Shown in pieces: positions 1 through 64,000 of a stretch of 64,000 nt of DNA. Source of the DNA: Candidatus Latescibacterota bacterium (GTDB lineage: Bacteria > Latescibacterota > UBA2968 > UBA8231); assembly GCA_965197905.1 (NCBI GenBank), contig CBDAOB010000005.1:588176-652175 (forward strand). Reading direction: 5' to 3'. The notes under the pieces are model-generated. The model saw only the letters and a program-made list of their open reading frames with translations, was not told the origin of the DNA and searched no databases. The position numbers and the translations under genes were made by a program. How positions within the stretch are numbered: the stretch's first letter is position 1; each line of letters begins with the position of its first letter.

Positions 1-612
1 GCGATCAACGAGCTTGGCCTGGTCGGGTTGCAGTTCATGCCGTTTCACCGACCCCTGTACGGGCTGTCCGCCAAATGGAATGGGCCGGAATTCGACCCGT
101 ACTGGAAGGCGGTCCAGTCTCTGGGAATCCCGGTATTCTTCACCATTGGCGGCGGCCGCGATTTGGAGGAGTATCTCGAGGAATTGCGCAGTTTGCGGCG
201 GTGGATGGAGCGATACCCGGAGGTGCCTGTCGTAAAGACCCATGGGTTCAACTGGCGGCTGTTTTCTGACGACGAAAGGCTGGTGGTTCCGGATGAAGTC
301 TACGACGCGGCCCCCCTGGATCACCCCATGTTCAACATCCAGATCCTGTTCGCCGTATTCCTCCAATCCCGCTGGGACTACCCGATGCCGCAGATGCGTC
401 CTACCCTGGAAACTATGGTTGAACGGATCGGAGCTGATCGACTCATGTGGGGAACCGACATCCCGATCGTGCTGTTGCACTGGACTTACCGGCAGAGTCT
501 GGATTTCATTCGCAACTACTGCGATTTCATCGACTCTGATGATATGGAGCTCATCCTGGGCGGAAATATGGTCCGTTTTCTGAGATCACGCCCGCCTGGT
601 TCAATTGCCTGA
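1..612 (+). CDS. Amidohydrolase-2 family (PF04909-like) metal-dependent hydrolase, 5'-truncated by the window edge
   Basis: Open frame from nt 1, first in-frame Met at 28, stop at 612. C-terminal 'MWGTDIPIV' resembles the conserved amidohydrolase-2 metal-binding strand. Paralogous to 16923..17669 and 17666..18460. Confidence 0.6.
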   Translation, partial: AINELGLVGLQFMPFHRPLYGLSAKWNGPEFDPYWKAVQSLGIPVFFTIGGGRDLEEYLEELRSLRRWMERYPEVPVVKTHGFNWRLFSDDERLVVPDEVYDAAPLDHPMFNIQILFAVFLQSRWDYPMPQMRPTLETMVERIGADRLMWGTDIPIVLLHWTYRQSLDFIRNYCDFIDSDDMELILGGNMVRFLRSRPPGSIA

Positions 613-844
613 CGGGATGGGAATGCCCCTGCTCACTCGAGTGAAAGCGGATTATTGCCAAGTCCGCTGCCCCTGCGCCGGCGCCCAATCACCCCTACGG
701 CGAGCATTAACCTCCTCTCACTCTTGCTTCCTTGGCCGATATATTCAATACCGGTAGGTGAGGTTGTTTTTGTTTTTCCGCCCCAGAGAGTTATCTTAAT
801 AGAGATCCGGCGGGACCCGGCAGTCAAATCCGGAGGATAATAGT

Positions 845-1696
845 ATGGGCTCTGGTGGCGCTGTGCGGATGGTTTTTCTGTTTATCGCGATTTTTCCTCA
901 GGCCGTTGCGGCCAAGGAATCCTACGTCCAGTTTCAGGCGTTCGACTGGGCCCCGGTAAAATGGGCCGTCGGAATCCTCCTCGCTGCATCCATTCTCGTC
1001 CTCATCCTCAAAATGGTCGTTGGCGCAAAAGCCAAATCCAAGCCGGCCAAGAGTAGCAAGAAACGGGAGCAAACACCCGAAGAGACCGGGTTCGGCGAGC
1101 GGGCCGAGTCGATGGGTTTCAGAGTGAAGGAATCCAAGCTGCTCATTCAGATTGCCTCTAAGGTCGCACCTCACAAGCCGGAGACCGTCCTGAACACCGC
1201 CAACGGTCGCGAACACCTTTACAAAGACCTGGAAAAGCGTGTTCGGGAGCGCGAAGTGGCCGTGATCCGCGACGTGCAACGCAAGCTCGAGAATATGCGG
1301 GGTCGGGACATCACGGAACGGGAATCCAAGAGGATCGAGAGCAACATGCCGGTCTGGGTCGTCAGGAAGATCGGACGTAGCGCTTCCGATCCGGACGCAC
1401 TAGAAGCGCCAGAAGAGGAAGGTTCCGAACTCAAGCCCAGTCAGGGGCGGTTGGTGGACATCGGGGAGGGGGGAGCGGCGGTTAAGGTGGAGATCGAGGC
1501 GGACTCCGGAGACCTCGTGGACCTCTGGTCAGGGGATCCGAACGTACTGCTTTCTCCCACAACGGCGGTTGTAGTTCAGCTCAAACGAGACGATGACACT
1601 GACGAGCATGTGGTTCATCTGTCCTTCCTCGACCCGCCGCTCTCTGAGCTTCGCGCCGCCCTCTACGAGATAGAGATGCGCAGCCAGGCAGTCTGA
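845..1696 (+). CDS. Membrane-anchored PilZ-like domain protein (putative c-di-GMP binding)
   Basis: SD 'GGAGGATAATAGT' precedes the ATG. An N-terminal hydrophobic helix is followed by a charged linker. The C-terminal region has 'RESKR' (RxxxR) and 'DIGEGGAAV' (D-x-S/G-x-G-G), the two PilZ signature motifs. Confidence 0.45.
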   Translation: MGSGGAVRMVFLFIAIFPQAVAAKESYVQFQAFDWAPVKWAVGILLAASILVLILKMVVGAKAKSKPAKSSKKREQTPEETGFGERAESMGFRVKESKLLIQIASKVAPHKPETVLNTANGREHLYKDLEKRVREREVAVIRDVQRKLENMRGRDITERESKRIESNMPVWVVRKIGRSASDPDALEAPEEEGSELKPSQGRLVDIGEGGAAVKVEIEADSGDLVDLWSGDPNVLLSPTTAVVVQLKRDDDTDEHVVHLSFLDPPLSELRAALYEIEMRSQAV

Positions 1697-1717
1697 GCGA
1701 CACTTCGCGCACAACCC

Positions 1718-3043
1718 TCAGAAAACCGTCGTCAGCGCCCGCTCCAACGCCTCCAAGGTAGCCGTGATATCGTTCGTTTTGTGGGCGGCCGATATCGAAC
1801 ACTGTTTGGTGGCAACCGGGAAGAAGTAGACCCCGTTGTCGATCATGGCTCGGCGCATGGCTACATCTCGATCGAAGTCATGATGCTCCGCAAGATCGTG
1901 ATAATCCCGGGGCAGGTGTTGCATCAGGTAGAGGCAGAGCGCACCCCCCTGCCGAGAGACCCGACCGACGACCCCGTGCAAACTCAGCAGGTATTCGATT
2001 CCCTCCTGTAGCTGCGCTCCGAGATCGTCCATGTGGCGGTAGACGACGCCCCCACCCTCCTGAAGAACCTCGATAGTGGCGATGGCCGCGGCCACGGAAA
2101 CCGGGTGGGCGTTGTAGGTGCCGCCAATGAGGGGACGTTTCGTTGCATCGGGATCGGCGAACAGGTCCATGTACTCGGCTTTGCCGCCGATGGCAGAGAT
2201 CGGGAACCCATTGGCGATCGCCTTGGCGTAAAACGCCAGATCGGGTTGGACCCCACTCAGCTGGCTATACCCCCCCAGGCAGTAGCGAAAGCCGGTCTTC
2301 ACCTCGTCGAAGACCAACAGGAACCCGAATTCGTCCGCCAGCTCCCGCAAACCCTGCAGATATCCCGGCTCCGGTTTTACAATGCCAATATTCTGCAACA
2401 CCGGCTCCGTGATGAGCGCGGCGATCTCGTTCCTTTCACAGACGTGTCGCACCGAGGCCAGGTCGTTGAAATTGACTATATGGACCAGACCCTCCGCGGC
2501 CATCGGAAGACCCGAACCAAGCCGTCGGTAGGGATACTCGCCGGGGCACACCCGGGGTCCGATCTGGTCCAGGGGTGTCAATACGTTGCAGGCTATCTCG
2601 CTGTGCGAGCCGTTGAACCCCCCTTGCATCACAATGACGTGCTCGCGACCAGTGACGGAACGGGCAAGGCGCAGTGTGCCGAGGCTTGCCTCCGAGCCCG
2701 TCGTCATGAATTCAACCCTTTCGACTGCCGGGATATGGGTGCACACCAGCTCCGCCAGCCGGCCTTCCAACTCGTTGGTTCCCGAACCGAACAGGCTCAT
2801 GCCCTCGTCCATTACCCTCTTTACGGCAGCATTAACTCGGGGATCGTTGTGACCGAGGACGTGAGGCGCAAACGCGGCGTGGAAGTCGATGTAGCGGTTG
2901 CCGTCCACGTCCCACAGGTAGGCCCCCTGGCCCCGGGCGAAGGCGATGTTGGGCTCCACCTTGCGCGCACCGGACACCACCCCTCCCGGAATGTGGCGTT
3001 CGTTGCGCTCCAGAACCGCGGCTGAGCCGGGATGTTGAATCAA
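1718..3043 (-). CDS. Class-III (GSA-aminomutase-like) PLP-dependent aminotransferase
   Basis: 441-aa ORF. 'TTGSEASLGTLRLARSVTGRE', 'FDEVKTGFR' (PLP lysine) and 'LIGGTYNAHPVSVAAAIATI' are typical of glutamate-1-semialdehyde aminomutase-like aminotransferases. Confidence 0.8.
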   Translation of the reverse strand: MIQHPGSAAVLERNERHIPGGVVSGARKVEPNIAFARGQGAYLWDVDGNRYIDFHAAFAPHVLGHNDPRVNAAVKRVMDEGMSLFGSGTNELEGRLAELVCTHIPAVERVEFMTTGSEASLGTLRLARSVTGREHVIVMQGGFNGSHSEIACNVLTPLDQIGPRVCPGEYPYRRLGSGLPMAAEGLVHIVNFNDLASVRHVCERNEIAALITEPVLQNIGIVKPEPGYLQGLRELADEFGFLLVFDEVKTGFRYCLGGYSQLSGVQPDLAFYAKAIANGFPISAIGGKAEYMDLFADPDATKRPLIGGTYNAHPVSVAAAIATIEVLQEGGGVVYRHMDDLGAQLQEGIEYLLSLHGVVGRVSRQGGALCLYLMQHLPRDYHDLAEHHDFDRDVAMRRAMIDNGVYFFPVATKQCSISAAHKTNDITATLEALERALTTVF

Positions 3044-3059
3044 GGGAATCCCCTAAACA

Positions 3060-4097
3060 CTAGAGGGCGAGAAACCGGGCCGGATTTGCCACCATGATGC
3101 CGTCGATATCGGTCGGGGTGAGGCCGCTGGCGTGGAGGCGGGGCACGATGTGTTCAAGGATGTGGGCATAGCCGTAACCGCCGAAGGCGGTCATATCCAT
3201 GCGGTAACAGCAGTCTTGGGCGACCATGATCGAATCAAGATAGCCGCGACGCACCAGCTCGGCGATTACATCCACCCGCACGTTGTCGCTGGGATGCTGT
3301 CGGCCCAGGTGGGCGTAGTAGATATCTCGGCCGAATGTGTCGAAACTCAGTTTGCAACCGGTATCCGCCAGATGACGATATAGATCGACGTCGGTGCGAA
3401 AGCGTGCTCCCACGTGGCTCATGATGACCCGGTCGGGATCGACTCCGTCGTGGCGCAGCAGGTCGAGAACCTGAATCGGGGAGTGGGGGCTTTGCCCAGG
3501 GTGAATCGATATAGCGGCACCGGTCTCGAGGTGGGCTCGTGCCGCCGCGTGCAGGCACTTCTCTTCGTTCGGATGGAGAGGCCAGGAGGCCCCGATCTCG
3601 CCGATCAAGCCGGCGCGGACGTCCGTTCCGTCAATGCCTTTTTCGACACAGGCGACGATCTCGTCGGTAATGCCCCCGACGGTTTTTCCGTCCATATCCG
3701 GTGGATGAGACGGGAAGATGTAATACCCTGATCCAGCGACGATATGGAGCCCTGTCGCGGCGGAGATTCGACGCAAACCCTCTGGTTGGGGGGAGATTCC
3801 GTTGATCGTCTGGTCGACGATCGCCTGCCCGCCGGCGTCCCGGAACCTGGAAGCCTCTGCGACGGCCAGGTCCTCTTCCAACATCTCGAGGTTGTGCAGC
3901 GAACTCATGGAATTGCGCCGTACCCAGCCCAGATTGCCCAGCTGAACTGGCTCTCGAGCGAGCTTTTTGCCCGGGGGATCCGCCGGTTCGACGAAATAAC
4001 AACTCAGATCGAACAGCAAATGCTCGTGAATCAGGGTCGAACCCAGTTTTGCGGGCTCAAGCGGTCCCCGAACGGTAATAATCTGCTGATTTGCCAC
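3060..4097 (-). CDS. Phosphotriesterase-family (PTE/Php-like) binuclear metal hydrolase
   Basis: 345 aa. N-terminal 'TLIHEHL' HxH metal motif and TIM-barrel amidohydrolase-like His/Asp pattern ('SHVGARF', 'HILEH') match phosphotriesterase homology proteins. Confidence 0.75.
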   Translation of the reverse strand: MANQQIITVRGPLEPAKLGSTLIHEHLLFDLSCYFVEPADPPGKKLAREPVQLGNLGWVRRNSMSSLHNLEMLEEDLAVAEASRFRDAGGQAIVDQTINGISPQPEGLRRISAATGLHIVAGSGYYIFPSHPPDMDGKTVGGITDEIVACVEKGIDGTDVRAGLIGEIGASWPLHPNEEKCLHAAARAHLETGAAISIHPGQSPHSPIQVLDLLRHDGVDPDRVIMSHVGARFRTDVDLYRHLADTGCKLSFDTFGRDIYYAHLGRQHPSDNVRVDVIAELVRRGYLDSIMVAQDCCYRMDMTAFGGYGYAHILEHIVPRLHASGLTPTDIDGIMVANPARFLAL

Positions 4098-4345
4098 AGC
4101 TGGAACTCTCCTTTAGAAGGGGCCAAAAGGTGTTTTCTACGCAGGGGCACGTCAAGGGCGAAAATTGTCCAATTTATGAGGTTGAGGATCTAGGTAGCAC
4201 TGGCTGAACCAGACTGAGTCTACACAGAAGGGAGGTGAACGACGAGTAGAAATGGGCTTTCAGCCGAAATCCTAAGTGGTACATAAATCAGTAGCCGTAC
4301 GCAAATCATGCACACGCTTCAACGCCTTATACCAAGGAGTAGACA

Positions 4346-6241
4346 GTGAAGCTAACCAAGATGCTTCTCAGCGTTTTCGCGATCGCCCTTCTGAGCTTCG
4401 GTCTTGCCGGCGCCCAGACGGCGGTCGAAGGATTTTCGTTTCCCGAGGGCGAAAAGTTGCCCGTGCGCTCGGGGATTCCCACGCCTTTGCTTGTTTCCGC
4501 CTCTGACGTAAGCTGGAGCGGCAGCGGTTCGGCGACCTTCAGCTTCAATTCAAGCCAGCGCGGTACCGCCTGGGTGATCATTTACGAGAAGGGCAACAAC
4601 CAGACGGGCCGTCGTGGACCGGGTGGTGCCTGGCAGCGTTTGGTACCCCAGGATCTCTACGTCACTACCGTGCCCGCCTCTGGCCAGGCCATTGAGAGCG
4701 GTAACAACAGCATCGTCTGGGACGGCCGTGACTTCGAAGGCAACGCCGCCGGCGCCGGAGAGTACGAGTTCGACCTTGTCGTCGTGAACAATCTGGACGA
4801 CCTGGTTGTGGTCGGCCCCGCCTCAGGCCCCACCGGTTTCACCTGGCCGAACATCGACCTGACCAAGGACCCGGTCGAGATCTTCGTGCAGGAGTACGAG
4901 CGCAGCGTGCCCGACCGCGGTCATGCCATCGGCGACATGGTCCGGGGCACCATCGGCACGAACTACCTGACCAATCCGACCGCCTGGGAGCGCTGGTCCT
5001 ACAACAATGTCATGAACTGGGAAGGGGCGCGCACCGCGAGCGGCTTGCGTCAGGACGATGTGGACCCGGATATCTACTGGTCCAACGACTACACTGCCGA
5101 GTGCTGCAAGGGCATCTACAAGATGCGCATCAACCGCGCGGCGCAGAGCTGGGAAGGGGTTACCGACTTCGCCGAAGATGGCCGCTCGGTCAATGTCAAC
5201 GGCGATCGTATCCTGCAGTTCAAGCCGGAGGGAGACGTCATCTGGCAGACGCTGCACGGAGTCCAGGAGGTGCCCTTCAGCGCCATTGAGAAGAGGGACA
5301 AGACCTCCGGCGCCACCCTGACCGAGTTTGACGTGGGCGATTTTTATCACGTCATCCGTACCGATGACGAGGGTAACGAGACCCTGCGATCCGGCGGCCC
5401 GCGTCAGATCGACGTGGTAGGCGACCTGATCGTAACCTCTGCCTGGGGCCATCAGGCCATACTCGGCGTCAACAAGAACAGCGGTGAGGTTCTGTGGATG
5501 AACGACAACGGCGACGGCTATGGCGACCGGCTCGACCAAGAAGGTGCTGCGGCGATCGGTGGCGTTGCCAGCCCGTCTATCAACATCACCGGCTCGACCA
5601 TCGATCCGGGGAGTGGCAATTTTACCCTGTTCAACATGGTCGGGGTCAACGGTCCCACCACGTGGGGCGCCATTGGTCGCGACGGCACCGGAATCTTCTC
5701 CATCAGCTATCCCGTGGATTGGGCACGGGCTCGTCCCGGCTGCACGCGCTTCAACATGATCAATCAGGGAAGCCAGTATGACGGGCTCTACAGCTGCGTG
5801 AACCTGAACATGGTTGCCCAGGAGGATGGGACCCACCACGGCAACACCCCGGAAGGGAAATACGGTCCTAAGATGCTGGCACCGACCCCGTACGACGTGT
5901 TCAGCGGGCGGCTGGGCGGGGGCGTGACCGCGGTTTCGGCGAACGGAAGCGCCGGCACCCCGGACAGCTACACGCTCGGCGACGCCTATCCGAACCCGTT
6001 CAATCCGCAGACCAGCGTCGAATTCGCGGTGCCATCTGACGGCTTCGTAAAGATCGAGATCTTCAACTCGGTCGGTCAGGTGGTGGCCAGCATGGTCGAT
6101 CAGGATCTCAGTGCCGGTGCCTATACCGCCACCTGGGATGCTCTCGACTCCAGCGGGAGCCAGGTATCCAGCGGTGTCTATTTCTACCGCATGGAAGCCG
6201 GCGAATTCACCGCCACCCGCTCGATGACGTTACTGAAGTAG
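4346..6241 (+). CDS. Secreted protein with C-terminal T9SS-type (Por/FlgD-like) sorting domain
   Basis: GTG start with SD 'CAAGGAG'. Signal peptide 'MKLTKMLLSVFAIALLSFGLAGAQT'. C-terminal ~85 aa carry 'AYPNPFNPQTSVEFAV...VKIEIFNSVGQVVASM...SGVYFYRMEAG', the hallmark of the T9SS C-terminal domain. Confidence 0.7.
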   Translation: MKLTKMLLSVFAIALLSFGLAGAQTAVEGFSFPEGEKLPVRSGIPTPLLVSASDVSWSGSGSATFSFNSSQRGTAWVIIYEKGNNQTGRRGPGGAWQRLVPQDLYVTTVPASGQAIESGNNSIVWDGRDFEGNAAGAGEYEFDLVVVNNLDDLVVVGPASGPTGFTWPNIDLTKDPVEIFVQEYERSVPDRGHAIGDMVRGTIGTNYLTNPTAWERWSYNNVMNWEGARTASGLRQDDVDPDIYWSNDYTAECCKGIYKMRINRAAQSWEGVTDFAEDGRSVNVNGDRILQFKPEGDVIWQTLHGVQEVPFSAIEKRDKTSGATLTEFDVGDFYHVIRTDDEGNETLRSGGPRQIDVVGDLIVTSAWGHQAILGVNKNSGEVLWMNDNGDGYGDRLDQEGAAAIGGVASPSINITGSTIDPGSGNFTLFNMVGVNGPTTWGAIGRDGTGIFSISYPVDWARARPGCTRFNMINQGSQYDGLYSCVNLNMVAQEDGTHHGNTPEGKYGPKMLAPTPYDVFSGRLGGGVTAVSANGSAGTPDSYTLGDAYPNPFNPQTSVEFAVPSDGFVKIEIFNSVGQVVASMVDQDLSAGAYTATWDALDSSGSQVSSGVYFYRMEAGEFTATRSMTLLK

Positions 6242-6270
6242 GCCCGAACAACCTGCTTCGAGCAGTTGTA

Positions 6271-6308
6271 GCAGAGGGGGAGCACCTGCTCCCCCTCTGC
6301 TTTTTTTG
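6271..6308 (+). terminator. Rho-independent terminator
   Basis: Perfect 14-bp stem 'GCAGAGGGGGAGCA'/'TGCTCCCCCTCTGC' with a 2-nt loop, followed by TTTTTTT, 30 nt after the stop at 6241. Confidence 0.7.
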
Positions 6309-6328
6309 TGCGCAACCCCCCCAATCTG

Positions 6329-8332
6329 ATGCAATCCGGTAGACCAGAACCCCCCTCGAGGACGGAGGGATCGGCAGCCACCGTCGACACAGCGGAAACC
6401 TCGCGGCCGAGCATCTCTCCGCGGGGTGTCCTCCTGGGAGCGATCACGGCCTCGGCGATGCTGTATTACGTGGTTGTGGTGGGGCAGGGGATCGGTGCCG
6501 GTCGCTACGTAAACTCCCAGTTCCCCATGACGGCGTTCATGCCGTTTGTGCTCTGGCTCTTCATCAACGTGCTGTTGAAACGGTTGTGGCCCTCCCAGGC
6601 GCTCAGTCGCGGGGAGCTGCTCACTATTCTGACCATGGTCTGGGTTGTGGGCATCATGCCCCAAAGGGGGTGGATGAGCTTCTGGACCGCCATCATGGCG
6701 GGTCCCACCATCCTGGCTACCAAAGAGAACCTTTGGGCAGAGATCTTCTTCGACTACCTGCCGTGGCACGTATTCGCTCCGACCAAAGGGCGCATCCTGG
6801 ATCCGTTTTTTTTCGGCTTGGAAGAGGGGATGCCGTTGCCATGGGACGGTTGGCTGGGGGTGCTGGGGCAGTGGCTTGGGGTCTGCATGGCGATGGTGAT
6901 TTTCGGTTACTGCCTGATGGTTCTTTTCCAGAAGCATTGGGAGGATGGGGAAAAGCTCACCTTCCCGCTAGCGCAGCTACCCTTGGACCTGACCCGAGGA
7001 TTCGACCGCCATCGAATTCCCGATCTCTTTCGCCTGAGGCTCTTCTGGCTCGGCTTTTTCGTGGTTTTTATCACCCTCGCCTACAACGTAGTCACCTACT
7101 TTGTTCCCGGGCTGCCGCCAGTGGAGATCTGGACCAAACGCGTTCCCATAGAGCTTTTAGAAGACTTTCCGTCCGTTACCATTCGCGTACTGCCGATCGT
7201 GCTGGCGGTAACCTATCTCTGCCCCGTGGACATTCTGGGCAGCCTGGTCTTGTTCCATCTCCTCTACTTGGTCAAAGAGGGGTTGATACGAAGGGCCGGC
7301 TTCTCGGTAGAGGGATTCTCCGGAGTCGGCGCCACCGGACAGATCGCCGAATACAAACAGATCATCTTCATGGAGAGTTATGGCGCCCTGATCTTCGTCG
7401 CCCTTTGGTCCATCTGGCTCGCCCGCGGCCACCTGCGCTGGGTCTGGCGGCTGGTCTGGTCGGCGGGGGTTGATCGTGGGGAAGTCGCGCGTTACCGACT
7501 GGCCGCAGGAGGACTGGCCGTCTCAGCGATCTATGTGATCGTCTGGGGCATGGGATTGGGCATGGGTTTGCCGTTAACTCTGCTGGCTTTCGTGGTAATG
7601 GTCCTGACCTATTTCGTAATCGTCAAGCTGATCGCCGCCACCGGGTTCTCCTACCTCCTTCCAAACGAGCCCCACGCCAAGGGGCAGTCTTTCATCGCCG
7701 AGCTCGTGGGTACCATTCATCTTTCGCCCCGGGAGGTGGTGGCGTACAAGGTGTTCGCCAGCCGCGCCTTCTTCGGCGACACCCGGATTCCCGCCTGGCC
7801 GGCGATCACCCACCACCTACGCAGTTTCTCACTCGAGCGTCAGCCAGGGTGGGTAACCGCCACCATTTTCGTCGCTTTCCCGGTCGGGTTTCTGGTGACC
7901 GCAACCTCTACCATCGAACTGAATTACCAGGAGGGCAGCTCCGCCGGCTTGTCGGGATTTCTATTCAACGATCTCGTCAACCTGATGAACAACCCTTCGG
8001 AGTCCACGGTGGGCAAGTGGCTCGTCTGGGGCACCGGATTCGTTGAGGCGGCCGGCATCGCCTATCTTCGGGGACGCTATCACTGGTTCCCACTTCACCC
8101 GATGGGGTTGGCTTTTCAAGCCACCACAGGGGTCTGGGTCTACTGGTTCAGCCTTTTCCTGGTTTGGACCGTGAAGCTGGTCCTGCTGCGATACGGGGGT
8201 GTTAGCGCCTTCCTCAAGGGAAAGCCATTCTTCTATGGCATGGCGGTCGGTTACGTGCTGGGTGTAACACTCTCTGGTATCGTGGATCTTTTTTGGTTTC
8301 CGGCGGGTGGTCACCGGATGCATGCATGGTAG
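6329..8332 (+). CDS. Large polytopic membrane protein, paralog 1 of a 4-member uncharacterised family (~650 aa, >=12 predicted TM helices)
   Basis: ATG at 6329; the ORF-track GTG at 6308 lies inside the terminator T-run. The protein is highly hydrophobic. It shares blocks with the other three copies: 'RGELLTI..MVWVVG', 'NLWAEIFFDYLPWH', 'EKLTFPLAQLPLDLT', 'YLCPVDILGS', 'WSIWLARGHLRWVW', 'VKLIAATG', 'FGDTRIPAWP', 'HWFPLHPMGLAFQ', 'LLRYGGV..KPFFYG'. Confidence 0.7.
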   Translation: MQSGRPEPPSRTEGSAATVDTAETSRPSISPRGVLLGAITASAMLYYVVVVGQGIGAGRYVNSQFPMTAFMPFVLWLFINVLLKRLWPSQALSRGELLTILTMVWVVGIMPQRGWMSFWTAIMAGPTILATKENLWAEIFFDYLPWHVFAPTKGRILDPFFFGLEEGMPLPWDGWLGVLGQWLGVCMAMVIFGYCLMVLFQKHWEDGEKLTFPLAQLPLDLTRGFDRHRIPDLFRLRLFWLGFFVVFITLAYNVVTYFVPGLPPVEIWTKRVPIELLEDFPSVTIRVLPIVLAVTYLCPVDILGSLVLFHLLYLVKEGLIRRAGFSVEGFSGVGATGQIAEYKQIIFMESYGALIFVALWSIWLARGHLRWVWRLVWSAGVDRGEVARYRLAAGGLAVSAIYVIVWGMGLGMGLPLTLLAFVVMVLTYFVIVKLIAATGFSYLLPNEPHAKGQSFIAELVGTIHLSPREVVAYKVFASRAFFGDTRIPAWPAITHHLRSFSLERQPGWVTATIFVAFPVGFLVTATSTIELNYQEGSSAGLSGFLFNDLVNLMNNPSESTVGKWLVWGTGFVEAAGIAYLRGRYHWFPLHPMGLAFQATTGVWVYWFSLFLVWTVKLVLLRYGGVSAFLKGKPFFYGMAVGYVLGVTLSGIVDLFWFPAGGHRMHAW

Positions 8333-8401
8333 AAGCGCCTCCTGCTCGAAGCTGTTGGCGGATTTCATTCCGCCGTAGATTCTGCCCGTGGCAGTAATAC
8401 C

Positions 8402-9832
8402 ATGAGATCTATCGACTCGGCGTGGTGGCACCTGAGTCTTCGCCGCCGAACGACCTATCTTTTGTCAGCTCTCGCCATGCTGGGTTTGGTTTTGATGTGG
8501 GGCTTCTGGCCGCGACCACTGACCCCGCCGACTATTCCAGAGAGTCTATACGGGGCAGATCCCGCGGCTTATCGTCTCGTTGAGAGAGGAGTCAACGAGG
8601 TCTCCTCCAATACAACAGACCCGTTGGCCTGGTTGCGCCTCGGCTTCGCCTACGAAGCCAACGAACTGGACTCGCTCGCACTGGAGAGTTATCTGAACGC
8701 CTTGGATCTGGACGGTGGAGATCCCAAGATCTGGTATCGTCTGTCCCAAGTCCGCAAGCGTCTGGGCGATAGGCCGGCGGCCGTCGAGGCAGCGAAAGTC
8801 GCAGTCGATCTGGCGCCCGGTTACGCACCTCTTCGGCTCCGTCTTGGACTCTGGCTCCTCGAACAGGGGAAGCTGACGCAAGCCGACCACTGGTTTGCCC
8901 AAGCCGCCGAACTCGACCGGCACGAGCCGGCGGGAACATGGGGTCGGGCGCGGGTCATGATGCAGCGGAATCACCCCCACAAAGCGGAGAAAATCCTTCG
9001 GCGTCTAGACACCGAGTTGCCCGGGCATTCATACACGCACCTCCTCCTTGCCGCAGCCTACAGACAACTTGGCCGTGCCGTCGATTCAGCAGAGGAGTTT
9101 TCCAAGGGGCAGGGCGCCTATTTCAGTTTTTCCGATCCCTGGAATCAGGACCTTAACCCCTACCAAACGGGATTGATGCATCAGTTGCGGGCATCGGAGC
9201 AGCTAATCGAGTCTGGGCGCCTGGACGAAGCCCGAGGGCTTCTCCAACGGCTATACACCCAATATCCAGACCATTTTTCCGTGCTGAACAATCTTGGAAT
9301 CGTTTATACCAAGATAGGGATGACTCAGGAGGCCATTAGGATGTTCCGTCGCGCGCTGGCGCGGCACCCGAACAATCCCCATCTACATTCCAACATAGCT
9401 ACCACCTATCTGGTAGCCGGCAATTCGAGCATGGCGATGAAACATTTGGATCGTGTTGTTGGGCATCCGAGTCTCGACAATGTGCCCGAGAAACGGGGCC
9501 TGGCACTGTTGCAAGCACGCCGACCGCTCGATGCGGCTATTGCGCTTGAGCGCGCTCATGCTGCAGATCCTGACAATGCGCTCGTTCTAGTACAACTCGG
9601 CGTAGCTCAATGCGATTTGAGGTTATGGAAGCAAGCCCTAGACAAATTCGAGCGGGCGCTCGCGTTGGACTCTACACTGGTCGAAGCTCAATTGGGCGTC
9701 GGCACGGCGGCCATGAATCTGGGGAGGTCGCAAAGGGCGCAAGAAGCGTTTAGGCAGGCATCGATTCTCGATCCCTCGAACGAAATGAGAATGCTTCTTC
9801 AAAGAATCCGCAATCCACAAAACTTCAACTAG
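8402..9832 (+). CDS. TPR-repeat protein with N-terminal membrane anchor
   Basis: 476 aa. One N-terminal TM segment ('LLSALAMLGLVLMWGFW') is followed by multiple 34-residue TPR-like repeats (W/LG..Y.....A...Y..AL.L.P). Confidence 0.65.
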   Translation: MRSIDSAWWHLSLRRRTTYLLSALAMLGLVLMWGFWPRPLTPPTIPESLYGADPAAYRLVERGVNEVSSNTTDPLAWLRLGFAYEANELDSLALESYLNALDLDGGDPKIWYRLSQVRKRLGDRPAAVEAAKVAVDLAPGYAPLRLRLGLWLLEQGKLTQADHWFAQAAELDRHEPAGTWGRARVMMQRNHPHKAEKILRRLDTELPGHSYTHLLLAAAYRQLGRAVDSAEEFSKGQGAYFSFSDPWNQDLNPYQTGLMHQLRASEQLIESGRLDEARGLLQRLYTQYPDHFSVLNNLGIVYTKIGMTQEAIRMFRRALARHPNNPHLHSNIATTYLVAGNSSMAMKHLDRVVGHPSLDNVPEKRGLALLQARRPLDAAIALERAHAADPDNALVLVQLGVAQCDLRLWKQALDKFERALALDSTLVEAQLGVGTAAMNLGRSQRAQEAFRQASILDPSNEMRMLLQRIRNPQNFN

Positions 9833-9839
9833 GAATTCC

Positions 9840-11507
9840 ATGACGCGAGTGCTCGTCTCGCTTTCTCTGCCGACCCTATGCGCCGTAAGCTGCCAGTTTG
9901 GGGTGGATGCGGACAACGAAGGGGCTCCGTGGTTTGAAGAGCGATCTATAGAGAGGGGAGTCGTGTTTCGGCTGGAATCTGGACATGATAAAAGGTATTT
10001 GATGCCGGAACTGACGGGTGGCGGGGCAGCACTATTCGACATGGACGCCGACGGCGATCTCGACGCCTATCTAGTACAGGGGGGTGGTCTAGAAACCAAG
10101 GCGGAATCCACGTCCACAAATCAGCTGTTCAGCAACGATGGTGCCGGAATATTCGAGAACGTTACCACTGGTAGCGGAAGCGCCGACCCTGGATACGGTA
10201 TGGGTGTTGCAACGGGCGACTACGACAATGACGGTGATGCCGATGTTTACATCGCCAACGTCGGTTCCAATGCGCTGTTGAAAAACCTCGGAAACGGTCG
10301 ATTCGATGACGTCACGCGAGAGGCGGGCGTCGGAGACGAAGCCTGGGGCACAAGCGCGGTTTTTGTCGACTACGATGCCGATGGTGATCTGGATCTCTTC
10401 GTAGCAAACTACATGCACTGGTCACCCGCCATCGAACGCCCGTGCACGAACGCCTCAGGTTTGCCCGACTACTGTTACCCGCCGGTCTACAAGATGCCGG
10501 CGGTCGACGTATTGTACCGCAATGATGGCACCGGCAGCTTCTCGGACGTGTCTGACGAGGCCGGAATGGAGACGGCATTCGGATACGGTTTCGGCACTGT
10601 AGCCGGCGATTTTACGGGAGATGGACTTGCCGACATCTTCGTGGCGAACGACGGCTCCCAGAACCAGCTATGGGTGAACCAGGGCGGCGACAGTTTCGCT
10701 GATCAGGCCCTCTCCAGGGGTTGTGCCCTGGGCGAGAGCGGCCGGCCAAAGGCGGGGATGGGCGTGACTTCCAACGATTTCAACGATGACGGGAAGCCCG
10801 ACCTATTGGTCGTAAACCTGCAATCTGAAACGGACTCCTACTTTCGAAATGAGGGCCCATATTTCGTCGACGCGTCAACCTCGCTGGGATTGTCCGGCGG
10901 AAGCGACCTCTATACACGTTTTGGGGTCGGAATAGTCGACTTCGACAACGATGGCTATCTGGACGGCTATTTCGCCAACGGCCGGATCAACAAAGTCGAT
11001 CTCGATGTCACCGATCGTTACGCCGAGCCGAATTTGCTCTACAGTGGGGTGGCGGGAGTGCGTTTCGAGGAAGTGACCCCGCGCGGGGGTACCAAAGAGC
11101 TACTAGTCGGGACGAGCCGTGCCGCCGCTTTCGGCGACGTGGACAACGACGGTGGCGTCGATGTATTAGTCGTAAATCGTAATGCCCAGGTCTACCTGCT
11201 CCACAACCTGGTTGGTAAAAAAGGAAACTGGATCACGTTTCGCTTAGTCAATTTAAACGGTGCTGACGCTCTCGGGGCGATATTGTCCGTGGATGTTGCC
11301 GGCCAGCGCCGGTGGCGAGAAGCGCGAACGGCATACAGCTTCCAAGCGGCCAACGATCCGAGGGTGCACATCGGTTTGGGAGATATCTCTAACATCGCGG
11401 CTGTCGAGGTGCGGTGGCCAGAGGGTAAGACGGAGCGCTTCGGTGACTGCGCCGCCAACCAGGTAATTCAGCTAGTGCAGGGAACGGGAGAGGCTGTGAC
11501 GCCGTAA
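9840..11507 (+). CDS. CRTAC1-family protein (FG-GAP/VCBS repeats plus ASPIC/UnbV C-terminal domain), secreted/lipoprotein
   Basis: Signal/lipobox-like N-terminus. Repeated 'DxDxDGDLD' FG-GAP calcium-binding loops ('DMDADGDLD', 'DYDNDGDAD', 'DYDADGDLD', 'DFDNDGYLD', 'DVDNDGGVD'). C-terminal 'GAILSVDVAG...VHIGLGD...VEVRWPEG' is ASPIC/UnbV-like. Confidence 0.8.
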   Translation: MTRVLVSLSLPTLCAVSCQFGVDADNEGAPWFEERSIERGVVFRLESGHDKRYLMPELTGGGAALFDMDADGDLDAYLVQGGGLETKAESTSTNQLFSNDGAGIFENVTTGSGSADPGYGMGVATGDYDNDGDADVYIANVGSNALLKNLGNGRFDDVTREAGVGDEAWGTSAVFVDYDADGDLDLFVANYMHWSPAIERPCTNASGLPDYCYPPVYKMPAVDVLYRNDGTGSFSDVSDEAGMETAFGYGFGTVAGDFTGDGLADIFVANDGSQNQLWVNQGGDSFADQALSRGCALGESGRPKAGMGVTSNDFNDDGKPDLLVVNLQSETDSYFRNEGPYFVDASTSLGLSGGSDLYTRFGVGIVDFDNDGYLDGYFANGRINKVDLDVTDRYAEPNLLYSGVAGVRFEEVTPRGGTKELLVGTSRAAAFGDVDNDGGVDVLVVNRNAQVYLLHNLVGKKGNWITFRLVNLNGADALGAILSVDVAGQRRWREARTAYSFQAANDPRVHIGLGDISNIAAVEVRWPEGKTERFGDCAANQVIQLVQGTGEAVTP

Positions 11508-11512
11508 GAATT

Positions 11513-13969
11513 ATGCGATCAGCTCGGAATCTCTTTCTTTTTCTGCTGTTCACACTCCCGGCGGCTCCAGCTGACTCCACCGACTCCGGTCATGAGCGGA
11601 TGCGTGCGGCTCTCAAGAGGATCGCCGACCATCCGCCGGAAGGTCATTGGGTTTTCCCCACCCTGCGCGCGGAACTCTTGCAACGCAAGCTTGACGAGGT
11701 CGAAGCGCAGGCCAAGGCCGGACAACCTGCTGAAAACCCGTTTACTCTTTGGCGACTCAACTTCGATCTCGGGCAGGCTTTGGTCAGATCGGGAGACCCG
11801 GAGCAGGGCATCAAACATCTGCTGCAATCCCGAGGCGTGCTCAACGAGCTGGAACGCCAATTCGCTGCGCTCGCTCGACAGGGCGGAGATGCACAACAGC
11901 TCAAACGCATTCAATTGCGGATGGGCAATTTTTCGGTGCAGACCGCTTTCTACCTGGGCATCTCCAACATTCGTCTCGGAGAGGACCAGAACTGCTCGGT
12001 GCAGAACCTCGCCGAAGCCTGCATTCTGCCCATCCAGGGAAAGGGTATCCACACCCAGAAGGAAGGTTCGCGCAACGCTATTCGCTATTTCCGGGAGGTT
12101 TTGGACCACCCTTACTGGCGCCTGAACCAGGGGGATGCGGAGGATCTAAGCAATGCCTCGGGAGGGATGAGCTCCGAGCGTCTGGGCGGTTTGGCGGCGC
12201 CGAACAAACGCACCGCCGACCAACTGGTTCATTTTCGCGAGGCCTCACGATGGCTGCTCAACATCGCCTACATGACCCTGGGAGAGTACCCGGAGTCTGT
12301 TCCAAAGAAACACCTCATTCAACCCCGCGTGTTCGCGGCCGACATTGCGTTTCCCCGTTTCGAAAACGTCGGCCCGAAGCTCGCGTTGGATACCTTCAAT
12401 CTCTGCGGTGGTGCCATCGTCGACGACTTTGACGGCGACGGCAATCTGGACATCGTCACCAGTACCTGGGATCTTGCCGGCCAGATGCGTTATTTTCGCA
12501 GTAAGGGCGACGGAACCTTTGTGGATGAAACCGACAAGGCTGGGCTGACCGGCTTTTTTGGCGGGCTCAACATGGTCCAGGCGGACCACGACAACGACGG
12601 CGACGTCGATATCTTCGTCCTGCGCGGCGCCTGGCTCTCTAGATGGGGTCGGCACCCGAACTCCCTGTTGAGCAACAACGGCGACGGCACCTTCACCGAC
12701 ATCACCTACGCAGCCGGATTGGCCGAGGTGAACTACCCCACCAAGTCGGCAACCTGGGGCGACTACGACAACGACGGCAACCTGGATCTCTTCGTCGTCA
12801 ACGAGACCGATGGCAGCATTGACGCGCCGTCTCAGCTGTTTCACAACAACGGCGACGGCACCTTCACCGACGTTGCCGACAAAGCCGGGGTCCGCAGCCG
12901 GTGTTTCGGCATGGGCACCGTCTGGGGCGACTACGACGGCGACGGGTTCCTCGATCTATATGTAGGGGATTGCCAACCGGCAAAGCTGTTTCACAATAAC
13001 GGCGACGGCACCTTCACCGACGTGGCACGGCGGCTGGGAGTGCGGGGACCGGGAAGACCGTTTGCTGCCTGGTTCTGGGACTTCGACAACGACAGCGCCC
13101 TCGACCTCCTGGTTAACGCCTCTTCGGGTTCGGTGGGGGTGCTGTCCCTGAACCCGCTGGGTGTCGATGTGGAAGAAGTCGAGCCGTCGCGCCGCTCGCT
13201 GCAACAGTCGGTGGACGTTGAGGTCATGCACCTCTACCGGAACGACGGCAAAGGAGGTTTTAGCGAGGTCGCGACACAGCAGGGGTTGACCTACCCATCG
13301 CAGCCGATGGGAGCGAATTTCGGCGATCTGGACAACGACGGGTTCCTCGATTTCTACCTCGCTACCGGCGACGTGTTCTACTCGGAGCTGCGACCGAACG
13401 TCATGTTCCGGAACCGCGGCGGAAACCGGTTCGAGAACGTTACCATGGCGGGTGGATTCGGACACCTGCAGAAGGGGCACGGGGTATCGTTCGCCGACCT
13501 GGACAACGACGGGGACCAGGATGTCTACGTGCAGATGGGAGGGGCTTATCCAGGGGACAAATACAGCGATGCCTTGTTCGAGAATCCGGGATTCGGCCAT
13601 CGCTGGATTGCGCTGAAGCTGGAGGGACGTGCCTCGAATCGATCGGCGATCGGCGCCCGCGTTCATGTGCGAATTCGGGAAGGTGACAAGGAGCGCTCCA
13701 TCTATCGGCACGTAAACAGCGGCGGCAGCTTCGGCTGCAACCCGCTGCGGCAAACAGTGGGTCTGGGAAAGGCCGACAAGATCCTCGCGCTGGAGATCTT
13801 ATGGCCTGCCACCGGCCGCACACAGCGCTTTGAGGACCTGGGTCTGGATCAAGCGATTCGGATCGTCGAAGGAGAATCGACCTACCAATCACTGCGGCTT
13901 TCCAGTTTCAAACTGGGGGGCGGCGACGCCGCGTCCGTTCCCGCAGCGGACCCGCACCAACACCACTAG
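11513..13969 (+). CDS. CRTAC1-family protein with N-terminal helical (TPR-like) domain, secreted
   Basis: Signal peptide 'MRSARNLFLFLLFTLPAAPA'. C-terminal FG-GAP repeats ('DFDGDGNLD', 'DHDNDGDVD', 'DYDNDGNLD', 'DLDNDGFLD', 'DLDNDGDQD') and UnbV/ASPIC tail ('RSAIGARVHV...VGLG...LEILWPATGRTQRF'). Three near-identical 'LFHNNGDGTFTDV' repeats are also near-identical at DNA level (12837, 12984, ~12669). Confidence 0.8.
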   Translation: MRSARNLFLFLLFTLPAAPADSTDSGHERMRAALKRIADHPPEGHWVFPTLRAELLQRKLDEVEAQAKAGQPAENPFTLWRLNFDLGQALVRSGDPEQGIKHLLQSRGVLNELERQFAALARQGGDAQQLKRIQLRMGNFSVQTAFYLGISNIRLGEDQNCSVQNLAEACILPIQGKGIHTQKEGSRNAIRYFREVLDHPYWRLNQGDAEDLSNASGGMSSERLGGLAAPNKRTADQLVHFREASRWLLNIAYMTLGEYPESVPKKHLIQPRVFAADIAFPRFENVGPKLALDTFNLCGGAIVDDFDGDGNLDIVTSTWDLAGQMRYFRSKGDGTFVDETDKAGLTGFFGGLNMVQADHDNDGDVDIFVLRGAWLSRWGRHPNSLLSNNGDGTFTDITYAAGLAEVNYPTKSATWGDYDNDGNLDLFVVNETDGSIDAPSQLFHNNGDGTFTDVADKAGVRSRCFGMGTVWGDYDGDGFLDLYVGDCQPAKLFHNNGDGTFTDVARRLGVRGPGRPFAAWFWDFDNDSALDLLVNASSGSVGVLSLNPLGVDVEEVEPSRRSLQQSVDVEVMHLYRNDGKGGFSEVATQQGLTYPSQPMGANFGDLDNDGFLDFYLATGDVFYSELRPNVMFRNRGGNRFENVTMAGGFGHLQKGHGVSFADLDNDGDQDVYVQMGGAYPGDKYSDALFENPGFGHRWIALKLEGRASNRSAIGARVHVRIREGDKERSIYRHVNSGGSFGCNPLRQTVGLGKADKILALEILWPATGRTQRFEDLGLDQAIRIVEGESTYQSLRLSSFKLGGGDAASVPAADPHQHH

Positions 13970-13988
13970 TTCGGCTAAAGGAGAGCGC

Positions 13989-15527
13989 ATGATTTCGCCG
14001 CTACGAAACATTTCACACCCTTTCAAACTGCCCTCTGACATTATCTACTTTCACGACTGGCGCTACGTGCACCACGGCAGTCACTCCACCGGCTGGAGGA
14101 ATAAGGAGGGGGAGTGGCTGCGTATCTGGTCGGCCGACCCGGTGCCCCCGCTGCGTCACGACCCCGGATACATGCCAATGGGTATTCGACTCCGTGCCAA
14201 ACCGGCGCAGAAAAGCGAGCCCTTCTATTTGCCCGCCGAGGACGAGGGTTTCATCTTCGCCGGCGTCATGATGCAGGACGAAGGGCGTTATCGCTGGTGG
14301 TACGAATCATTCCCGGCGGAGCATATCACCAGCGACAAATACGCCATGGGGGATAGCGATTACGTGCGCTACGGGGAATCCGACGACGGTTGGAGCTGGC
14401 GATTCCCGGAGCTGGGTCAGATCGAGCGAAAGGGCACCACAAACAACAACATCGTGTACGGTCCCCCGGTCATCGATCCCACCGGCTTGCACGGGCCCTG
14501 CATCTTCAAGGATCCCTCGGCGCCGCCGGAGGAGTGCTACAAGATGATCCACACCGGGCACCTGACGCCAGCGATGAAAGAGCGCTACCTGAAGGAGCGA
14601 CCGGACGAGGTGGGCGCCCTGAATACGGCGGAGCGTTGGGACGGCCTCTTTGGGGCAATCTCTCCCGACGGCATCAGCTGGACGCCGCTGCCCGAGCCGC
14701 TGGTGGCCCAGATCAGCGATACCCACAATGCCTGCGAGTACGATCCGGTGCTGGGGCAGTACGTGGCGTACGTCCGCAACCATTTCTTTGCCAGGCGCAC
14801 CATCGGCCGCAGCGCCAGTGACGATTTTCGTCGGCTGCCCCTGTCCGAGGATCTCTTCTGGCCGGGCACTGTCGAAGAGGCGTACGACCTGTGGTACACC
14901 GCCGCAAAGACCAAGATGCCCGGCACCACCGACTACCACATCATGTTTCCGCTGCGCTGGCGCCTCATCGACGACTCCTTCAGCTTCGTGCTGGCAGCCA
15001 GCCCGGACAACATCCTGTGGAGCTACGTCCCCGGGGGCGCGGTCTGCGAGCCAGGTGATTCCGGAGATTGGGTAGCCGGTGCGGTGGCTCCGGGCGTGGG
15101 TATGGTGGAGCTGCCGGACAACAAGATGGGGATCCCGATCGTCGGCTCTCCGGAACCGCACAAGCATTTGCGGCAGCCGCCCCACGGACATATGGCGTGG
15201 GCGATCTGGCCGAAAGGACGATTGGTGGCGCTGGAGGCACCGGTGGAAGGGAGTTTCCGAACCTTTCCTCTGGAGACCGAGAAACGAAACATCCACCTGA
15301 ATTTCAAGACACCCCCCGGGGGGTATGTTCAGGTTCAGGTTACCGATCGCCGCTACCAGCCGCTTCCCGGCCGCAGCTTCGAGGATTGCGACTGGTTGAT
15401 CGGCGATCAGATCGATCGGCAGGTGAGTTGGAACGGGGAGACCGACCTCGGACACGACGGAAGCGGCACTCTTTCCCTTGGATTTCGCATGCGCTGCGCC
15501 GAGCTATACAGTGTCGAGTTCAGATAG
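13989..15527 (+). CDS. Cytoplasmic BNR/Asp-box beta-propeller protein (glycoside-hydrolase-like), paralog of 54499..55965
   Basis: Start chosen at ATG 13989, preceded by SD 'AAAGGAGAG'; the ORF-track start 13830 overlaps the upstream gene. Asp-box-like 'ESDDGWSW' is followed by 'NNIVYGP', mirroring 'TSDDGEHWEQ...NNIAYDP' in the paralog. Confidence 0.5.
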   Translation: MISPLRNISHPFKLPSDIIYFHDWRYVHHGSHSTGWRNKEGEWLRIWSADPVPPLRHDPGYMPMGIRLRAKPAQKSEPFYLPAEDEGFIFAGVMMQDEGRYRWWYESFPAEHITSDKYAMGDSDYVRYGESDDGWSWRFPELGQIERKGTTNNNIVYGPPVIDPTGLHGPCIFKDPSAPPEECYKMIHTGHLTPAMKERYLKERPDEVGALNTAERWDGLFGAISPDGISWTPLPEPLVAQISDTHNACEYDPVLGQYVAYVRNHFFARRTIGRSASDDFRRLPLSEDLFWPGTVEEAYDLWYTAAKTKMPGTTDYHIMFPLRWRLIDDSFSFVLAASPDNILWSYVPGGAVCEPGDSGDWVAGAVAPGVGMVELPDNKMGIPIVGSPEPHKHLRQPPHGHMAWAIWPKGRLVALEAPVEGSFRTFPLETEKRNIHLNFKTPPGGYVQVQVTDRRYQPLPGRSFEDCDWLIGDQIDRQVSWNGETDLGHDGSGTLSLGFRMRCAELYSVEFR

Positions 15528-15550
15528 TCTGGGTTACTTGAAGCATTAGA

Positions 15551-16889
15551 ATGACTGTCGCCGGCGGACAGGCCATGGCCGGGTGGGCTGAAGCGGACAT
15601 AACGCCTCCTCTGGGATTTCCCATGGGTGGGCGTGGGCCCGTCTTCGACCCAGCCGAGCAGATCGCCGATCCGCTCCTGGCGCAAGTCACCATCCTGCAG
15701 GATCGACGGGGACGGCGCGTTATTCTGGTATCCCTCGACATCCTGGGATCGACCCCTTCCGTAGCAGATCCAATCCGCCATCAGCTGGCGGCAATTGCGG
15801 GCGCCACTCCCGAAGCGGTAGTCCTCAATTATTCCCATACCCACAGCAGCGGCATGGGCTTGCTGGAGATCTATCCGTACAGCGGTAAGAAACCGGCACA
15901 GATAGGGGATTACGAGACCCGGTTGTCGAAGACGCTCCTGCGCCTTGACGCACGATGCTTTGGACCGTCTCTCGCCAGTGCGTGCCTACTGGCGCAACGG
16001 AGAGAGCGATCTGGCCATCAATCGCCGGCGCAAGAACGAGAACGGCATCACCGAGCATCGACCGAACAAGGACGGGTACTACGATCCCAATCTCTGGGTG
16101 TTGGAACTGGAGGGGTCTGACGGCCGAGCGATTCTCTACAGCTACGCCTGCCACCCAGTGGTGCTGTACGGGGCAGAGTGGCAGACGATCTCGGCGGACT
16201 TCCCGGGCAGGACCCGCCTAACTCTCAGAGCGGCGTTTGGAGAGGCAACTCACGTGCAGTTCCTTCAGGGTCTGGCGGGAAGCGTGCGGCCGCGTATCCT
16301 CGCCGATCTCGCGAAAGAGGTGTTCGTACGCGGATCGCGGGAGACGCTCGAGCGCACCGGCGACCAGTTGGCCGATGATTTGATGGAAACTCTGCGAACT
16401 ACGGCCAACGAGATAGAGGTGGAACTGCATGCGGCGATGGGGTACGAGCCTGTCCGGCCGGGCCCACCGTTGGACCCGGACTCAGTGGAGGAGATGGGAG
16501 ACTCCTGGGGTGGAGCCGATGTCTACTGGCGAGAACGCCTGCAGAACGGGCCGCCCTGCGATCTGGTTCAGCCCTGGCCCGTCGGCCTGATTCAGCTGGA
16601 CCGGAAACACCTGATCGCCTATATGGCCAGCGAGGCTGTAGCCGAATGGCGTCCGCTGATCGAGGAGGTGCTTTCGGGGTACGAGCTGGCCTGTTGGGCT
16701 TACTGCCAGCACGACCACACCTACCTGCCGACGGACGAGCTGATTGCGGACGGCGGGTACGAGGTGGATCGGGCTCCGCTGTGCACCAACTTCTGGCCGC
16801 AGCCGCTGGCACTGGGAACGGACGACTTGATCAGGACCGAATTCGCCCGGTTGCGAGAGCGCGTTGAGCGGGAGCGAGCACGACCTTAG
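15551..16889 (+). CDS. Neutral/alkaline ceramidase-like hydrolase, interrupted by a frameshift near 15940-15960
   Basis: The N-terminal part (frame of 15551) has 'ADITPPLGFPMGG' and 'NYSHTHSSG', typical of the neutral ceramidase N-domain. The C-terminal part (frame of 15945) has 'AINRRRKNE...PNLWVLELEGSDGRAILYSYACHPVVL', also ceramidase-like. Together the two ORFs give the expected ~450 aa. Confidence 0.5.
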
Positions 16890-16922
16890 CCGGGGTCAAA
16901 CGCGGTCCCCAGCAGCAAGTCG

Positions 16923-17669
16923 TCATGGTAACTTCAATATTCGTTTCGCGTTTTCCCCCAACACAAGCCGCTTCGCCTCGTCGCTGATGTCGGCCGTTAT
17001 GATCTTGCCAATCTGCGGTCGATGGTCCATCAAAGGAACGTCGGAACCGTAGAGCACGCGGTCGGCACCCGCCTGATTGACCAGCTCCTCTATCGCTCCC
17101 GGTGAGCGGAAGGTAGAGCAGGTCTCCAGATAGACGTTGGCATTGTTCTGGGCAGCTTCGATGGCGTCCGCCCGCATCGGGGGGCAATTCCCGGAGTGTC
17201 CGCAAACGAAGATGGCATTGGGAAAGCGGGGAGCGACATCCGATACGAACTTGGGCCAGGCCGCCGCTTCGATTCCCGTATGCCAAATGACCGCCAGTCC
17301 TCGTTCGTTGGCGAACTCGTAGATGGGGAACCAGGGCGGTTCGTTGAGATTGATCGAGGTGAAAGGAGGATAGAGCTTTATTGCCGTCAGATGCAGCTCG
17401 TCGAATGCACGGGTAAGCTCCGGCATCATGGTTTCGGGCATGAGGGGCGAGACGTAGGCAAAACCCACAATGCGGTCGGGGTGGGAGGCGACCATGGATG
17501 CCGTGTCGTCGTTGCCGCGGGTGCCCTCAGGGTGCCATATATTGAAGAGACAGGTCTTGTCGATGCCGACGGCATCCATCGAGTTGAACAGGTTCTCCGG
17601 GGAGCTACCGGTCAGTCCCCAGCGCCCGGGATGCCCGTGAAAATCTATAACAGTACCTCCTTCGATCAT
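16923..17669 (-). CDS. Amidohydrolase-2 family hydrolase
   Basis: Start at ATG (17667-17669) with SD 'GGAAGGGGG'. 'IDFHGHPG' N-terminal His pair, 'VIWHTG' and 'GSDVPL' are amidohydrolase-2 hallmarks. There is a 4-nt overlap with the upstream gene stop. Confidence 0.7.
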   Translation of the reverse strand: MIEGGTVIDFHGHPGRWGLTGSSPENLFNSMDAVGIDKTCLFNIWHPEGTRGNDDTASMVASHPDRIVGFAYVSPLMPETMMPELTRAFDELHLTAIKLYPPFTSINLNEPPWFPIYEFANERGLAVIWHTGIEAAAWPKFVSDVAPRFPNAIFVCGHSGNCPPMRADAIEAAQNNANVYLETCSTFRSPGAIEELVNQAGADRVLYGSDVPLMDHRPQIGKIITADISDEAKRLVLGENAKRILKLP

Positions 17670-18460
17670 GGTGCGCCCCCTTCCAAAATGCGTTCCAGAT
17701 TTCCGGTACATATCCCTTGCAGATCAGCATCGCTCAACCCGATGTTGTGGATGTAATAGAGCATCGGTCCCATGGCGTAACGCGGATAGAACGAACCGTA
17801 GACAAAACGCCCGGCGCCATATTCGTCGATTACCTTCTCCAGTTCGCCAAGGACCTCGTAGCGGCTCAGCTCGATGTGGCAGTTCGGCAGCAACTTCAAG
17901 AAGGGGCGCACGAAATGGGCGTGCGAGTAGTGGGCTCCGACCAGCACCGTCACCAGGTCCGGAAACTTCCTCAAGGTATCCATGATCTCGGTCACCGGGG
18001 TCATCGGCATGGGAGTCAACCAGGTGGGACCCCACTCGTTAGCCATGGATACCCAAAGTGGGATCTTCTCGGCCTGCAGCCACTCCAGCAGGTCGCCGTA
18101 GAGCCAGTCGACAAACGGCAGCCCAGACGCGGCTGAATCGTGCAGCCGCACGTGGTCGAGTTTGCCGTCGTCCCGCAGTTCCTGCAGCTGTTTTAGAGAG
18201 TCGGCTTCGGGACCGGCCATCCATTGGTAGGTAAGCGGTCCGTCGTCGCTGCACCAGTCAGTGAGCAGGTCGTTGCCATCGATGGCGCTGAGGGTCTCAC
18301 CCGACTGGTGGTGAACCAGGGCACGTTCCACCCCATGCCTCTGCATCTCTTCCAACAGCTCTTCGGGCGTGTCGAAGGGTGCCGGCCGTTTGTTCTTGTG
18401 GCCTACACCGACGTTGGCGTCGATCACCGGCACGCGGGCGGAAAAATTCAAGGATGCCAT
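17666..18460 (-). CDS. Amidohydrolase-2 family hydrolase
   Basis: 264 aa. 'VIDANVGVGH', 'HYSHAHF' and 'YGSFYP' fit the same TIM-barrel metal hydrolase family. It is translationally coupled to 16923..17669. Confidence 0.7.
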   Translation of the reverse strand: MASLNFSARVPVIDANVGVGHKNKRPAPFDTPEELLEEMQRHGVERALVHHQSGETLSAIDGNDLLTDWCSDDGPLTYQWMAGPEADSLKQLQELRDDGKLDHVRLHDSAASGLPFVDWLYGDLLEWLQAEKIPLWVSMANEWGPTWLTPMPMTPVTEIMDTLRKFPDLVTVLVGAHYSHAHFVRPFLKLLPNCHIELSRYEVLGELEKVIDEYGAGRFVYGSFYPRYAMGPMLYYIHNIGLSDADLQGICTGNLERILEGGAP

Positions 18461-18617
18461 CAGGTCTCCTTCTCCATCGTGGTCTTCGTCTAGTGAGATA
18501 GTGTCCTATCGCAGGAATCCGTCAGCATGTTGCTGCGGATCGATCGCAGCTCGAGGCGTGACGCCAAATCCGCGGATGCTCCCTTGGCCCTGCAACTTCG
18601 CTCATGGTACCGCACCT

Positions 18618-19793
18618 TCAGATACGACCGAGTCGGCGATCCTCAGCTTCGAGCCATTCGCCATACTCTCGAGGCATCTCCTCCGGTGCCCCGAGACCGT
18701 GTTCGCGGCGCCAGCGCATAAGCGGTTGTGAGCGATCTTTTTGCGGGAGATCGACGCGGCGACCGTATGCCGCGGATTCGAGGATACCCATCATTACCTC
18801 CACCACATGGCGCCCTTCCTCACCGCTGGACTCGTGGGCGCGGCCTTCGTCCAGCGCGCTTACGAACTCGTCGACGTACCAAAGGTCGTCCACGGTGCTC
18901 GCTCCATCCGGCTTTCTGCAGTCCGGGAATATCGGCTCGAGATCTTCCCATTCTTCCACGGTAGCGCCCCCAGGGGCGTAATGAGTCGCCGGCAGGAACA
19001 TGCCCGCCTTCTTCTTCTCATCGTATATCAGGTTGCCCGCCATCAGGCGCCCTTCGGTTCCGCAAAACTCCATCACCGGATTTACCGCGGTTGGATAACG
19101 GTGCTGCAAGAGATCGCCAGTGACACCGTTGTCGAAGTCGAGGGTGGCGGTCAGGTGTTCGCCGGCGACGATGCCCATGCCGCCTGCCGAGGGTATGACA
19201 TCATCGGGGGTGATAGGGTGACCGTCGGTCATACCGGTAGCGGTGACCCTGCGGCAATCGCCGCCGATCTTGAGCATCATGTTGATCATGTGCGTCCCGA
19301 TGTTCATGAGACCGTACCCGCCGTAGTAGAACTTGCCATAGCCAGAGATGTGGCGCAGCTCACCGATGCGTCCTTCCTCGTATGCCTTCGCCACCGAGCG
19401 CATGATCGCGCCCGAACGGCCCTGGTGGTGAACGGCGATGCGGACACCTTTCTCTTCCGCTTTCGCAACCACCTCGTCCGCTTCCTCCAGGTCGACGCAG
19501 ATCGGTTTCTCGATATCTATGTGGACGCCGTACTCGAGCACGCGCATGGCCAGCGGGTGGTGGAACTCAGTTCCCGTGGGAATCGCCACGATGTCGGGTT
19601 TGGTTTCTTGAATCATAAGGTCCAGGTCGTCGTAGCGCGCTTCGACGCCAAGCTCATCGCCAAGCTCGTTGTAGCGTTCAGGCAGCAGGTCGCAAAGGCC
19701 GACGAGATCGGTGCGGGGGTGATCGTAGTAGGCGCGGGCGGCTGAACCGCCTCGACTGCGGCAGCCTAGAATGGCCACCTTGTAGGAATTCAT
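18618..19793 (-). CDS. Gfo/Idh/MocA-family NAD(P)-dependent oxidoreductase
   Basis: Start at ATG 19791-19793 ('MNSYKVAILGCRSRGG' Rossmann N-terminus); the longer ORF-track extension lacks support. 'EKPICVDLEEADEVV' is the family's conserved EKP motif. Confidence 0.75.
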   Translation of the reverse strand: MNSYKVAILGCRSRGGSAARAYYDHPRTDLVGLCDLLPERYNELGDELGVEARYDDLDLMIQETKPDIVAIPTGTEFHHPLAMRVLEYGVHIDIEKPICVDLEEADEVVAKAEEKGVRIAVHHQGRSGAIMRSVAKAYEEGRIGELRHISGYGKFYYGGYGLMNIGTHMINMMLKIGGDCRRVTATGMTDGHPITPDDVIPSAGGMGIVAGEHLTATLDFDNGVTGDLLQHRYPTAVNPVMEFCGTEGRLMAGNLIYDEKKKAGMFLPATHYAPGGATVEEWEDLEPIFPDCRKPDGASTVDDLWYVDEFVSALDEGRAHESSGEEGRHVVEVMMGILESAAYGRRVDLPQKDRSQPLMRWRREHGLGAPEEMPREYGEWLEAEDRRLGRI

Positions 19794-19807
19794 GGGGAGG
19801 TTGGCCT

Positions 19808-20779
19808 CTATGCCTTCGACATGACCTCGGGGTTTACCAGGAACTCGGGCTGTTCGCCGCGGAAAATAGCGGCCATATCGCGGGCCATGGAGCCGAAGAT
19901 GTTTTCGGTGGAGCGAAACGTGACGCCGAGCGAGTGGGGTGCGGTCAGACACTTGGCGCGCTGAAAGATCGGGTGGCTGACATCGGGCGGCTCAGGCGAA
20001 AAAACGTCGAGACCCACGCCCGCGAGACGACCATCCGCCATCGCCTCCTCCAGCAGATCGAGGCTTTCAATCAACTCGCCCCTTGCCATATTCACCAAAT
20101 AACAGTCCTGCCTAAGAAGGCCGAGCAATTTGCCGTTGATCAATCCCTTGGTTTCATCCGTAACGACGGCGTGAACGCTGATGAAGTCGGATCGCTCGAA
20201 CAGCTGCTCGAGAGACACCAGCGCTGTTTCCAATTCCTCAGCCACCTTTGATTCCACATACGGGTCGTGGGCCAGAATGGTGCACTGAAACGGCTGGAGC
20301 ATCGTTGCCAGCAATTGGCCGATGCGGCCGAAGCCAACGATGCCTACCGTAGCGCCGTCTAGATCGCGGGTTCTGGTTTCGAATCTACTGTGCCAGTTGC
20401 CCGCTTTCAGCTGACCATCCCAGTAGGAAAGATCCTTACACAGGGCCAGCATCAAGGACATGGCGCCTTCCGCCACCGCGCGCGCCCCAGCCCCTGGAGT
20501 GAACACCACCGGGATGTTCTTGGCGGTGGCGGCGGCGATATCGATGTTGTTGTACCCCACGCCGCAGCGAGCGATGACCCGCAGTTTCTTGCCGGCCTCG
20601 ATTACCCGTGCACTGCCGACCCCTTCGCCACGGACCACGAGGGCCATAGCGTCCTCGACCTGTTCGATCAGGGTTTCCTCCGCGAAATCGGGAGCTATGA
20701 CGATCTCCCCGTACTCCTCGAGGATTCGGATCGCCAGGTCGGCTATGGGGCCGGTGGCGAGAATCTTTTCTTTAGACAT
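19808..20779 (-). CDS. D-isomer-specific 2-hydroxyacid dehydrogenase (PGDH/glyoxylate-reductase-like)
   Basis: Start 'MSKEKILATGPI' with SD 'GGGAGAA'. 'VGIVGFGRIGQLLA' is the NAD-binding motif; 'MARGELIESLDLLEA' and 'GLDVFSPEP' are family signatures. Confidence 0.8.
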   Translation of the reverse strand: MSKEKILATGPIADLAIRILEEYGEIVIAPDFAEETLIEQVEDAMALVVRGEGVGSARVIEAGKKLRVIARCGVGYNNIDIAAATAKNIPVVFTPGAGARAVAEGAMSLMLALCKDLSYWDGQLKAGNWHSRFETRTRDLDGATVGIVGFGRIGQLLATMLQPFQCTILAHDPYVESKVAEELETALVSLEQLFERSDFISVHAVVTDETKGLINGKLLGLLRQDCYLVNMARGELIESLDLLEEAMADGRLAGVGLDVFSPEPPDVSHPIFQRAKCLTAPHSLGVTFRSTENIFGSMARDMAAIFRGEQPEFLVNPEVMSKA

Positions 20780-20961
20780 CGTGGCCAATTCTCCCATGGT
20801 CTCGAACGAACAGCGGGCTAATCTAGGCTTGTGAGCAAGGAGGGTCAACCAATGCTCTGCGCAGGCTGGCTCAAGATGTGATCGTGAGAGATGAAGCTGG
20901 AAAGGTTGTTGGGAAACGCCGGCTGAACAATATTAGTCCAACGCATTTCAGAGTGTGAAAG

Positions 20962-21924
20962 ATGACTTCCTTTAACGAATCCGCCAAAAAAACCAGGGCC
21001 TGGCTCGAGGCGAACTTCGACCCGGACGGTAGCTGCCGCATCAATCCCGAGGACGCCCGGTACTACATGAAAACCCCGTATATGATGACCATGGCGGGTA
21101 TGCGCGAGAGAGGAGCACGGGTCGCCCAACAGGTGATGACACGGTTCGTCGGAGATGTCGGCGACTTGGTCTCCTCGGCGCCCCTGGAAAATCGAATCTA
21201 CGCCATGGGCTGGCTCGTACTGGGTGCGGTGGTTGCTGAGCGCTTTGATCTGGCACATGTCCTGGCTGATCGGCTCGAGCATTATCAGGACCGCCAAAGC
21301 GGGGGAATCGTGCTGCAGGATGAGGATGCGGGTGAGGAGGTGGCGGAGGTCTGTTTCTCAGGGGGCGCCGGCATGGCGCTTGCGGCCGCGGGGCGCCTCG
21401 AAGCAGCGCGAAGGATGGCCAACACCTTCGAAGCGCTTATCGTCGTGCAAGGCGCGGCGGGTTGCTTTTACAACCGCTTCCGGCGGGACGGATCTGTGGT
21501 GTTGCGAAAAGCGGGGGGCGAGTGGGAGAAGGCGTATGATTTACAGCAGGACGAACAGCGTCCCGCCAATTTTGCCACGGTGATCAACACATTGGTGTGG
21601 ACAGCGCGAGCTCTGCGCGAGGAAGGTTATTTGCGAGCAGCTCGGAAATATGTTGATCTGGTATATCGGCACCGGCGGAATCCGGCACAGTTTGGGCGCG
21701 CCACCAAGTTCGGCTGGTCCATCTTGAATCTATATGCGGAGACCGGCGACACCGATCTGCTGGAGCGCGCCCGTGAGCTGGGGGAAGTATTGGTGGCAAA
21801 ACAGAGCCACGACGGGCTCTGGAACCCCCAGCCGGGAAACGTGGAGGACGCTCCCGCCTGGGCGCGACTGTCCTATTCCTCTGACTGTGCCATGACCATC
21901 TTTGCCCTAGCGAACCTAAGCTAA
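20962..21924 (+). CDS. Hypothetical protein (alpha/alpha-toroid-like, unknown function)
   Basis: 320-aa ORF with no internal stops and typical high-GC codon usage; I recognise no diagnostic motif. Confidence 0.45.
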   Translation: MTSFNESAKKTRAWLEANFDPDGSCRINPEDARYYMKTPYMMTMAGMRERGARVAQQVMTRFVGDVGDLVSSAPLENRIYAMGWLVLGAVVAERFDLAHVLADRLEHYQDRQSGGIVLQDEDAGEEVAEVCFSGGAGMALAAAGRLEAARRMANTFEALIVVQGAAGCFYNRFRRDGSVVLRKAGGEWEKAYDLQQDEQRPANFATVINTLVWTARALREEGYLRAARKYVDLVYRHRRNPAQFGRATKFGWSILNLYAETGDTDLLERARELGEVLVAKQSHDGLWNPQPGNVEDAPAWARLSYSSDCAMTIFALANLS

Positions 21925-21945
21925 TAGCCAACAGAAAGGGTTGAA

Positions 21946-22704
21946 ATGACCGAAGATATGGACCCCAGGCGCCATCTGGAACTGGAAGGTACCGTAAATA
22001 CGAGGGATGTGGGTGGGTACGAAACTCGCGATGGCCGGCATACCAAATGGGGTGTCCTTCTGCGCTCCGATTCGCTGCACGAACTGTCGCCGGCCTCCAA
22101 GCAAGTGCTGGTGGATTTCGGATTGAAATCGGTGTTGGACCTCAGGAAGAGTGCCGAGATGCAGAAAACGCGGAACGTGTTCTTCGGCTCTGACACGGTC
22201 GATTACTATCACCAGAACATGGTAGGCGACACTCTCATGCGGGAACGGGAGCATATCCCAGAGGAGCTGGATTACGTCGAGCATATGCGGTGGTCCTACT
22301 CGGTGGTGCTCGATCGCCGCAGATCCCACATACAGGATACCCTCTCACTGTTGGCGCGTCCGGGGACATTGCCCGCACTGGTTCACTGTGCCGGTGGCAC
22401 CGAACGCACCGGTCTGATCGTCGGGCTGGTTCTGGGCATCGTAGGAGTTCCCGAAGAGACCATCACGGAGGATTTCGCGCTGACCGCACGATTCACCTAT
22501 GCCAACTACCTGGAGAAACATCCCGAGCTATCGGCCGACAGCTACACGCTGGAAGATCATCAAGCGAAAATATGCCGGCCCGACACCATGCTGGCCGTGC
22601 TCAGGACGCTGGAAGAGCGTTATTGCAGCGTTGTCGGGTTTGCCCGCCATATCGGTGTGAGCGAAGAGGAGATGGAGGCCCTGCGGGACGCTCTCCTGGA
22701 GTAG
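21946..22704 (+). CDS. Protein-tyrosine phosphatase family (PF13350-like)
   Basis: 'LVHCAGGTERTG' matches the CX5R P-loop (HCxxGxxRTG) of tyrosine/dual-specificity phosphatases. Confidence 0.7.
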   Translation: MTEDMDPRRHLELEGTVNTRDVGGYETRDGRHTKWGVLLRSDSLHELSPASKQVLVDFGLKSVLDLRKSAEMQKTRNVFFGSDTVDYYHQNMVGDTLMREREHIPEELDYVEHMRWSYSVVLDRRRSHIQDTLSLLARPGTLPALVHCAGGTERTGLIVGLVLGIVGVPEETITEDFALTARFTYANYLEKHPELSADSYTLEDHQAKICRPDTMLAVLRTLEERYCSVVGFARHIGVSEEEMEALRDALLE

Positions 22705-22798
22705 TGCCTCGCTAACGCAATAACATCACGCGCATTGTCGCCCCGCACCAGGTCGCGGAGAAGCAGAGTTCGCTGAACCTTCCTCGACTACGGTCCCC

Positions 22799-24967
22799 TT
22801 GCCCATTCACTCTGAAGACCTTGGTTTTGCACCTCCTCACCGGCCCACAAAGGTGTTCGGACTGCATGGATATCTTTCCCATGCCAGCGTGTCACGGGGA
22901 CATCAGCTGGAGATACATGCGAGCAACGATGGCCCACTACACCTTCAGCTGCTCCGACTTGGGGTCGGCAAGGTGAACCGGCAGGCCGACGCGATTTCAT
23001 CGACGGTCCCCATATCCGACCTGGGTCGCGTCGACTGCGACGAGCGGCCTGTTCATTGCGGAAGTTATGTCCATGTAGCCGACGTGTCCGTTCCTACTGT
23101 GTTCGGGTTGGAGGTCTGGTTTCGACAGCTGGCTCACCGGGGATGTGCGGGGCTCATCTCCCACGATCGTTTTGCGTTGTCGCTCGGTGCGGAAGGCAGG
23201 CTCGAATTTCGCCTCGGTGAAGCGGCCATCAGGGCGCCGGATGCCCCCTCCTTGAAGATCTGGCATCACGCCTGGACCCAATGCAACGCAGACAAGATCG
23301 AATTATTTCTGGATGGCGACCTCGTGGGCAGTGCGAGCATCCAGAGTGGATCAGAGGGAGCCGGCGGCAGGGAGGGGACGCTCCGCATGGGTGCCTTGCT
23401 CAACGACAACAACGAGGCAGATCATCTGCTCACCGGTGATCTCTGTGCGCCAGCAGTCTACGACCGGGTGTTCAGTGCAGAGGAAATACGGCATCGCTTT
23501 CGCACCAAAGAGCTGGAGCCCGCTTCCGGTTGCATCGGCCACTGGAAGTTCGATGGCCTGCACGGTCCGCCGTTCCGCGATACCTCTGGCTCGGGGCGGC
23601 ACGGCCAAGGTGTCAACTATCCGCTGCGCATGATACCGGGGCCAGGACTGCAAGAGGAACAACCCTGGGCGGAGTTCGATCCGACATCCGACCCGAACCA
23701 TGGCCACGCCGTGCGCCTGATGGCGGATCAGCTGGTGGACTGCCGCTGGCCCCAGGTCCTGACCTGGACGGTTCCGGACGATCTGCCTCAAGGCCAGTAT
23801 GCCATGCGGCTTGAGAATGAAGGCGGAGACTCGAGAGACCTCCCGTTCATCGTGAGGGCAGCGAAACCTGCTGCCACGCTTATGGTTCTGTCGACGACGG
23901 GCACGCGTGTGGCCTACAACTACATGCCGTTTGGTGATCCGGAATTGGACTACGGCGCATATCTGAATCATCCCAGCTATCCGATCCTTGGGCATCTGCT
24001 CGGTCAACGGCGACCCGCTCGGGGCGACCCCTATTTCTACCAGGTGGTCAATTTCGAGCTTCCCTTGTGCGCCTGGTTGGATCAGCATCGTATACCGTAC
24101 GACCTGTATAGCGAGTGGGACCTGGAGTCGGATCCATCGCTGTTGGTTCATTATGCTGCGGTGGCGTGGGCGGGTCACTGTGAGTACTGGACGGCCACAC
24201 GGTATGAGGGGTTGTGTCGCTTTCGCGATCGGGGCGGTCACATCTTGTCGCTCTCTGGAAATACCTGCTTCTGGCGGGTCAGTATCGATCTCGAGAACGA
24301 GGTCATGGAGGTCCGCAAGCACGGTGCCGAGCAGGCCCGAGATAGCTGCATAACCGTAGATGCCATGGTAGACAACTCCCATTGGCACCAGATGGATCAC
24401 CAGCCGGGCACCCTGATGCAGGCATCGGGTTGGCCCCAGTACCGGTTGGGCCTGGGCATGACCAATGGTTGGTCAGTTCCCTGTCGCATCGACGGCGATA
24501 GCGCCGGCTACGAGGTGCTGGAGCCGGAGCACCCCTTGTTTCGCGATCCCCACGAGGTGTCGGTCGAGACTCCGTTTGCCCCCGGCGGCGCCGGTTACGA
24601 GACCGATGTCAGCTACCGGTCAATGGTAGACCGATTCGGCGAGGCTCAGAACCCGGTCCGATCGCCCCGACCGTCGCGGTCTGATGCGAGCACGGAGGGC
24701 GCAGCGAAAAACAGCGGCGCCGTACTCGCGCGGGCGCGCCTCCAGGACGCTCTTGTCCTGGACCTCGACATGAACAGCACCATCGGCGAGCTGTGGTCCG
24801 AGATGCAATTCGGAGAATCGGAAACTGGAGGCATCACTTTCGCCGCCGGCAGCTGCATGGCGGCGCTGGTCCTTCTGGAGGATCGGAACTTCTCCAATTT
24901 CATGCTCAATGTTCTGCATCGAATGGGCTTGAACGAAAGTCGCACGAGCGGAGCTGCCGCAAGTTGA
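22799..24967 (+). CDS. Large LamG-like / N,N-dimethylformamidase-beta-subunit-like (DUF6605-like) protein
   Basis: 722 aa. The N-terminal half has a concanavalin/LamG-like pattern. The central region ('LMVLSTTGTRVAYNYMPFGDPELDYGAYLNHP...YDLYSEWDLE...AWAGHCEYWTATRYEGL...GGHILSLSGNTCFWRVSI') resembles the DMFase large-subunit family. The stop lies 2 nt before the start of membrane paralog 2. Confidence 0.45.
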   Translation: MPIHSEDLGFAPPHRPTKVFGLHGYLSHASVSRGHQLEIHASNDGPLHLQLLRLGVGKVNRQADAISSTVPISDLGRVDCDERPVHCGSYVHVADVSVPTVFGLEVWFRQLAHRGCAGLISHDRFALSLGAEGRLEFRLGEAAIRAPDAPSLKIWHHAWTQCNADKIELFLDGDLVGSASIQSGSEGAGGREGTLRMGALLNDNNEADHLLTGDLCAPAVYDRVFSAEEIRHRFRTKELEPASGCIGHWKFDGLHGPPFRDTSGSGRHGQGVNYPLRMIPGPGLQEEQPWAEFDPTSDPNHGHAVRLMADQLVDCRWPQVLTWTVPDDLPQGQYAMRLENEGGDSRDLPFIVRAAKPAATLMVLSTTGTRVAYNYMPFGDPELDYGAYLNHPSYPILGHLLGQRRPARGDPYFYQVVNFELPLCAWLDQHRIPYDLYSEWDLESDPSLLVHYAAVAWAGHCEYWTATRYEGLCRFRDRGGHILSLSGNTCFWRVSIDLENEVMEVRKHGAEQARDSCITVDAMVDNSHWHQMDHQPGTLMQASGWPQYRLGLGMTNGWSVPCRIDGDSAGYEVLEPEHPLFRDPHEVSVETPFAPGGAGYETDVSYRSMVDRFGEAQNPVRSPRPSRSDASTEGAAKNSGAVLARARLQDALVLDLDMNSTIGELWSEMQFGESETGGITFAAGSCMAALVLLEDRNFSNFMLNVLHRMGLNESRTSGAAAS

Positions 24968-24969
24968 GC

Positions 24970-26916
24970 ATGGACCCACACAAGTCGGCAGTGCAGCCCC
25001 GGATTACCCTGAGGGCGCTCCTTCTTGGAGCCCTCACCATAGGTCTCACGTTCTATTACGCTATCACGGAAGTACAGGGGCAGGGGGTCGGCGGTTTCGT
25101 GCTGTCGCAGATGCCGATTCTCGTGCTCGTGCCTTTCTTCACCTGGCTGTTCCTGAACGTGGCCCTCAAATGGCTGTGGCCTGCCATAGCTCTCAGAAGA
25201 GATGAGCTGCTGACGATCTTCTGCATGCTTTGGGTGGTCGGCACCGTCCCCCACATAGGATGGAGTGGCTATTGGGTGATCGTGCTAGCGATTCCCACCT
25301 ATTTTGCTTCCGCGGAGAATCAGTGGGCCGAGGTGTTCTTTGACCTGATGCCGTGGCACCTTTTTCCGGAGTCCTCGGCGAGAGTCATAGACGGGGTCTG
25401 GCAGGGGCTGCCACAAGGGGCGGAGATTCCGTGGGAGGGGTGGTTGGGGCCGATTGCGCAGTGGCTCGGGGTCTCTATGGGGCTGGTGGTGTTCGGGTTT
25501 TGTCTCGTTGCCGTCTTCCAGCGTCAGTGGGAGGCAAGAGAGAAACTCACCTTTCCTCTGGCGCAGCTGCCGCTAGATCTCACCGCCGGATTCGATTCCA
25601 GCCGTCGACTACCCGACATCTTTCGATCGAGGTTATTCTGGATCGGTTTTTTTCTGGTTTTCGGCGTCGTGGTGTACAACGTCGCTACCTATTTCTCTCC
25701 TGGAATAAGACCTATGGGGATCTACTGGGAGATGTACGAAATCGAGTTCCCAGAGCCGTATCCCTCCATCCGCGTGCGTATCATGCCTCTGATCATGGCG
25801 GTGACCTATCTCTGTCCGTTGGATATCCTCGGCAGCATGGTGCTCTTTCACCTCCTGGCCAAGGGCAAGATGGGTGTCATAGACCGGCTAGGCTTGAGTT
25901 TTGGAGAAGAGGGCCGAACCCTGACATCCAATACGGTGCTGCACCTGGAGAGTTATGGGGCCATGATCTTTATCGGCTTGTGGTCCGTCTGGCTGGCCCG
26001 TGGCCACTTGCGCCGCGTTTGGCAACAGGTGCGTCTGGGCTCCGGCGATCGGGCCGATGTGCGCCTCTACCGCCTCGCCGTTGGCGGATTGCTGCTGTCA
26101 GCCCTCTACGTGGTGAGCTGGCTGATAATGTTGGGCATGAGTCCACAGCTGGCGGTATTGGTTTTCCTGGTTACGGTTTTGACCTATCTGGTCATCGTCA
26201 AGCTGATCGCCGCCACCGGGTGCGCTTACCTGCTCACCGATTGGGGGCATGTGAAGGCAGAGTCGTTTGTGCACCATCTGCTGGGTACCGAGCGCCTGTC
26301 GCCACAGGACATCGTCGGTTTCGGGATTTATACGAGCCGCAGTTTTTTTGGTAATCTGCGCATACCGGCGTGGCCATCCCTGCCCCACGTGTTGCGAATA
26401 TTTCCGCTGCGAGATCAGCCAGGTTGGGTTACAGCGCTCATTTTCTTGGCTTTTCCAGTCGGTTTTCTGACAGCGGTGGGGGCTACCCTCGAGATGGGGT
26501 ATGTCAGGGGCGGGCTGGTGTCCAGCGCCGGCGGCGCCATCGGCGAATACGACCAGATTGCCCGCTTGATTCAAAACCCGACCGCAACCGATCCGGACCG
26601 TTGGGGCGTTTTTTCGTTTGGTCTGCTCGAAGCGGCCTGTCTGGCGTTTCTCCGCGGACATTTCCACTGGTTCCCGCTGCATCCGGTTGGCGTCGCGTTC
26701 CAGAACACGATCGTTTCCTCCCGCTACTGGTTCTCGCTCTTCCTGGTCTGGCTGGTAAAGCTGATGCTGCTGCGCTACGGCGGAGTCCGCGCCTACCTCA
26801 CCGCCAAACCGTTTTTCTACGGTCTCGGAGTGGGGTATGTTTCCGGCGTCATCCTTTCGGTCACCGTGGATCTGATCTGGTTCCCCGGCGGCGGTCATCT
26901 CATCCACAACTGGTAA
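24970..26916 (+). CDS. Large polytopic membrane protein, paralog 2 of the uncharacterised 4-member family
   Basis: Start at ATG 24970 ('MDPHKSAVQPRITLRALLLGALTIG...'). It shares all conserved blocks with 6329..8332, 27083..29020 and 29026..30972: 'ELLTIFCMLWVVG', 'NQWAEVFFDLMPWH', 'EKLTFPLAQLPLDLTAG', 'YLCPLDILGS', 'LESYGA', 'WSVWLARGHLRRVW', 'VKLIAATG', 'FGNLRIPAWP', 'HWFPLHPVGVAFQ', 'LLRYGGVRAY..KPFFYGLGVGYV'. Confidence 0.75.
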   Translation: MDPHKSAVQPRITLRALLLGALTIGLTFYYAITEVQGQGVGGFVLSQMPILVLVPFFTWLFLNVALKWLWPAIALRRDELLTIFCMLWVVGTVPHIGWSGYWVIVLAIPTYFASAENQWAEVFFDLMPWHLFPESSARVIDGVWQGLPQGAEIPWEGWLGPIAQWLGVSMGLVVFGFCLVAVFQRQWEAREKLTFPLAQLPLDLTAGFDSSRRLPDIFRSRLFWIGFFLVFGVVVYNVATYFSPGIRPMGIYWEMYEIEFPEPYPSIRVRIMPLIMAVTYLCPLDILGSMVLFHLLAKGKMGVIDRLGLSFGEEGRTLTSNTVLHLESYGAMIFIGLWSVWLARGHLRRVWQQVRLGSGDRADVRLYRLAVGGLLLSALYVVSWLIMLGMSPQLAVLVFLVTVLTYLVIVKLIAATGCAYLLTDWGHVKAESFVHHLLGTERLSPQDIVGFGIYTSRSFFGNLRIPAWPSLPHVLRIFPLRDQPGWVTALIFLAFPVGFLTAVGATLEMGYVRGGLVSSAGGAIGEYDQIARLIQNPTATDPDRWGVFSFGLLEAACLAFLRGHFHWFPLHPVGVAFQNTIVSSRYWFSLFLVWLVKLMLLRYGGVRAYLTAKPFFYGLGVGYVSGVILSVTVDLIWFPGGGHLIHNW

Positions 26917-27082
26917 GGGCGATCCGGTCGCCTTCACAGACCCGATTTTTTAGATTAACACAGGCTGCTGAGTACCCTGCCCGCGGCCTCATATCCGACC
27001 GCCCATACCGGAGGCTTCACGTTCTGCAGCGATAGGGGCCGCGATTACTTCCGTTCCGCCAAGTTCCCATCCCAATCTCAAG

Positions 27083-29020
27083 TTGGAGACCGACGACACG
27101 CCAGCGATTACCGCCCGAGCGATAATTCTCGGAGCACTAACAGTTGCTGTCGCCCTCTATTATCTGATTACCGAAATCGCCGGACGGGGCATGGGTGGGT
27201 TCGTCGCTTCGCAGTTGCCTATGGTTGCGTGGGTGCCGTTCGTGCTCTGGCTCTTCGCCAACCTCGTGCTGCACCGCATGTGGCCCAGGATTGCGCTTCG
27301 CCGCGGCGAACTGCTCACCATCTTCGCCATGCTCTGGGTTGTGGGCGCGATCCCGCAATGGGGCTGGGTGAGCTACTGGGTCATGTGGCTGGCCGTGCCG
27401 CCCTACTTCGCCTCTCCGGAGAATCAATGGGCAGAGACCTTCTTCGATTACCTCCCCTGGCACGCCTTTCCGGATACCTCCCCGCGGGTGCTGCACGGTC
27501 TCTGGCAGGGGTTGCAGGAGGGGGCGCCGATCCCGTGGGAGGCGTGGATCGGCCACACAGCCAACTGGCTCGGGGTCTCCCTGGCGATGGTGGTCTTCGG
27601 CTTCTGCATGGTCTTGCTGCTGCAGCGCCAATGGGAGGTACACGAGAAGCTCACCTTTCCCCTGGCGCAGCTGCCTCTGGACCTGACCGCCGGATTCGAC
27701 GATAGCGTGGGCGTTCCTCTGATTTTTAGGAAACCGCTGTTCTGGGTCGGCTTCTTCGTCGTGTTCGCTCCCGGTCTCTACAACATCATTACCTATTTTA
27801 CTCCAGGCCTGCCCACGATTGAGCTATATTGGAAGTGGTACACCGCCGAACTGCCCCCAGGTTATCCCGAGCTCTACTTTCGTGTCATGCCGCTGGTCAT
27901 TGCCGTGACCTATCTCTGTCCGCTGGATATTCTCGGAAGCATGGTGGCATTCGCGGCGCTCGCTTTTCTCAAGGGTTCGCTGATGGGCCGGTTCGGCTTC
28001 TCTCTCGGATCCGAGGGGCAGCCGTTGGAGTGGGGCAGAATTCTACATCTGGAAAGCTATGGCGCCATGCTTTTCCTGGGGCTATGGTCGATCTGGCTTG
28101 CCCGTGGTCATCTGCGTCGCGTCTGGAGGCAGGTGCGACACGGTGTGGGAGACCGGGGAGAGGTGGCCCGCTATCGCTGGGCTTACCTCGGCCTGGTGCT
28201 CTCCAGCATCTACGTGATCACCTGGGCCGTGGGTCTGGGCGTCAGCCTGCCGCTGGCGATATGCGTGTTTGTGGTGATGTTTCTCACCTATCTGGTTCTC
28301 ATCAAGCTGATCGCCGCCACCGGCTGCGCCTACCTGCTAACCGACTGGAGCCACATGAAGGCGGAAACCTTCGTACAGGAGCTGATCGGCAACGCCAACC
28401 TGTCGCCGCAGAACTACGTCGCCTTCAAGGTGTTCGTCGGCCGCGCCTTCTTCGGCAATCTGCGCATTCCGACATTGCCGGCCCTGCCCCACGTCTTCCG
28501 CATTTTCTCGTTGAATCGGCAGCCAGGGTGGGTAACAACCCTCGTTTTTGTCGCCTTCCCGCTGGGGTTCGTGGTGTCGGTCATAGCAACCTTGGAGCTG
28601 GGTTACACCCGGGGAGAGCTGATCTTCGAATCAAGGGGGGTCATCGGCAACGTCAACTACATCTTCGTCTATCTCGACAATCCGACCGAGCTGGATCTGC
28701 ACCGCTGGGCAGTCTGGTTCCTCGGGTTCTTCGAGGCCGCGGCGCTCGCATTTCTGCGCTCGAGGTACTATTGGTTTCCGTTGCACCCGGTCGGCCTGGC
28801 GTTTCAATGGACGATTGTCGCCATCGTCTACTGGAGCACGTTGATGCTCGTCTGGCTGGCCAAGCTAGTCATCCTTCGTTTCGGCGGCGTGCGCGCCTAC
28901 CTCGCTGGCAAGCCGTTCTTCTACGGGCTGGGAATCGGCTACGTGGTTACGGTCATTGTCTCGGTGACCGTGGACCTGATCTGGTTTCCCGTCGCCGGTC
29001 ACAGGATACACGGCTGGTAA
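27083..29020 (+). CDS. Large polytopic membrane protein, paralog 3
   Basis: 645 aa, 'METDDTPAITARAIILGALTV...'. It has the same motif set. It is separated from paralog 2 by 166 nt and from paralog 4 by 5 nt. Confidence 0.75.
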   Translation: METDDTPAITARAIILGALTVAVALYYLITEIAGRGMGGFVASQLPMVAWVPFVLWLFANLVLHRMWPRIALRRGELLTIFAMLWVVGAIPQWGWVSYWVMWLAVPPYFASPENQWAETFFDYLPWHAFPDTSPRVLHGLWQGLQEGAPIPWEAWIGHTANWLGVSLAMVVFGFCMVLLLQRQWEVHEKLTFPLAQLPLDLTAGFDDSVGVPLIFRKPLFWVGFFVVFAPGLYNIITYFTPGLPTIELYWKWYTAELPPGYPELYFRVMPLVIAVTYLCPLDILGSMVAFAALAFLKGSLMGRFGFSLGSEGQPLEWGRILHLESYGAMLFLGLWSIWLARGHLRRVWRQVRHGVGDRGEVARYRWAYLGLVLSSIYVITWAVGLGVSLPLAICVFVVMFLTYLVLIKLIAATGCAYLLTDWSHMKAETFVQELIGNANLSPQNYVAFKVFVGRAFFGNLRIPTLPALPHVFRIFSLNRQPGWVTTLVFVAFPLGFVVSVIATLELGYTRGELIFESRGVIGNVNYIFVYLDNPTELDLHRWAVWFLGFFEAAALAFLRSRYYWFPLHPVGLAFQWTIVAIVYWSTLMLVWLAKLVILRFGGVRAYLAGKPFFYGLGIGYVVTVIVSVTVDLIWFPVAGHRIHGW

Positions 29021-29025
29021 CGCGG

Positions 29026-30972
29026 ATGGATCACTCATCCTCACGATCTGTCGAATCCTCCGCCGAATCAGGCAAAGTCGATCGCCACATCACCGCTCGC
29101 GCGATTGCCATCGGGGGAATTACGATCGCGGCGATTTTCTACGGAATCGACATAGCGGTCAAATCCCAGCTTCCTCTCATCGTTATCGGCGCCTTCATGA
29201 TGTGGCTGTTCGTCAACATACTTCTGAAGAAGCTGCTGCCGTTTCTTGCTCTCAGTCGCAGTGAGCTGCTGACCATCTTCGGAATGCTGTGGGTCGCGGG
29301 TACTATTTCGGGCAGTGGGTGGATGAGTTATTGGGCACTCATCATGGCGACCCCGGCGTATTACGACTCCGAGGAGAATCAGTGGTCGGACACGATCTTC
29401 GATTTCATGCCCTGGCATGTCTTTCCGGAGACCGATGCACGGGTCATCGACGCATTTTGGCTGGGGTTACCGGAAGGCGCCCCTATACCCTGGGACGGTT
29501 GGTTAGGTGCAGCCAGTCAGTGGTTCACGATATCCGTGGCGTTAGTCGTTTTCGGTTTCTGCATAATTCTCCTTTTCCAGCGGCAATGGGAAGAGAAGGA
29601 GCGCCTGGCGTTCCCCATCGCACAGGTCCCGGTCGAGTTGACCGCCGGTGTCGACGGTCCGCGGGCGGTGCCCGAGATGCTGCGCTCCCGTCTCTTCTGG
29701 TGCGGCTTTCTCCTGATCTTTGTTCCAATCCTCTATAGCGTCGCCACCTACTTCATCGCCGGGCTGCCCGCCCTAGAATTCTACTGGATCGCCTACGATC
29801 TGAAGATTGGTGGCTCTGTTCCCGATCTCTGGGTGCGCATCCTGCCGATGCTGATGATCATGCTCTACCTGTGTCCCCTGGATATTCTCGGGAGTTTCAT
29901 CCTGTTCTATTTCATCGCGGTCGCGAAAGGCACGGCGATGCAGCGGATCGGATTCTCGGTCGGTTCGGAGGGTCATGTGCTGGGTTGGGAGAAGATCCTG
30001 CAGATGGAAGCCTACGGCGCCCAGATCTTCGTCGCGTTGTGGTCCATATGGCTTGCACGCCGTCACCTGCGACGCATCTGGGAGCAGGCGCGAAGTGGGG
30101 AAGGTGACCCGAGTGATGTGGTGCGCTACCGGATCGCCTTCTTGGGATTGGTGCTTTCGGCCATCTATATCATCGCCTGGCAGGTGAGCATAGGAATGAA
30201 CCTGGTTCTTTCCGTCGGCATGTTCTTGTTGACAACGCTCATCTACTTCCTCATAGCCAAACTGGTTGCCGCCACCGGATTCAGCTATCTGCTGCCGCAC
30301 TGGGATCACATGAAGGGAAAGTCGTTCATCCTAGATCTAGTGGGCACAAACCACATTTCCTCACAGAGCCTGGTAGCGTTCAGCGTGGTCACCAGTCACG
30401 CCTATTTTGGCAACTTTCGCGTCTCGGCATGGCCGGCCATCCCCCATATCCTCAAAATGTTTCCGGTGCGTCGGCAACTGGGCAAGGTCGCGGCGATGGT
30501 GGCGGTGGCTTTCGCCGTTGGATTTGTGTCAGCCTGCGTTTCAGCGTTGAGCACCGGTTACGAAGGCGGCATGTTTCGCAGCGTCGGCGCCGGCGTCAGT
30601 TCTTTCGACTACACCGTGGACCTAATTCTGAATCCCCGGCTTCCCGACTTCGGCCGCTGGGGGGTCTGGTTGTTTGGGTTCTTCGAGGGGATGCTCTTGG
30701 CCATCTTGCGCGCTCGCGTCCACTGGTTCCCGCTGCACCCGATCGGCTTGGCTTTTCAGTACACGCCGTCGCCACATCGCTACTGGGCGACGTTGTTGAT
30801 CGTCTGGTGGGTAAAGTTCGCGTTGCTGCGTTATGGAGGGCCACGGGCGTATGAAACCGGGAAGCGATTCTTCTACGGTCTTGCGGTGGGTTACGTCATG
30901 GGAGCGTTGCTGTCCGACGGCGTGGACTACATCTGGTTTCCCCTCGATCCGCATATCGTCCACACCTGGTAG
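29026..30972 (+). CDS. Large polytopic membrane protein, paralog 4
   Basis: Start at ATG 29026 ('MDHSSSRSVESSAESGKVDRHITARAIAIGGITI...'). The 1047-aa ORF-track entry 27829..30972 is a read-through of an out-of-frame stretch overlapping paralog 3. It has the same motif set ('SELLTIFGMLWVAG', 'NQWSDTIFDFMPWH', 'ERLAFPIAQVPVELTAG', 'YLCPLDILGS', 'WSIWLARRHLRRIW', 'AKLVAATG', 'HWFPLHPIGLAFQ'). Confidence 0.75.
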   Translation: MDHSSSRSVESSAESGKVDRHITARAIAIGGITIAAIFYGIDIAVKSQLPLIVIGAFMMWLFVNILLKKLLPFLALSRSELLTIFGMLWVAGTISGSGWMSYWALIMATPAYYDSEENQWSDTIFDFMPWHVFPETDARVIDAFWLGLPEGAPIPWDGWLGAASQWFTISVALVVFGFCIILLFQRQWEEKERLAFPIAQVPVELTAGVDGPRAVPEMLRSRLFWCGFLLIFVPILYSVATYFIAGLPALEFYWIAYDLKIGGSVPDLWVRILPMLMIMLYLCPLDILGSFILFYFIAVAKGTAMQRIGFSVGSEGHVLGWEKILQMEAYGAQIFVALWSIWLARRHLRRIWEQARSGEGDPSDVVRYRIAFLGLVLSAIYIIAWQVSIGMNLVLSVGMFLLTTLIYFLIAKLVAATGFSYLLPHWDHMKGKSFILDLVGTNHISSQSLVAFSVVTSHAYFGNFRVSAWPAIPHILKMFPVRRQLGKVAAMVAVAFAVGFVSACVSALSTGYEGGMFRSVGAGVSSFDYTVDLILNPRLPDFGRWGVWLFGFFEGMLLAILRARVHWFPLHPIGLAFQYTPSPHRYWATLLIVWWVKFALLRYGGPRAYETGKRFFYGLAVGYVMGALLSDGVDYIWFPLDPHIVHTW

Positions 30973-31001
30973 CCCAGGCGCCACGTCGCGTCACCGGCTG
31001 T

Positions 31002-31760
31002 TCAACGCCCTAAGATGCGGGCAACCTCCTCGACGATACGCGATTCGAGCCCGGTGGATTTGTTGACGAATCCTTCCACGTCCGATTTCAGAAAGGCTAC
31101 GGTGTTCTGGTCGATATCCTCGGATAGTACGACGATCGGAATCGTTACGTTCATGTTTCTTCGAAGTTTGCGGATGGCGCCATGGCCGCCGGCGTCCGGG
31201 GTGGCGATATCTATCAGGATGAGATCGAAAGGTCGCGTAGACAGCAGCTGTACGGCGTGATCGAACGAGGGGGAAAGAATGACGCGATGCCGCTGTCCGA
31301 GCGCTTTTACGACCTCGGTCCTGGACCCCACCGACGAATCGATGAGCAGGATGGCGGCGCGGCCTTTGAATTCGATGTCAGCGGAACCGCGAGGACGTTC
31401 AAGCGCTTTCTCAAGCGCACCAGCCAGCTTCTCCTCGCTAAACGGCTTGACCACGTATCCGGCAGGATTCGTAGCGCGGGCGCGTTGAATGGTCTGCGGA
31501 TCGGTGTTTGCGGTGACATAGATTACTGGGGTTCCCATTCGCTCGCCAATGACCTGTGCCGCCATGACGCCATCCTTTTCGCCCTCAAGGCGAATGTCCA
31601 TGAGGACTACATCCGGCTTGAGCTGCGCGGCCTTGGACACGACAGCGGTTCCGGATGAAACAACTTCAGCGACCTTATACCCCAACTTTTTTACAATATC
31701 GGCCAGATGGGTGGCAACGATCGCCTCGTCTTCGGCAATGAGAACCGTACTATCCGACAT
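31002..31760 (-). CDS. Response regulator with two tandem receiver (REC) domains and no output domain
   Basis: REC1 has 'VLIAEDE...VVLMDIRLEG...PVIYVTAN...GYVVKPF'. REC2 has 'ILLIDSS...DLILIDIATPDAGG...IPIVVLSE' but only one acidic residue in the first acidic pocket, so it is possibly a pseudo-receiver. Confidence 0.75.
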   Translation of the reverse strand: MSDSTVLIAEDEAIVATHLADIVKKLGYKVAEVVSSGTAVVSKAAQLKPDVVLMDIRLEGEKDGVMAAQVIGERMGTPVIYVTANTDPQTIQRARATNPAGYVVKPFSEEKLAGALEKALERPRGSADIEFKGRAAILLIDSSVGSRTEVVKALGQRHRVILSPSFDHAVQLLSTRPFDLILIDIATPDAGGHGAIRKLRRNMNVTIPIVVLSEDIDQNTVAFLKSDVEGFVNKSTGLESRIVEEVARILGR

Positions 31761-32050
31761 CTAAAATCGTCCCGTTGTCTGAGTCCTTAAACCGATCAGT
31801 AGTAGCCCTAGGGTGTTATATAACAATATCGGCAGCTCTCGCCAGAAGGAACGTGACCTATCTTACACATGGAACCGGTAAAACAGATACACGCGATGCA
31901 AAACGGTTAACGAATTGAGAAAGTATTTTTTATTCACGCCCAGAGGTCGCTGCGATCTGCATAGCAGCCGAACGTATCGAGATGATGATGGTGATTGGCC
32001 GCGCGTGGGAGGTTGCTAGGTGTCGCGATGGGAGTCTAGCGTGGGAAAGT

Positions 32051-32082
32051 GACAACCGCCCAGACATCTCCGGGCGGTTGTC
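32051..32082. other. Perfect 11-bp-stem hairpin (possible terminator or regulatory stem-loop) in an AT-richer 330-bp intergenic block
   Basis: 'GACAACCGCCC' (32051-32061) and 'GGGCGGTTGTC' (32072-32082) flank a 10-nt loop, immediately after the stop of the minus-strand gene 32093..32515. There is no clear U-tract on either strand. Confidence 0.4.
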
Positions 32083-32092
32083 GTATTAGGTT

Positions 32093-32515
32093 CTAGGCGA
32101 AGCTGCCTTTGAGATCTGCAAGCAAAGCCTGGTAGATCGGGGAGACGAATTCTGCCACCCCGCCGCCGCTATTCTCCCACTTGGAAGTCCACAACACGAA
32201 GGTTGTGTTGTTTTCGGTAATTGGGGAGATACGAACCTCGCCGTAGTACCCCGACACGTTATCCTTCGACACTGCCTCCGGCCCGTCATCGATGCTGTAG
32301 CGTATGACACACTCCGTATCGTCGAGGGCATGCAGGGTTTCGTGGAAAGCGTCGTTCAGGACGCGTTTGGCACCGACCTGTGTACCCGGTACGTCGCCCA
32401 CAGCCACGCAGCTGGTCACGACGTTGGGAAACTTGGACATGTCGTGAAAGTCTCGCACGGCGTTCCAAACCTGGTCCGCTGGAGCGTCGACGACGATTGA
32501 GTTGTAACAGCCCAT
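32093..32515 (-). CDS. SRPBCC-superfamily (polyketide cyclase/dehydrase-like) small protein
   Basis: Start at ATG 32513-32515 with SD 'GGAGGA' ('MGCYNSIVVDAPADQVWNAVRDFHD...'), the typical N-terminus of PF10604-like proteins. Confidence 0.6.
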   Translation of the reverse strand: MGCYNSIVVDAPADQVWNAVRDFHDMSKFPNVVTSCVAVGDVPGTQVGAKRVLNDAFHETLHALDDTECVIRYSIDDGPEAVSKDNVSGYYGEVRISPITENNTTFVLWTSKWENSGGGVAEFVSPIYQALLADLKGSFA

Positions 32516-32663
32516 TGGAATCCTCCGAGGTTGCTGTAGGTGGACCCGAAGAACATGAGACATACCAAAGGCGAAATCAAGATTTGGCAGGGCGAGTGAT
32601 TCGAGTTGCGACCCTCTTTTCAGCAGCTATGTTTGTGGCATCACCAACTGACTGGAGCCATCC

Positions 32664-33023
32664 ATGAAACATTACGGATTGACCCTTTGTCTGCAGGATG
32701 ATGCGGAGGTCATAGAGCGCTACAAAGAATACCATAGGAATCCATGGCCAGGACCGCTGCAAGGTTTGCGAGACGTGGGCATCGTGGACATGCAGATCTT
32801 TCTTCTAGGCACCCGCATGTTCATGTATATGACGACTATCGATGAATTCGAACCCGATGTAGATTTTCCGAAGTACATCGAAGCGAATCCAAAGGCGAAG
32901 GAATGGGACGACCTCATGCGCACCTTTCAAGTCAAGGTGGCCGAAGCAAAAGAAGAGGAGTGGTGGGCGATGATGGAGCACGTGTTTGACCTGGGAAGAC
33001 ATTTGCCTGCAGAAGAGGATTAA
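32664..33023 (+). CDS. rhaM: L-rhamnose mutarotase-like protein
   Basis: 119 aa. 'MKHYGLTLCLQDDAEVIERYKEYHRNPWPGPLQGLRDVGIVDMQIFL' fits the RhaM fold family (M-[IK]-[RK]-x-[AG]-x-x-[ML]-x-[LV]...Y...H...WP). Confidence 0.65.
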   Translation: MKHYGLTLCLQDDAEVIERYKEYHRNPWPGPLQGLRDVGIVDMQIFLLGTRMFMYMTTIDEFEPDVDFPKYIEANPKAKEWDDLMRTFQVKVAEAKEEEWWAMMEHVFDLGRHLPAEED

Positions 33024-33029
33024 GCGGCG

Positions 33030-33914
33030 ATGAAGATCGAGCATATCAAGACAGACGCAGACAACACCACCATCGTCATCGAAGGTTTGATCCGAAACCT
33101 GAAGCTGCTTCATCTGACCGACAGTCACATGGTCGAAGGCGACGAGCGTGACCCGGAGGCAGAGGAACACGTCGAAAGATATAGGGAGGTATTCGCAGAG
33201 TATGCAGATGGAAGGCCAACCAATGAGATCTTCCAGGGAATCGTCCGTGCGGTTTCAGATCTGAAGCTGGATGCAGCTCTGCTTACGGGTGACATCATTC
33301 ATTTCCCCTCCTACGCCGCCTTGGAGCAGATCGAGTATGGAGTGCAAGACCTTGGGGTGCCGCATCTATACACCGTGGGCAATCACGACTGGTTCTTTCC
33401 CCATCTCCCCTGGAACGACGAGACACGGTTCCAGTATTACCCCAGATTCCATGGCTTGACTCAAGGTGATCCTTCCTTTCAGGTCCTCGAGATCGGGGGA
33501 GTGCGTTTGATCGCAATGGACAACAGCACGTATCAGGTCAGCAGCGAGCAGGTCAGTCGGTTGAAGCAGGAGCTGGCTAGTGGCAAACCCTCGTTGCTGT
33601 CGGTGCACGTGCCCTTGTTTATCGAATCCCTTGCCGGCCCCGTAATCGATCGATGGAAGGCGCCTATCATGATGGGCGCCGAGGACGGCTGGTCCGACGA
33701 AACCCGCGAGAAGTGGAAGGTTTTCGAGAACTACGACAGCACCATGGATTGCCTCGATTTCTTGACCAACGGCCCCTGTGACAATCTCGCCGGGGTCTTT
33801 TGCGGCCACGTACATTTTCCCCACGTGGACTTGCTGAGACCGGGCTGTTGTCAGTACGTAGGTGCTCCTGGTTTCGAGGGCCGCTACAGAATCGTCGAAC
33901 TCAAGGGGTCGTAG
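33030..33914 (+). CDS. Calcineurin-like metallophosphoesterase
   Basis: 'HLTDSHM', 'GDIIHF', 'GNHDW' and 'GHVHFPH' give the complete D-x-H / GD / GNH[DE] / GH-x-H metallophosphatase motif series. It lies 6 nt downstream of rhaM. Confidence 0.7.
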   Translation: MKIEHIKTDADNTTIVIEGLIRNLKLLHLTDSHMVEGDERDPEAEEHVERYREVFAEYADGRPTNEIFQGIVRAVSDLKLDAALLTGDIIHFPSYAALEQIEYGVQDLGVPHLYTVGNHDWFFPHLPWNDETRFQYYPRFHGLTQGDPSFQVLEIGGVRLIAMDNSTYQVSSEQVSRLKQELASGKPSLLSVHVPLFIESLAGPVIDRWKAPIMMGAEDGWSDETREKWKVFENYDSTMDCLDFLTNGPCDNLAGVFCGHVHFPHVDLLRPGCCQYVGAPGFEGRYRIVELKGS

Positions 33915-34400
33915 ACCTTCGGCCCATTTTGGAGCCTAGGTTGCTGCTTTCGCTCCTGATCATCTGGAGCACCTTTTCGTTCCTGATATTCTTCCCATTT
34001 CTGCTATTGTTGAGAGCAACAGCATTGCGGGGCGACGAGAGGCTCACGGTCGCCGTCTCTCTTTCGATTCTGAATTCGGTGGCGGCCGGATTTTCATTTT
34101 ACCGCTCGTCTGCCTTATCAAGTCGTACTCCGGCGGCGGGTGGTATTTCCACTGACTGAGACATTGTCACAAGAGCCTTGTTTTTTTCCGGCAGTGGCCC
34201 CCGATACCATGCCCGATCGGCCTTCACGACCTCCGTTGATGAGCCTGATTCCGGGGAGCGCCGCTGTGAGTTTTACACGGGATCACGTTCAAACGCCGTG
34301 GATGTTGTGGAGCTTGATCGCGGTGTTTCTCGCGTGTCGGTTCTGGTTTCTGGTGAGAACGACGATTTCTCGACGACAACGACGGCCAGGCATTCCACGA

Positions 34401-35459
34401 CTAGGCCATGGATCGCTCCTGGTGTTCGTTGTTGGCAGCCTGTACGAGCGCACGTAGATAGGCGATGGAATAGGCCAGTCCGGTGTGCGATCCGCCGACC
34501 ATGGAGGGGATGTGATCGGGAATGACGCATCCGTCGAACTCGACGTCCCGCAGGGCGCGCATGACCTGGTGCATATCGTAATATCCGTCGTCGATGAAGG
34601 TTTCTTGCCAGGGTTCCGGCAGCGGATTGGAAACGTTGCGAAAGTGAACCTTGAACAGCTTCCCCTGGCTGCCAAAATGTTGTATCGCCTCCTCGACACT
34701 GGCGCCCATCGCCTCCGCTCCGCCTTCCAGCCAGCAACCCACGCATAAGCAGACGCCCACATTGGGACTGTCAGCGATTTCCAACGCTCGCTTATACCCC
34801 TCGAAACCGCCGAAGATACAGCGGGGCACGCCCCCCAACGGATAGATGGGTGGATCGTCTGGATGAATGCCGATATACACTCCTTCCTGCTCGGCGACGG
34901 GGGCGACCTTGCGAATGAAATATTGGTAGTTGTCCCAGATCTCTTCCTCGGAGTACTCGCGGCCGTGGGAGAATTCGCCGTCGTAGTTTACACCGTTCCA
35001 GCTGCCCTGTGCGTTCTTCAGGTCGAAGTGTCTGGCCTCTACTCCACCGCGGCCGGTGGTGGCGCCCGAGCTCCAGGTGCCGCTGGCCATATGAGCGTAG
35101 GTGTTGTAATAGATGCCCACTGAGGCGATATCGCGAATAAATTGAATGAACTCTTCGACCTTCTGGTCACGGCCCGGCAGGTTCAGGGTGATTTCGGGCG
35201 AGTTGTGTACGCTTTCGTTGTGGATACGGTAGATTTTGAGGCCGTAATCGGCGAGTCGTTCCTTGAATCTGCGATAGTGAGACAGGGTCTGTTTGTCGCC
35301 ATCGTACGGAGTGACCATAGCCCAGTCGACTCCCAGTTGCCGTAGCAGCTGCAGCTCTTCGTCATCGTTATCGGGATTGACGTAGGTTCCGATTTGAATA
35401 CCCGGGTGGTCTGAATGGTAGCCGGGGATGACGCGCAGTGAATATTGATCGTTCTTCAT
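34401..35459 (-). CDS. uxuA: Mannonate dehydratase family (UxuA-like, xylose-isomerase-like TIM barrel)
   Basis: 'FIRKVAPVAEQEGVYIGIHPDDPPIYPLGGVPRCI' parallels E. coli UxuA '[34 protein letters not shown]'. 'VHFRNV' parallels 'THLRS'. Confidence 0.6.
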   Translation of the reverse strand: MKNDQYSLRVIPGYHSDHPGIQIGTYVNPDNDDEELQLLRQLGVDWAMVTPYDGDKQTLSHYRRFKERLADYGLKIYRIHNESVHNSPEITLNLPGRDQKVEEFIQFIRDIASVGIYYNTYAHMASGTWSSGATTGRGGVEARHFDLKNAQGSWNGVNYDGEFSHGREYSEEEIWDNYQYFIRKVAPVAEQEGVYIGIHPDDPPIYPLGGVPRCIFGGFEGYKRALEIADSPNVGVCLCVGCWLEGGAEAMGASVEEAIQHFGSQGKLFKVHFRNVSNPLPEPWQETFIDDGYYDMHQVMRALRDVEFDGCVIPDHIPSMVGGSHTGLAYSIAYLRALVQAANNEHQERSMA

Positions 35460-35523
35460 AACGGTATGCCTCTAGGGAGCAACGAAGGTGTAAGCCGCGA
35501 GCCGCTCACGGCCGCTGCATGAT

Positions 35524-36369
35524 TCAATAATATTTTTCCCGGCCTGTGTGTTTCTTTACCAGCTCCTTCAGCTCCGCCTTCTCCCCCATCGCGGTGAGCT
35601 CGAGAGTCTCTGGGTCCAGCTCGATGCCGTCGTTAGCCGCGTCCGCAAGAGCCTTGTCTATCTGACTATTGTAGTAGTACTGGGGCCGGTAGGCGTAGAA
35701 CATCATGGTTCGGTCCCGGTCCTTGGGAAGCCAGGGCAAGGCCGCGTGATTTAGACGCAGCGGCATGATGATCATATCCCCGGCATTCACCGGAACGTTG
35801 ATGAATCCCAGCTTGTCTCGTTCTGCGGCATCGGTGGGATAGGCATCCTTCTGATAGAACAGCTCGCGTGGGTATTCGAAGCTCGCCCTGTGGGCTCCCG
35901 GAACCACCAGGAGACCGCCGTCGCCAGGACGAACCTCGGTCAGGTAGACGAAGAAGGTCGACCAGTCGCAATAGATCCTGCGGTGGACCACATCCGTGAA
36001 GAAGCGCGGCGCGTCCTCGTGCATCTCGCTGAGAATGTCCTTGCGCAGATGGAAGTTATGGAACCCGTGGTCGGAATTCTGAACCATCATCGTGCCGTCG
36101 ACGAGGCGGGGCAAGTTGTTGGTCAGATGACAGGCGTAGTCGAGCATCTTGGGCGAGTAGGCGATACGCTCCAACACCTTGTCGTGGAGAAAAGCGTTTC
36201 GGTACTTATCACCGTAACCGTCTCCCTTGTTCCCATCTATGAGGTGCTCATGCTCGTTGACGATGCGGTCCGCGCTTTCTTGAGCCTGCGCGAGGGTCTC
36301 CGCGTCCACGACGTTCTCCACCTTCAAAAACCCGAGGGTATCGAACAGGTACAACTCTTCTTCGGTCAT
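35524..36369 (-). CDS. Phytanoyl-CoA dioxygenase (PhyH) family Fe(II)/2-oxoglutarate oxygenase
   Basis: Start at ATG 36367-36369 with SD 'AGGTGG' ('MTEEELYLFDTLGFLKVENV'). It has an HxD...H pattern ('NSDHGFHNFH', 'NHAALPW'). The upstream 73-codon extension is unsupported. Confidence 0.65.
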   Translation of the reverse strand: MTEEELYLFDTLGFLKVENVVDAETLAQAQESADRIVNEHEHLIDGNKGDGYGDKYRNAFLHDKVLERIAYSPKMLDYACHLTNNLPRLVDGTMMVQNSDHGFHNFHLRKDILSEMHEDAPRFFTDVVHRRIYCDWSTFFVYLTEVRPGDGGLLVVPGAHRASFEYPRELFYQKDAYPTDAAERDKLGFINVPVNAGDMIIMPLRLNHAALPWLPKDRDRTMMFYAYRPQYYYNSQIDKALADAANDGIELDPETLELTAMGEKAELKELVKKHTGREKYY

Positions 36370-36496
36370 TGGTCCACCTGCCTTGCGGGGAGTTGATGGT
36401 TGTTGTTGGCCGACATGCGTTCGTCCTCGAAGGTGGTCAGGATCGGTCCGGCGCACAAGTGGATCAGAGAATTTCAGTGAACGGACTGAAGCGGCA

Positions 36497-37480
36497 TCAT
36501 GGCACCTCGAGCAACACCTTTCCGAAGGTCTCGTTGCTCGCCACCAGGTCGTGAGCTTCGGCGGCACGGTCCATCGGAAGAACTGCGTCAATAATAGGCT
36601 TGATCTCTCCCTCAGCGATGAGGGGCCACACGCGCTCCCTCAACGCAGTCATGACCTCCCCTTTCCGGGCGACCGAACGCGCCCGCAAGGTCGAACCTAC
36701 CAGTTTTAGACGTTTGGCGAGGATGAGGCCGAGGTGGATGTTGGCTTCGGCTCCACCCATCAATCCGATCAATACCAGGCGGCCTTCCATACTGAGGCTC
36801 TTGAGGTTTTCTTTTAGATATTGGCCCCCTACCGGATCGAGGATTACGTCCATGCCTTTATCATCGGTCCAAGCGGCCACGCGCTCGCCAAATCGCCCCT
36901 CGTGTCGATTGCAACCCGCCTCAGCCCCAAGATCCACGCAACGGGCGATTTTTTCATCAGAGCCGGCGGTAACGAAACAAGGACTTGCGAAGGCGCGGCA
37001 GAGCTGAATAGCCGCCGTGCCCACGCCGCTTGCCCCAGCGTGCAACAACGCTCGTTCGCCCGGTTTTAACGCGGCCTCCACAAAGAGGTTCAGGTAAGCC
37101 GTGGCAAATACCTCGGGAAGAGCGGCCGCTTCAACCAGGGAAATTCCGGACGGTACGGGCACCACCTGCGCGGCCGGCACCACGGCCTTTTCGGCGTATC
37201 CACCTCCTGCAAGCAGCGCGCACACCTCATCGCCGCAGTCGAACGAGGTCACCTCTGCGCCTACGGCATCCACCACGCCGGAGCATTCCAATCCAAGGAT
37301 CTGACTGGCACCCGGTGGCGGCGGGTAGTCGCCCCGGCGTTGCAGCAGATCGGCCCGGTTTACCGCGCTGGCGCAAACGGCGATTCGAACCTCGTCCGCT
37401 GCCGGTTCGCCGATCTCACAGTCAACCCAGGAAAGCCGGTCGCCGTCTATCTGTATAGCTTTTCCTGTCGATCCTCGCAT
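36497..37480 (-). CDS. NAD(P)H:quinone oxidoreductase / zinc-independent MDR-family dehydrogenase (Qor/PIG3-like)
   Basis: 'RIAVCASAVNRADLLQRRGDYPPPPGASQILGLECSGVV' and the NAD(P) site 'LLHAGASGVGTAAIQL' are diagnostic. Confidence 0.8.
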   Translation of the reverse strand: MRGSTGKAIQIDGDRLSWVDCEIGEPAADEVRIAVCASAVNRADLLQRRGDYPPPPGASQILGLECSGVVDAVGAEVTSFDCGDEVCALLAGGGYAEKAVVPAAQVVPVPSGISLVEAAALPEVFATAYLNLFVEAALKPGERALLHAGASGVGTAAIQLCRAFASPCFVTAGSDEKIARCVDLGAEAGCNRHEGRFGERVAAWTDDKGMDVILDPVGGQYLKENLKSLSMEGRLVLIGLMGGAEANIHLGLILAKRLKLVGSTLRARSVARKGEVMTALRERVWPLIAEGEIKPIIDAVLPMDRAAEAHDLVASNETFGKVLLEVP

Positions 37481-37593
37481 TGGCCACTCGATATTCTCAG
37501 GCGTTGGTCGGGTCTTTGAACCTCAGAACCGAGCGACACAACCGCCCCATGTCAACCCAGGATGCCGCCTTGTGCCACCTCTCAGTTTGACAT

Positions 37594-39006
37594 TTGAGGG
37601 GTCAGGAAGCTACTTACCCGGTCCGGTCTCGAACCAATTACACACCTGATAACTCGTCCCCTGCACGGACAGAATTCGTTTTGACGACCACTGACGGCAC
37701 TGAAAAACAGAGCGATCTGCGCTCGCAAGCCGAACGTTACCTGCCCGGAGGAGTGGGCGCCTCGGGGAGGTTCAATCCTTCTCTCGGCCGCGCATTGTAC
37801 CTGGATTCAGCGGACGGATGTCGCATCCGCGATGTGGAAGGCAAGGAGTACATCGATTTCAATCTAGCCCACGGCGCCGCCTTCCTGGGCTACAATCACC
37901 CGGCCACCCGTCGGGCCATGCTGGAAACCGTGGAAAGCGGCATACTCGCCGGGTACGAAACCGCCGCCCATACCGAACTGGCACGCAGAATCACCGAGAT
38001 CATCCCTTGCGCCGAGCGAGTGCGGTATGGCAACACCGGTTCGGAGGGCACGATGATCTGCCTGCGGTTGGCGCGTGCCCACACCGGTCGCAAGAAGCTG
38101 TTGAAGTTCTGGGGTCACTTCCACGGCCTCTACGACTACGTCATGTACAATGCCCACTCCCCACTGACCCCGGTAACACCAGGTACGGTTTTGACGCCAT
38201 CCCGCGAGGCGCCTGAGATCCCCGCAGCTCTGGACGATCTGGTGGTCGTCGTCCCATGGAAGGACGAGGCCGCTTTGGAACGGGCCATCCGGGAGCATGG
38301 CGACGAGATTGCCGCCATCATGATGGAGCCGGTCAACTACAACCAGGGATGCATCGTCGCCGACACTCCCTATATGCAGTTCGTGCGCGATCTGGCCACG
38401 AAACACGGCATTGTGCTGATATACGACGAGGTCCTGTCCGCCTTTCGAACCGGCCCCGACTGCGCTCAGGGCTATTACGGGGTCACCCCTGACCTATGCG
38501 TGTTGGGTAAGGCGGTGGCGAACGGAGGAGCGATCGTCGTCATCGCCGGCAAAAGAGAGATCATGGATCAGGTCGGTCCTAAAGGAAAGGTGGTCCAGAG
38601 TGGGACATTCACCGGCAATATCCCGGCCGTGAACACCGCCCTGGCGTCCGTGAAAGAGATCTGTCGCCCCGGATTCTACGATCAGATTCATGCCTCGGCG
38701 GAGCGTTTGGAAACGGGCTTACGCAATATCTTTGAGCGAGCAGGCATTGCTGCCCGGGCTCAAGGACTCGGCGCTCGATTCGGGATATTCTTCGGATCCA
38801 CCGATCCGGTCGAGCGCTTCGACGATACCCTCGGACGCGACCTGGATATGAAAACGCGCTTTATCCGGGCGTGCTTCGAGAATGGGGTTTACTTCCATGA
38901 CTACGGCTCGGTGGTAGCCGGCCATCACGGCATCTCCGCTGCTCACACGACGGAGGAAATTGACGAGGGGTTAAATCGAATCGAAACCGCGGTACAACAC
39001 CTTTGA
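37594..39006 (+). CDS. Class-III PLP-dependent aminotransferase (second copy)
   Basis: 'YGNTGSEGTMICLRLARAHTGR', 'YDEVLSAFR' and 'TFTGNIPAVNTALASV' are family signatures. The start is uncertain: TTG at 37594 (ORF track) or TTG at 37681, just before the conserved 'ERYLPGG' region. Confidence 0.7.
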   Translation: MRGQEATYPVRSRTNYTPDNSSPARTEFVLTTTDGTEKQSDLRSQAERYLPGGVGASGRFNPSLGRALYLDSADGCRIRDVEGKEYIDFNLAHGAAFLGYNHPATRRAMLETVESGILAGYETAAHTELARRITEIIPCAERVRYGNTGSEGTMICLRLARAHTGRKKLLKFWGHFHGLYDYVMYNAHSPLTPVTPGTVLTPSREAPEIPAALDDLVVVVPWKDEAALERAIREHGDEIAAIMMEPVNYNQGCIVADTPYMQFVRDLATKHGIVLIYDEVLSAFRTGPDCAQGYYGVTPDLCVLGKAVANGGAIVVIAGKREIMDQVGPKGKVVQSGTFTGNIPAVNTALASVKEICRPGFYDQIHASAERLETGLRNIFERAGIAARAQGLGARFGIFFGSTDPVERFDDTLGRDLDMKTRFIRACFENGVYFHDYGSVVAGHHGISAAHTTEEIDEGLNRIETAVQHL

Positions 39007-39044
39007 CGGAGTGTTCAGAGGACGATGGGACTGGAGGTAACAGC

Positions 39045-39836
39045 ATGACTGAGCCAACCGTGCAACGATTATTAGACCTCACCGGGAAAGTGGCACTGGT
39101 CACCGGGGGCACCGGTTATCTCGGATCGGCGCTTTCGGCGGCGCTTGCCGAGGCGGGCGCTCGAGTTGTCATAAGCAGCAGAGATAAAGACCGCGCGGCT
39201 GAAGCGGCGGGTTTGCTGCCCGGAGATGCAGACCATCTCGGTGTCCAGTTGGACCACACGGACGCCGATTCCATCGAATCGGGGTTTGCCGCAGCCGTCA
39301 GTCTTGCGGGTGGAGTCGATGTGCTTGTGAACAATGGGCACGACGCTTTGGGAGAGGATTGGACGACGGTTACCCACGACCAGTTTGCCCGCCATCAAAT
39401 CAACGTTGCGGGATATTTCACCCTGGCTCGCTTGGTGCGCAATGCCGCCGTCGACCGCGGGAGCGCCGCCAGCGTCGTTATGCTGGGTTCGATGTATGGT
39501 CAGGTGGCATCATATCCAGACTCCTACGCCGGCGTGTGCAACGCCAGCCCGGCAGCCTATCACGCCCTCAAGGGCGGGATCATCCAGCTGACACGCCATT
39601 TAGCGATCTATTGGGCGGCCGACGGGGTGCGGGTCAACTGTTTGAGTCCGGGGCCGTTCCCGAATATGGCAAAGGCGCCGGCCGCAATGGTGGAGCGCCT
39701 TTGCACCAGAAGTCCGATGAAGCGGATGGGGGAACCCCACGAGCTAAAGGGGGCAATGGTATTCCTCGCCAGCGACGCCAGCAGCTATATGACCGGACAG
39801 AACCTTACAATCGACGGGGGATGGACGGCGTGGTGA
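39045..39836 (+). CDS. Short-chain dehydrogenase/reductase (SDR) family oxidoreductase
   Basis: ATG 39045 with SD 'GGAGG'. 'GKVALVTGGTGYLGSA' is the TGxxxGxG motif, and 'YHALKGG' is the catalytic YxxxK. Confidence 0.8.
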   Translation: MTEPTVQRLLDLTGKVALVTGGTGYLGSALSAALAEAGARVVISSRDKDRAAEAAGLLPGDADHLGVQLDHTDADSIESGFAAAVSLAGGVDVLVNNGHDALGEDWTTVTHDQFARHQINVAGYFTLARLVRNAAVDRGSAASVVMLGSMYGQVASYPDSYAGVCNASPAAYHALKGGIIQLTRHLAIYWAADGVRVNCLSPGPFPNMAKAPAAMVERLCTRSPMKRMGEPHELKGAMVFLASDASSYMTGQNLTIDGGWTAW

Positions 39837-39885
39837 GCCACTGATTCTTCTCGACCGGCTTGTGCCAGGCGAAGGGGGGTGCCGA

Positions 39886-41121
39886 TTACCAGTCGCGAGA
39901 GTCCGGAACCACCTTCCAACTGCCGCTGTCGCGGATAGATTCCTGGCTCATGAGCCCTGGCAAGGTCATATCCATCGCCTCGTGAATCCCGATCGGGCAG
40001 GGGGTTCCGTTGATAATGCTGTTGAGAAAATCCTGAACCTCGAGAAAATCCCCACCGCCGTGCCCCGATTTCAAGGTTTCTTCGGTAGGTTTTCTCCAGA
40101 TATCGGGCAGGTAATCCTCTTCCAGTTCATCTAGATTCATCCATTTGTTGTCGTCCTCGCACACCTCCGCAAGCCAGATTCTTCCATGCTCACCCCGGGC
40201 ACGGGCCGACTCATAACATCCCCGCGTGCCCTGCAAGGTGTAATTGGTCATGGCGTGAGGCCGCTCGGAGATCATGTCCACGCGAATCTTGATCAGAGCC
40301 CCGTGCCGCGTCTTGCACAGCATCACACAGGAGTCCTGGTTCTCGTAGAGGTCACCCCGGGGATCCCGGTAATGATGTCCACTGCCTTCGCAACAGACCC
40401 TCTCGACCCTATCCCCCTCCATCCAATCGAGAATCGGACCCAAGCTGTGTGTGCCATAGGTGACCCCATCGATGCCAGTCTGCCACCGTCGCCTCCACGG
40501 GGTGACTTCATTATGCTGTTTCAGCTCGTGAAGGTATTCCCCCTCGGCGTAATAGAGCTCACCAAACAATCCCCGATCCACCAACGCCTTTACCAGGACG
40601 TTAGGTTTTCGGTAGGTATAGTTTTCGGCCATCATATAGATCGCCGGCGACCGGTTGGCCGCCTCCACCAGGGTTTGGCACTCCTCCAGCGAAACGCCAG
40701 CGGTAACCTCACTCAGGACATGGATTCCCCGCTCCAGGGCGGCGGTCGACTGGGCGGCGTGGAACGGCATCGGCGTTCCGATCACAACGGCGTCGATGCT
40801 TGACCGATCTAGCATCTGTTGATAATCGACATAGACCTCGACGGCTCCCAATTCCTCTTTGGCCGCCAGGAGCTGATCCTCTCGCAGGTCACAGATCGCC
40901 AACAATTTCGCCCCCGGATATGCGCCGAGGGCTGATTCGAAACTGGCGCCGCGCCCCGCGGCACCGACGATTCCGACATTCAACGTTTCCAGCGACTGTT
41001 GTTTGGGCACCGTTTCTATTCTCGCAGGTTTGGCCTTGAACAGGGCCCTCGGTATCTCGTTCGGCGAGGCGGCCGTTCCGGATACACCGGGATTCGCGCG
41101 CCGGCAAATCAGGTCGAGCAC
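39886..41121 (-). CDS. Gfo/Idh/MocA-family oxidoreductase (second copy)
   Basis: 'LNVGIVGAAGRGASF' Rossmann motif and conserved 'AENYTYRKP' (EKP-like) motif. The exact start is uncertain: possibly GTG/TTG near 41000 rather than the ATG at 41121. Confidence 0.65.
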   Translation of the reverse strand: MLDLICRRANPGVSGTAASPNEIPRALFKAKPARIETVPKQQSLETLNVGIVGAAGRGASFESALGAYPGAKLLAICDLREDQLLAAKEELGAVEVYVDYQQMLDRSSIDAVVIGTPMPFHAAQSTAALERGIHVLSEVTAGVSLEECQTLVEAANRSPAIYMMAENYTYRKPNVLVKALVDRGLFGELYYAEGEYLHELKQHNEVTPWRRRWQTGIDGVTYGTHSLGPILDWMEGDRVERVCCEGSGHHYRDPRGDLYENQDSCVMLCKTRHGALIKIRVDMISERPHAMTNYTLQGTRGCYESARARGEHGRIWLAEVCEDDNKWMNLDELEEDYLPDIWRKPTEETLKSGHGGGDFLEVQDFLNSIINGTPCPIGIHEAMDMTLPGLMSQESIRDSGSWKVVPDSRDW

Positions 41122-41309
41122 GCTGCCGGTGTCAAGACGCCCACCTGCAGACGTGACTTTTTTTGCGACGCCGTTCTACCTGGAATCATCTAATCGAGTT
41201 AACTGCAGTATAGACCTGTCCGGCGGAAGTCGTGATCGCGAATGGAGGGAGAATCCACATCCACCACCGGACTCGAAGGTTGCCCTCATTACCCATTAAG
41301 GAGAAGAAG

Positions 41310-42104
41310 ATGAAAAAGTTGGCTTTCGTATTCGCCGTTTTGCTCGCAGTGGGCGTGGCCGGCGCTCCGGTCGCGGCCGGCACCTTCGCGACAAAGCCGG
41401 GTGATCCTGGCAATACGGTAACCTTCGAAATCTCCGCGCCGCTGGAGACCATAGTTGGCACGACTGGTGGAGCCGTCAAGGGACATTTCGACTTCGATCC
41501 GAACAACGTCAAAGCCTTGAAGAGCGGCATGTTCGTCATCAACGTCGCATCTTTTGAAACCGGCATTGACCTGCGCGATGAGCACTTTCGCGACAACTTC
41601 CTGCATACAGCCAAATATCCCAACGCTACGTTCACCTTGGGCAAGGTAACGAAAACGTCGGCGAAGTCGGTAAAGACCGGCGCGTCCGTGGACCTGGAGC
41701 TGGAAGGCACCCTGGACATGCATGGGGTCCAACGTAGCGAGACCGTCGCCGCCACCGTCACCTATATGGATGACGGCATGGTCCCCGACAACGTGCTGCC
41801 CGGAAACGTAATCGCCGTTAAGGCGAACCTTCGGGTCGCCTTGGCTGACTACAAGATCGAGCGCCCGGAAATGCTGGTGCTCAAGGTCGGCGAGGTGGTC
41901 GACATCGACGTCATTCTGAGAATGACCGACTCCCCTAAAACGGTGAATGCCTGCGGTGGTTGCGGGGATTGTGGCGGATGTGGGGATTGTGGCGGATGTG
42001 GGGATTGTGGTGGATGTGGTGATGGCGGTGGCTGCGGCGGCAGTTGCGGTGGTGGTTGTGGTGGTGGCTGTGGAGGCGGTTGTGGCGGTAGCTGCGGAGG
42101 CTGA
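41310..42104 (+). CDS. YceI-like (polyisoprenoid-binding) periplasmic protein with C-terminal Cys/Gly repeat tail
   Basis: ATG 41310 with SD 'AAGGAG' (spacing 6). Signal peptide 'MKKLAFVFAVLLAVGVAGAPVAA'. 'FETGIDLRDEHFRDNFLHTAKYPNATF' is the YceI signature. The C-terminus is 'CGGCGDCGGCGDCGGCGDCGGCGDGGGCGGSCGGGCGGGCGGGCGGSCGG'. Confidence 0.7.
   Translation: MKKLAFVFAVLLAVGVAGAPVAAGTFATKPGDPGNTVTFEISAPLETIVGTTGGAVKGHFDFDPNNVKALKSGMFVINVASFETGIDLRDEHFRDNFLHTAKYPNATFTLGKVTKTSAKSVKTGASVDLELEGTLDMHGVQRSETVAATVTYMDDGMVPDNVLPGNVIAVKANLRVALADYKIERPEMLVLKVGEVVDIDVILRMTDSPKTVNACGGCGDCGGCGDCGGCGDCGGCGDGGGCGGSCGGGCGGGCGGGCGGSCGG
41941..42101 (+). repeat. Intragenic tandem repeat (18-nt unit 'TGTGGGGATTGTGGCGGA' x3.5, then degenerate GGTGGTTGT/GGCTGCGGC units) encoding the Cys-Gly tail
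   Basis: Direct reading: 'tgtggggattgtggcggatgtggggattgtggcggatgtggggattgtggtggatgtggtgat...ggtggttgtggtggtggctgtggaggcggttgtggcggtagctgcgga'. Confidence 0.8.
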
Positions 42105-42130
42105 CCAACCTTTTCAGTATCAACAACAAA

Positions 42131-42166
42131 GCCCCGCGGATTCCTGCAATCTGCGGGGCTTTTTCA
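42131..42166 (+). terminator. Rho-independent terminator
   Basis: Stem 'CCCCGCGGATT'/'AATCTGCGGGG' (1 mismatch) with loop CCTGC, followed by CTTTTT, 27 nt after the stop at 42104. Confidence 0.65.
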
Positions 42167-42197
42167 TCAATTGATGGCCGTCGGCGGAGTCACTCCC

Positions 42198-43300
42198 TCA
42201 CATCTTCTCGTCCAGAGATCTCTCGCTTTGCATGTGCTTCAATGAGGGTATTACCCGCTTCAGCTCCGCCACGTAGTCCGTTTTCGATACATCTGTTCGT
42301 GACTTAGCGGCGCGCGCGAAGCGAATAAATTCGTCCGTGGCAGCTGTGTCGACGCCGTTGACCGATTGTTCCACCACCCCAACACAACGAAAACGATTCA
42401 GGTCCAAGCTATCTCCCTCGCTGTAGAACTCCTCGAACGGCTTCTCGCCCGAGGTGTCACTGGAGGTGAACAGGCAAGGCCACCTGTTCTGTGGTAGCAA
42501 TTTGTCGATGGATGCCCTGGCCTCGTCCTCAGTCCGGCACTCGAACGCCTCGTACCCCAACATACTTAGAAGCTCGAGTGCGATCTCGGGGAAGGTTTTT
42601 TCTTTCAGCACTTCCAATTTCGGAAAAAAACATCGCCGTTCTCGCCCAGTATGCTTGACAGCAAACAGAGATGTCCAGCCTCCTCGTGGGAGATGAAATA
42701 TCGCCGAACATCCTTGGGAGCCGCGAGTGGTTGCCTCTTTTGCAGGCGTTGGAGAAGACCGAAGGGCAGGCTGCCATTGGAGAACGCGACATTGGCGAAT
42801 CGCGCAGAGGAGTAGTGCTGAACGTCCGCGTGTGAAAGCAAGACCCTCTCCATAACCATCTTTGTGGCGCCCATAAGGCTGCCGGGATTGACCGCTTTAT
42901 CCGAGGACACCGAAAAGAAATTGCGGCATGGTCTTGGCAGGTTGTGCACAAAGTCATTCAAGAACAGGACATTCGTATCCACCATACGCATCAGGGAATA
43001 GACATCCTTTTCCGAACGCACATGTTTCAAGGCGGACAGATTCAGAATAAAGTCGAACGGCTCCTGGTCAGAGAAATAGCGCGCGAACTCGGTACTGCCA
43101 AGTCCAATGGGCAATTCTACCAGTTCATCAGGTGGCCGAATATCCGGCGATGAACGGAGTTCTCGAACCACCTCCACCAGACCATTTTCGTTCAAGTCGA
43201 ACAACGCCATGGTCTTCGGTGAAAACTCCAGAATAGCCCGAACGGTTGAAAAGCCGATCGATCCGGCGGCGCCAACAACAGCGATCCGGCTACCATTTAG
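42198..43300 (-). pseudogene. Decayed capD/pglF/FlaA1-like UDP-sugar 4,6-dehydratase gene (no start codon, internal frameshift)
   Basis: Minus-strand reading gives 'RIAVVGAAGSIGFSTVRAILEFSPKTMALFDL...' (Rossmann GxGxxG), 'FFSVSSDKAVNPGSLMGATKMV' and 'SSARFANVAFSNGSLPFGLL' (CapD catalytic motifs). The frame breaks at an A7/T7 run (42623-42629) and resumes as '..LKEKTFPEIALELLSML...SGEKPFEEF' (CapD C-terminal signature 'GxRPGEKLxEEL'). No ATG/GTG/TTG lies between the upstream in-frame stop and the Rossmann motif. Further PglF-linker-like remnants in another frame lie at ~43330-43440. Confidence 0.55.
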
Positions 43301-43501
43301 CCGTTCGCCGATTTCGCTCGGTGGTCATCCAGATCACCTGCAAAAAGCGAACGTTCGCGACCGGTAGCGATTTTCTCGTAATCCGAGAGGATGCGTGGCT
43401 GGATCATAGTGGTCTTGCTGGACACTCGGCTTCCTCAATTGCCGGGTTCAATTGTTCAAGAAAAGGATGGGCCGAGGTCTCCGCCGACGCAACTGCTGCC
43501 C

Positions 43502-45181
43502 CTACTTCCGATTCGCAGCCAGGCCCGCGCGCGCGCGGAGCACGACGGGGAGTTCCGAATCGGCTAATCGCCAGGTGGCAAGCGCTTGTTCGTAGGCCTG
43601 TGCGGCCGCTTCGGTCTGGTTTCCCATTTCGTAAGTCTTGGCCAATCCCAGCAACATGTGCCCGCTTCGGGGCCGTTTGGCGAGCGCTTTCTGAAAGGCG
43701 TCGCGGGCTGTGCGCCAATCGCCGGCTCTGAGCGCAACCTCACCGTGGCTTTCGTGCAGAGAGCGGGCAAATTCAGGCGGCTCCTCGTATGGCAGCGCGG
43801 CAGAACTGGAAATGGCTCTTGCGATACGTTCGTATGCCTCATCGTGCTCACCCCTGACGCTGTGTATCTGTGCCTGAAGCTGGTCGGCGAGGATTTCGAG
43901 GTAGTCGACCCGCCGCCGCCGGTGGTAGCGGTCCCTCCGGGGCGGCTCCTCCACGAGATACATCCAGGTTAGATTGGTCAGCTTGGCCAGCTCACTTATG
44001 GCCAGATCCACATCGTCTGTGGCCAGCGCGCTCATTCCCCGGGTGTAGGCCAACTGGCCGTTGGCGAACAGGCCGCCAAAGTTGGCGCTTAAGGTGTCGT
44101 TGGCCGCCAGTTTGGCTAGGGCAGCGGATGCCAGTTTCCATTCGCGGTAGCGAATGTGCAACCGCACCCGCGCCATACGTCCCTGGTAATAGATGATCGT
44201 GCGCCGACTGCTCAGCGCTACCTCTTCAAGCTTGCGCGCCCACCGTAGGCCCTCCCGGTAGCGTCCGTCTTCGGCGCAGTTGGCTACCAGGTAGCTGAGG
44301 TTGTGCACATAGTTCCAGTTGTTGTACGCCGGCGTACCGTACTCGGCCATGTAGGTGGAATCCACCGCGAACGCTTCGACGAATGAAGCCCTGGCACCGG
44401 CATAGTCGCCGCTCAAATAGCGGATATGACCGGGCATGTGAACGACGTGTGCGTTGGCAGGCGCGAGGGCTGCTATCTTCTCAGCACTCTCGTGGGCCGC
44501 TCCGGGATTGTCCCCGCGTTCCTCGATATGAATGTAATAGTGGTGAACCCCGAGATGGTCGGGGCGTGTCTTCAACAACGGTTTGATGAGCGCCAGGGGA
44601 TCGGGCTCGCCTTTTCGCGGATGACCGGGATAATAACCCCGCATAAGGAAGCGGATGAGAAAAATCTTGGCTTCGACGTCTTCGGGGTACGCGGCGATAA
44701 GGCTCTGCATCTCTTGGATGTAGGCCTGGCGGCCGATGGAATCGAGCAGCACGGTCGCCCGCAGATATCGTTGCTCACGGTCTGTAACATCGGGGATCAA
44801 GCTCTTGAACTTGCGAAAGGCGGTCCTATTCTCCGACCTCCTTCCACGCGGCGTTTGATAGATGCCCCACCAGGCTACAGCACATGAGGAATCGAGACGG
44901 GTTGCCGTGCGAAACGACCTCATGGCTTCGTAGTACCAGAACCCGTGCAGGAGGGCAAATCCCTGGTTTACATAACGTTGTGCCTCCGGCGACATCGTGG
45001 TAGCGGGAAACGAGGCGGTGCTGATGCCGGTCAATAACGCCGGATAATCCGAAGGCTGTGGCGGGGTACTACAGGAAAGAAGGCAGAGGAGTAGGCCGAA
45101 GAGAATCAAGGGTGGCGCCGCCGCATGGCGCGTTGGGGCACGGATATCGTAGTTCAATACACCTTTTGGTCGACATCTCAT
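43502..45181 (-). CDS. TPR-like helical-repeat lipoprotein
   Basis: 559 aa. The N-terminal 'LILFGLLLCLLSCSTP' is a lipobox-like signal. The body is rich in Y/A/L with repeated helical hairpins. Confidence 0.55.
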   Translation of the reverse strand: MRCRPKGVLNYDIRAPTRHAAAPPLILFGLLLCLLSCSTPPQPSDYPALLTGISTASFPATTMSPEAQRYVNQGFALLHGFWYYEAMRSFRTATRLDSSCAVAWWGIYQTPRGRRSENRTAFRKFKSLIPDVTDREQRYLRATVLLDSIGRQAYIQEMQSLIAAYPEDVEAKIFLIRFLMRGYYPGHPRKGEPDPLALIKPLLKTRPDHLGVHHYYIHIEERGDNPGAAHESAEKIAALAPANAHVVHMPGHIRYLSGDYAGARASFVEAFAVDSTYMAEYGTPAYNNWNYVHNLSYLVANCAEDGRYREGLRWARKLEEVALSSRRTIIYYQGRMARVRLHIRYREWKLASAALAKLAANDTLSANFGGLFANGQLAYTRGMSALATDDVDLAISELAKLTNLTWMYLVEEPPRRDRYHRRRRVDYLEILADQLQAQIHSVRGEHDEAYERIARAISSSAALPYEEPPEFARSLHESHGEVALRAGDWRTARDAFQKALAKRPRSGHMLLGLAKTYEMGNQTEAAAQAYEQALATWRLADSELPVVLRARAGLAANRK

Positions 45182-45224
45182 CTAGAATTCAACGGGAGGC
45201 GGCTTGTCCGCAAGCTTGGCGCGA

Positions 45225-46184
45225 TCACGTGCTTTTCGGAACCGTAACCTGCGTAAACTCGAATTTGGGACCCTTCGTGTAGGTTGCTCCCAAACCCAGG
45301 CCCCAATCTGCCTTACCCCCGGCCAACCGCCCCTCCGCCCAGGCTTTCAACGGTAGGTTATCCCAGTTGTCCGTGAACCAGTACTGGGAAGACGGTCCTC
45401 CCAGAGGGTCCTTACCCAGGGGATTCGAAAGGTCGCCCATCGCCCCCAACAGCTGGCGCCGGATGGGCGAGCTTCGGGCGATCAGATTCGGATCCTGTTC
45501 GATGTGACCGCTGGGGCGTATCCATCTGGGACCATAGCTAATGTAGAGTGCCTTGCGGAAGCCTCCGGAGAGATTCGGGGTCACCCCGTGGAGCAGCGTT
45601 GGCCGCCACAGCAGGGCGCTTCCGGCCGGCACTCGCAATTCGAAGATCTCTTTGGGATCGAGCCAGGATTCCCAGGTGGCTCGTTGCTCCCGGTTCCATC
45701 GAAAACTGCCGGGTACCAGCAAAATGGTGCTGTGTCCCTCTGCTGTGTGGTCGGATAGGTACCATCCGACCTTGAAGTCTAGCAACGGCATAACGCCGTC
45801 CACGGTGGTCCCGGCGAACTCCTCTTCGTAGTCGAAGTGCCAGCCCAGCGACATCATTTCGGGATCTGCGCCGATCGGAAGCGGGGCTTTGTAATCGAAG
45901 ACGCTGTCGCGGTTCTGTATGTTCCAGCCGAGGATATCCACCAACATGGGCAAGATAGCTGGGTGGTCGATGAGATCGAGAATGTGTTCATGCCGCGAGA
46001 TGCCATTGCGCAGGGATACGGAATCGTCCGGGGACAGACCCCGCAGCGCCCGGGTCTGCTCCGCGACCTCGTCCATGGCTCGTGAAACCCGGTCAACGGA
46101 GTCGTTGTCCAGGGCATTCTCGACTACGGTGAATCCCTGGCCGTTGAGCTCATCTTTTTGTCCCTCGGTTATGGCAATCGGCAT
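45225..46184 (-). CDS. PhyH-family Fe(II)/2OG dioxygenase
   Basis: Start ATG 46182-46184 with SD 'GAGGGG' ('MPIAITEGQKDELNGQGFTVVENAL', the canonical PhyH N-terminus). 'WHFDYEEEF' is the HxD motif. The 95-codon upstream extension in the ORF track would overlap the next gene. Confidence 0.6.
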   Translation of the reverse strand: MPIAITEGQKDELNGQGFTVVENALDNDSVDRVSRAMDEVAEQTRALRGLSPDDSVSLRNGISRHEHILDLIDHPAILPMLVDILGWNIQNRDSVFDYKAPLPIGADPEMMSLGWHFDYEEEFAGTTVDGVMPLLDFKVGWYLSDHTAEGHSTILLVPGSFRWNREQRATWESWLDPKEIFELRVPAGSALLWRPTLLHGVTPNLSGGFRKALYISYGPRWIRPSGHIEQDPNLIARSSPIRRQLLGAMGDLSNPLGKDPLGGPSSQYWFTDNWDNLPLKAWAEGRLAGGKADWGLGLGATYTKGPKFEFTQVTVPKST

Positions 46185-46287
46185 CTGGACACGCCCCTCT
46201 GCTAGTGCGGTGTCAAGGTTGAAGCCCCACTCGTTTTCATCCGTCGTGCTGTAGGCATTGCGTTCTTCCGCGTACCGTGGGCGGTTG

Positions 46288-47202
46288 TCAACGCGCGTAG
46301 TCGTCGGGGTTGTTCTTGCGCCAATTCGGAAGATAACCCTCCGTCTCGCCGAATCCGTAGGATGGTCCGATTTGATTCGTAGACGTCCACGGCCAGGCTT
46401 GACCGCCCATGAGCCGATATTGGTTTCCTTTGCCGCACAGCCAGTAAAACATGTGGGCGACGTAGCGGGCATCTCCGTGGCCGCCGTAATGGGCGGATCC
46501 AGAATCGAACGCTACTTCCCGCACCCAGTCCCCGACCGGCGGCGTTGTTCGCCAGTAATTGTATTTCAGCATATGGCGAAGCCCATTCGCGGTCGACTTC
46601 CCGCGTCGGTGCAGGATGCTTTGGGAATGGATCCCGAAGGAACCGGCCGGTCCCTCGGCGAGGACGCCGGCCGCGTCTTCCGCCATGGTCGTGGGGCGGA
46701 TGTGAGATCCTGGTACAAACTCGGTTGGACCCAGCTCTGCCGGCGTATCCTGAGGAAAATAAAAAACCTCCAGGAAGTTGGTCTCCGGACCGAACACGTG
46801 GTCGGCATCGTGGTGCCATCCCTGCGCTGGTTTTGGGCACTCCATTGGATGGCTGCTAACGAGCACCGGCAGCCCGAGGTCCTTCCCCAGCAACGACCGC
46901 AGGGCGCCGGTCAGCCGGGGGTTGAGCACGACGTTCTCGTGGAACCAATCCTCTAGTAGAATCGTGCTCGGCTCGTGAGATGCGCGGATCCGCTCGAGGT
47001 CCGCGGATGTCATGCCTTTGGGAACGAACCTCGGATTCGCCGGCATAACGCCGTTGAGATACTCGAGCGTCATTTTGTTGAATTCATTGGGCACGACACC
47101 CTCGAGCAGGAGAAAACCTGTGCGACAGAACTCCAACACTTGGCTGTCGGTCAGGGTAGGATCGCAATCGAAGGTTTGTCGTGTCTCGTCGTGGTTCGCC
47201 AA
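46288..47202 (-). CDS. PhyH-family Fe(II)/2OG dioxygenase
   Basis: 'LTDSQVLEFCRTGFLLLEGVVP' is the PhyH N-terminus. 'WHHDADHVF' is the HxD motif, with a C-terminal His. Confidence 0.7.
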   Translation of the reverse strand: MANHDETRQTFDCDPTLTDSQVLEFCRTGFLLLEGVVPNEFNKMTLEYLNGVMPANPRFVPKGMTSADLERIRASHEPSTILLEDWFHENVVLNPRLTGALRSLLGKDLGLPVLVSSHPMECPKPAQGWHHDADHVFGPETNFLEVFYFPQDTPAELGPTEFVPGSHIRPTTMAEDAAGVLAEGPAGSFGIHSQSILHRRGKSTANGLRHMLKYNYWRTTPPVGDWVREVAFDSGSAHYGGHGDARYVAHMFYWLCGKGNQYRLMGGQAWPWTSTNQIGPSYGFGETEGYLPNWRKNNPDDYAR

Positions 47203-47410
47203 GTGCTAAAATCTCCCATTTGGTTGAAGCCTGTAAACGTGGGCAACGCCCAAGTTAGGCGTCATATCGGTCGGCCAAAGTCGGAGAAACCTATTAGAGT
47301 ACGTACGAAAAAGCCAATGGCGTCAAAATCTCGGACGTCCTGGAAACGCGTGTTCTCCCGCACACACGTTATGAGGCGCAAAGGGTAGGTCGGTCGGGTT
47401 ACCGCAGGGG

Positions 47411-49092
47411 TTACTCGTACACCACGCTTACGCCGCGATGGCGCAGTGCGCCGATCTGGAAGGTTGCTGCCAGGACCGAGAGCGGGTTCCCAGCCAAGGT
47501 GATCACGGTTTCCTCGCCAATAGCCAGGTTCTCAACCAGAGGGGTAAGATCGGATATTTCGTTCGAGGACAGGAGTAACCGACGGAGATTCTGCGAGCCC
47601 GCCAGCGGCCCAAGATCACTGATCTGATTTGAAGAGACATTCAATTCTTCCAGGTTCGTCAACCTGCAACGAAGGCGATGTCGTCGATGCCGTTGTGGCT
47701 GAGTTGCAGGTGGGTCAGCGCCTTGTTGGCCAGGGATGGGACACCGCTGATCTGGTTGTTGTTGGCAACTAGGCTTTCCAGCTTTGGGAGGTTTCCGAGG
47801 GTGGACAGGTCGGAGATCTGATTCAGCGAAATTCTGAGCTCGCGCAGATTGACGAGGCTGCCCAGCGGTCCCAGATCCTCGATCCTGTTGCGATCCAACA
47901 AAAGTACTTCGAGGTCTGCCAGGGTACCCAACGCGGAGATATCGACGAGGCGATTCTGGCTGAGGACCAATCTCTTCAATCGGGATAAACCGGAAAGCGG
48001 CTCCAAGCTGCCAAGCGGATTGTGGGCGAGTCCGAGCTCACGAAGATTGATCAGACCGGACAGGGCGGAAAGGTCGACGATTCCGTTGAAGTCGAGTGTC
48101 AGAAACTCGAGCTGAACCAAAGCGGCCAGCGGAGTGATATCGACGATCTGATTCGTGCCCAGCGACAGAACCCGCAGATTGCGCAGACCAGCCAGCGGGG
48201 TCAGGTCGGTAATTCGATTCAAACTGACTCGCAATTCCTCCAGACGGGTAAGTTTCTCGATGCCACCAAGGCTGGTGACAATGCTGTTGATTTGCTGGAG
48301 CGCCCTGACTCCGGCTACATCCGTCAGGGTGATCTCCCCCTCCGATATCTGGCTGGCGCGCCGAAGCGATGAGAATAGGAAGGGGTCGTCGAAAACGAGC
48401 GGATCGCGAATGCGCATCACCTCGAAGTTCAGCGGAGCCCGCCGGTCGATCTCCTGTCCTTGAAGAGCCAGCGTTTCGATGTCGAATCCGGAGATGATCA
48501 CAGAGAACAAATCGGGGTGCGCCTGGGCTGGAATCGCAGTCTTTGCGGGTCGAGCTGAAAGGATGGTGCTGGGGCCGTCTATCAAGGTCATCTTTCGCGT
48601 TTGGGAAGAAGAGCCCGCCTTCAGACGGTAGAAGTAGACCCCCGCCGCGACTCCGAAACCGTTTCGGTCCCGCCCGTGCCAGGGTATCTGGTATTGGCCC
48701 GCAGGGCGTTCGTCATCGAGCAGGATTTGCACCGGATGCCCGAGGCTGTTGTAGACCGCTAAACGCACATGGGATGGGCGGTCGAGCCGGAAGGAAATGA
48801 GGGTGCTGGGATTGAAGGGATTTGGATAGTTCGGCGACAGGCGGAACCCCTGGGGAACGCCTGAGTCGCGCTCGAAAATCGAAGTGGGAATATCGACGGC
48901 GATGACATAGGCCCCAAAGGTATCGGTGGTATCCGACACGAAACTGTTCCCCGTCGCTTCGTTGGTCAGCTCCACCATGGCACCGGAGACGGCAACACCC
49001 TGGCCGTCGGTAACCTGTCCCGAAAGGTTAAGTGCGCTGGCGGTTTGCACTGCGAGCAGAACGGCGATCGTCAGCGCAACAATCAGTCGCAA
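47411..49092 (-). CDS. Secreted leucine-rich-repeat (internalin-like) protein with N-terminal CarboxypepD_reg-like and internal T9SS-CTD/FlgD-Ig-like domain; 1-nt frameshift near 47660
   Basis: Signal peptide 'MRLIVALTIAVLLAVQTASA'. 'SGQVTDGQGVAVSGAMVEL' is CarbopepD_reg-like. The internal 'NYPNPFNPSTLISFRL...VYNSLGHPV...GVYFYRL' is a T9SS-CTD-like domain. It is followed by >12 22-residue LRRs ('LxxLxxLxLxxNxIxDLxPLxx'). The repeat register continues exactly across the junction 'SHNGIDDIAFVAG|LTNLEELNVSSNQISDL', and GGTTG versus the expected GGTTTG gives a -1 indel. Confidence 0.6.
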
Positions 49093-49216
49093 CGCAACTC
49101 CTTTGTTAGGCGTGAGCCTAACGGTTCGATTCCAAGGGCATGGACATCCAACGGCGATGGCGCTCTCTAGTTAGATATCTCCACGGCCGTTCCCGATTCA
49201 CGGATTCGGCACAGGG

Positions 49217-50333
49217 TCAAAGGGCGCCGAAGATCCACCAGCACGGAATATACTGCCCGGGGGAACCCAAACCTCTGCGTTGGAGATCATGTTCCTGCTG
49301 ATATTCGAAGTACCCGCCTCCAGACCTCTGCATTCCATCGATCCATTCGGCGGCCTCGCGGTAAGCGGCTGTCCTACAAAAGGTATCAGATCCGGTAGCC
49401 AGATCGTAAAATCTCGAGGCCACGGCGATGGCTCCGGTGCCGCGAATATTGGCTTCGGAGGTGACGATCCCTCGGCATCCGTCGCGATGACCATAACCCC
49501 CTTTGATCTTGCCGCACCTGTATACCTGACTGTTCAGCAATGACTGAATGCTCGGTCGGACCTCCCGGGATACGTAATCCGAGCCGCCGTGCCGCAGCAT
49601 CAGCAGCGCGTGATAGGCACGCATGAACGGCATGGTTTCCTCGTCGAACGATTCGAAGGCGGCGCGGATGGATTGGACCAGGCGATCCACGACCGGCTCC
49701 AGATCCGGTCGCCAGGCGCGCCATTCCGCCAGTCCCAGCAGGAACATGGCTTGATAGGCGGCGGGGTTGGAACGCAAGCTGCTGAGATGCTCATCCTTGT
49801 CTTCGCGGAAGTAGCCGTCCGCCGAATTCCACATGGGAAGCAGGTAGGTCAATGCCCGCTCCACCATTTCCCGATAACAGTCGTTTCCGGTAAGATTCTG
49901 GAACTTGGCCACGGCGTAGGCGACCGCGCCCACAACCGGGGGATCCTCGCGCTCCCAAGTGGGGCGTCGCTCTTCCTCGGACGCGGTGAACTCCAGTCCG
50001 TCAGGGCCCAGGTCGAGGGTCCACCCGCCGGAAGGTTTCTGCAAGCGCTGCAAGCGATCGAGAACCCGCGTCGCACCGTCGAGGATCTCGGCTTGACTCC
50101 CGATTCGGTACGCCTCCAGCAGGACCCAGGCGATCTCCGCGGAGGTAGAGATTGCTTTCCGGACCCCAACGTTCTTCAACCTCGTAGGAGCCATCGGCCT
50201 CGAGGTGTTCGAGCAGAAGCCGGCAGGCGGCGAAGGCATCGTCCAGCCGGCTCAGATCGACCGACTCCAGGTTGCCCTCGAGCGGGCTCAGCCCGGTTGG
50301 TGGGGAGTTTTCCTGTTCCGACACAGCATTCAA
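49217..50333 (-). CDS. Hypothetical alpha/alpha-toroid-repeat protein (terpenoid-cyclase/prenyltransferase-like repeats), apparent frameshift near 50180
   Basis: Two overlapping ORFs (50001..50333 and 49217..50239) in different frames both carry a similar repeat pattern ('LDDAFAACRLLLEHLEADGS' / 'TRVLDRLQRLQKPSGGW'). The junction lies in a GGGG run. Confidence 0.4.
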
Positions 50334-50337
50334 CGTT

Positions 50338-50826
50338 TTAGCGACTGTCTCGCGGATTCCTGATGGAGCCGACGGCAGTAAGCAGAACGGCGGTCAGGAG
50401 CAGAAAGGCACCGATTGGCAGCAGCAGAATCCCGGCACCCGGATCTCCGCCGTAGATAATGGTCCCTCCCAGGAAGAAGCCCGCCGGCATGAGGAGGCTC
50501 GCCCCCATGAGCGCAGCGGAAACAAACGGGGTAGCGAGAGAGAGATCCGGTTTTGCGTGCAGGGTTGCCGCATAGGCGATGTGAACGAGGGACAAAAAGG
50601 TGCCGTGGGCGTGAGCGAGCCGCCACATCAACCGGCGAGGTTCCGTGCCCACATCCAGATACCAGGATACTTTGAAGCCGTGAAGGCTCTCCAGGAAGAT
50701 ACCCAGGCAAACGAAGAGGAATAGTGACCACCACCCGAAGCGGAGGTGTCTCGCGACCAGCTGGGTCACTGGCTGGCTGGCGACAGCGTCTTCAGGACTG
50801 CCGGCCGCGCGTTTCGATCTGCTCAT
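50338..50826 (-). CDS. Small integral membrane protein (4 predicted TM helices), unknown function
   Basis: The likely start is 'MSRSKRAAG'. The hydrophobic segments are 'WWSLFLFVCLGIFL', 'FLSLVHIAYAATL', 'FVSAALMGASLLMPAGFFLGG' and 'ILLLPIGAFLLLTAVLL'. Confidence 0.5.
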   Translation of the reverse strand: MSRSKRAAGSPEDAVASQPVTQLVARHLRFGWWSLFLFVCLGIFLESLHGFKVSWYLDVGTEPRRLMWRLAHAHGTFLSLVHIAYAATLHAKPDLSLATPFVSAALMGASLLMPAGFFLGGTIIYGGDPGAGILLLPIGAFLLLTAVLLTAVGSIRNPRDSR

Positions 50827-50862
50827 CAGTACCGTGCCCGGGTGCGGACGATCTCGCCACAT

Positions 50863-52818
50863 TTACTCCTGTAGCCAAACCTCGCGATTATTCCTCTCGG
50901 CGAAGATCCGTTCGAAAATGTCGTCGCGCAAGCCACCTTCCGGCGAGATCAGCACTTGCTTCAGGTCTTCGGTTCGATGTTGAGATCGCTCCCATATCGC
51001 CTTCGCCTGGCGGGATTTGACGGCCAGGATTTCAGGCGTCGCGATATAGTCGTATTCGAAGTCTTCGAATTGCGAAAAGGTGGCAAGGGAGCGATAAGCG
51101 ACCAATCGGACTGCCGCGTAAGGGTCATTCAATAACGTGGCCAGATAGGGAGGGATCCACTCCCCTCCGGCCACTTTGCGCGCCGCTTCCCAGCCCAGGC
51201 TCCAGCCCATGAGCACCCGTTGTCCCGCATCCCCCCGCAACGTCCACAACACCGACGCAGCAAAGCTGCGCTCGTCTTCACTTAGGACCGGCCGCGGTAT
51301 GTCGTACCACTCCTTCAGGTACTCAGACGTCCACGACAGGGTCTTGTCCAGGTGGCACTGGTTACAGGCGTTGGGGCGCCCCGTTTCAACACTGGCGATT
51401 ACACTCGGTGAATCCACCTGGTGACTACGGATTGCCCCCATGAGACCGTAGGTGGTGTGGGGCATGTGGCAGTTGTAGCACAGGCTGCCGCTGGAGCCGG
51501 GTTGGTGACGGGTGTGCTGGACGAGGGTGTCGCCGACAGCCGGGTGACACTGCAGGCAAGCGTCGTTGGTCTCCATTTCCTGCTCCAACTGCTCGTCGGC
51601 CCACGTTCGCATCGACCGCGGGTCGTCGGCGTCTTGATGCATCCGGTGGCAGGAGAGGCACGTCATCGTACGCTCCGCGTCGTCGTGTTGAAAGCAAGGG
51701 CTCTCGATCAAGGCGTTGTATTCGCGTCCGGTGACCCGAATCATGCCGTCCGACCAGAACAGTGTGCTCATGTAGCCGGGATTCTTGTGGAGGAAGTCGT
51801 TGACGGCCGGGTGGTCAACACCGTTGCCAAAATGTTGTCGCGTTATCGCCAGCTCATCGCCGGGCCGATAGCGATTACCAAACTTGGTCCAAGCCCACAT
51901 CTCCTCTGGCCGGTTTACCGTCATCAGCACCCCGTGGCACTGACCGCACACTTCTGCGGAACGTTTTGGCGGCAGATGCTGCGGATGAGTCGTCGTGGCA
52001 TCTCTGCCGCCGAAGAGATGCAGCATATATCGTCGCCACGGCTTCTGATTTTCCCGCACATGGTCCTCCCCCGGACCGTGACACGACTCGCAGGCGATGC
52101 CGAACTCGCCTACCTGTGTGTCCATTTCGCCGCTCGGGTCAAACCGCGCCCGCGGATGGGTTGCGTGGCATTTGATGCAGGAGGTGTTCCAAACCGCCGG
52201 CGACCACTTTCGCTCGGGGGGTACCACGTAGGAGGCATTGACCGGGACCCAGCGATCTTCGTGAATGAGGTAGAGGACTGGCAACTGAACCACCCTTCGA
52301 TCATCCCCCACGGCCATCCAGAATACCTGCATGTGATGGGAGCCGGTGGTCATGACGATCTTGCGTCGGATCGGCTTTTGCCCCGATCCGGCCGGAGGAT
52401 CAAGAGCAATCCAAAGATCCTCGCCGTCACGCTCTAAGCGCAGCGTTTCGCCGCCAATCTCGACCGTACCAGACCAACGTGGCGCCACGCTCTCGGGGCT
52501 CGCCACCTGGGTCATGGTCCGGTGGTAGGATGAGTGCCAGGTGTCGTACTCCTGCGGGTGGCATGATCTGCAAGCGTCGGAGGAGATGTAGCCGGCGTCC
52601 GCGACCTGGGTGGGACGATCGGTGGTTGAAAGCGGTAGCACGACTTCGTCAAGCCGACCGGCCACAGCCCACCCGGCACCAGCGGGTAGAACCAAGAGTA
52701 GGGCCGGCGCGCCGGCGCGAAGCCAGCGGGAATCGGCTCGCCATGCACGCAAGGCCAGCGGAGCGAATGCCAGCGCAACTAGGGCTGCTGCAGCGATCGT
52801 TTCAAGGTTGGTTATCAT
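50863..52818 (-). CDS. Membrane-anchored octaheme c-type cytochrome with C-terminal helical (HEAT-like) domain
   Basis: Start at ATG 52816-52818 ('MITNLETIAAAALVALAFAPLAL' TM anchor). It has eight CxxCH motifs: CRSCH, CIKCH, CESCH, CGQCH, CLSCH, CLQCH, CYNCH, CNQCH. Confidence 0.8.
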   Translation of the reverse strand: MITNLETIAAAALVALAFAPLALRAWRADSRWLRAGAPALLLVLPAGAGWAVAGRLDEVVLPLSTTDRPTQVADAGYISSDACRSCHPQEYDTWHSSYHRTMTQVASPESVAPRWSGTVEIGGETLRLERDGEDLWIALDPPAGSGQKPIRRKIVMTTGSHHMQVFWMAVGDDRRVVQLPVLYLIHEDRWVPVNASYVVPPERKWSPAVWNTSCIKCHATHPRARFDPSGEMDTQVGEFGIACESCHGPGEDHVRENQKPWRRYMLHLFGGRDATTTHPQHLPPKRSAEVCGQCHGVLMTVNRPEEMWAWTKFGNRYRPGDELAITRQHFGNGVDHPAVNDFLHKNPGYMSTLFWSDGMIRVTGREYNALIESPCFQHDDAERTMTCLSCHRMHQDADDPRSMRTWADEQLEQEMETNDACLQCHPAVGDTLVQHTRHQPGSSGSLCYNCHMPHTTYGLMGAIRSHQVDSPSVIASVETGRPNACNQCHLDKTLSWTSEYLKEWYDIPRPVLSEDERSFAASVLWTLRGDAGQRVLMGWSLGWEAARKVAGGEWIPPYLATLLNDPYAAVRLVAYRSLATFSQFEDFEYDYIATPEILAVKSRQAKAIWERSQHRTEDLKQVLISPEGGLRDDIFERIFAERNNREVWLQE

Positions 52819-54452
52819 GATTCCGCACCCGCACCCGCACCCGCACCCGCCCAACCGTTCCCCCCAGCGCGAACCGACCTTTCTTCCTTGAGCACCTCGG
52901 CGCCATGGGCGTTGCCACAGATCCAGTCCACCACTTCCACGTCATGGCCCATCTTCCGCAGACCGTTGGCGATATCGCTGTTCATTGTATCGAGGATCTC
53001 TATTGGTTCTCCGGTCGTCACGTGCAATCTGGGGGAGCTGGCCACTTGTAACGAGGTGGCCCCGAAATCGACGAGCTGTTGGGCCATCATGGTGGAGACG
53101 CAGATAATCCGGCGCCCACCCGGGAGACCGATAGCCGCATCGCGGTCCATCGAGCGGACCAGCAGGGGACAGCCGTTATTCAGCGGCCGTTTCCCGGGGG
53201 CAACCGAGTTGGCCCGGCCCGGATGGGGATTGAACCGGCACATTCCATGTCCCAAAATAATTCCGGTTCCGGGTACGGTAAAACAGGAGCCGAATTTCCC
53301 GCCCTGGGTCACGGTCATGGAGACCACGTTGCCCTCTATGTCGGTCGCCGAGATGTGATGGGTATGGGTATTGGATTTCCCAGACGCCCCTTGGGTGGAG
53401 CGGTCGACGTTCTCGGGAAACTGCAGCAGAGTCTCGACACGGCCACGAGCGCAATCGGCGCTGAGAAGCTGTTCTATGGGGACCTCCATAAAGTTGGGGT
53501 CGGCCAGGTAGAGCAGTCGGTCTCGCCAGGCTAGCTTGGCCACCTCCGCAAGCCGATGCCAATATATCGCCTGGTCCGCATTCACCGGCTCGAAACAGTC
53601 CAACATCCGCAACATCTGCAGGGGAGTAAGCGAACCGTGCGTGAGGACGGGTCCGTAGACTCGAGCATCGCGGTAACGCACGGCGTACGGCTCGCCCACC
53701 TCGGCTTCGTAGGACGCCATATCCTCACGACTCAAGATCCCGCCCGCTGCTCGCACGCTGTCGGCGATGGTGCGTCCCAGGTCTCCGTCATAGAAGTCCC
53801 GCCAACCGGCCGTGGCCAGGCGGCCAAGGGTCTTTTCCATGTCGGGGCGATGCCAGGTCTCATCCGCACCCGGGAGCCGTGCATTCGGCATGAGGTGGCG
53901 GACGGTCGGCTCGTACCTGCGAATCGCCTCTGCGCATTCGGCGGTGTCGTCGGCCAGCTCGCGGCCATAGGGAAATCCATCCTCCAACAGCTGGCGGGAG
54001 TGGCCCACAATCCGTTCCCATGGTTGTTGCCCCCAGCGCTCCCACAGGGTGCCCATCGCTGCCATCTGCCCAGGCACGGCTACCGACAGGGGACCGTAAA
54101 CGTTGGCGTCGCCGCGGACGCTACATCCGTATTCGTCTTCGTTGATGCCTATAGGATTCGAACGGCGGGGAAGGACTTCGAACATCGACTCGTGGGCGGT
54201 CGCCGGTGCTTTGCCGCTGGCGTCCAGTGACCAGGTTTCTCCGGTGGATCCGTCGACCACGACGGCCGACGACATGTAGCCGCCGATCCCGTTCTTGTGG
54301 GGAGCCAGCATACAACAGGCGAGGGCGGCGGCCGTCGTCGCATCCATGGCGTTACCGCCCTGCTCCAGAACTCGCGCCCCGACGCGGGCCGCCTCGTCCG
54401 GCGAGGCGGCAACGGCACCTTTTATGGAGACGACCTCGTACCCTTCGATCAA
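52815..54452 (-). CDS. ggt: Gamma-glutamyltranspeptidase (GGT) family protein with C-terminal Gly-Ala repeat tail
   Basis: 'KGAVAASPDEAARVGARVLEQGGNAMDA' is the GGT N-terminal signature. 'NTHTHHISATDIEGNVVSMTVT' holds the nucleophile Thr region (T-T-H-x-S), and 'GSCFTVPGTGIILGHGM' is the oxyanion region. The start is tentatively TTG at 54452; the longer ORF-track N-terminus overlaps 54499..55965 by 256 nt and is S/T/P/R-rich junk-like. The stop TGA overlaps the cytochrome ATG. Confidence 0.65.
   Translation of the reverse strand: MIEGYEVVSIKGAVAASPDEAARVGARVLEQGGNAMDATTAAALACCMLAPHKNGIGGYMSSAVVVDGSTGETWSLDASGKAPATAHESMFEVLPRRSNPIGINEDEYGCSVRGDANVYGPLSVAVPGQMAAMGTLWERWGQQPWERIVGHSRQLLEDGFPYGRELADDTAECAEAIRRYEPTVRHLMPNARLPGADETWHRPDMEKTLGRLATAGWRDFYDGDLGRTIADSVRAAGGILSREDMASYEAEVGEPYAVRYRDARVYGPVLTHGSLTPLQMLRMLDCFEPVNADQAIYWHRLAEVAKLAWRDRLLYLADPNFMEVPIEQLLSADCARGRVETLLQFPENVDRSTQGASGKSNTHTHHISATDIEGNVVSMTVTQGGKFGSCFTVPGTGIILGHGMCRFNPHPGRANSVAPGKRPLNNGCPLLVRSMDRDAAIGLPGGRRIICVSTMMAQQLVDFGATSLQVASSPRLHVTTGEPIEILDTMNSDIANGLRKMGHDVEVVDWICGNAHGAEVLKEERSVRAGGNGWAGAGAGAGAES
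52825..52850. repeat. Hexanucleotide microsatellite (GCACCC)4 (= (GGGTGC)n on the coding strand)
   Basis: 'gcacccgcacccgcacccgcaccc' encodes the 'AGAGAGAGA' C-terminal tail of the GGT gene and lies 7 nt upstream of the cytochrome ATG. Confidence 0.85.
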
Positions 54453-54498
54453 CGAACCCTCAAACGACGCTGGCGCGCAGGCGGCGGGAAAAGAACAG

Positions 54499-55965
54499 CT
54501 ACTCGATCCAGAACGAGAACAGGCGGGCCTGGCGTAGATAGAGCTTGAGGCGCACGGGCTTCTCAAAGACGAGGTCATGGGGGTGTTTCCATTTGATCTT
54601 CGCCCTGGTGCTGTCGCCGGTGAACGGTTCCGGGCTCTCTGCGGGCACCCAGAAGCCGTCGTGCGGCTTCCGCGTCTCGCCGTCGACGAGCTCGGCGTAG
54701 ATCTCACCCCAGCTGGCGTCGGCGTTGATGTAAACATCCTCTCCCTTAAGCTCAAACGGTTTGGAGAGCATCGTGCCGCATTCGCCGCCGTCGAGCGAGA
54801 CGAAGCCGTCCGGCCGCAGCTTTGCCAGCGTCAGCGCGCCGCTGTCTTCGAAATGCTCCGGTTTTACGTTGAGCCGAAACAGCTCCTGGGCGCGGCCAAA
54901 CTCCTTGAATTTCTCGATTGACCCCGGCATGCGCAGGGCGTTGTAGTAGCACCAGATCTCGCCGTCTGCCTGCACGATCGGGTGACCCGCCATCAGCAGC
55001 TGACTGCAGCCGTAATTCTCGCCGTCGAACGGTTCCAGGCCGATGAACAGGGCCCGGTCTGCCACCCGTTGCCAATTGTAGAGATCGCGGGACACGGTCA
55101 TCTCGATCTGGTTGATACGCGTATGGTTGGTGCCGGGTGGCGGGTTGGCGCCGAACGGATTGAAGATGGTCGGAAACCCGATGTAGAAACCCTGATACGG
55201 CAGCACTGCCATGTTGTAACACTCGGCGATGTAATCCTCGTCGTCGATGACCGGCGGCGTTATGTAGAGCGGGTTCTCGATCACTTCCCGCACCCTCTGG
55301 CGCCGGTTCTGGCGGTCGATCTCATCGGTGTGAAAGATCAGTTTTGGTTCGCTGAACTCGCGAAAGTCCGTGCTGGTGGATAGCCACACCGACCGTCCCC
55401 ACTCGGTGCTCAACTTGACCATGGCGAGGAACTGATTGGACTGGTGATCGTGAGTGAACTGAGACTCGTCCTGACTGGGAATGGGGGAGGTGTCCACCAG
55501 GTTCCAGTGAAAGCCATCCGGCGACACGGCCGGGTAGCGATTGCTCGCGCTCAGCATCCCCTTGTAACGTCGTTCCGGATCCGGATCGGTTTCGTCGCGA
55601 ACAATATGGTAGAGGCGCCCGGGACTTTTCTCGTTCGGATCGAATGCCGCCTGGCCGGCTGGATCGTAGGCGATGTTGTTTTCTTTGGACCCTTTCCATT
55701 CGAACAGCCCCAGGTTCGGTTGCTCCCAGTGCTCGCCGTCATCGGAGGTTGCGTAATAGACATTTTCCCCGAAGTACCACCACTCCCACAGATTCTTGTC
55801 CGAATTCCATTGCGGACAGGTCCTGCTCTGAATGCCACCGGTAATTACGGGCCCCCATTTCTTCGGGGAATGGATGGTGCGGGTCGCGCCTTTGATGCTG
55901 TCGGCGGCGAAGTCATCGACAAAGAGCTGCCGGTAGGTCTTGGGATCGATCAGTCCGTTTTTCAC
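54499..55965 (-). CDS. Cytoplasmic BNR/Asp-box beta-propeller protein (glycoside-hydrolase-like), paralog of 13989..15527
   Basis: GTG start at 55963-55965 with a perfect SD 'AGGAGGA' (spacing 6). It has Asp-box 'TSDDGEHW' and 'NNIAYDP'. Confidence 0.5.
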   Translation of the reverse strand: MKNGLIDPKTYRQLFVDDFAADSIKGATRTIHSPKKWGPVITGGIQSRTCPQWNSDKNLWEWWYFGENVYYATSDDGEHWEQPNLGLFEWKGSKENNIAYDPAGQAAFDPNEKSPGRLYHIVRDETDPDPERRYKGMLSASNRYPAVSPDGFHWNLVDTSPIPSQDESQFTHDHQSNQFLAMVKLSTEWGRSVWLSTSTDFREFSEPKLIFHTDEIDRQNRRQRVREVIENPLYITPPVIDDEDYIAECYNMAVLPYQGFYIGFPTIFNPFGANPPPGTNHTRINQIEMTVSRDLYNWQRVADRALFIGLEPFDGENYGCSQLLMAGHPIVQADGEIWCYYNALRMPGSIEKFKEFGRAQELFRLNVKPEHFEDSGALTLAKLRPDGFVSLDGGECGTMLSKPFELKGEDVYINADASWGEIYAELVDGETRKPHDGFWVPAESPEPFTGDSTRAKIKWKHPHDLVFEKPVRLKLYLRQARLFSFWIE

Positions 55966-56032
55966 GGTGCTTCCTCCTGAGGTGAGTGCGTAATTCGAGA
56001 GGTCGGTAGCCGGTTTTGGGACATCTACTCCC

Positions 56033-57295
56033 CTACCGTCTCGATGAATTGCGCAGCGACGAATCGGGCATTGACTGGATCTGCGTGAACAGCTCGGGCA
56101 ATCGGTCGATTCCGACTCGCTGGGACGAAGCCGGACTGCGATCGGCGGTGAGAAAGGTCTCGCGGAATCCGGACCCACTGAGCATCGCGACCACAGTGCC
56201 TTCATCCAGCCTGCCGCTCTGGCGTAAGCGGTTTAGGCCCGCGATACATGCGGCACTGGACGGCTCCGCGTAGAGTCCCTCGCTGCGTCCTAGTTCAGCC
56301 CCCGCTTGCAGCGCTTCTTCGTCGCTGACCGAGACGAAGAAACCCCCGGAGTCGCGGACGGCGCTAAGAGCATCTGCCCCGTCAGGGGGGAAGGGGTGGG
56401 CAATCTTGACCAGAATGGAAGGGGGAAGATCCTCATAGGGAAGCGCCAAAAGCTCGTCTTGTGTTTCGAGTCCCCGATTCAGCGCCACTTCCAGCCCGTT
56501 GTAGTCGCCGGGCACGACGCCGATCATCTGCGGCAATTGGGATATCTTCCCCATCCGTTCCAGGTCGCGGAAACCCCGCCAGATGCCGGCAATGGAACCG
56601 CCACCCCCCACCGGCACGAGCATGCGATCCGGGGCGTGACCGAGCTGCTCGACGATTTCGTAGGCGACAGTTTTGTTGCCCTCGCTCTGATACGGATTGG
56701 CTGCCCGGGTCGTGGTGCTCACGTAGAGCCCCAGATCGTGACAGATCTCGGTTACCCGCACAACAATCAGATCGATTTCCGCCTCCACCTCCACGATATT
56801 GCAGCCGAGCGCCTCCATGGGGAAGATGCGATCCCGGGGAACCCCGGAGGACATCACCGCTATGCTGGCCATGCCGGCACGGCTGGCCATCGCCGCGTTG
56901 GAGATGCCGGCGCTTCCGGTGGAGACGACGACTGATGCTCGGGCTCCAATCGCGCGCCCGTGATTGATGGCCACGGCAAGGGAGCGGTCTTTGTGGGAGC
57001 CGGTTGGATTGCGCGCCTCGTCCTTGATGAAAATCTGCAGGTCGCCGTCGCCAGTGACCGGTAGGAGGGGGGTGCCTCCCTCTCCCAGAGTGGTTATTGC
57101 CTCGGGTCCTTCGACGGGCAGCAGGGGCCAGAAGCGCCACATGCTGTTGCCGAACCGCGGGTCCCATGCGATGCTTTCGTAGTTGTAGGAAAACTCCAGG
57201 CGGCCGTGGCAGACCGAACACAAGGAGGCCTGCGGTTCGGTTTCCTGGTGCCGACAATCAGAGCAGCAGACTTCGAATCGGCTCAAGGCGGTCAA
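56033..57295 (-). CDS. Threonine-synthase-like PLP-dependent enzyme (TrpB-fold) with N-terminal zinc-ribbon
   Basis: TTG start. N-terminal 'CCSDC...CSVCHG' is a zinc ribbon. 'NPTGSHKDR' is the PLP-lysine motif (SFKDR-like), and 'GGGGSIAG' is the glycine-rich loop. Confidence 0.65.
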   Translation of the reverse strand: MTALSRFEVCCSDCRHQETEPQASLCSVCHGRLEFSYNYESIAWDPRFGNSMWRFWPLLPVEGPEAITTLGEGGTPLLPVTGDGDLQIFIKDEARNPTGSHKDRSLAVAINHGRAIGARASVVVSTGSAGISNAAMASRAGMASIAVMSSGVPRDRIFPMEALGCNIVEVEAEIDLIVVRVTEICHDLGLYVSTTTRAANPYQSEGNKTVAYEIVEQLGHAPDRMLVPVGGGGSIAGIWRGFRDLERMGKISQLPQMIGVVPGDYNGLEVALNRGLETQDELLALPYEDLPPSILVKIAHPFPPDGADALSAVRDSGGFFVSVSDEEALQAGAELGRSEGLYAEPSSAACIAGLNRLRQSGRLDEGTVVAMLSGSGFRETFLTADRSPASSQRVGIDRLPELFTQIQSMPDSSLRNSSRR

Positions 57296-58109
57296 GCAGT
57301 CGCTGCTTCCCTCGACCAGACAAGCGGCACCATCGCCTCGTCGTCCATGACATCGCCGATGCGCAGGCTGCGGGCTCGCTCGACGGAGAGGATATTCTGC
57401 AGTCCGTTGAAGGTGGCTCCGTTAGGCATGTAGGAGCAGGTCATGGCTCGACGCCAATAGGGGGTCATGTTAGGGCCGGCCGCATGGGCTATCGTGCTGT
57501 TGTGAACGCCCGCCCGCCCCTCTTGAGCTCTACAGGTACTGCTTCGACCATCTTGAGCTCAGGATAGATATCGAACAGATCGGGCATGTCGGCTCCGGTG
57601 GTGGAGGAGCCGAGGTCGTGTTGGGTGACCTTGTGGGAGCCCGGAAGATAGTAGAGGCAGCCGTTCTGGATGGTCACTGGATCGAGTGCCACCCAGATGG
57701 TGACCGACTGGTAGGAATGAAAGGACCACTTGGGGTTGTCCATGTGCCATGACGTGGCGTTGCCCCACGGCGCTTTCTGCAAGGTCTGGTCGTGCCACAT
57801 CCGAATGCCGTCAATACCGGCAAGCCGGCAACACATCTCACCCACCTCCGGTGCCAGGAAATATCGACGCACCGTCTCGCTAATCTTCCAGAGATTCAGT
57901 CGCTGCAGAAAGATTTTGCTGTACTGGTCATTGTCCACGAGATCGCGGCCCTCGCCCGCAATCCGTCTATTTCCCAACTCCTCGATGCACTCTTCGATGG
58001 CAGACAGAAGCTCTGCGATTTCGTCCTCACCGAGGAATTCGTCTATTATGGTAAATCCGTCCCGGTCGAACGCTTCGATCTGTTCCTGGGTGATCTGCGT
58101 GTTCATGGT
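57258..58109 (-). CDS. PhyH-family dioxygenase (fourth copy), frameshifted near 57500-57515
   Basis: The N-terminal frame has 'MNTQITQEQIEAFDRDGFTIIDEFL...WHMDNPKW' and ends 'ELKRGGRAFTTAR*'. The next frame continues 'RAGVHNSTIAHAAGPNMTPYWRRAMTCSYMPNGATF', a typical PhyH C-terminus. The junction lies in 'GAGGGGCGGGCGGGCG'. Confidence 0.5.
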
Positions 58110-58132
58110 GATGCGCTCCCTTCGCGGATACC

Positions 58133-58507
58133 GTGATCGCCGGCGCCAATGAGGCAAAGTATGAGGAATTTCGATTCCAGGTCAACCGAAACGCAACCTT
58201 AGAGCGGGAAATGCTGGAAGCGCTAGCCCAACACCCGAATTTGACCATCAAGCTGCCCGGATTCGGTGAGATCTGCGAGTTGCCCTATCCCTTTCAGGAA
58301 GTGCCCGAGGCGGTCCGTGATTCGCTGGAGGCATTTGGACCGGAGCGCGTTATGTGGGGCAGCGATTTTCCGCCGGTCAGCACCCGAGAAGGGTATCATC
58401 ACTCGCTGGATTTTCCGCTGCAGTATCTCGCCGATCTCAGCGAACAAGACCGCGAGTGGATATTTGGCGGCGCGGCGCTAAAGGTGTGGGGCTTTCGAGG
58501 GGAGTGA
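58133..58507 (+). pseudogene. N-terminally truncated amidohydrolase-2 remnant (C-terminal ~120 aa only)
   Basis: 'RVMWGSDFPP' and 'DREWIFGGAALKVW' are the C-terminal strand motifs of amidohydrolase-2. Upstream on this strand is antisense to the PhyH gene, so the N-terminal two-thirds is absent. Confidence 0.45.
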
Positions 58508-58513
58508 GCGTGG

Positions 58514-59434
58514 CTAGTCCACCAGCTTCGGATCCAGTGCGTCCCGCAACGCGTCGCCGACCACGTTGAGCGAATAGATAATCCCAAACATCACGATGAT
58601 CACTCCCACCAATGGCCACCATATTCCCTGGCTCAGCTCGCCCGTGGCTTCGGAGATCATGGTGCCCCAGCTGGCGCCGTCCTGAATGCCAACGCCAAGG
58701 AAGGTCAGGATCACTTCCGATTTGATGGCTCCGAGCACGGTGAGGGAGGCGGTGATAATCGCCAGATGCACCACGTTCGGCAGGATGTGACGGAACATGA
58801 CCGTCATGTTTCCGGCGCCGATCAGCTTCACCGCAAGGACGTAATCCCTGTTCTTGTGTTTGAGCACCTCACCCCGAATCAAGCGGCACAGTCCTACCCA
58901 GCCGACCGCACCCAGGGCGATACAGACTGACAGGATGCCTTTGCCCAGCGCGTAGGAGATAGCAATGATCAGCAGGATGTACGGCACCGATGAGATGACG
59001 CTGTAGAGCCAGACGACCACCGCATCTACCTTGCCCCCAAGATACCCGGACACGGACCCGAAGAAGATGCCCAGCGGAACCGCTATGCCGGTCACCACCA
59101 GTCCGATGGTCATCGCGGTTTTGGTGCCGATCAGGATCTTGTAAAGAATCGAACGGCCGAAGATGTCGGTTCCGAGGAGCTTGGCAAAACTCAAGCTGGG
59201 CTCCTCGTAGGAAGAACCGACCCGCTCCTGGAAATCGGGCAACAACCCCACGTACCCCAGGAGTGCGATCAACAGATAGAGCAGTACGATGCCGAAACAG
59301 CTCACCACGTATGGCTTGCGCGACAGGCGAAACAGCGCTCGGCGGCCGATGCTCTCCCCCTTTGCCGCTCGCAGTGCTCGCGAGTCGCTTCCGCTGCGCA
59401 CCTCTGTCTCGCTTTGTTCAGTCTTCACCATCAC
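58514..59434 (-). CDS. Peptide/nickel ABC transporter permease (OppC/DppC-like)
   Basis: Multi-TM protein. 'YVLAVKLIGAGNMTVMFRHILPNV' matches the ABC type-I permease EAA-loop region. There is a 4-nt ATGA overlap with the upstream permease. Confidence 0.8.
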   Translation of the reverse strand: MMVKTEQSETEVRSGSDSRALRAAKGESIGRRALFRLSRKPYVVSCFGIVLLYLLIALLGYVGLLPDFQERVGSSYEEPSLSFAKLLGTDIFGRSILYKILIGTKTAMTIGLVVTGIAVPLGIFFGSVSGYLGGKVDAVVVWLYSVISSVPYILLIIAISYALGKGILSVCIALGAVGWVGLCRLIRGEVLKHKNRDYVLAVKLIGAGNMTVMFRHILPNVVHLAIITASLTVLGAIKSEVILTFLGVGIQDGASWGTMISEATGELSQGIWWPLVGVIIVMFGIIYSLNVVGDALRDALDPKLVD

Positions 59435-60363
59435 GACAGCTGGACTCGCGGGTCTACGTAGGCGTAGAGGATGTCGGTAAGCAGGTTGAAGGCTGAGTAG
59501 GCGATCGCCATCAAGATTGTCAGGCTCTTGAGCACCGGGAAATCGCCGGTATTGATGGCGGTGATCAGGATGTCTCCGACTCCTGGAAGGCTGAAGAATC
59601 GCTCCATCAGGAACGCTCCGAGAATCAAGAAGGGGATGCCGATCACCGAATAAGTGAGGATTGGGATCATGGCGTTCTTGAGGATATGATTCAGCAGCAC
59701 TGACGGTTCGCTGGCGCCCTTGGCGAAAGCGGTGCGCACGTAGTCCGCTTTAGTCTCGTCGAGAAAAACCGTGCGGAACATGCGAATGTCCTGGCCGGCG
59801 CTAACGAACATAATGATGATCCACGGCAAGATCAGGTACTGGATACCTGCCCAGCCCTCTGCGAAGCCGTTGATCGGGAAGAGGTCCCACTTGTATGCGA
59901 GCAGGTACTGGAAGCCAATGATGTAAACCAGGTAGGATACAGACATGGCGGCGACGAAAAAGACGGTGGACCAACGATCGAACCAGCTGCCGCGAAAGAA
60001 GGCGATGGCCAGGGCTATAAGCAGGTTGGTGCTCATGCCGAAGAAGTAGGGGAACACGGTGAGGCTGAGGGAGACGGCGACACCGTCCGCAAACATGTCG
60101 GTGAGACGCTCTCCGGTGTTGAAGGAGCGGCCCAGGTCCAGGGTCGCTATCTGGGCAAGAAAATCGAGAAACTGCAGGGCCAGCGGTTTGTCGAGGCCCC
60201 ACTGGCTGCGCAGCTCGTCGATCGCCTCCTGGTTGGCGTGCTGGCCCAAGGCGACCCTGACCGGGTCTTCACCCACTGACGAAAACAGCAGGAAAACAAG
60301 CAGGGCGACCCCCAGTATTATGGGGATCATATACAACACGCGGCGAATTATGTAGGCGGTCAT
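59431..60363 (-). CDS. Peptide/nickel ABC transporter permease (OppB/DppB-like)
   Basis: 'MTAYIIRRVLYMIPIILGVALLVFLL' is the canonical OppB N-terminus. 'YVRTAFAKGASEPSVLLNHILKNA' is the EAA motif. Confidence 0.8.
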   Translation of the reverse strand: MTAYIIRRVLYMIPIILGVALLVFLLFSSVGEDPVRVALGQHANQEAIDELRSQWGLDKPLALQFLDFLAQIATLDLGRSFNTGERLTDMFADGVAVSLSLTVFPYFFGMSTNLLIALAIAFFRGSWFDRWSTVFFVAAMSVSYLVYIIGFQYLLAYKWDLFPINGFAEGWAGIQYLILPWIIIMFVSAGQDIRMFRTVFLDETKADYVRTAFAKGASEPSVLLNHILKNAMIPILTYSVIGIPFLILGAFLMERFFSLPGVGDILITAINTGDFPVLKSLTILMAIAYSAFNLLTDILYAYVDPRVQLS

Positions 60364-60380
60364 GTCGAAGCGTTTCGTTG

Positions 60381-62162
60381 CTACCTCAGATTGAGATATT
60401 TGTACGGAACATCCACCATCATGTTGCGTTTCATGTTGCTGAGCCGTGGTTGATAGAGACCGAAATAAACGCGGTTGTTGCGTAAAATAAGCGGTACCTC
60501 CTCCGTGATGATCTCGGACATGCGCTTGAAAAGCTCGAAGCGTTCGGGACCATTCGGCATGAACTTCGATTTCTCATATAGCTGGTCATACTCGGGGTTG
60601 CCATACATGCTCATGTTTGGGCCCGGCTTGCGGTTGGGGCCGTACAAGAGTTGATAGAAGTTCTCTCCGTCGGGATAGTCGGCGCCCCACGCGGCTTCGG
60701 CAATCTGGAAGTTGCCCGACTCGATCCTGGTCAGGAAGGCGGAGAAGGTTTGGAAGTTGGCTTTTACCTTGATGTCAACCATCGCCAGCTCATTGCGCAT
60801 GAACTCGAACGACTGCCGCATGTCTTTGGTAGTGCTGCGAAAATCGATGGTGATTTCAGGCAACCCCTTTCCGTCCGGAAACCCAGCTTCGGCGAGTTTC
60901 TTCCGCGCCATCTCGACGTCCTTCTGGTAGTACTTGAAATCGATGTCGCTCTCGCTGCCGGAGATCGGATGGGGCACTATGGTGTTGAGGGGCATGCCGC
61001 GCCCGTTGTGCAACAGGTCTATCCAATCCTTCGTGCTCATTGCGTAGGCGAACGCCTGCCGCAAAGCCTTGTTTTCACCGAAGAGCGGATCCTTCATGTT
61101 GAAGGCGACATAACCAGCGTAGAGCCCCGGTTCGGTGTACATCTCGTACTTGTTGGCATATTCCTCCTTGAGGTGGAACCGACCTTCCTCATCGCGGTAA
61201 GCCATTCGCACGAAATCGTCCTTGTTCATGCCGATCCAGTCAATCTCGCCCTTCTTGAACTTGAGCATCGCCGGCTGCGATTCTTCGATCAACGGCAGGC
61301 GCACCTCATCTATGAGCGGTAGTTTCTTGCCCGCATCAGCGAGCAATCCGCGCTCCCTGTCTCCGGCCTCCCCGGAGGTCGGGTAGGTCTGGTGGTAGTT
61401 CGGGTTTCTGGCGAGGATCATCTCGCCTCGCCTGGACTGCTGTTTCATGTAGAACGGGCCAGTGCCGACCGGGTGGCGTCCAATGTCCTCGCCGTACTCC
61501 TCAACCGCCTCCCGGGCGAGGATCGACATGCCGGAGAACGCCAAAGGAAAGAGCGCAAGTGGATTGTCCGCGGTAAAGCGAACCGTCATGGTGTACTTGT
61601 CGACCTTCCGAACACCCGAGATCGCCGACGCGTCGTAGTCCGTCGGTTTGCCCAAACGTTTGGTTTCCGCGCGGAATTCGTCCATGCCGTCGATAAATCC
61701 CTGGATCAAGGAATAGCTCAGAATGTTCACGTTGGCGTCTGCAAATCGCTTGAGAGTGAAGATGACATCGTCGATGGTGACTTCCCGCCCTTTGCCACCT
61801 GCAAAACAGGGATCATCGACAAACCTCACGGCTTTTTTCAGGGTGAACTTGTAGGTCACACCGTCCACCTGTTTTTCCGGCATGGTGGCCAGCAAACCCG
61901 GGATCAAACGATACGGTCGATCCAGGTAGTGATATTCTATCAAGGTGTCGAACAGGTTGGAGATAACGTTCGCCGACGCCTGGTCGAACTGCTTCATCGG
62001 GTCGAGGGTTTTGTGCGCGCTGCTGCGATGGAGTCGGAGGACTTTCAAACCTGCTGAACTGGTGTCCGTGCTCTCCCGATCGTCGTCAGTGCCGCAGGCG
62101 ATGGTGAGGGCGAAGGCCAACGCGACGATTGAATTTTTTGCGACAACGTTCGATAACTTCAC
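60381..62162 (-). CDS. ABC transporter substrate-binding lipoprotein, SBP family 5 (peptide/nickel type)
   Basis: GTG start with SD 'GAAGGAG' ('MKLSNVVAKNSIVALAFALTIACGTDDD' lipobox). Its length (~593 aa) and motifs ('YHYLDRPYRLIPGLLATMPE', 'RNPNYHQ') are typical of OppA/DppA. Confidence 0.75.
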   Translation of the reverse strand: MKLSNVVAKNSIVALAFALTIACGTDDDRESTDTSSAGLKVLRLHRSSAHKTLDPMKQFDQASANVISNLFDTLIEYHYLDRPYRLIPGLLATMPEKQVDGVTYKFTLKKAVRFVDDPCFAGGKGREVTIDDVIFTLKRFADANVNILSYSLIQGFIDGMDEFRAETKRLGKPTDYDASAISGVRKVDKYTMTVRFTADNPLALFPLAFSGMSILAREAVEEYGEDIGRHPVGTGPFYMKQQSRRGEMILARNPNYHQTYPTSGEAGDRERGLLADAGKKLPLIDEVRLPLIEESQPAMLKFKKGEIDWIGMNKDDFVRMAYRDEEGRFHLKEEYANKYEMYTEPGLYAGYVAFNMKDPLFGENKALRQAFAYAMSTKDWIDLLHNGRGMPLNTIVPHPISGSESDIDFKYYQKDVEMARKKLAEAGFPDGKGLPEITIDFRSTTKDMRQSFEFMRNELAMVDIKVKANFQTFSAFLTRIESGNFQIAEAAWGADYPDGENFYQLLYGPNRKPGPNMSMYGNPEYDQLYEKSKFMPNGPERFELFKRMSEIITEEVPLILRNNRVYFGLYQPRLSNMKRNMMVDVPYKYLNLR

Positions 62163-62216
62163 TTCATCAACTCCTTCTGCTATTTCGCTCGTGATGCGAA
62201 AACACAACGAGACACA

Positions 62217-63200
62217 TTACGAGCCAATCTCTTCGAAAAAGTGACAGGCCGCCTGGTGTTCGCGGTTGCCCGTCACTGGGCGCATGGTTGGGTTCTCCTG
62301 GCGGCAGCGTTCCTGGACATGCGGACACCGGATGTGGAATGCGCAACCGGTCGGTGGATCGCTGGGACTGGGCACATCCCCTTCGAGCGGCTGGCCCTGC
62401 TCGCGCCGGCGCGGGTTGGGTAGGGGTACCGAAGACAACAGCGCCCGGGTATACGGATGGCGGGGCTCGCGGTAGATGTCATCCGAGGAGGCGATTTCCA
62501 CCAGCCGGCCCAGGTACATCACGGCGACGCGATCGGAGATGTATTTTACTACCGTAAGGTCGTGGGAAATGAAGATGTAGGTCAGGTCCAACCGATTCTG
62601 CAGATCCACTAGTAGATTCAGCACCTGGGCCTGGATCGACACATCGAGGGCCGATACCGGTTCATCGGCGATGACCAGCCGAGGACCGAGAGCCAACGCG
62701 CGGGCGATGCCGATACGCTGTCGTTGTCCGCCACTGAACTCGTGGGGATAGCGGTAGAGATCCTCGGGCCGCAGGCCAACGGTTTGCATCAGCTCGAGCA
62801 CGGTATCCAATCTGGCAGCCCCGTTCCCCACGCGGTGGATCCTGAGCGGTTCCTCCAATATCGAGCGCACTGTTTGCCGTGGGTTGAGCGAGGCGTAGGG
62901 ATCCTGAAAGATCATCTGCATGTCACGTCGCAATTCGCGATCACGATCCTTCGCCACCGCGGTAAAATCCACGCCGTCGAAACGGACCGATCCACTGGTC
63001 GGAGCATACAACCTGACGATGGCGCGGCCGAGGGTGGTTTTGCCGCAGCCCGACTCTCCTACGATGCCGAGGGTTTCTCCCTTTTCAAGACTGAAACTCA
63101 CATCGCTGACGGCGTATACGGCCCCCACGGGACGTTTTAGAACGCCCCCGAGAATCGGAAAGTGTACACTCAGATCCTGAACTTCGAGCAGAGGGCTCAT
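62217..63200 (-). CDS. ABC transporter ATP-binding protein (OppF/DppF-like)
   Basis: Start '[14 protein letters not shown]'. Walker A is 'GESGCGKTT', the signature is 'LSGGQRQR', Walker B is 'VIADEP', and the C-terminal oligopeptide ABC domain has 'CRFHPRCP'-like '[10 protein letters not shown]'. Confidence 0.8.
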
Positions 63201-64000
63201 CAGTGGCGTAGTTGGTACGCGGTCAGCTGGTCGTGTTTGAAACAGGACACCCGGTGCGACGGGGCGCACTCTTGCAAATCTGGAATGGACTGGGAACAGC
63301 TGTCCTCCGCGAAGGAACATCGGGGATGGAAGCGACATCCCGGAGGCAGATACGCGAGGCCGGGCACCGTGCCTTCAATGATCTGCAGAGGTTCGGTTGA
63401 ACGGTCCTCGAGGGATGGAATGGAGTCCATCAAACCGCGGGTGTAAGGATGACGGGGATTCTCGAAGATCTCGAAGACGGGTCCACTCTCGACGATCCGT
63501 CCAGCGTACATGATCGCGACCTCGTCCGCCACCTCGGCGACGACACCAAGATCGTGGGTGATGAAGATGATGGAAGTACCTCGTCTTTCTTGCAGTGCTG
63601 CCATCAGCCGCAGAATCTGCGCCTGGATGGTCACGTCGAGAGCCGTAGTGGGTTCGTCGGCGATCAACAGCTCCGGCTCGCAGGCCAATGCCATGGCGAT
63701 CATGACCCGCTGACGCATGCCCCCTGACAGCTGGAACGGGTATTCTCCGGCGTGGCGGGCTGCATCGGGGATCGCCACCTGGTCCAACATGCGTATCGCC
63801 TCCGCAAGCGCGTCGTTGCGTGAAAGGCCGCGGTGGATCCGGAACGCTTCGGCGATCTGCTGACCCACGGTGTATACCGGGTTCAACGAGGTCATCGGCT
63901 CCTGGAAGATCATGGAAATGCGGTTGCCGCGGATGCGGCGCATCTCCTCGTTCCGCAAGGACAAGATGTCTTCCGAACCCAGAAGGATTCTGCCGCGATC
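63200..64000 (-). CDS. ABC transporter ATP-binding protein (OppD/DppD-like), N-terminus beyond the window end
   Basis: '[15 protein letters not shown]', '[12 protein letters not shown]', '[11 protein letters not shown]', 'CRFHPRC'. The reading frame stays open to nt 64000. Confidence 0.8.

Follow-up and report, generated by a model that had tools for sequence, protein, structure and literature searches.

The locus considered here raises the question of why a gene for a large membrane protein is located beside a gene for a T9SS-sorted secreted protein, apart from three tandem genes of its own family, and what its product may do. Latescibacterota are uncultured bacteria of marine, sediment and sponge habitats and are thought to degrade complex organic matter. 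The window, i.e., the whole 64 kb stretch of DNA that was analyzed, contains four genes of this family, designated copies A–D:

Copy A: 6329..8332, + strand; 667-aa membrane protein with DUF6785 and DUF6784 and an OPT/Yellow-Stripe-like predicted fold (Pfam, alignment, AF2, Foldseek)
Copy B: 24970..26916, + strand; 648 aa, DUF6785 and DUF6784 (Pfam, alignment, tree)
Copy C: 27083..29020, + strand; 645 aa, DUF6785 and DUF6784 (Pfam, alignment, tree)
Copy D: 29026..30972, + strand; 648 aa, DUF6785 and DUF6784, starting 5 nt past the stop codon of copy C

A search for a fifth copy within the 64 kb window revealed none beyond copies A–D. Shadow ORFs produced by the greedy ORF caller ("cluster 26" and a 1047-aa ORF at 27829..30972) were treated as artefacts.

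Family Membership and Intactness of Copy A

The initial annotation had assigned copy A to the membrane protein family of the trio (copies B–D) as its fourth member. The assignment is correct and chance is far exceeded: copy A showed 54, 55 and 47% identity to copies B, C and D, respectively, in a full-length alignment, with tblastn scores of 685, 685 and 576 bits, and carries the same two Pfam domains. All four copies matched PF20581 (DUF6785) with E values of 1e-75 to 1e-84 (profile positions 1–498 of 498) and, in their C-terminal part, PF20580 (DUF6784). For copy A, the PF20581 match scored 255.2 bits against a gathering cut-off of 25 (residues 31–536, corresponding to profile positions 2–498 of 498) and residues 565–655 matched PF20580 with 64.3 bits (gathering cut-off 26.4).

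The gene is enclosed in an ORF on the + strand at 6308..8332, with a GTG at 6308 as an alternative start; the ATG at 6329 is conserved in the locus L001, which contains the closest orthologue. A longer N-terminus had been noted in copy A, and it is real, but it is a trivial feature, namely a poorly conserved tail of 28 residues with pLDDT below 50. The corresponding tails comprise 8–23 residues in copies B–D and 17–24 residues in the orthologues of copy A.

It had also been stated that every conserved block of the trio is present in copy A. Indeed, all 61 of the 61 columns that are invariant across a 58-sequence family alignment are kept, and at the 44 positions conserved at ≥90% in 244 sequences copy A mostly has the consensus residue. 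The polar positions conserved family-wide are N80, E96, E133/N134, E208, R366, H368, R390, H590 and K616, and N80 and E96 are found within predicted helices. The comparison of copy A with the L001 orthologue gave a dN/dS of 0.086 at a dS of 0.50, and values of 0.04–0.14 were obtained with more distant orthologues. Copy A is intact and under purifying selection; no sign of degeneracy was found either in the invariant residues or in dN/dS.

Distribution of the Family

The family is of modest size, with 5,393 clusters (50% identity) recovered at E ≤ 1e-3 from 1.84 billion representatives. A tblastn search of plasmid records gave no match to the family. In the search for relatives, one genome per species was scanned and 158 relatives were confirmed; the context analysis was performed on the best 79 loci. 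Nearly all of these 79 loci belong to Candidatus Latescibacterota MAGs, and a few are labelled Gemmatimonadetes or Planctomycetota. This distribution is not that of a ubiquitous housekeeping transporter.

The four copies do not differ from the Pfam combination of DUF6785 and DUF6784, a family without a described function. Some relatives are labelled "DUF6785 family protein" by NCBI, and no paper mentioning DUF6785, DUF6784, PF20581 or PF20580 was found in a literature search. In addition, a Latescibacterota subfamily of 2,120 aa was found in which MacB_PCD/FtsX permease domains are fused to DUF6785/DUF6784.

Age of the Paralogs

Within single genomes, at least 20 (OZ244619.1, 5.9 Mb), at least 13, at least 12 and at least 9 copies were found; these numbers were counted in the best 79 loci alone and are lower bounds. 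Copies A–D share only 47–61% identity with each other, with saturation at synonymous sites (dS 1.4–2.7). Their orthologues in other genomes are 64–96% identical, and a neighbour-joining tree revealed separate orthologues for each of them, namely L001 (93%), L002 (83%) and L003/L004 (73%) for copy A; L050 (96%) and L071/L074 (about 65%) for copy B; L050 (93%) and L062 (76%) for copy C; and L050 (88%) and L003/L004 (70%) for copy D. The window is syntenic with OZ244235.1, which contains L001 and L050, save for small indels.

The presence of four copies in 25 kb had been taken as a lineage-specific amplification. The family is indeed amplified in this lineage, but the set in 25 kb is not the event itself, since its paralogs are old. 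The saturated dS, the separate orthologues of each copy and the counts of at least 20, 13 and 12 copies per genome indicate that the expansion is old and phylum-wide rather than a local burst; a recent tandem burst is ruled out by the separate orthologues and the saturated dS. Nor is copy A as dispersed as it appeared: only about 7.5 kb separates the A and D orthologues in both L003 and L004, and it follows that copy A was formerly nearer to the cluster. Copy A itself is a typical, conserved product of this large and ancient expansion of the family.

Predicted Fold and Relation to the OPT Family

Hydropathy analysis of copy A revealed 11–14 hydrophobic segments. Its AlphaFold (AF2) model (pLDDT 88.8, pTM 0.91) is confident over the whole chain apart from the N-terminal tail and contains about 14 long helices and several short ones. 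The sole significant structural match of this model in the PDB was barley Yellow Stripe 1, HvYS1 (7wsr/7wst), with Foldseek values for 7wst_A of E 2.4e-8, probability 1.00 and TM 0.57/0.62 over about 680 columns. HvYS1 is an Fe(III)-phytosiderophore transporter of the OPT family and the only OPT-family transporter known to have a solved structure. Judging by the model, the DUF6785/DUF6784 family appears to have the Yellow-Stripe fold, composed of a core and a scaffold domain.

A corresponding link at the sequence level was sought with several tools. In the Pfam search of the family, PF03169 (OPT, TC 2.A.67) gave no match even at E ≤ 10; the NCBIfam/TIGR models of OPT gave none at E ≤ 0.01, and the family profile found no relative among the PDB sequences at E ≤ 10. 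The hhalign comparison of the family profile with HvYS1 alone was not significant (probability 0.4%). The alignment of 244 DUF6785 sequences with 106 YSL sequences (PF03169) was collinear and non-significant (P 0.017, probability 2.7%), the template being plant-only and of low diversity. A correspondence of the KLTFP motif of the family to the KLTYPSG motif of YSL proteins had been expected and was not supported by the hhalign alignment. Since no sequence bridge to OPT was found, the family is not assignable to PF03169. Comparison of the N-terminal and C-terminal halves of the family by hhalign detected no internal repeat (probability 0.2%). The OPT family is described as having 16–17 transmembrane segments that arose from internal duplications, and as carrying peptides and iron-chelates, with widespread prokaryotic members (PMC3061005).

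The T9SS-Sorted Protein Upstream of Copy A

Copy A had been described as lying directly downstream of a strong terminator and of a T9SS-sorted secreted protein, and both elements were recovered:

T9SS-sorted secreted protein (cluster c4): 4346..6241, + strand; signal peptide, Ig-like domain, beta-propeller and sorting domain (Pfam, NCBIfam, AF2)
Intrinsic-terminator-like hairpin: 6270..6301, + strand; 14-bp stem with 10 G-C pairs, a loop of 4 and a subsequent T-run, located between the c4 gene and copy A

The sorting domain of the c4 protein matched TIGR04183 with 34.7 bits (cut-off 23) and PF18962 with 27.8 bits (cut-off 27). An N-terminal hydrophobic helix at residues 2–24 identifies its signal peptide. 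The AF2 model (pLDDT 80) was matched by Foldseek to generic propellers, namely PorZ, YncE and BtuG. PorZ is a surface component of T9SS and BtuG is a surface protein that captures B12. The best global structural match was that to PorZ, which is weak (TM 0.27) and covers a generic propeller with a sorting domain.

In 28 of the 79 loci, distributed over seven transporter clades, a c4 homologue is encoded no more than 10 kb from a family gene. Throughout the clade of copy A, the c4 gene is always located directly upstream on the same strand, with a gap of 67–95 nt. The identities of the c4 proteins and of the transporters correlated with r 0.98 overall and r 0.62 across seven clade representatives; a value of 0.62 or more was obtained for these representatives in 142 of 5000 permutations. 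These sequence comparisons are consistent with duplication of c4 and the transporter as a pair.

The hairpin and the T-run are kept in L001–L004 and L051 at a constant position, with differing stem sequences; in L055, the same long hairpin is present and the T-run is unclear. A Rfam scan around 6270..6301 gave only sub-threshold chance matches. The terminator separating copy A from the c4 gene speaks against a simple joint transcript. By analogy, a hairpin after the c4 gene may resemble the arrangement of binding-protein/permease operons, in which the first gene is much more expressed.

Other Neighbouring Genes

Further genes were annotated around copy A and the trio:

Class-III aminotransferase: 1718..3043, − strand; divergent, adjoining the pair of c4 and copy A throughout the A clade (L001–L004)
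TPR protein: 8402..9832, + strand (Pfam); missing from the sister locus L001
CRTAC1-type protein: 9840..11507, + strand; FG-GAP_3 repeats and UnbV_ASPIC (Pfam)
Second CRTAC1-type protein: 11513..13969, + strand; FG-GAP_3 and UnbV_ASPIC (Pfam)
565-aa ORF (cluster c1): 13830..15527, + strand; recurrent neighbour, true start probably downstream of 13969
Laminin_G_3 and DMFA2_C protein: 22799..24967, + strand; stop codon abutting the ATG of copy B

Thus, Pfam confirmed the TPR protein and the two CRTAC1 proteins that had been reported downstream of copy A, and the LamG/DMFase-like protein reported before the trio is present as well. The ORFs of the 79 loci were clustered and then searched with the window proteins. 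It had been suggested that the differing neighbourhoods hint at what the family handles. With regard to recurrence, this held for the T9SS cargo and for the CRTAC1-type homologues (28/79 and 22/79 loci within 10 kb of a family gene, respectively) but not for the LamG/DMFase homologue, which was found in a single locus of the 79, i.e., the syntenic L050 of the sister genome. The latter protein therefore says little about the family overall and was rejected as a general partner.

A c1 homologue lies equally close (≤10 kb) to a family gene in 27 of the 79 loci. The commonest neighbour was c2 (40/79 loci), a secreted protein of 900–1000 aa without a database match that is not present in the window. 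Neither c1 nor c2 had a match in Pfam, NCBIfam or the PDB sequences.

The neighbours of the family also include genes for Gfo/Idh/MocA, xylose-isomerase-like TIM barrel, PhyH, FGE-sulfatase, Amidohydro_2, Peptidase_M19, GH43, GH127, GHL6/GHL10, BNR_2, MR_MLE and gamma-glutamyltranspeptidase proteins; in L083, a GHL10 gene overlaps the start of the family gene by 4 nt. The catabolic genes of the window encode the class-III aminotransferase, a phosphotriesterase-family protein, amidohydrolases, a Gfo/Idh/MocA protein and a 2-hydroxyacid dehydrogenase, and a canonical Opp-type ABC peptide transporter is encoded there too. The neighbourhoods are heterogeneous and therefore do not indicate a substrate. 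One might speculate that the aminotransferase beside the A-clade pair reflects an amine-bearing substrate.

Proposed Function and Alternative Explanations

We consider it fairly probable that copy A is an inner-membrane secondary importer of the OPT fold, probably of the elevator type and ion-coupled, whose paralogs have diversified. In this proposal, the two domains of the DUF6785/DUF6784 protein, folded as in OPT/Yellow-Stripe proteins, would serve as a transport core and a scaffold. By analogy with barley YS1, the protein would import a small organic solute or a short oligomer by an ion (proton)-coupled elevator mechanism, with the family-wide conserved polar residues listed above as candidate coupling or binding residues. 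The old paralogs, at least 20 per genome and situated among catabolic genes, would have specialized in different small organic substrates. Where a T9SS-anchored beta-propeller protein is encoded within 10 kb, as at about a third of the loci, it may act on the substrate outside the cell, capturing or processing it prior to uptake. The importer reading is weakened by the lack of c4-type cargo at this distance in about two thirds of the loci, and also by the negative results for a sequence link to OPT and for an internal repeat; likewise, the subfamily fused to MacB/FtsX-type ABC permease domains is unexpected for a plain secondary importer.

That fusion is among the features that would suit a different role, in which the family is an exporter or an envelope-biogenesis component and not a nutrient importer, handling, for example, a lipid-linked or anionic glycan for the attachment or modification of T9SS cargo. 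MacB/FtsX-type systems act on the envelope, T9SS-sorted proteins are recurrently adjacent to family genes, the cargo is structurally closest overall to PorZ, a T9SS surface component, and the large secreted c2 is the commonest neighbour. However, we regard this role as unlikely: the sole structural relative of copy A is an importer, the neighbours are mostly cytoplasmic catabolic enzymes, and at least 20 diverged paralogs per genome are better accounted for by substrate diversification. The c4-type cargo, which would be served by such a component, is itself missing in most loci (about two thirds), and the PorZ match is weak and generic. The structural relative could also be taken at face value, so that the family would be a functional equivalent of OPT/YSL, specifically a transporter of metal-chelates (of the siderophore/nicotianamine type) or of oligopeptides. 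Besides the match to the Fe(III)-phytosiderophore transporter and the known peptide and iron-chelate substrates of the prokaryotically widespread OPT family (PMC3061005), Peptidase_M19, gamma-glutamyltranspeptidase and class-III aminotransferase genes in some neighbourhoods would be in line with this. Yet such a specificity seems improbable, given that no sequence similarity to OPT/YSL was detected and that the annotated recurrent neighbours included neither genes for chelator biosynthesis nor TonB-dependent receptors. Moreover, many neighbourhoods are devoted to glycan and sugar-acid catabolism (GH43, GH127, GHL10, BNR_2, MR_MLE, Gfo/Idh/MocA), the window already has an Opp-type ABC peptide transporter, and at least 20 paralogs would be excessive for metal-chelate uptake alone.

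Finally, the occurrence of four copies in 25 kb and the somewhat longer N-terminal tail might suggest a recent local amplification that left copy A redundant or in decay. We give this almost no credence, because all invariant residues are kept, dN/dS against the L001 orthologue is 0.086 at a dS of 0.50, the confidence of the model extends along the full length, the dS between the paralogs is saturated, and orthologues of 73–93% identity with the same upstream cargo gene were found in four other genomes. The invariant residues, the orthologues and the substitution rates refute this reading, and the invariant residues and dN/dS rule out a pseudogene.

Comparison with Known Systems

The proposed OPT-fold importer resembles OPT proteins and HvYS1 in its size of about 650–680 aa and in being a polytopic, entirely helical membrane protein in which many helices are short or broken, as predicted for copy A. 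In contrast, the conserved motifs of the family are its own, and neither sequence similarity nor a repeat was detectable. The setting differs as well: OPT and HvYS1 belong to a peptide/metal-chelate context, whereas DUF6785 genes number at least 20 per genome and are found, together with T9SS cargo, at loci for the catabolism of glycans and organic acids. Through the fold match, a DUF family becomes accessible in structural and mechanistic terms; it is apparently a branch of the OPT/Yellow-Stripe fold unrecognisable by sequence. In Latescibacterota, DUF6785 is a strongly expanded membrane protein family that recurs beside T9SS surface proteins. If this pairing is functional, it would describe how cell-surface capture is coupled to import in this phylum and would provide metagenome annotators with a marker of substrate-utilisation loci.

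In comparison with the PUL and BtuG-BtuB systems of Bacteroidota, the Latescibacterota surface protein is T9SS-sorted and not a lipoprotein, and the conserved uptake component would be an inner-membrane OPT-fold protein that may be coupled to it functionally. Neither a SusC-type TonB-dependent receptor nor a SusD-type lipoprotein was found in the recurrent neighbour clusters or annotated contexts, c2 being without a recognisable family. On the other hand, both settings have a surface beta-propeller protein encoded beside an uptake component and catabolic enzymes, and in both, a genome contains many copies of the module. We tentatively raise the possibility that the c4 propeller, the DUF6785 permease and, in many loci, c2 make up a module for nutrient acquisition that has not been described before in Latescibacterota. 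Such a module, in which substrates would be captured or processed on the cell surface and then taken in by an elevator-type secondary transporter, would have been duplicated and diversified at least 20 times per genome, as the counterpart of the Sus system in this phylum.

Gene Content of the Window and the Sister Genome

The region downstream of copy A, the DUF6785 + DUF6784 membrane protein encoded at positions 6329–8332, was compared with the otherwise syntenic locus L001 of a sister genome (window 8402–11507 versus L001 12004–12205). The sister genome lacks the first of the two CRTAC1-type genes and the TPR gene that precedes it (window 8402–11507); there, the second CRTAC1-type gene is located directly 3' of copy A. 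The neutral/alkaline-ceramidase-like gene of the window (15551–16889, forward strand) consists of two overlapping ORFs, 15551–16120 and 15945–16889. Its counterpart in the sister genome is a single ORF of 462 aa (L001 16183–17571), indicating that either a frameshift or a sequencing error lies behind the split in the window.

Open alternative frames extend into copies B and D of the tandem trio and produce long mechanical ORFs. Their reading as fusion proteins was rejected, and they were attributed to artefacts of the high G+C content. These ORFs and other genes located elsewhere in the window are as follows:

24793–26916, forward strand, mechanical ORF of 707 aa running into copy B
27829–30972, forward strand, mechanical ORF of 1047 aa running into copy D
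47659–49092, reverse strand, LRR protein with an FlgD_ig domain
50863–52854, reverse strand, multihaem cytochrome c with MtrC/MtrF-like domain matches
58514–63338, reverse strand, Opp/Dpp-type ABC peptide transporter (SBP_bac_5, two permeases, ATPase)

Neighbours of the Family in Other Genomes

The commonest neighbour of the DUF6785 genes, found at 40 of the 79 best loci, is a cluster of secreted proteins of 900–1000 aa (c2), whose genes frequently form tandem pairs. All its members lie outside the window (L006, 147–3080; L031, 16183–18978; and 38 further loci). The proteins contain a signal peptide and D/N-rich calcium-binding-like repeats, and many share a conserved C-terminus (...GFTEYGR[LF][LFI]). 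A search against Pfam, NCBIfam and PDB sequences gave no matches for c2, and this family is possibly an outer-membrane component.

In another genome (L083), a GHL10-like glycoside-hydrolase-like gene (6397–8004) shares 4 nt with the start of the DUF6785 gene (8001–9974), and this overlap suggests translational coupling at that locus. In one transporter clade, the gene immediately upstream of the DUF6785 gene abuts or overlaps its start and encodes a membrane protein that is about 311 aa long and has 6–7 hydrophobic segments:

L060, 9081–10028
L067, 9029–9964
L078, 8996–9931

Domain Architecture of the Family

The family member P0239 (2,120 aa) is a natural fusion of MacB_PCD and FtsX permease domains with a C-terminal DUF6785 + DUF6784 module:

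975–1083, MacB_PCD
1190–1301, FtsX
1483–1983, DUF6785
2018–2110, DUF6784

Its cluster comprises 56 members from Latescibacterota, and several independent contigs carry full-length fusions of this type. In the proteins P0188 (849 aa) and P0200 (874 aa), an insert of about 230 aa separates the DUF6785 part from the DUF6784 part; inserts of this type probably explain why one family is represented by two Pfam entries.

Follow-up and report, generated by a model that had tools for sequence, protein, structure and literature searches.

What does a dimethylformamidase (DMFase)-like gene do directly in front of an array of membrane-protein genes, and do the encoded proteins act together? The arrangement is found in a 64,000-nucleotide stretch of Candidatus Latescibacterota DNA (the window). 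The initial annotation took the 722-aa product to be a soluble carbohydrate- or ligand-binding, amidase-like partner of the membrane proteins. The features on which the analysis draws are as follows.

6308..8332, plus strand: DUF6785+DUF6784 membrane protein, fourth paralogue in the window, unlinked to a DMFase-like gene
20962-21924, plus strand: 320-aa protein of no Pfam family, upstream, with synteny in L001, L002, L003 and L145
21946-22704, plus strand: Y_phosphatase3 protein, upstream, with synteny in the same four loci
22799..24967, plus strand: 722-aa gene of the DMFase large-subunit/N-acyl-beta-Phe-acylase family (profile, Foldseek), TTG start, TGA stop at 24965-24967
23063..23488, plus strand: Laminin_G_3/pentraxin-fold region, aa 89-230, equivalent to DMFase domain II (Pfam and Foldseek pentraxin matches)
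23720..24631, plus strand: DMFA2_C (PF20254) catalytic domain, aa 308-611 (Pfam)
23915..24262, plus strand: predicted active-site codon stretch (alignments to DMFase; residue roles from PMC7686228)
24964..24972, plus strand: junction TTGAGCATG, with stop TGA at 24965-67 and the next start at TTG 24964 (4-nt overlap) or ATG 24970 (2-nt gap)
24970..26916, plus strand: DUF6785+DUF6784 membrane protein heading a tandem array of three paralogues (Pfam; predicted OPT/Yellow-Stripe-like fold)
27083..29020, plus strand: DUF6785+DUF6784, second in the array, sharing about 61% identity with the first paralogue (Pfam)
29026..30972, plus strand: DUF6785+DUF6784, third in the array, 5 nt past the previous stop and sharing 51% identity with the first paralogue (Pfam)
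32664..33023, plus strand: rhaM (L-rhamnose mutarotase family), a recurrent neighbour of the enzyme clade

The open reading frame at 22799..24967 is a real gene of 722 codons, as had been proposed. Homologues of its product are present in many metagenomes and genomes with E = 0 at 39-84% identity, which places the frame far beyond chance, and the translation contains the motifs AYNYMPFGD, AWAGHCEYWTATRYEGL and GNTCFWRV that were originally quoted for it. The public gene call gives a 704-aa protein starting at GTG 22853. The upstream TTG at 22799 is supported as the start by a conserved N-terminal motif (consensus DDxxFLPPHExTxVPGFHAY) that lies 5' of GTG 22853 and by the 79% homologue P0002, whose Met aligns with this TTG. 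Pfam detected DMFA2_C (PF20254; E 2.2e-41, 143 bits against a curated cut-off of 27) and Laminin_G_3 (PF13385; E 4.5e-8, 33.8 bits, cut-off 27.6), so both domain calls of the initial annotation stand. The notion of a separate LamG lectin module does not, because PF13385 plus PF20254 is the standard architecture of the family (52 of 56 homologues among the matches listed), the region corresponds to domain II of the solved DMFase, a pentraxin fold spanning residues 74-337 (PMC7686228), and the profile alignment with DMFase runs from residue 8 to the C-terminus (E 5e-36 to 6lvb).

Single-sequence searches of the Protein Data Bank with the protein returned 8huy (the best match, E 2e-18) and 6lvb. 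Its AF2 model (pLDDT 79.5) aligned across about 810 columns with 6lvb, 6lvd and 8huy, at Foldseek TM values of 0.62-0.69; Foldseek found no other full-length match, and pentraxin structures came next. By these matches the model has the three-domain fold, with Ig-like (I), pentraxin/LamG (II) and alpha/beta/alpha (III) domains, of DmfA2 of Paracoccus sp. DMF (PDB 6LVB/6LVC; PMC7686228), although the identity in structural alignment is about 18-19%. The full-length fold is likewise shared with N-acetyl-(R)-beta-phenylalanine acylase (PDB 8HUY/8I59/8I5A; TM 0.63-0.66), at about 21-22% identity to 8huy. The gene is a further member of the DMFase/N-acyl-amino-acid acylase family and hence of an already known kind of enzyme. 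DMFase is an alpha2beta2 protein whose large subunit alone is inactive (PMC7686228), whereas no evident candidate for a small-subunit gene adjoins the gene studied here: the upstream neighbour is the Y_phosphatase3 gene, the 94-nt spacer holds no ORF, and no conserved small ORF was seen in relatives. In the acylase PDB entries the enzyme is the sole protein molecule, with no second protein, and the large subunit can therefore apparently work on its own.

The enzyme gene stops 2 nt before ATG 24970, as originally described, and the stop/start junction reads TTGAGCATGG; the public gene call starts the downstream gene at the in-frame TTG 24964. The junction is kept in two relatives, L002 (79% identity) and L008 (82%). 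A scan of positions 20800-31900 gave 16 terminator-like matches against a shuffle mean of 10.1 +/- 3.0, about two standard deviations above it, all of them inside ORFs. None was found between the enzyme gene and the first DUF6785 gene, which bears out the earlier statement that the junction lacks a terminator. The two genes share the hallmarks of an operon, lying on the same strand, overlapping or separated by a few nucleotides, with no intervening terminator and with the arrangement conserved in relatives. Given a genuine tight junction that close relatives retain, their co-transcription, as first suggested, is very likely on sequence grounds.

The distribution of the linkage is mixed. A DUF6785 gene directly adjoins the enzyme gene in relatives at 58-82% identity and is more loosely linked in others; it follows the enzyme gene immediately in L148 (58%) and one gene further on in L064 (56%), and in L004, L010, L017 and L018 (46-47%) it is located about 8 kb upstream. 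The linkage is absent from L005-L007, L009, L011-L016, L146 and the P0010 locus, and a survey of 79 unrelated metagenomic DUF6785 loci (820 kb) turned up no DMFase-like gene. The co-occurrence of enzyme and membrane families, suggested earlier as a check, is recurrent, but missing from many orthologues and from every one of these independent loci. The more distant orthologues (39-52% identity) adjoin PhyH, Amidohydro_2, GFO_IDH_MocA or rhaM genes instead: in L146 the enzyme gene and PhyH overlap by 4 nt, in L065 and L149 it is joined to GFO_IDH_MocA, and in L004 and L006 to Amidohydro_2 plus an aminotransferase. The catabolic context of other orthologues comprises the same five families together with GH106 rhamnosidase, aldolase II and KARI-like genes.

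This pattern, together with the finding of no dominant partner family among DUF6785 neighbours, is consistent with lineage-specific operon packing, in which the enzyme and DUF6785 genes would be co-transcribed in this Latescibacterota group while their products handle different substrates. We consider this the strongest of the alternatives, though an unlikely one. Against it, DUF6785 genes recur within 10 kb of the enzyme gene in several arrangements across 46-82% identity. Among the matches listed, DUF6785 density is ~4-5 paralogues per multi-megabase contig, or roughly 1-3 per Mb, which as a rough estimate corresponds to an expectation of ~0.03-0.07 copies in 22 kb. The linkage is recurrent and not obligate. 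Rather than a dedicated two-component machine, the locus resembles a catabolic cluster that pairs an enzyme with transporters.

Sequence alignment identified in the enzyme a complete set of counterparts to the 2-Tyr-1-carboxylate metal site, the essential His and the water-holding Asn of DMFase. Residues Y373 (codon 23915-17), Y388 (23960-62), H460 (24176-78), E462 (24182-84) and N488 (24260-62) align with DMFase Y399, Y440, H519, E521 and N547, respectively, and the five positions are invariant in 55/55 homologues. In DMFase, Y399, Y440 and E521 are the Fe3+ ligands, N547 holds a buried active-site water, and the Y440A, E521A and H519A mutants are inactive (PMC7686228). The acylase 8huy, where aligned, likewise has the two Tyr, the His and the Glu. 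An amidase-like role, as the initial annotation had it, fits the invariance of these catalytic residues.

A protein that has kept the DMFase fold might nevertheless carry out other metal-dependent chemistry or have a non-catalytic role. Just two family members have been characterised, the core of the catalytic domain resembles ThuA-like and glutamine-amidotransferase-type folds of diverse function, and the loop between the two tyrosines is shorter in the window clade than in DMFase and lacks ~20-25 residues relative to other clades. The AF2 model has pLDDT < 50 over residues 354-391 of its 704 aa, which include both Tyr ligands. Given the unbroken conservation of the metal-site and catalytic residues, the recurrence of four of them in 8huy and the fact that both characterised members hydrolyse amides, we judge a non-amidase function improbable. 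DMF, a man-made compound, is unlikely to be the substrate here. The genes around the enzyme gene in the window serve transport and the catabolism of sugars and organic acids, not methylamine/C1 metabolism.

No characterised member of the DUF6785/DUF6784 family was found in the literature. The AF2 model of the first paralogue (pLDDT 88.3, pTM 0.90) matched the Yellow Stripe 1 (YS1) entries 7wst (E 9e-9) and 7wsr (3e-8) in a Foldseek search of the PDB, with TM values of 0.55-0.60; these were the only significant fold matches, the next having E > 0.1. YS1, here the barley protein, is a proton-coupled importer of the OPT family (PDB 7WST; PMC9691689). The predicted fold aligns with it over ~690 columns, nearly the whole protein (TM 0.57/0.60), the sizes are similar (about 650 aa for DUF6785 and 601 residues for the YS1 chain), and the DUF6785/DUF6784 protein is likewise a multi-pass, helix-rich membrane protein. 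In contrast, identity is 12-13%, Pfam places DUF6785 and DUF6784 in separate DUF families, no match to Pfam OPT (PF03169) was found at E up to 10 in the 41 DUF6785 family members tested, and a DUF6785 profile search of PDB sequences gave no match at E up to 10. The predicted relationship to OPT/Yellow Stripe is one of fold only, and by this model the three tandem paralogues look like distant oligopeptide-transporter-type importers.

The missing sequence matches and the uncharacterised state of the family leave some room for exporters or membrane-embedded enzymes, in which case the cluster would be no uptake-catabolism unit. We doubt this, as the single clear structural relative of a confident model is a proton-coupled importer, paralogy within genomes is strong, as is often the case for nutrient transporters, and a GntR/periplasmic-binding-type regulator stands beside one DUF6785 copy in L064.

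The N-terminus of the enzyme is hydrophilic, the maximum 19-residue Kyte-Doolittle mean being 1.45, and neither a signal peptide nor a hydrophobic segment was found in the 722-aa protein; the 25 clade members likewise show no signal peptide and no hydrophobic N-terminus. Lacking both a signal peptide and any membrane segment, the enzyme is predicted to be cytoplasmic and not an extracytoplasmic partner. Despite the Laminin_G_3 match and a Tat signal (PF10518) in P0029, a distant homologue among the matches listed, the original picture, in which a soluble LamG-type protein outside the cytoplasm binds or processes carbohydrates or ligands in physical association with the membrane proteins, is very improbable, since these N-termini, a pentraxin-fold region integral to the DMFase fold and a non-obligate linkage all argue against it.

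We favour, with a probability of about 0.55, a reading in which a cytoplasmic iron amidase and importers are expressed together from a catabolic cluster of Latescibacterota. The soluble hydrolase, of the DMFase large-subunit/N-acetyl-(R)-beta-phenylalanine acylase family, would most likely hold a mononuclear iron by Y373, Y388 and E462, with H460 and N488 assisting, and cleave the amide (N-formyl or N-acyl) bond of a small natural substrate. Its gene would share a transcript in this Latescibacterota lineage with those of three diverged DUF6785/DUF6784 paralogues, predicted secondary transporters of OPT/Yellow Stripe fold, and translational coupling is probable. Import followed by cytoplasmic de-acylation is the most likely logic, assuming inward transport and a common substrate. 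Such an import-then-de-acylate cluster is plausible and would not be a new kind of system.

The two characterised DMFase-type 2-Tyr-1-carboxylate iron amidases in the Protein Data Bank act on the man-made solvent DMF and on N-acetyl-beta-phenylalanine. Combining a full catalytic set with defined catabolic contexts (transporters, rhaM, GFO_IDH_MocA, PhyH, Amidohydro_2), the present clade offers concrete candidates in the search for a natural substrate. For DUF6785/DUF6784, a large uncharacterised membrane family abundant in uncultured phyla, the resemblance to OPT/Yellow Stripe transporters at the level of fold suggests an initial function that can be put to the test. Both points are advances at the level of annotation and change no concept. 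More speculatively, DUF6785/DUF6784 may be an unrecognised, highly paralogous bacterial branch of OPT/Yellow Stripe proteins, and the linked DMFase-like clade may represent natural, pre-industrial 2-Tyr-1-carboxylate iron amidases. In Latescibacterota and related uncultured phyla, the two would jointly import and de-acylate a naturally occurring N-formyl or N-acyl compound, such as a glycan-derived N-acylated deoxy-amino sugar. If true, this would supply a physiological function for enzymes known so far mainly through one that degrades a solvent.

Candidate substrates, guessed from the genomic context, are N-acylated amino-sugar or deoxy-sugar derivatives and N-acyl amino acids or peptides. 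The product would pass into the surrounding catabolism, represented by GFO_IDH_MocA, 2-hydroxyacid dehydrogenase, Amidohydro_2, rhaM, UxuA-like, PhyH and aminotransferase genes. Of these, rhaM also neighbours the enzyme gene in L002, L065 and L146.

An open reading frame of 722 codons was present at 22799..24967 as described in the initial annotation, and the three peptide motifs quoted there were all found in its translation. The encoded protein (the window protein) matched two Pfam-A models above their curated cut-offs, DMFA2_C (PF20254; E 2.2e-41, 143 bits) at amino acids 308-611 and Laminin_G_3 (PF13385; E 4.5e-8, 33.8 bits) at amino acids 89-230. NCBIfam had no match for this protein and none for the membrane proteins, which were assigned to DUF6785+DUF6784 by Pfam.

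The enzyme gene and the DUF6785 genes of the window
22799..24967, plus strand: enzyme gene, TTG start, 722 codons, TGA stop at 24965-24967
24970-26916: DUF6785+DUF6784 gene, tandem copy 1
27083-29020: DUF6785+DUF6784 gene, tandem copy 2
29026-30972: DUF6785+DUF6784 gene, tandem copy 3
6308-8332, plus strand: DUF6785+DUF6784 gene, fourth copy

Sequence comparison detected two solved relatives only: N-acetyl-(R)-beta-phenylalanine acylase (PDB 8huy, E 2e-18) and, through its large subunit, Paracoccus N,N-dimethylformamidase (DMFase; PDB 6lvb, E 9e-16). A profile of 25 members of the clade of closer homologues matched 6lvb (E 5e-36) over a span running from DMFase residue 8 almost to the C-terminus. 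When an AlphaFold2 model of the window protein (mean pLDDT 79.5, pTM 0.78) was compared with the PDB, DMFase and the acylase were again the sole fold matches over the full length, with TM scores of 0.62-0.69; the next matches, to pentraxin and LamG domains, covered the N-terminal part only. DMFase has an Ig-like domain I, a domain II with a pentraxin fold (residues 74-337) and an alpha/beta/alpha catalytic domain III (PMC7686228). Because of that pentraxin fold, the PF13385 region, to which domain II corresponds, is taken to be the ordinary domain II of the enzyme family. The domain calls of the initial annotation are upheld, but the LamG region is not an added lectin module; consistent with this, both Pfam domains are present in 52 of the 56 homologues among the matches listed. 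A literature search found no function reports for PF20254 or DUF6605 and no paper on the beta-phenylalanine acylase.

The close clade is small: in a library of 1.84 billion representatives, some five clusters at 50% identity exceed 600 bits; counts from this library are inflated by giant multi-LamG proteins and were used only for the size of the close clade. The distant family members P0029, P0047-P0050 and P0053 differ in architecture. P0029 is the sole distant homologue among the matches listed to carry a Tat signal (PF10518), and a group of 1065-1157 amino acids contains PF26607 and, in most members, PF03984. Judged by these domain matches, the family includes exported and fused forms.

In DMFase, Fe3+ is coordinated by Tyr-399, Tyr-440 and Glu-521, activity is lost in the mutants Y440A, E521A and H519A, and Asn-547 holds a buried water molecule (PMC7686228). 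HMMER alignments and a 55-sequence MAFFT alignment placed DMFase Y399, Y440, H519, E521 and N547 opposite Y373, Y388, H460, E462 and N488 of the window protein (722-residue numbering), all five invariant in 55/55 homologues. Four of these residues lie within the motifs of the initial annotation (AY373NYMPFGD, GH460CE462YW and GN488TCFWRV), and Y388 is found in DYGAYLNH, 8 residues past the first of them. The loop bearing both tyrosines has a pLDDT below 50 and is thus unreliable in the model; the inter-tyrosine loop is some 20-25 residues shorter in this clade than in others. DMFase requires a small subunit (PMC7686228), and none is encoded adjacent to the window enzyme gene; the PDB entries for the acylase, however, hold one protein only. 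By alignment, the window protein has its catalytic machinery intact and adds a new, uncharacterized member to a known enzyme family.

The public record of the identical protein P0001 has 704 residues and starts at GTG 22853. A motif common to every homologue (consensus DDxxFLPPHExTxVPGFHAY) lies 5' of this GTG in the window, and a Met of the 79% identical homologue P0002 aligns with TTG 22799. On these grounds the public record probably lacks the first 18 residues (window 22799-22855), and TTG 22799, the start in the initial annotation, is the likelier one.

At the junction with the first DUF6785 gene, TTGAGCATGG, the TGA of the enzyme gene is followed by a 2-nt gap and then by ATG 24970, in agreement with the initial annotation. 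The public gene call uses an alternative in-frame TTG at 24964, which gives a 4-nt overlap with the enzyme stop. The junction is likewise conserved in the related loci L002 (79% enzyme identity) and L008 (82%). In agreement with the initial annotation, a scan for terminators gave no terminator-like site in the interval separating the two genes; the 16 such sites in the region (shuffle mean 10.1 +/- 3.0, about 2 SD lower) all lie inside open reading frames. A sigma-70 promoter scan, whose model may not apply to this phylum, gave nothing meaningful in intergenic regions, and an Rfam search of the window returned no RNA family.

The three tandem DUF6785 copies share 51-62% pairwise identity. The same triplet occurs in L002 and L008, and so the triplication predates these genomes. 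The public call of the second copy has 609 residues, its start lying some 108 nt downstream of TTG 27083; because the N-terminal segment 'ITARA..LGALT', conserved and aligned in all paralogues, precedes that start, the 645-residue version looks correct by alignment (window 27083-27195). A PDB sequence search with the family profile returned nothing at E up to 10, a lax scan of 41 DUF6785 members to E 10 gave no match to Pfam OPT, and a literature search found no function reports for DUF6785, DUF6784, PF20581 or PF20580. The single clear structural relative of a confident AlphaFold2 model (pLDDT 88.3, pTM 0.90) was barley Yellow Stripe 1 (YS1; 7wst, E 9e-9; 7wsr, E 3e-8), with TM scores of 0.55-0.60 over about 690 columns and the next match at E > 0.1. 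YS1 is a proton-coupled importer that belongs to the OPT (oligopeptide transporter) family and has an elevator-type mechanism (PMC9691689). As this is the sole clear relative, DUF6785/DUF6784 is a probable OPT-fold secondary transporter, a likeness of predicted fold that does not extend to a sequence-level match to Pfam OPT.

Gene order around the enzyme gene in the window and in loci of relatives (enzyme identity in brackets)
Window and L001 (100%), L008 (82%), L002 and L003 (79%): enzyme, directly followed by three DUF6785 genes
L145 (84%): upstream genes as in the window; enzyme truncated to 615 amino acids, integrase, IS transposase; transporters absent
L148 (58%): DUF6785 open reading frame 35 nt 3' of the enzyme gene, absent from the public gene call
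L064 (56%): enzyme, GntR/periplasmic-binding-type regulator, DUF6785, PhyH and more, on a single strand
L146 and L147 (52%): GFO_IDH_MocA, enzyme, PhyH (4-nt overlap), rhaM
L065 and L149 (50-51%): GH106 rhamnosidase, aldolase II, KARI-like, GFO_IDH_MocA, enzyme, rhaM
46-47% clade: enzyme, Amidohydro_2, aminotransferase

In the 46-47% clade, one DUF6785 gene sits on the opposite strand, some 8 kb upstream, in L004, L010, L017 and L018; L005, L006, L009, L011 and L012 are without it. DUF6785 was absent within reach of the enzyme gene in L007 and L013-L016 (39-44%) and in L019-L063 (23-31%). On single multi-megabase contigs among the matches listed, the rough base rate is about 1-3 DUF6785 paralogues per Mb, or 0.03-0.07 expected per 22-kb stretch, so the recurrence in several arrangements looks more than random. 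The linkage is nevertheless clearly optional. The co-occurrence that the initial annotation suggested testing holds in part: many orthologues lack it, and no DMFase-like gene was found in any of 79 metagenome DUF6785 loci (820 kb). The many orthologues without DUF6785 linkage support operon packing, with no substrate shared by enzyme and membrane proteins, an alternative that we consider possible but rather unlikely.

About 4-5 of the 79 metagenome loci contain a tandem DUF6785 pair. Clustering of their neighboring open reading frames gave no dominant family; no cluster extended beyond 8 loci, and most cluster representatives are without a Pfam family. Large unannotated frames beside other DUF6785 genes were rejected as remote DMFase relatives (hhalign probability <1%). 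At L145:8001-12614 the place of the three transporter genes is taken by an integrase of phage type and an IS transposase of the rve family, a pattern suggestive of rearrangement or insertion of a mobile element. The DUF6785 homologue at L148:2908-4198 (HMM E 5e-45) spans two frames, probably through a frameshift or assembly error, and the public call there is an opposite-strand 297-residue frame. In L008, a Candidatus Latescibacterota chromosome and the closest genome to the window, the enzyme gene (9878-12111) lies in two overlapping frames, 9878-11497 and 11350-12111, and is either a pseudogene or affected by an assembly frameshift; in that genome DUF6785 copy 3 is split as well.

The best-supported reading is a catabolic operon, for which we infer the metal, chemistry, transport direction and shared substrate: the OPT-fold transporters would bring in a small amide-containing compound, and a cytoplasmic iron amidase would then take off an N-formyl or N-acyl group. 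The analysis itself shows the homology, the fold, the conserved residues, the gene junction and how the linkage is distributed. Recurring neighbors of the clade (rhaM, GFO_IDH_MocA, Amidohydro_2, PhyH and aminotransferases; GH106 rhamnosidase and class II aldolase in one locus each) suggest catabolism of organic acids and of sugars or deoxy-sugars, which makes an N-acylated amino sugar a reasonable guess for the substrate. The L-rhamnose mutarotase family gene rhaM (window 32664-33023; L065:10721-11152; L146:6016-6348) recurs close to the enzyme gene of the clade in several otherwise different arrangements, once with GH106 rhamnosidase and class II aldolase, a hint that the clade may be tied to the catabolism of rhamnose-like deoxy-sugars. 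An N-acyl amino acid or peptide would suit the OPT fold and the precedent of the acylase just as well. A non-amidase function on the DMFase-type fold seems improbable given the invariant residues, and a role of DUF6785 other than import is doubtful to a similar degree beside its likeness to YS1. The model-based OPT/Yellow Stripe fold assignment and the optional amidase linkage are annotation leads rather than a new kind of system.

The N-terminus of the window protein is hydrophilic (MPIHSEDLGFAPPHRPTKVFGLHGY...), the highest 19-residue Kyte-Doolittle mean is 1.45, below membrane-like hydrophobicity throughout, and the clade has no Tat signal, unlike P0029. The protein is therefore predicted to be cytoplasmic. 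The hydrophobicity profile and the N-terminal sequence show no signal peptide, and the LamG region, equivalent to DMFase domain II, was rejected as a sign of an exported lectin. The extracytoplasmic binding partner of the membrane proteins suggested in the initial annotation is accordingly very improbable, lacking a signal peptide and having its LamG domain integral to the enzyme.

Elsewhere in the window (region 4346-13969), a 631-residue protein carrying FlgD-Ig and type IX secretion sorting domains precedes the fourth DUF6785 copy, which is not linked to a DMFase-like gene; a TPR protein and two FG-GAP/ASPIC-UnbV proteins come after this copy, and all of these genes are on the plus strand. 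Three open reading frames of 565, 314 and 320 residues (13830-16889 and 20962-21924) have no Pfam or NCBIfam family; that of 320 residues is conserved in all close relatives, where it immediately precedes the gene pair Y_phosphatase3 and enzyme. On the minus strand, a group at 50863-57295 comprises a multihaem cytochrome c that has an MtrC/MtrF-like domain (50863-52854), an adjoining gamma-glutamyltranspeptidase (52815-54755), a PLP-dependent enzyme and a 568-residue protein without a family. The segment 60381-63338 encodes an oligopeptide ABC transporter (SBP_bac_5, ABC_tran with oligo_HPY).

What the first reader, a model, noticed from the sequence alone, without database searches (positions are those of the whole stretch)
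41310..42104. YceI-like lipid-binding protein with a C-terminal Cys-Gly repeat tail generated by a tandem DNA repeat
The secreted YceI-like domain (signature 'FETGIDLRDEHFRDNFLHTAKYPNATF') is followed by ~55 residues of pure C/G/D/S repeats: four copies of CGGCGD followed by CGG(G/S)CGG units. These are encoded by 3.5 copies of an 18-nt unit plus degenerate 9-nt units. Such low-complexity Cys-Gly tails could bind metals or form disulfide-crosslinked anchors, and repeat-number variation would change tail length. I know of no characterised YceI protein with this extension.
Basis: seen in the sequence. Interest (0 to 1): 0.6.

Follow-up and report, generated by a model that had tools for sequence, protein, structure and literature searches.

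The report
Lipid-binding protein with variable cysteine tail
A secreted lipid-binding (YceI) protein of an uncultured marine Latescibacterota bacterium ends in a floppy cysteine-glycine tail whose length changes between strains; the tail is real and conserved but undescribed, and what it does is not shown: I read it as a built-in thiol arm, and metal binding is nearly as likely.

Summary
ORF 41310..42104 (+) encodes a 264-aa YceI-fold protein with a Sec-type signal peptide. Its last 50 residues contain only C, G, D and S (14 Cys) and are encoded by a tandem repeat.

It is not an assembly artefact. Most of the 24 close homologues (49-91% identity, Latescibacterota MAGs) carry a Cys-rich tail built from different repeat units. 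Strains with identical YceI domains differ only by in-frame gains or losses of whole units. All cysteines are in the tail, none in the barrel. No Pfam or NCBIfam model matches the tail, and it has no hydrophobic segment, so it is not a known sorting signal.

New findings:
- The commonest unit is one CxxC pair plus a short spacer.
- 18 of 24 close homologues end in C-G-x.
- Relatives in the same YceI subfamily carry a dihaem cytochrome c domain, or NPC-type Cys repeats, instead of the CG tail.
- A periplasmic TPR lipoprotein with six invariant histidines is a conserved convergent neighbour.
- No cytochrome b561 partner lies nearby.

Best reading (inferred, about 35%): a redox or scavenging multi-thiol arm serving the barrel's hydrophobic ligand. 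A metallothionein-like metal-binding tail is nearly as likely. This is a new variant of a known family, of moderate interest.

The parts
41298..41303 (+). Shine-Dalgarno-like AAGGAG, 6 nt upstream of the ATG
   Evidence: Read directly from the sequence.
41310..42104 (+). Complete CDS of the YceI protein with its Cys-Gly tail (264 aa plus stop)
   Evidence: ORF list and sequence. Homologues start at the same MKK/MR position.
41310..41378 (+). Sec-type signal peptide, residues 1-23 (MKK, hydrophobic core, V-A-A|G); no lipobox cysteine
   Evidence: Judged by inspection of the sequence. All homologues have the same basic/hydrophobic/small-x-small pattern just before the conserved F-E/A-T. No signal-peptide predictor was available.
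41415..41912 (+). YceI-like lipocalin-type beta-barrel domain (Pfam residues 36-201; AlphaFold2 strands span residues 24-206); contains no cysteine
   Evidence: Pfam PF04264, E=2.7e-22. AlphaFold2 barrel with pLDDT 60-91. Foldseek best match 1y0g (E. coli YceI), TM 0.81, followed by TT1927b, HP1286, PA0423, X158 and BcnA/B.
41931..41951 (+). Short linker SPKTVNA between the conserved R(L/M)TD end of the barrel and the first cysteine
   Evidence: Alignment A4 and tail table.
41952..42023 (+). Tail, first half: four 18-nt units, each encoding CGGCGD (one CxxC pair plus a GD spacer)
   Evidence: Tandem Repeats Finder, 18-nt period, 88-95% identity. Codon table.
42024..42101 (+). Tail, second half: GGGCGGSCGGGCGGGCGGGCGGSCGG, made of degenerate 12-nt units (CGGG/CGGS); ends C-G-G-COOH
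   Evidence: Tandem Repeats Finder, 12/24/36-nt periods at 74-78% identity. Differences between units are synonymous third-position changes.
42131..42164 (+). Intrinsic-terminator-like GC-rich hairpin followed by a T-run; the gene looks monocistronic
   Evidence: Sequence. The terminator scan found the inner stem at 42142-42158 plus CTTTTT. The element is conserved in L001 and L006.
43502..45181 (-). Conserved convergent neighbour: a 559-aa TPR-solenoid lipoprotein (lipobox LLSC) with invariant H214, H218, H245, H248, H252 and H293 (motifs HHYxIH and HMPGH). Candidate partner; the link is inferred from synteny only.
   Evidence: Orthologues sit next to the YceI gene in the window, L001/L006, L002/L009, L003, L005/L007, L138 and L139. 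Invariant histidines across 72 sequences. AlphaFold2 pLDDT 93, all-alpha.

Best explanation
The gene encodes an exported YceI-type lipocalin barrel that holds a hydrophobic ligand; in characterised relatives this is a quinone, a polyisoprenoid or another lipid. A disordered, glycine-spaced, multi-cysteine arm has been added to its C-terminus.

I propose that the cysteines are the working part. They form a string of CxxC dithiol/disulfide pairs, ending in a C-G-x carboxy-terminus, on a flexible leash. These supply or accept reducing equivalents, or covalently trap lipid-derived radicals and electrophiles, for whatever sits in or near the barrel. This is the role that a cytochrome b561 (LcoA) or a fused cytochrome c plays for other YceI proteins. 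Capacity scales with the number of units. Slipped-strand gain and loss of whole units changes that number between strains without harming the protein.

Shown: the fold, the disordered tail, cysteines confined to the tail, conservation of tail composition across lineages, strain-level length variation, and the gene neighbourhood. Export is read from a Sec-type signal peptide by inspection only.

Inferred: everything about chemistry, namely redox or scavenging activity, the identity of the ligand, and any partnership with the His6-TPR lipoprotein.
For: 1. Fold and disorder. YceI fold. Tail pLDDT is about 35, i.e. disordered.

2. Cysteine placement. There are 14 Cys in the 50-aa tail and none in the barrel, and the same holds in nearly all homologues.

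3. The tail is selected as protein, not only as DNA. Different lineages use different units (CGGCGD, CGAGGCG[GS], CGGGK, CDGGCGG, AACNPCGG) but keep Cys plus small or turn-forming residues. Differences between units in the window are synonymous. Every length difference seen is in frame.

4. CxxC is the commonest design. An i to i+3 spacing accounts for 108 of 229 Cys-Cys intervals, and 18 of 24 close homologues end in C-G-x.

5. Literature. BcnA (a YceI lipocalin) and the cytochrome b561 LcoA act together against lipid peroxyl radicals. The authors note that a free-cysteine mechanism like that of alpha-1-microglobulin is excluded for BcnA homologues because they lack cysteines (PMC9113575). 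This clade does have cysteines, and it has no cytochrome b561 within +-8-10 kb in five loci or anywhere in the 51 ORFs annotated here or via the syntenic L001 locus.

6. In the same YceI subfamily the C-terminal position is filled by a dihaem cytochrome c in P0143, P0147 and P0156, an electron-transfer module.

7. Thiol-redox flavour in the neighbourhood. DUF3179 lipoproteins carrying FCPLT sit next to the gene in one subclade; this family is listed among selenoproteins with a UxxC/T motif (PMC9312934). The conserved TPR-His neighbour family is fused to an AhpC/TSA redoxin with a CLHC motif in P0284 and P0298.
Against: - Nothing here measures chemistry.
- The periplasm and seawater are oxidising, and no DsbD/CcdA/TlpA-type reductase lies next to the gene in the window.
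- Cysteine counts are often odd (7, 9, 17), and some units are not CxxC (CGGGK, PANPCGDK).
- Close relatives with one cysteine (GGCGD, GACGE) or none exist, so the long tail is dispensable.
- The tail's composition (24-28% Cys, with G/K/D/S/N/P and no aromatic residues) is equally typical of metallothioneins.
- The six invariant histidines of the neighbour could point to metal handling.
- The TPR neighbour family also occurs away from any YceI gene in other phyla, so the pairing may be lineage synteny only.
Confidence: 0.35

Rival explanations
1. Metallothionein/phytochelatin-like metal-binding tail. The cysteines form thiolate clusters with soft metals (Cu(I), Zn, Cd, Hg, Co/Ni) in the periplasm or outside the cell, for buffering, detoxification or scavenging. 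Metal may be handed to or received from the neighbouring His6-TPR lipoprotein.
For: - Composition: about 24-28% Cys with G, K, D, S, N and P, and almost no aromatic or hydrophobic residues. Some tails read like metallothionein (e.g. ...GKCKAGKCSGDKCGGC...).
- CxxC is also a classic metal-binding motif.
- This function tolerates length variation.
- The conserved neighbour has six invariant histidines on alternate helices of a solenoid.
- AhpC/TSA-type (TlpA-like) redoxins fused to that family would also fit keeping metal-binding cysteines reduced. This last point rests on my background knowledge.
Against: - No metallothionein Pfam or NCBIfam hit.
- No metal-resistance or metal-transport genes in the window or in five related loci.
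- It does not explain why Cys-rich repeats arose repeatedly on this YceI subfamily specifically and on nothing else in about 300 kb of these genomes.
- Single-Cys relatives cannot form clusters.
- Lys-rich tails are less favourable for binding cations.
Confidence: 0.28
2. Disulfide tether. The tail forms intermolecular disulfides that cross-link the lipocalin to itself or to envelope or surface proteins. It would act as an anchor or matrix-forming element rather than a catalytic or binding one.
For: - Exported cysteines are normally oxidised (background knowledge).
- The tail is a flexible, exposed C-terminal leash.
- Odd cysteine counts leave unpaired thiols available for intermolecular bonds.
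- Length is unconstrained.
Against: - The dominant CxxC spacing favours local intramolecular loops.
- No other Cys-rich envelope protein was seen in about 300 kb of related DNA.
- Characterised YceI proteins are soluble.
- It does not explain the cytochrome c fusions at the same position.
Confidence: 0.12
3. SoxY-like covalent carrier arm. The cysteine at position -3 of a Gly-rich C-terminus carries a substrate as a persulfide, polysulfide or thioether (for example sulfane sulfur, or a hydrophobic sulfur species held by the barrel). The extra repeats add loading sites.
For: - 18 of 24 close homologues end in C-G-x, 11 of them in CGG. P0002 and P0011 end exactly GGCGG. Even the single-Cys relatives keep GGCGD or GACGE.
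- SoxY carries its sulfur substrate on the Cys of a C-terminal GGCGG (PMC6067878).
- Some source MAGs come from oxygen-minimum water (Saanich Inlet bin).
Against: - No SoxY domain, and a Sec-type rather than twin-arginine signal peptide.
- No sox, dsr or sulfur-transferase genes in the window or related loci.
- More distant relatives carry Cys repeats at the N-terminus or end in non-Cys residues.
- Many cysteines are unnecessary for a single carrier site.
Confidence: 0.1
4. Functionally neutral low-complexity expansion. A slippage-prone GC-rich minisatellite at the 3' end of the gene is tolerated because it does no harm.
For: - Rapid length change between near-identical strains.
- Relatives with one cysteine or none.
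- No downstream domain that a change in the tail could damage.
Against: - Cysteine-rich composition is kept across lineages that use unrelated DNA units of 15, 18, 21 and 24 nt.
- It arose again as NPC-type and CGDAKKG-type repeats in more distant members.
- Variation between units is synonymous.
- Among the more than 40 tails I read, the frame is never lost, although a frameshift would cost nothing else.
- The alternative reading frames would give Ala/Val-rich or Arg/Trp-rich tails, and these are never observed.
Confidence: 0.1

Closest known systems
YceI / BcnA bacterial lipocalins (Pfam PF04264): E. coli YceI 1y0g, T. thermophilus TT1927b 1wub, B. cenocepacia BcnA 5ixh, P. aeruginosa PA0423 7bwl
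   Same: Same fold and family. Has a Sec-type signal peptide, so probably exported like them. Presumably binds a hydrophobic ligand such as a quinone or polyisoprenoid.
   Different: The characterised members have no cysteines and no C-terminal extension. They are typically paired with a cytochrome b561 gene, which is absent here. The NCBIfam E. coli YceI equivalog scores 46 bits against a cutoff of 232, so this is not an orthologue. It belongs to a distinct subfamily with APLE(T)IVG and LADYxIERP motifs.
Alpha-1-microglobulin (mammalian lipocalin with a free cysteine on a flexible loop that acts as reductase and radical scavenger)
   Same: A lipocalin-type barrel combined with reactive thiol(s) on a flexible element. 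Naguib et al. name this mechanism as impossible for ordinary BcnA because it lacks cysteine.
   Different: There is no sequence relationship. Here there are up to 17 cysteines on a repeat tail rather than one loop cysteine. Activity is untested.
Metallothioneins / phytochelatins (and the Cys/His-rich C-terminal tail of E. coli SlyD)
   Same: About 25-30% Cys in a low-complexity, aromatic-free, disordered peptide. CxxC, CxC and CC spacings. The function tolerates length change.
   Different: No homology to the bacterial metallothionein family SmtA/BmtA (no Pfam hit). It is exported rather than cytoplasmic. It is appended to a lipid-binding barrel. It is Gly-dominated and encoded by a variable-number tandem repeat.
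SoxY sulfur-carrier protein (C-terminal GGCGG swinging arm)
   Same: A Gly-flanked cysteine at position -3 of a flexible C-terminus in a periplasmic protein.
   Different: Different fold (YceI barrel, not the SoxY Ig-like domain). No SoxZ or sox genes nearby. Many cysteines instead of one. A Sec rather than Tat signal peptide.
YceI fused to cytochrome c (P0143, P0147, P0156) and S. degradans Cbp2D/E X158 domains (2x32/2x34)
   Same: A YceI barrel joined to a redox module in a secreted protein. The cytochrome fusions belong to the same subfamily retrieved by the domain profile.
   Different: In those proteins the appended module is a folded haem domain. Here it is an unfolded cysteine repeat.

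Membership tests
YceI-like domain family (PF04264) | Sequence match to the family model above the gathering threshold | tested here: met
   80.2 bits against a cutoff of 23.7, E=2.7e-22, residues 36-201.
YceI-like domain family (PF04264) | Eight-stranded lipocalin-like beta-barrel fold | tested here: met
   AlphaFold2 model. Foldseek matches 1y0g, 1wub, 3hpe, 7bwl and 5ixh at E of about 1e-10 to 1e-12, with TM up to 0.82 normalised to the target.
YceI-like domain family (PF04264) | Binds a polyisoprenoid, quinone or other lipid in the barrel | not testable with these tools
   Needs native mass spectrometry or crystallography of the expressed protein.
E. coli YceI orthologue group (NCBIfam NF002994 equivalog) | Score above the equivalog cutoff | tested here: not met
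   46.2 bits against a cutoff of 232.
BcnA-LcoA lipocalin / cytochrome b561 system | Adjacent cytochrome b561 (lcoA / yceJ) gene | tested here: not met
   No b561 family among the called genes within +-8-10 kb in five loci. None among the 51 window ORFs, annotated here or via the syntenic L001 locus.
BcnA-LcoA lipocalin / cytochrome b561 system | Cysteine-free lipocalin | tested here: not met
   14 Cys in the tail. The literature states that BcnA homologues lack cysteines.
SoxY sulfur carrier | SoxY domain, with a SoxZ partner and sox gene context | tested here: not met
   Pfam finds only YceI. No sox genes in the window or related loci.
SoxY sulfur carrier | C-terminal GGCGG with the cysteine at position -3 | tested here: inconclusive
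   The window protein ends GGSCGG, so the cysteine is at -3. P0002 and P0011 end GGCGG. 18 of 24 close homologues end C-G-x, but more distant relatives do not.
Bacterial metallothionein (SmtA/BmtA) | Homology to the metallothionein family model | tested here: not met
   No Pfam or NCBIfam hit at E<=1 other than YceI.
Bacterial metallothionein (SmtA/BmtA) | Metal-thiolate cluster formation | not testable with these tools
   The composition is compatible. Metal analysis is required.
C-terminal sorting/anchoring signals (PEP-CTERM, GlyGly-CTERM, MYXO-CTERM, LPXTG, T9SS CTD) | Signature motif followed by a hydrophobic helix and basic residues, or a folded beta-sandwich CTD, recognised by NCBIfam/Pfam models | tested here: not met
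   The tail contains only C, G, D and S, with no hydrophobic stretch. No model hit. T9SS-type CTDs do occur on other proteins of the window and look entirely different.
Cys-rich RiPP precursors (e.g. SCIFF/ranthipeptides) | Short precursor next to a radical-SAM or other maturase | tested here: not met
   This is a 264-aa folded protein. No radical-SAM or other maturase gene in any of the neighbourhoods.

The most novel reading that the evidence does not exclude
Latescibacterota carry a previously unrecognised periplasmic thiol system. It would consist of a lipocalin whose hypervariable CxxC-repeat arm is the redox- or metal-active element, working with a dedicated His6-TPR lipoprotein that recognises or recycles the C-G-x tail, and in one subclade with a DUF3179 CxxT lipoprotein. 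This would be a cytochrome-independent alternative to the BcnA-LcoA envelope antioxidant pathway, with a capacity tuned by tandem-repeat copy number.
Probability: 0.2. Interest if true: 0.7.

Novelty: new variant of a known kind. Interest (0 to 1): 0.5.

Why it matters
YceI/BcnA lipocalins are widespread and their mechanism is unresolved. The published model needs an external electron partner and explicitly rules out thiol chemistry because the known members have no cysteine.

This clade attaches up to 17 cysteines to the same barrel, loses the cytochrome b561 neighbour, and gains a conserved His-rich TPR lipoprotein neighbour. That makes it a natural experiment on what the barrel needs from a partner.

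It is also a clear case of a protein-coding tandem repeat whose copy number varies between co-occurring strains of an uncultured marine phylum. The tail (or the NPC-type variants) could be of practical use as a genetically encoded, exportable thiol or metal-binding tag. If the tail turns out to be only a metal sponge or neutral, the finding is a curiosity.

Tried and rejected
1. Searching the 5.8-billion-protein set with the tail peptide alone found nothing. 6,851 candidates shared words, but none scored. HMMER's composition correction removes such low-complexity queries, so I could not survey whether other domains carry this tail.

2. I scanned metagenome contigs for the DNA pattern (TGY GGN NNN)x5. 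Almost all were microsatellite DNA read in a non-coding frame, or eukaryotic sequence, and none was a YceI gene. This was a dead end. Only a few unrelated secreted proteins with Cys-rich low complexity turned up (L055, L092, L125).

3. Literature searches for YceI plus cysteine-rich tails, Latescibacteria plus YceI, and periplasmic Cys-rich tails found no description of this feature.

5. Readings I considered and rejected:
- Assembly artefact: rejected because the tail is conserved and seen in long-read and complete assemblies.
- Sorting signal: rejected because there is no hydrophobic segment and no model hit.
- Collagen-like Gly-X-Y: rejected because the period is not constant.
- Haem attachment: rejected because there is no CxxCH motif.
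- RiPP precursor: rejected because there is no maturase.
- Phase-variable on/off switch: rejected because every length change seen is in frame.
- The 64-aa His-rich ORF on the opposite strand (41935..42129): a by-product of the repeat.
Full report
**1. What is there**

The + strand ORF 41310..42104 starts at an ATG six bases after an AAGGAG and encodes 264 residues.
- Residues 1-23 look like a Sec signal peptide: MKK, a hydrophobic core, then V-A-A|G, with no lipobox cysteine. This is by inspection, since no predictor was available.
- Residues 36-201 match Pfam YceI (PF04264) at E=2.7e-22, 80 bits against a threshold of 23.7.
- An AlphaFold2 model built on 24 homologues gives a beta-barrel with pLDDT 60-91 over residues 24-206.
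- Foldseek places it on E. coli YceI 1y0g (target-normalised TM 0.81), TT1927b, HP1286, PA0423, the S. degradans X158 domain and BcnA/BcnB.
- The NCBIfam equivalog for E. coli YceI is far below its cutoff (46 bits against 232). The protein is therefore a member of the family but not an orthologue of the E. coli protein.

After a seven-residue linker (SPKTVNA), the last 50 residues are CGGCGD x4 followed by GGGCGGSCGGGCGGGCGGGCGGSCGG.
- That is 14 Cys, 30 Gly, 4 Asp and 2 Ser.
- The model shows this stretch as disordered, with pLDDT about 35.
- Tandem Repeats Finder reports an 18-nt unit with 4.3 copies at 88% identity (3.3 copies at 95%) over 41955-42031. Degenerate 12/24/36-nt periods then run to 42101.
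- A GC-rich hairpin with a T-run follows at about 42131-42164, so the gene looks monocistronic.

**2. It is real, conserved and hypervariable**

A search of 5.8 billion proteins returned 24 homologues at 49-91% identity.
- Most of them carry a Cys-rich C-terminal tail, while the YceI domain has no cysteine.
- The tails use different units in different lineages: CGGCGD and CGGG here, CGAGGCG[GS], CGGGK, CDGGCGG, AACNPCGG and SCGGSEG.
- What is kept is composition, not sequence or period. Pooled over 33 tails the composition is G 38%, C 24%, then K, P, A, D, N and S. Aromatic and aliphatic residues are almost absent.

Genome records name the organisms as Candidatus Latescibacterota, with some MAGs labelled Gemmatimonadota.
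- The closest is a 6.7-Mb chromosome, OZ244235.1, at 91% identity.

Length changes by whole units between near-identical strains:
- L001 and L006 are 100% identical in the flanks and differ only by a 48-nt in-frame block inside the repeat.
- The window differs from L001 by in-frame blocks of 81 and 12 nt.
- Within one 90%-identity cluster the same domain carries 1 to 7 copies of an 8-residue unit, giving lengths of 222, 230, 246, 254, 262 and 270 aa. These always end in CGE, and several alleles are seen on 6-14 independent contigs.
- Two other clusters vary in steps of 7 residues, or by 5 and then 23.
- The two single-cysteine clusters (ending GGCGD and GACGE) are length-invariant.
- Short-read collapse could contribute to some alleles. 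However, several come from long-read or complete assemblies.

Within the window's tail, all four Gly codons and both Cys codons are used. The differences between units in the older second half are synonymous third-position changes.

The reading frame is kept in every allele I read, although a frameshift would damage nothing downstream. Together these points argue for selection on the Cys/Gly peptide, not just a slippery DNA tract.

**3. How far the feature extends**

I searched 1.84 billion cluster representatives with a profile of the YceI domain only, without tails.
- The whole CG-tailed clade collapses into one 50% representative.
- Among the next 149 more distant relatives, ten have Cys-rich C-terminal repeats. 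They are of other kinds: (NPC)n, CGD-type and CGDAKKG-type.
- P0032 and the Poribacteria locus L012 have NPC repeats at both ends of the barrel.
- P0087 is a lipoprotein with ten PANPCGDK units at the N-terminus.
- Three members (P0143, P0147, P0156) carry a dihaem cytochrome c domain at the C-terminus instead.
- Calditrichota-type relatives at 41-43% identity have no tail.
- Cysteine repeats have therefore been added to this YceI subfamily several times. They are not tied strictly to the C-terminus in distant members.

Within the close clade the end is stereotyped: 18 of 24 end in C-G-x, 11 of them in CGG.

The commonest Cys-Cys spacing is i to i+3, accounting for 108 of 229 intervals. Many units amount to one CxxC plus a 2-4-residue spacer: CGGC-GD, CG[GS]C-GAGG, CGGC-DGG and CNPC-GGAA.

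**4. Neighbourhood**

The upstream gene differs from locus to locus.

The downstream convergent gene is conserved. It encodes a 510-583-aa protein with a lipobox (LLSC, IISC or LLGC).
- It lies next to the YceI gene in the window (43502..45181 on the minus strand, separated by one split polysaccharide-synthesis gene).
- It is also adjacent in L001/L006, L002/L009, L003, L005/L007, L138 and L139.
- These orthologues share down to about 43% identity with the window protein.
- In L004 a homologue is on the same contig but not adjacent.

AlphaFold2 gives this neighbour a confident all-alpha TPR-like solenoid, pLDDT 93.
- Across 72 family members, down to 22% identity, H214, H218, H245, H248, H252 and H293 are invariant, forming the motifs HHYxIH and HMPGH.
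- These histidines lie on alternate helices, so by TPR geometry they should face one groove. This is an inference.
- Structure and sequence searches return only generic TPR proteins.

More distant members of this family, in Acidobacteria and other phyla, are not next to a YceI gene.
- Two of them (P0284, P0298) are fused to an AhpC/TSA-type redoxin with a CLHC motif.

In one subclade a DUF3179 lipoprotein with an FCPLT motif lies directly upstream of the YceI gene: L005/L007, L008 and L138. In L004 it is 3.4 kb away.
- DUF3179 is listed among prokaryotic selenoprotein families with a UxxC/T motif (PMC9312934).

No cytochrome b561 is found within +-8-10 kb in five loci, nor among the window's 51 ORFs.
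- These were annotated directly, or via the syntenic L001 locus.
- There are no sox genes, metal-resistance genes or RiPP maturases either.

**5. Mechanism**

The chemistry is inferred, not shown. What the data require is many thiols on a flexible, soluble leash attached to a lipid-binding barrel, with copy number free to vary.

I favour a redox or scavenger arm (about 0.35).
- The published model for YceI/BcnA proteins is protection of the envelope against lipid peroxyl radicals, together with the cytochrome b561 LcoA. A bound quinone is the possible redox mediator.
- The same paper notes that the free-cysteine mechanism of the lipocalin alpha-1-microglobulin is excluded for BcnA because it has no cysteine (PMC9113575).
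- This clade has the cysteines and lacks the b561 neighbour.
- Its subfamily puts cytochrome c at the same position in other members.
- Its neighbours have a thiol-redox flavour.

A metallothionein-like metal-binding tail is almost as likely (about 0.28).
- The composition is classic for it.
- CxxC also binds soft metals.
- The neighbour's six histidines could form a metal site.

The other readings:
- Disulfide tethering, about 0.12.
- A SoxY-like covalent carrier, about 0.10. This was suggested by the C-G-G end, since SoxY carries sulfur on the Cys of a C-terminal GGCGG (PMC6067878). There is no sulfur-metabolism context here.
- Neutral expansion, about 0.10.

TPR domains often bind C-terminal peptides. 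The conserved neighbour could therefore recognise the C-G-x end, but that is speculation.

**6. Comparison and novelty**

The protein is a member of the YceI family but not of the E. coli YceI orthologue group, and not of the BcnA-LcoA arrangement.
- The tail matches no Pfam or NCBIfam model.
- It has none of the features of known C-terminal sorting signals.
- My literature searches found no description of it.

It is best classed as a new variant of a known kind: a known barrel with an undescribed, repeat-encoded, hypervariable cysteine arm and a conserved, uncharacterised neighbour. Interest is moderate (0.5).

Noticed in passing
window 43502..45181 (-), and alignment A6: The conserved convergent neighbour belongs to an uncharacterised TPR-solenoid lipoprotein family with six invariant histidines (H214, H218, H245, H248, H252, H293; motifs HHYxIH and HMPGH) across 72 sequences from several phyla. 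Two distant members (P0284, P0298) are fused to an AhpC/TSA redoxin and one (P0278) to an alpha/beta hydrolase. It looks like an unrecognised metal- or ligand-binding family.
   Followed up: partly
L005 6526..7890; L138 7447..8790; L008; L004 3305..4606: A DUF3179 lipoprotein with an FCPLTGTG motif (CxxT) sits directly upstream of the YceI gene in one subclade. DUF3179 is listed as a selenoprotein family with a UxxC/T motif. It is absent from the window.
   Followed up: partly
window 42198..43210 (-): The Polysacc_synt_2 gene between the YceI gene and the TPR gene is split into two overlapping ORFs (139 and 201 aa). Its orthologue in L001 is one 403-aa gene. This is a frameshift, either a pseudogene or a sequencing error.
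   Followed up: partly
P0143, P0147, P0156: YceI domains fused to a C-terminal dihaem cytochrome c (two CxxCH motifs). P0059 and P0063 are tandem double-YceI proteins.
   Followed up: partly
P0032, P0087, P0030, P0027, P0044; L012 ~9821..10633: (NPC)n and PANPCGDK cysteine repeats flank YceI barrels at the N- and/or C-terminus in more distant relatives, including a Poribacteria MAG. A similar (NPCAAK)n region precedes an unrelated domain in L055 6551..7456.
   Followed up: partly
L092 3..470 (+) and L125 2..739 (-): Two related secreted proteins share a conserved EEEISDVSLATFYVFDKE segment followed by a CGGC/CRGC-rich core. No Pfam or NCBIfam hit for L125. They could be a Cys-rich peptide precursor family.
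   Followed up: no
window 50863..52854 (-) and 52815..54755 (-): A 663-aa multihaem cytochrome c (weak MtrC/MtrF-like, c7 and c554 hits) lies next to a gamma-glutamyltranspeptidase, about 9-12 kb downstream of the YceI gene.
   Followed up: no
window 6308..8332, 24793..26916, 27829..30972 (+): Three paralogues of the DUF6785/DUF6784 family of unknown function lie in one 64-kb window.
   Followed up: no
window 35524..36591, 45225..46472, 46288..47202, 57489..58157 (all -): There are at least four PhyH (phytanoyl-CoA dioxygenase) paralogues, plus several GFO/IDH/MocA and amidohydrolase genes. This points to a catabolic island of unknown substrate.
   Followed up: no
window 47411..49092 (-): A leucine-rich-repeat protein appears split into two ORFs (477 and 83 aa). 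A T9SS-type sorting domain occurs on another protein at 4346..6241 (+).
   Followed up: no
P0005 (191 aa): A 91%-identical homologue whose C-terminal third is replaced by an Arg/Ala-rich sequence. This is most likely a frameshift inside the barrel-coding region from an assembly error, not a natural variant.
   Followed up: no
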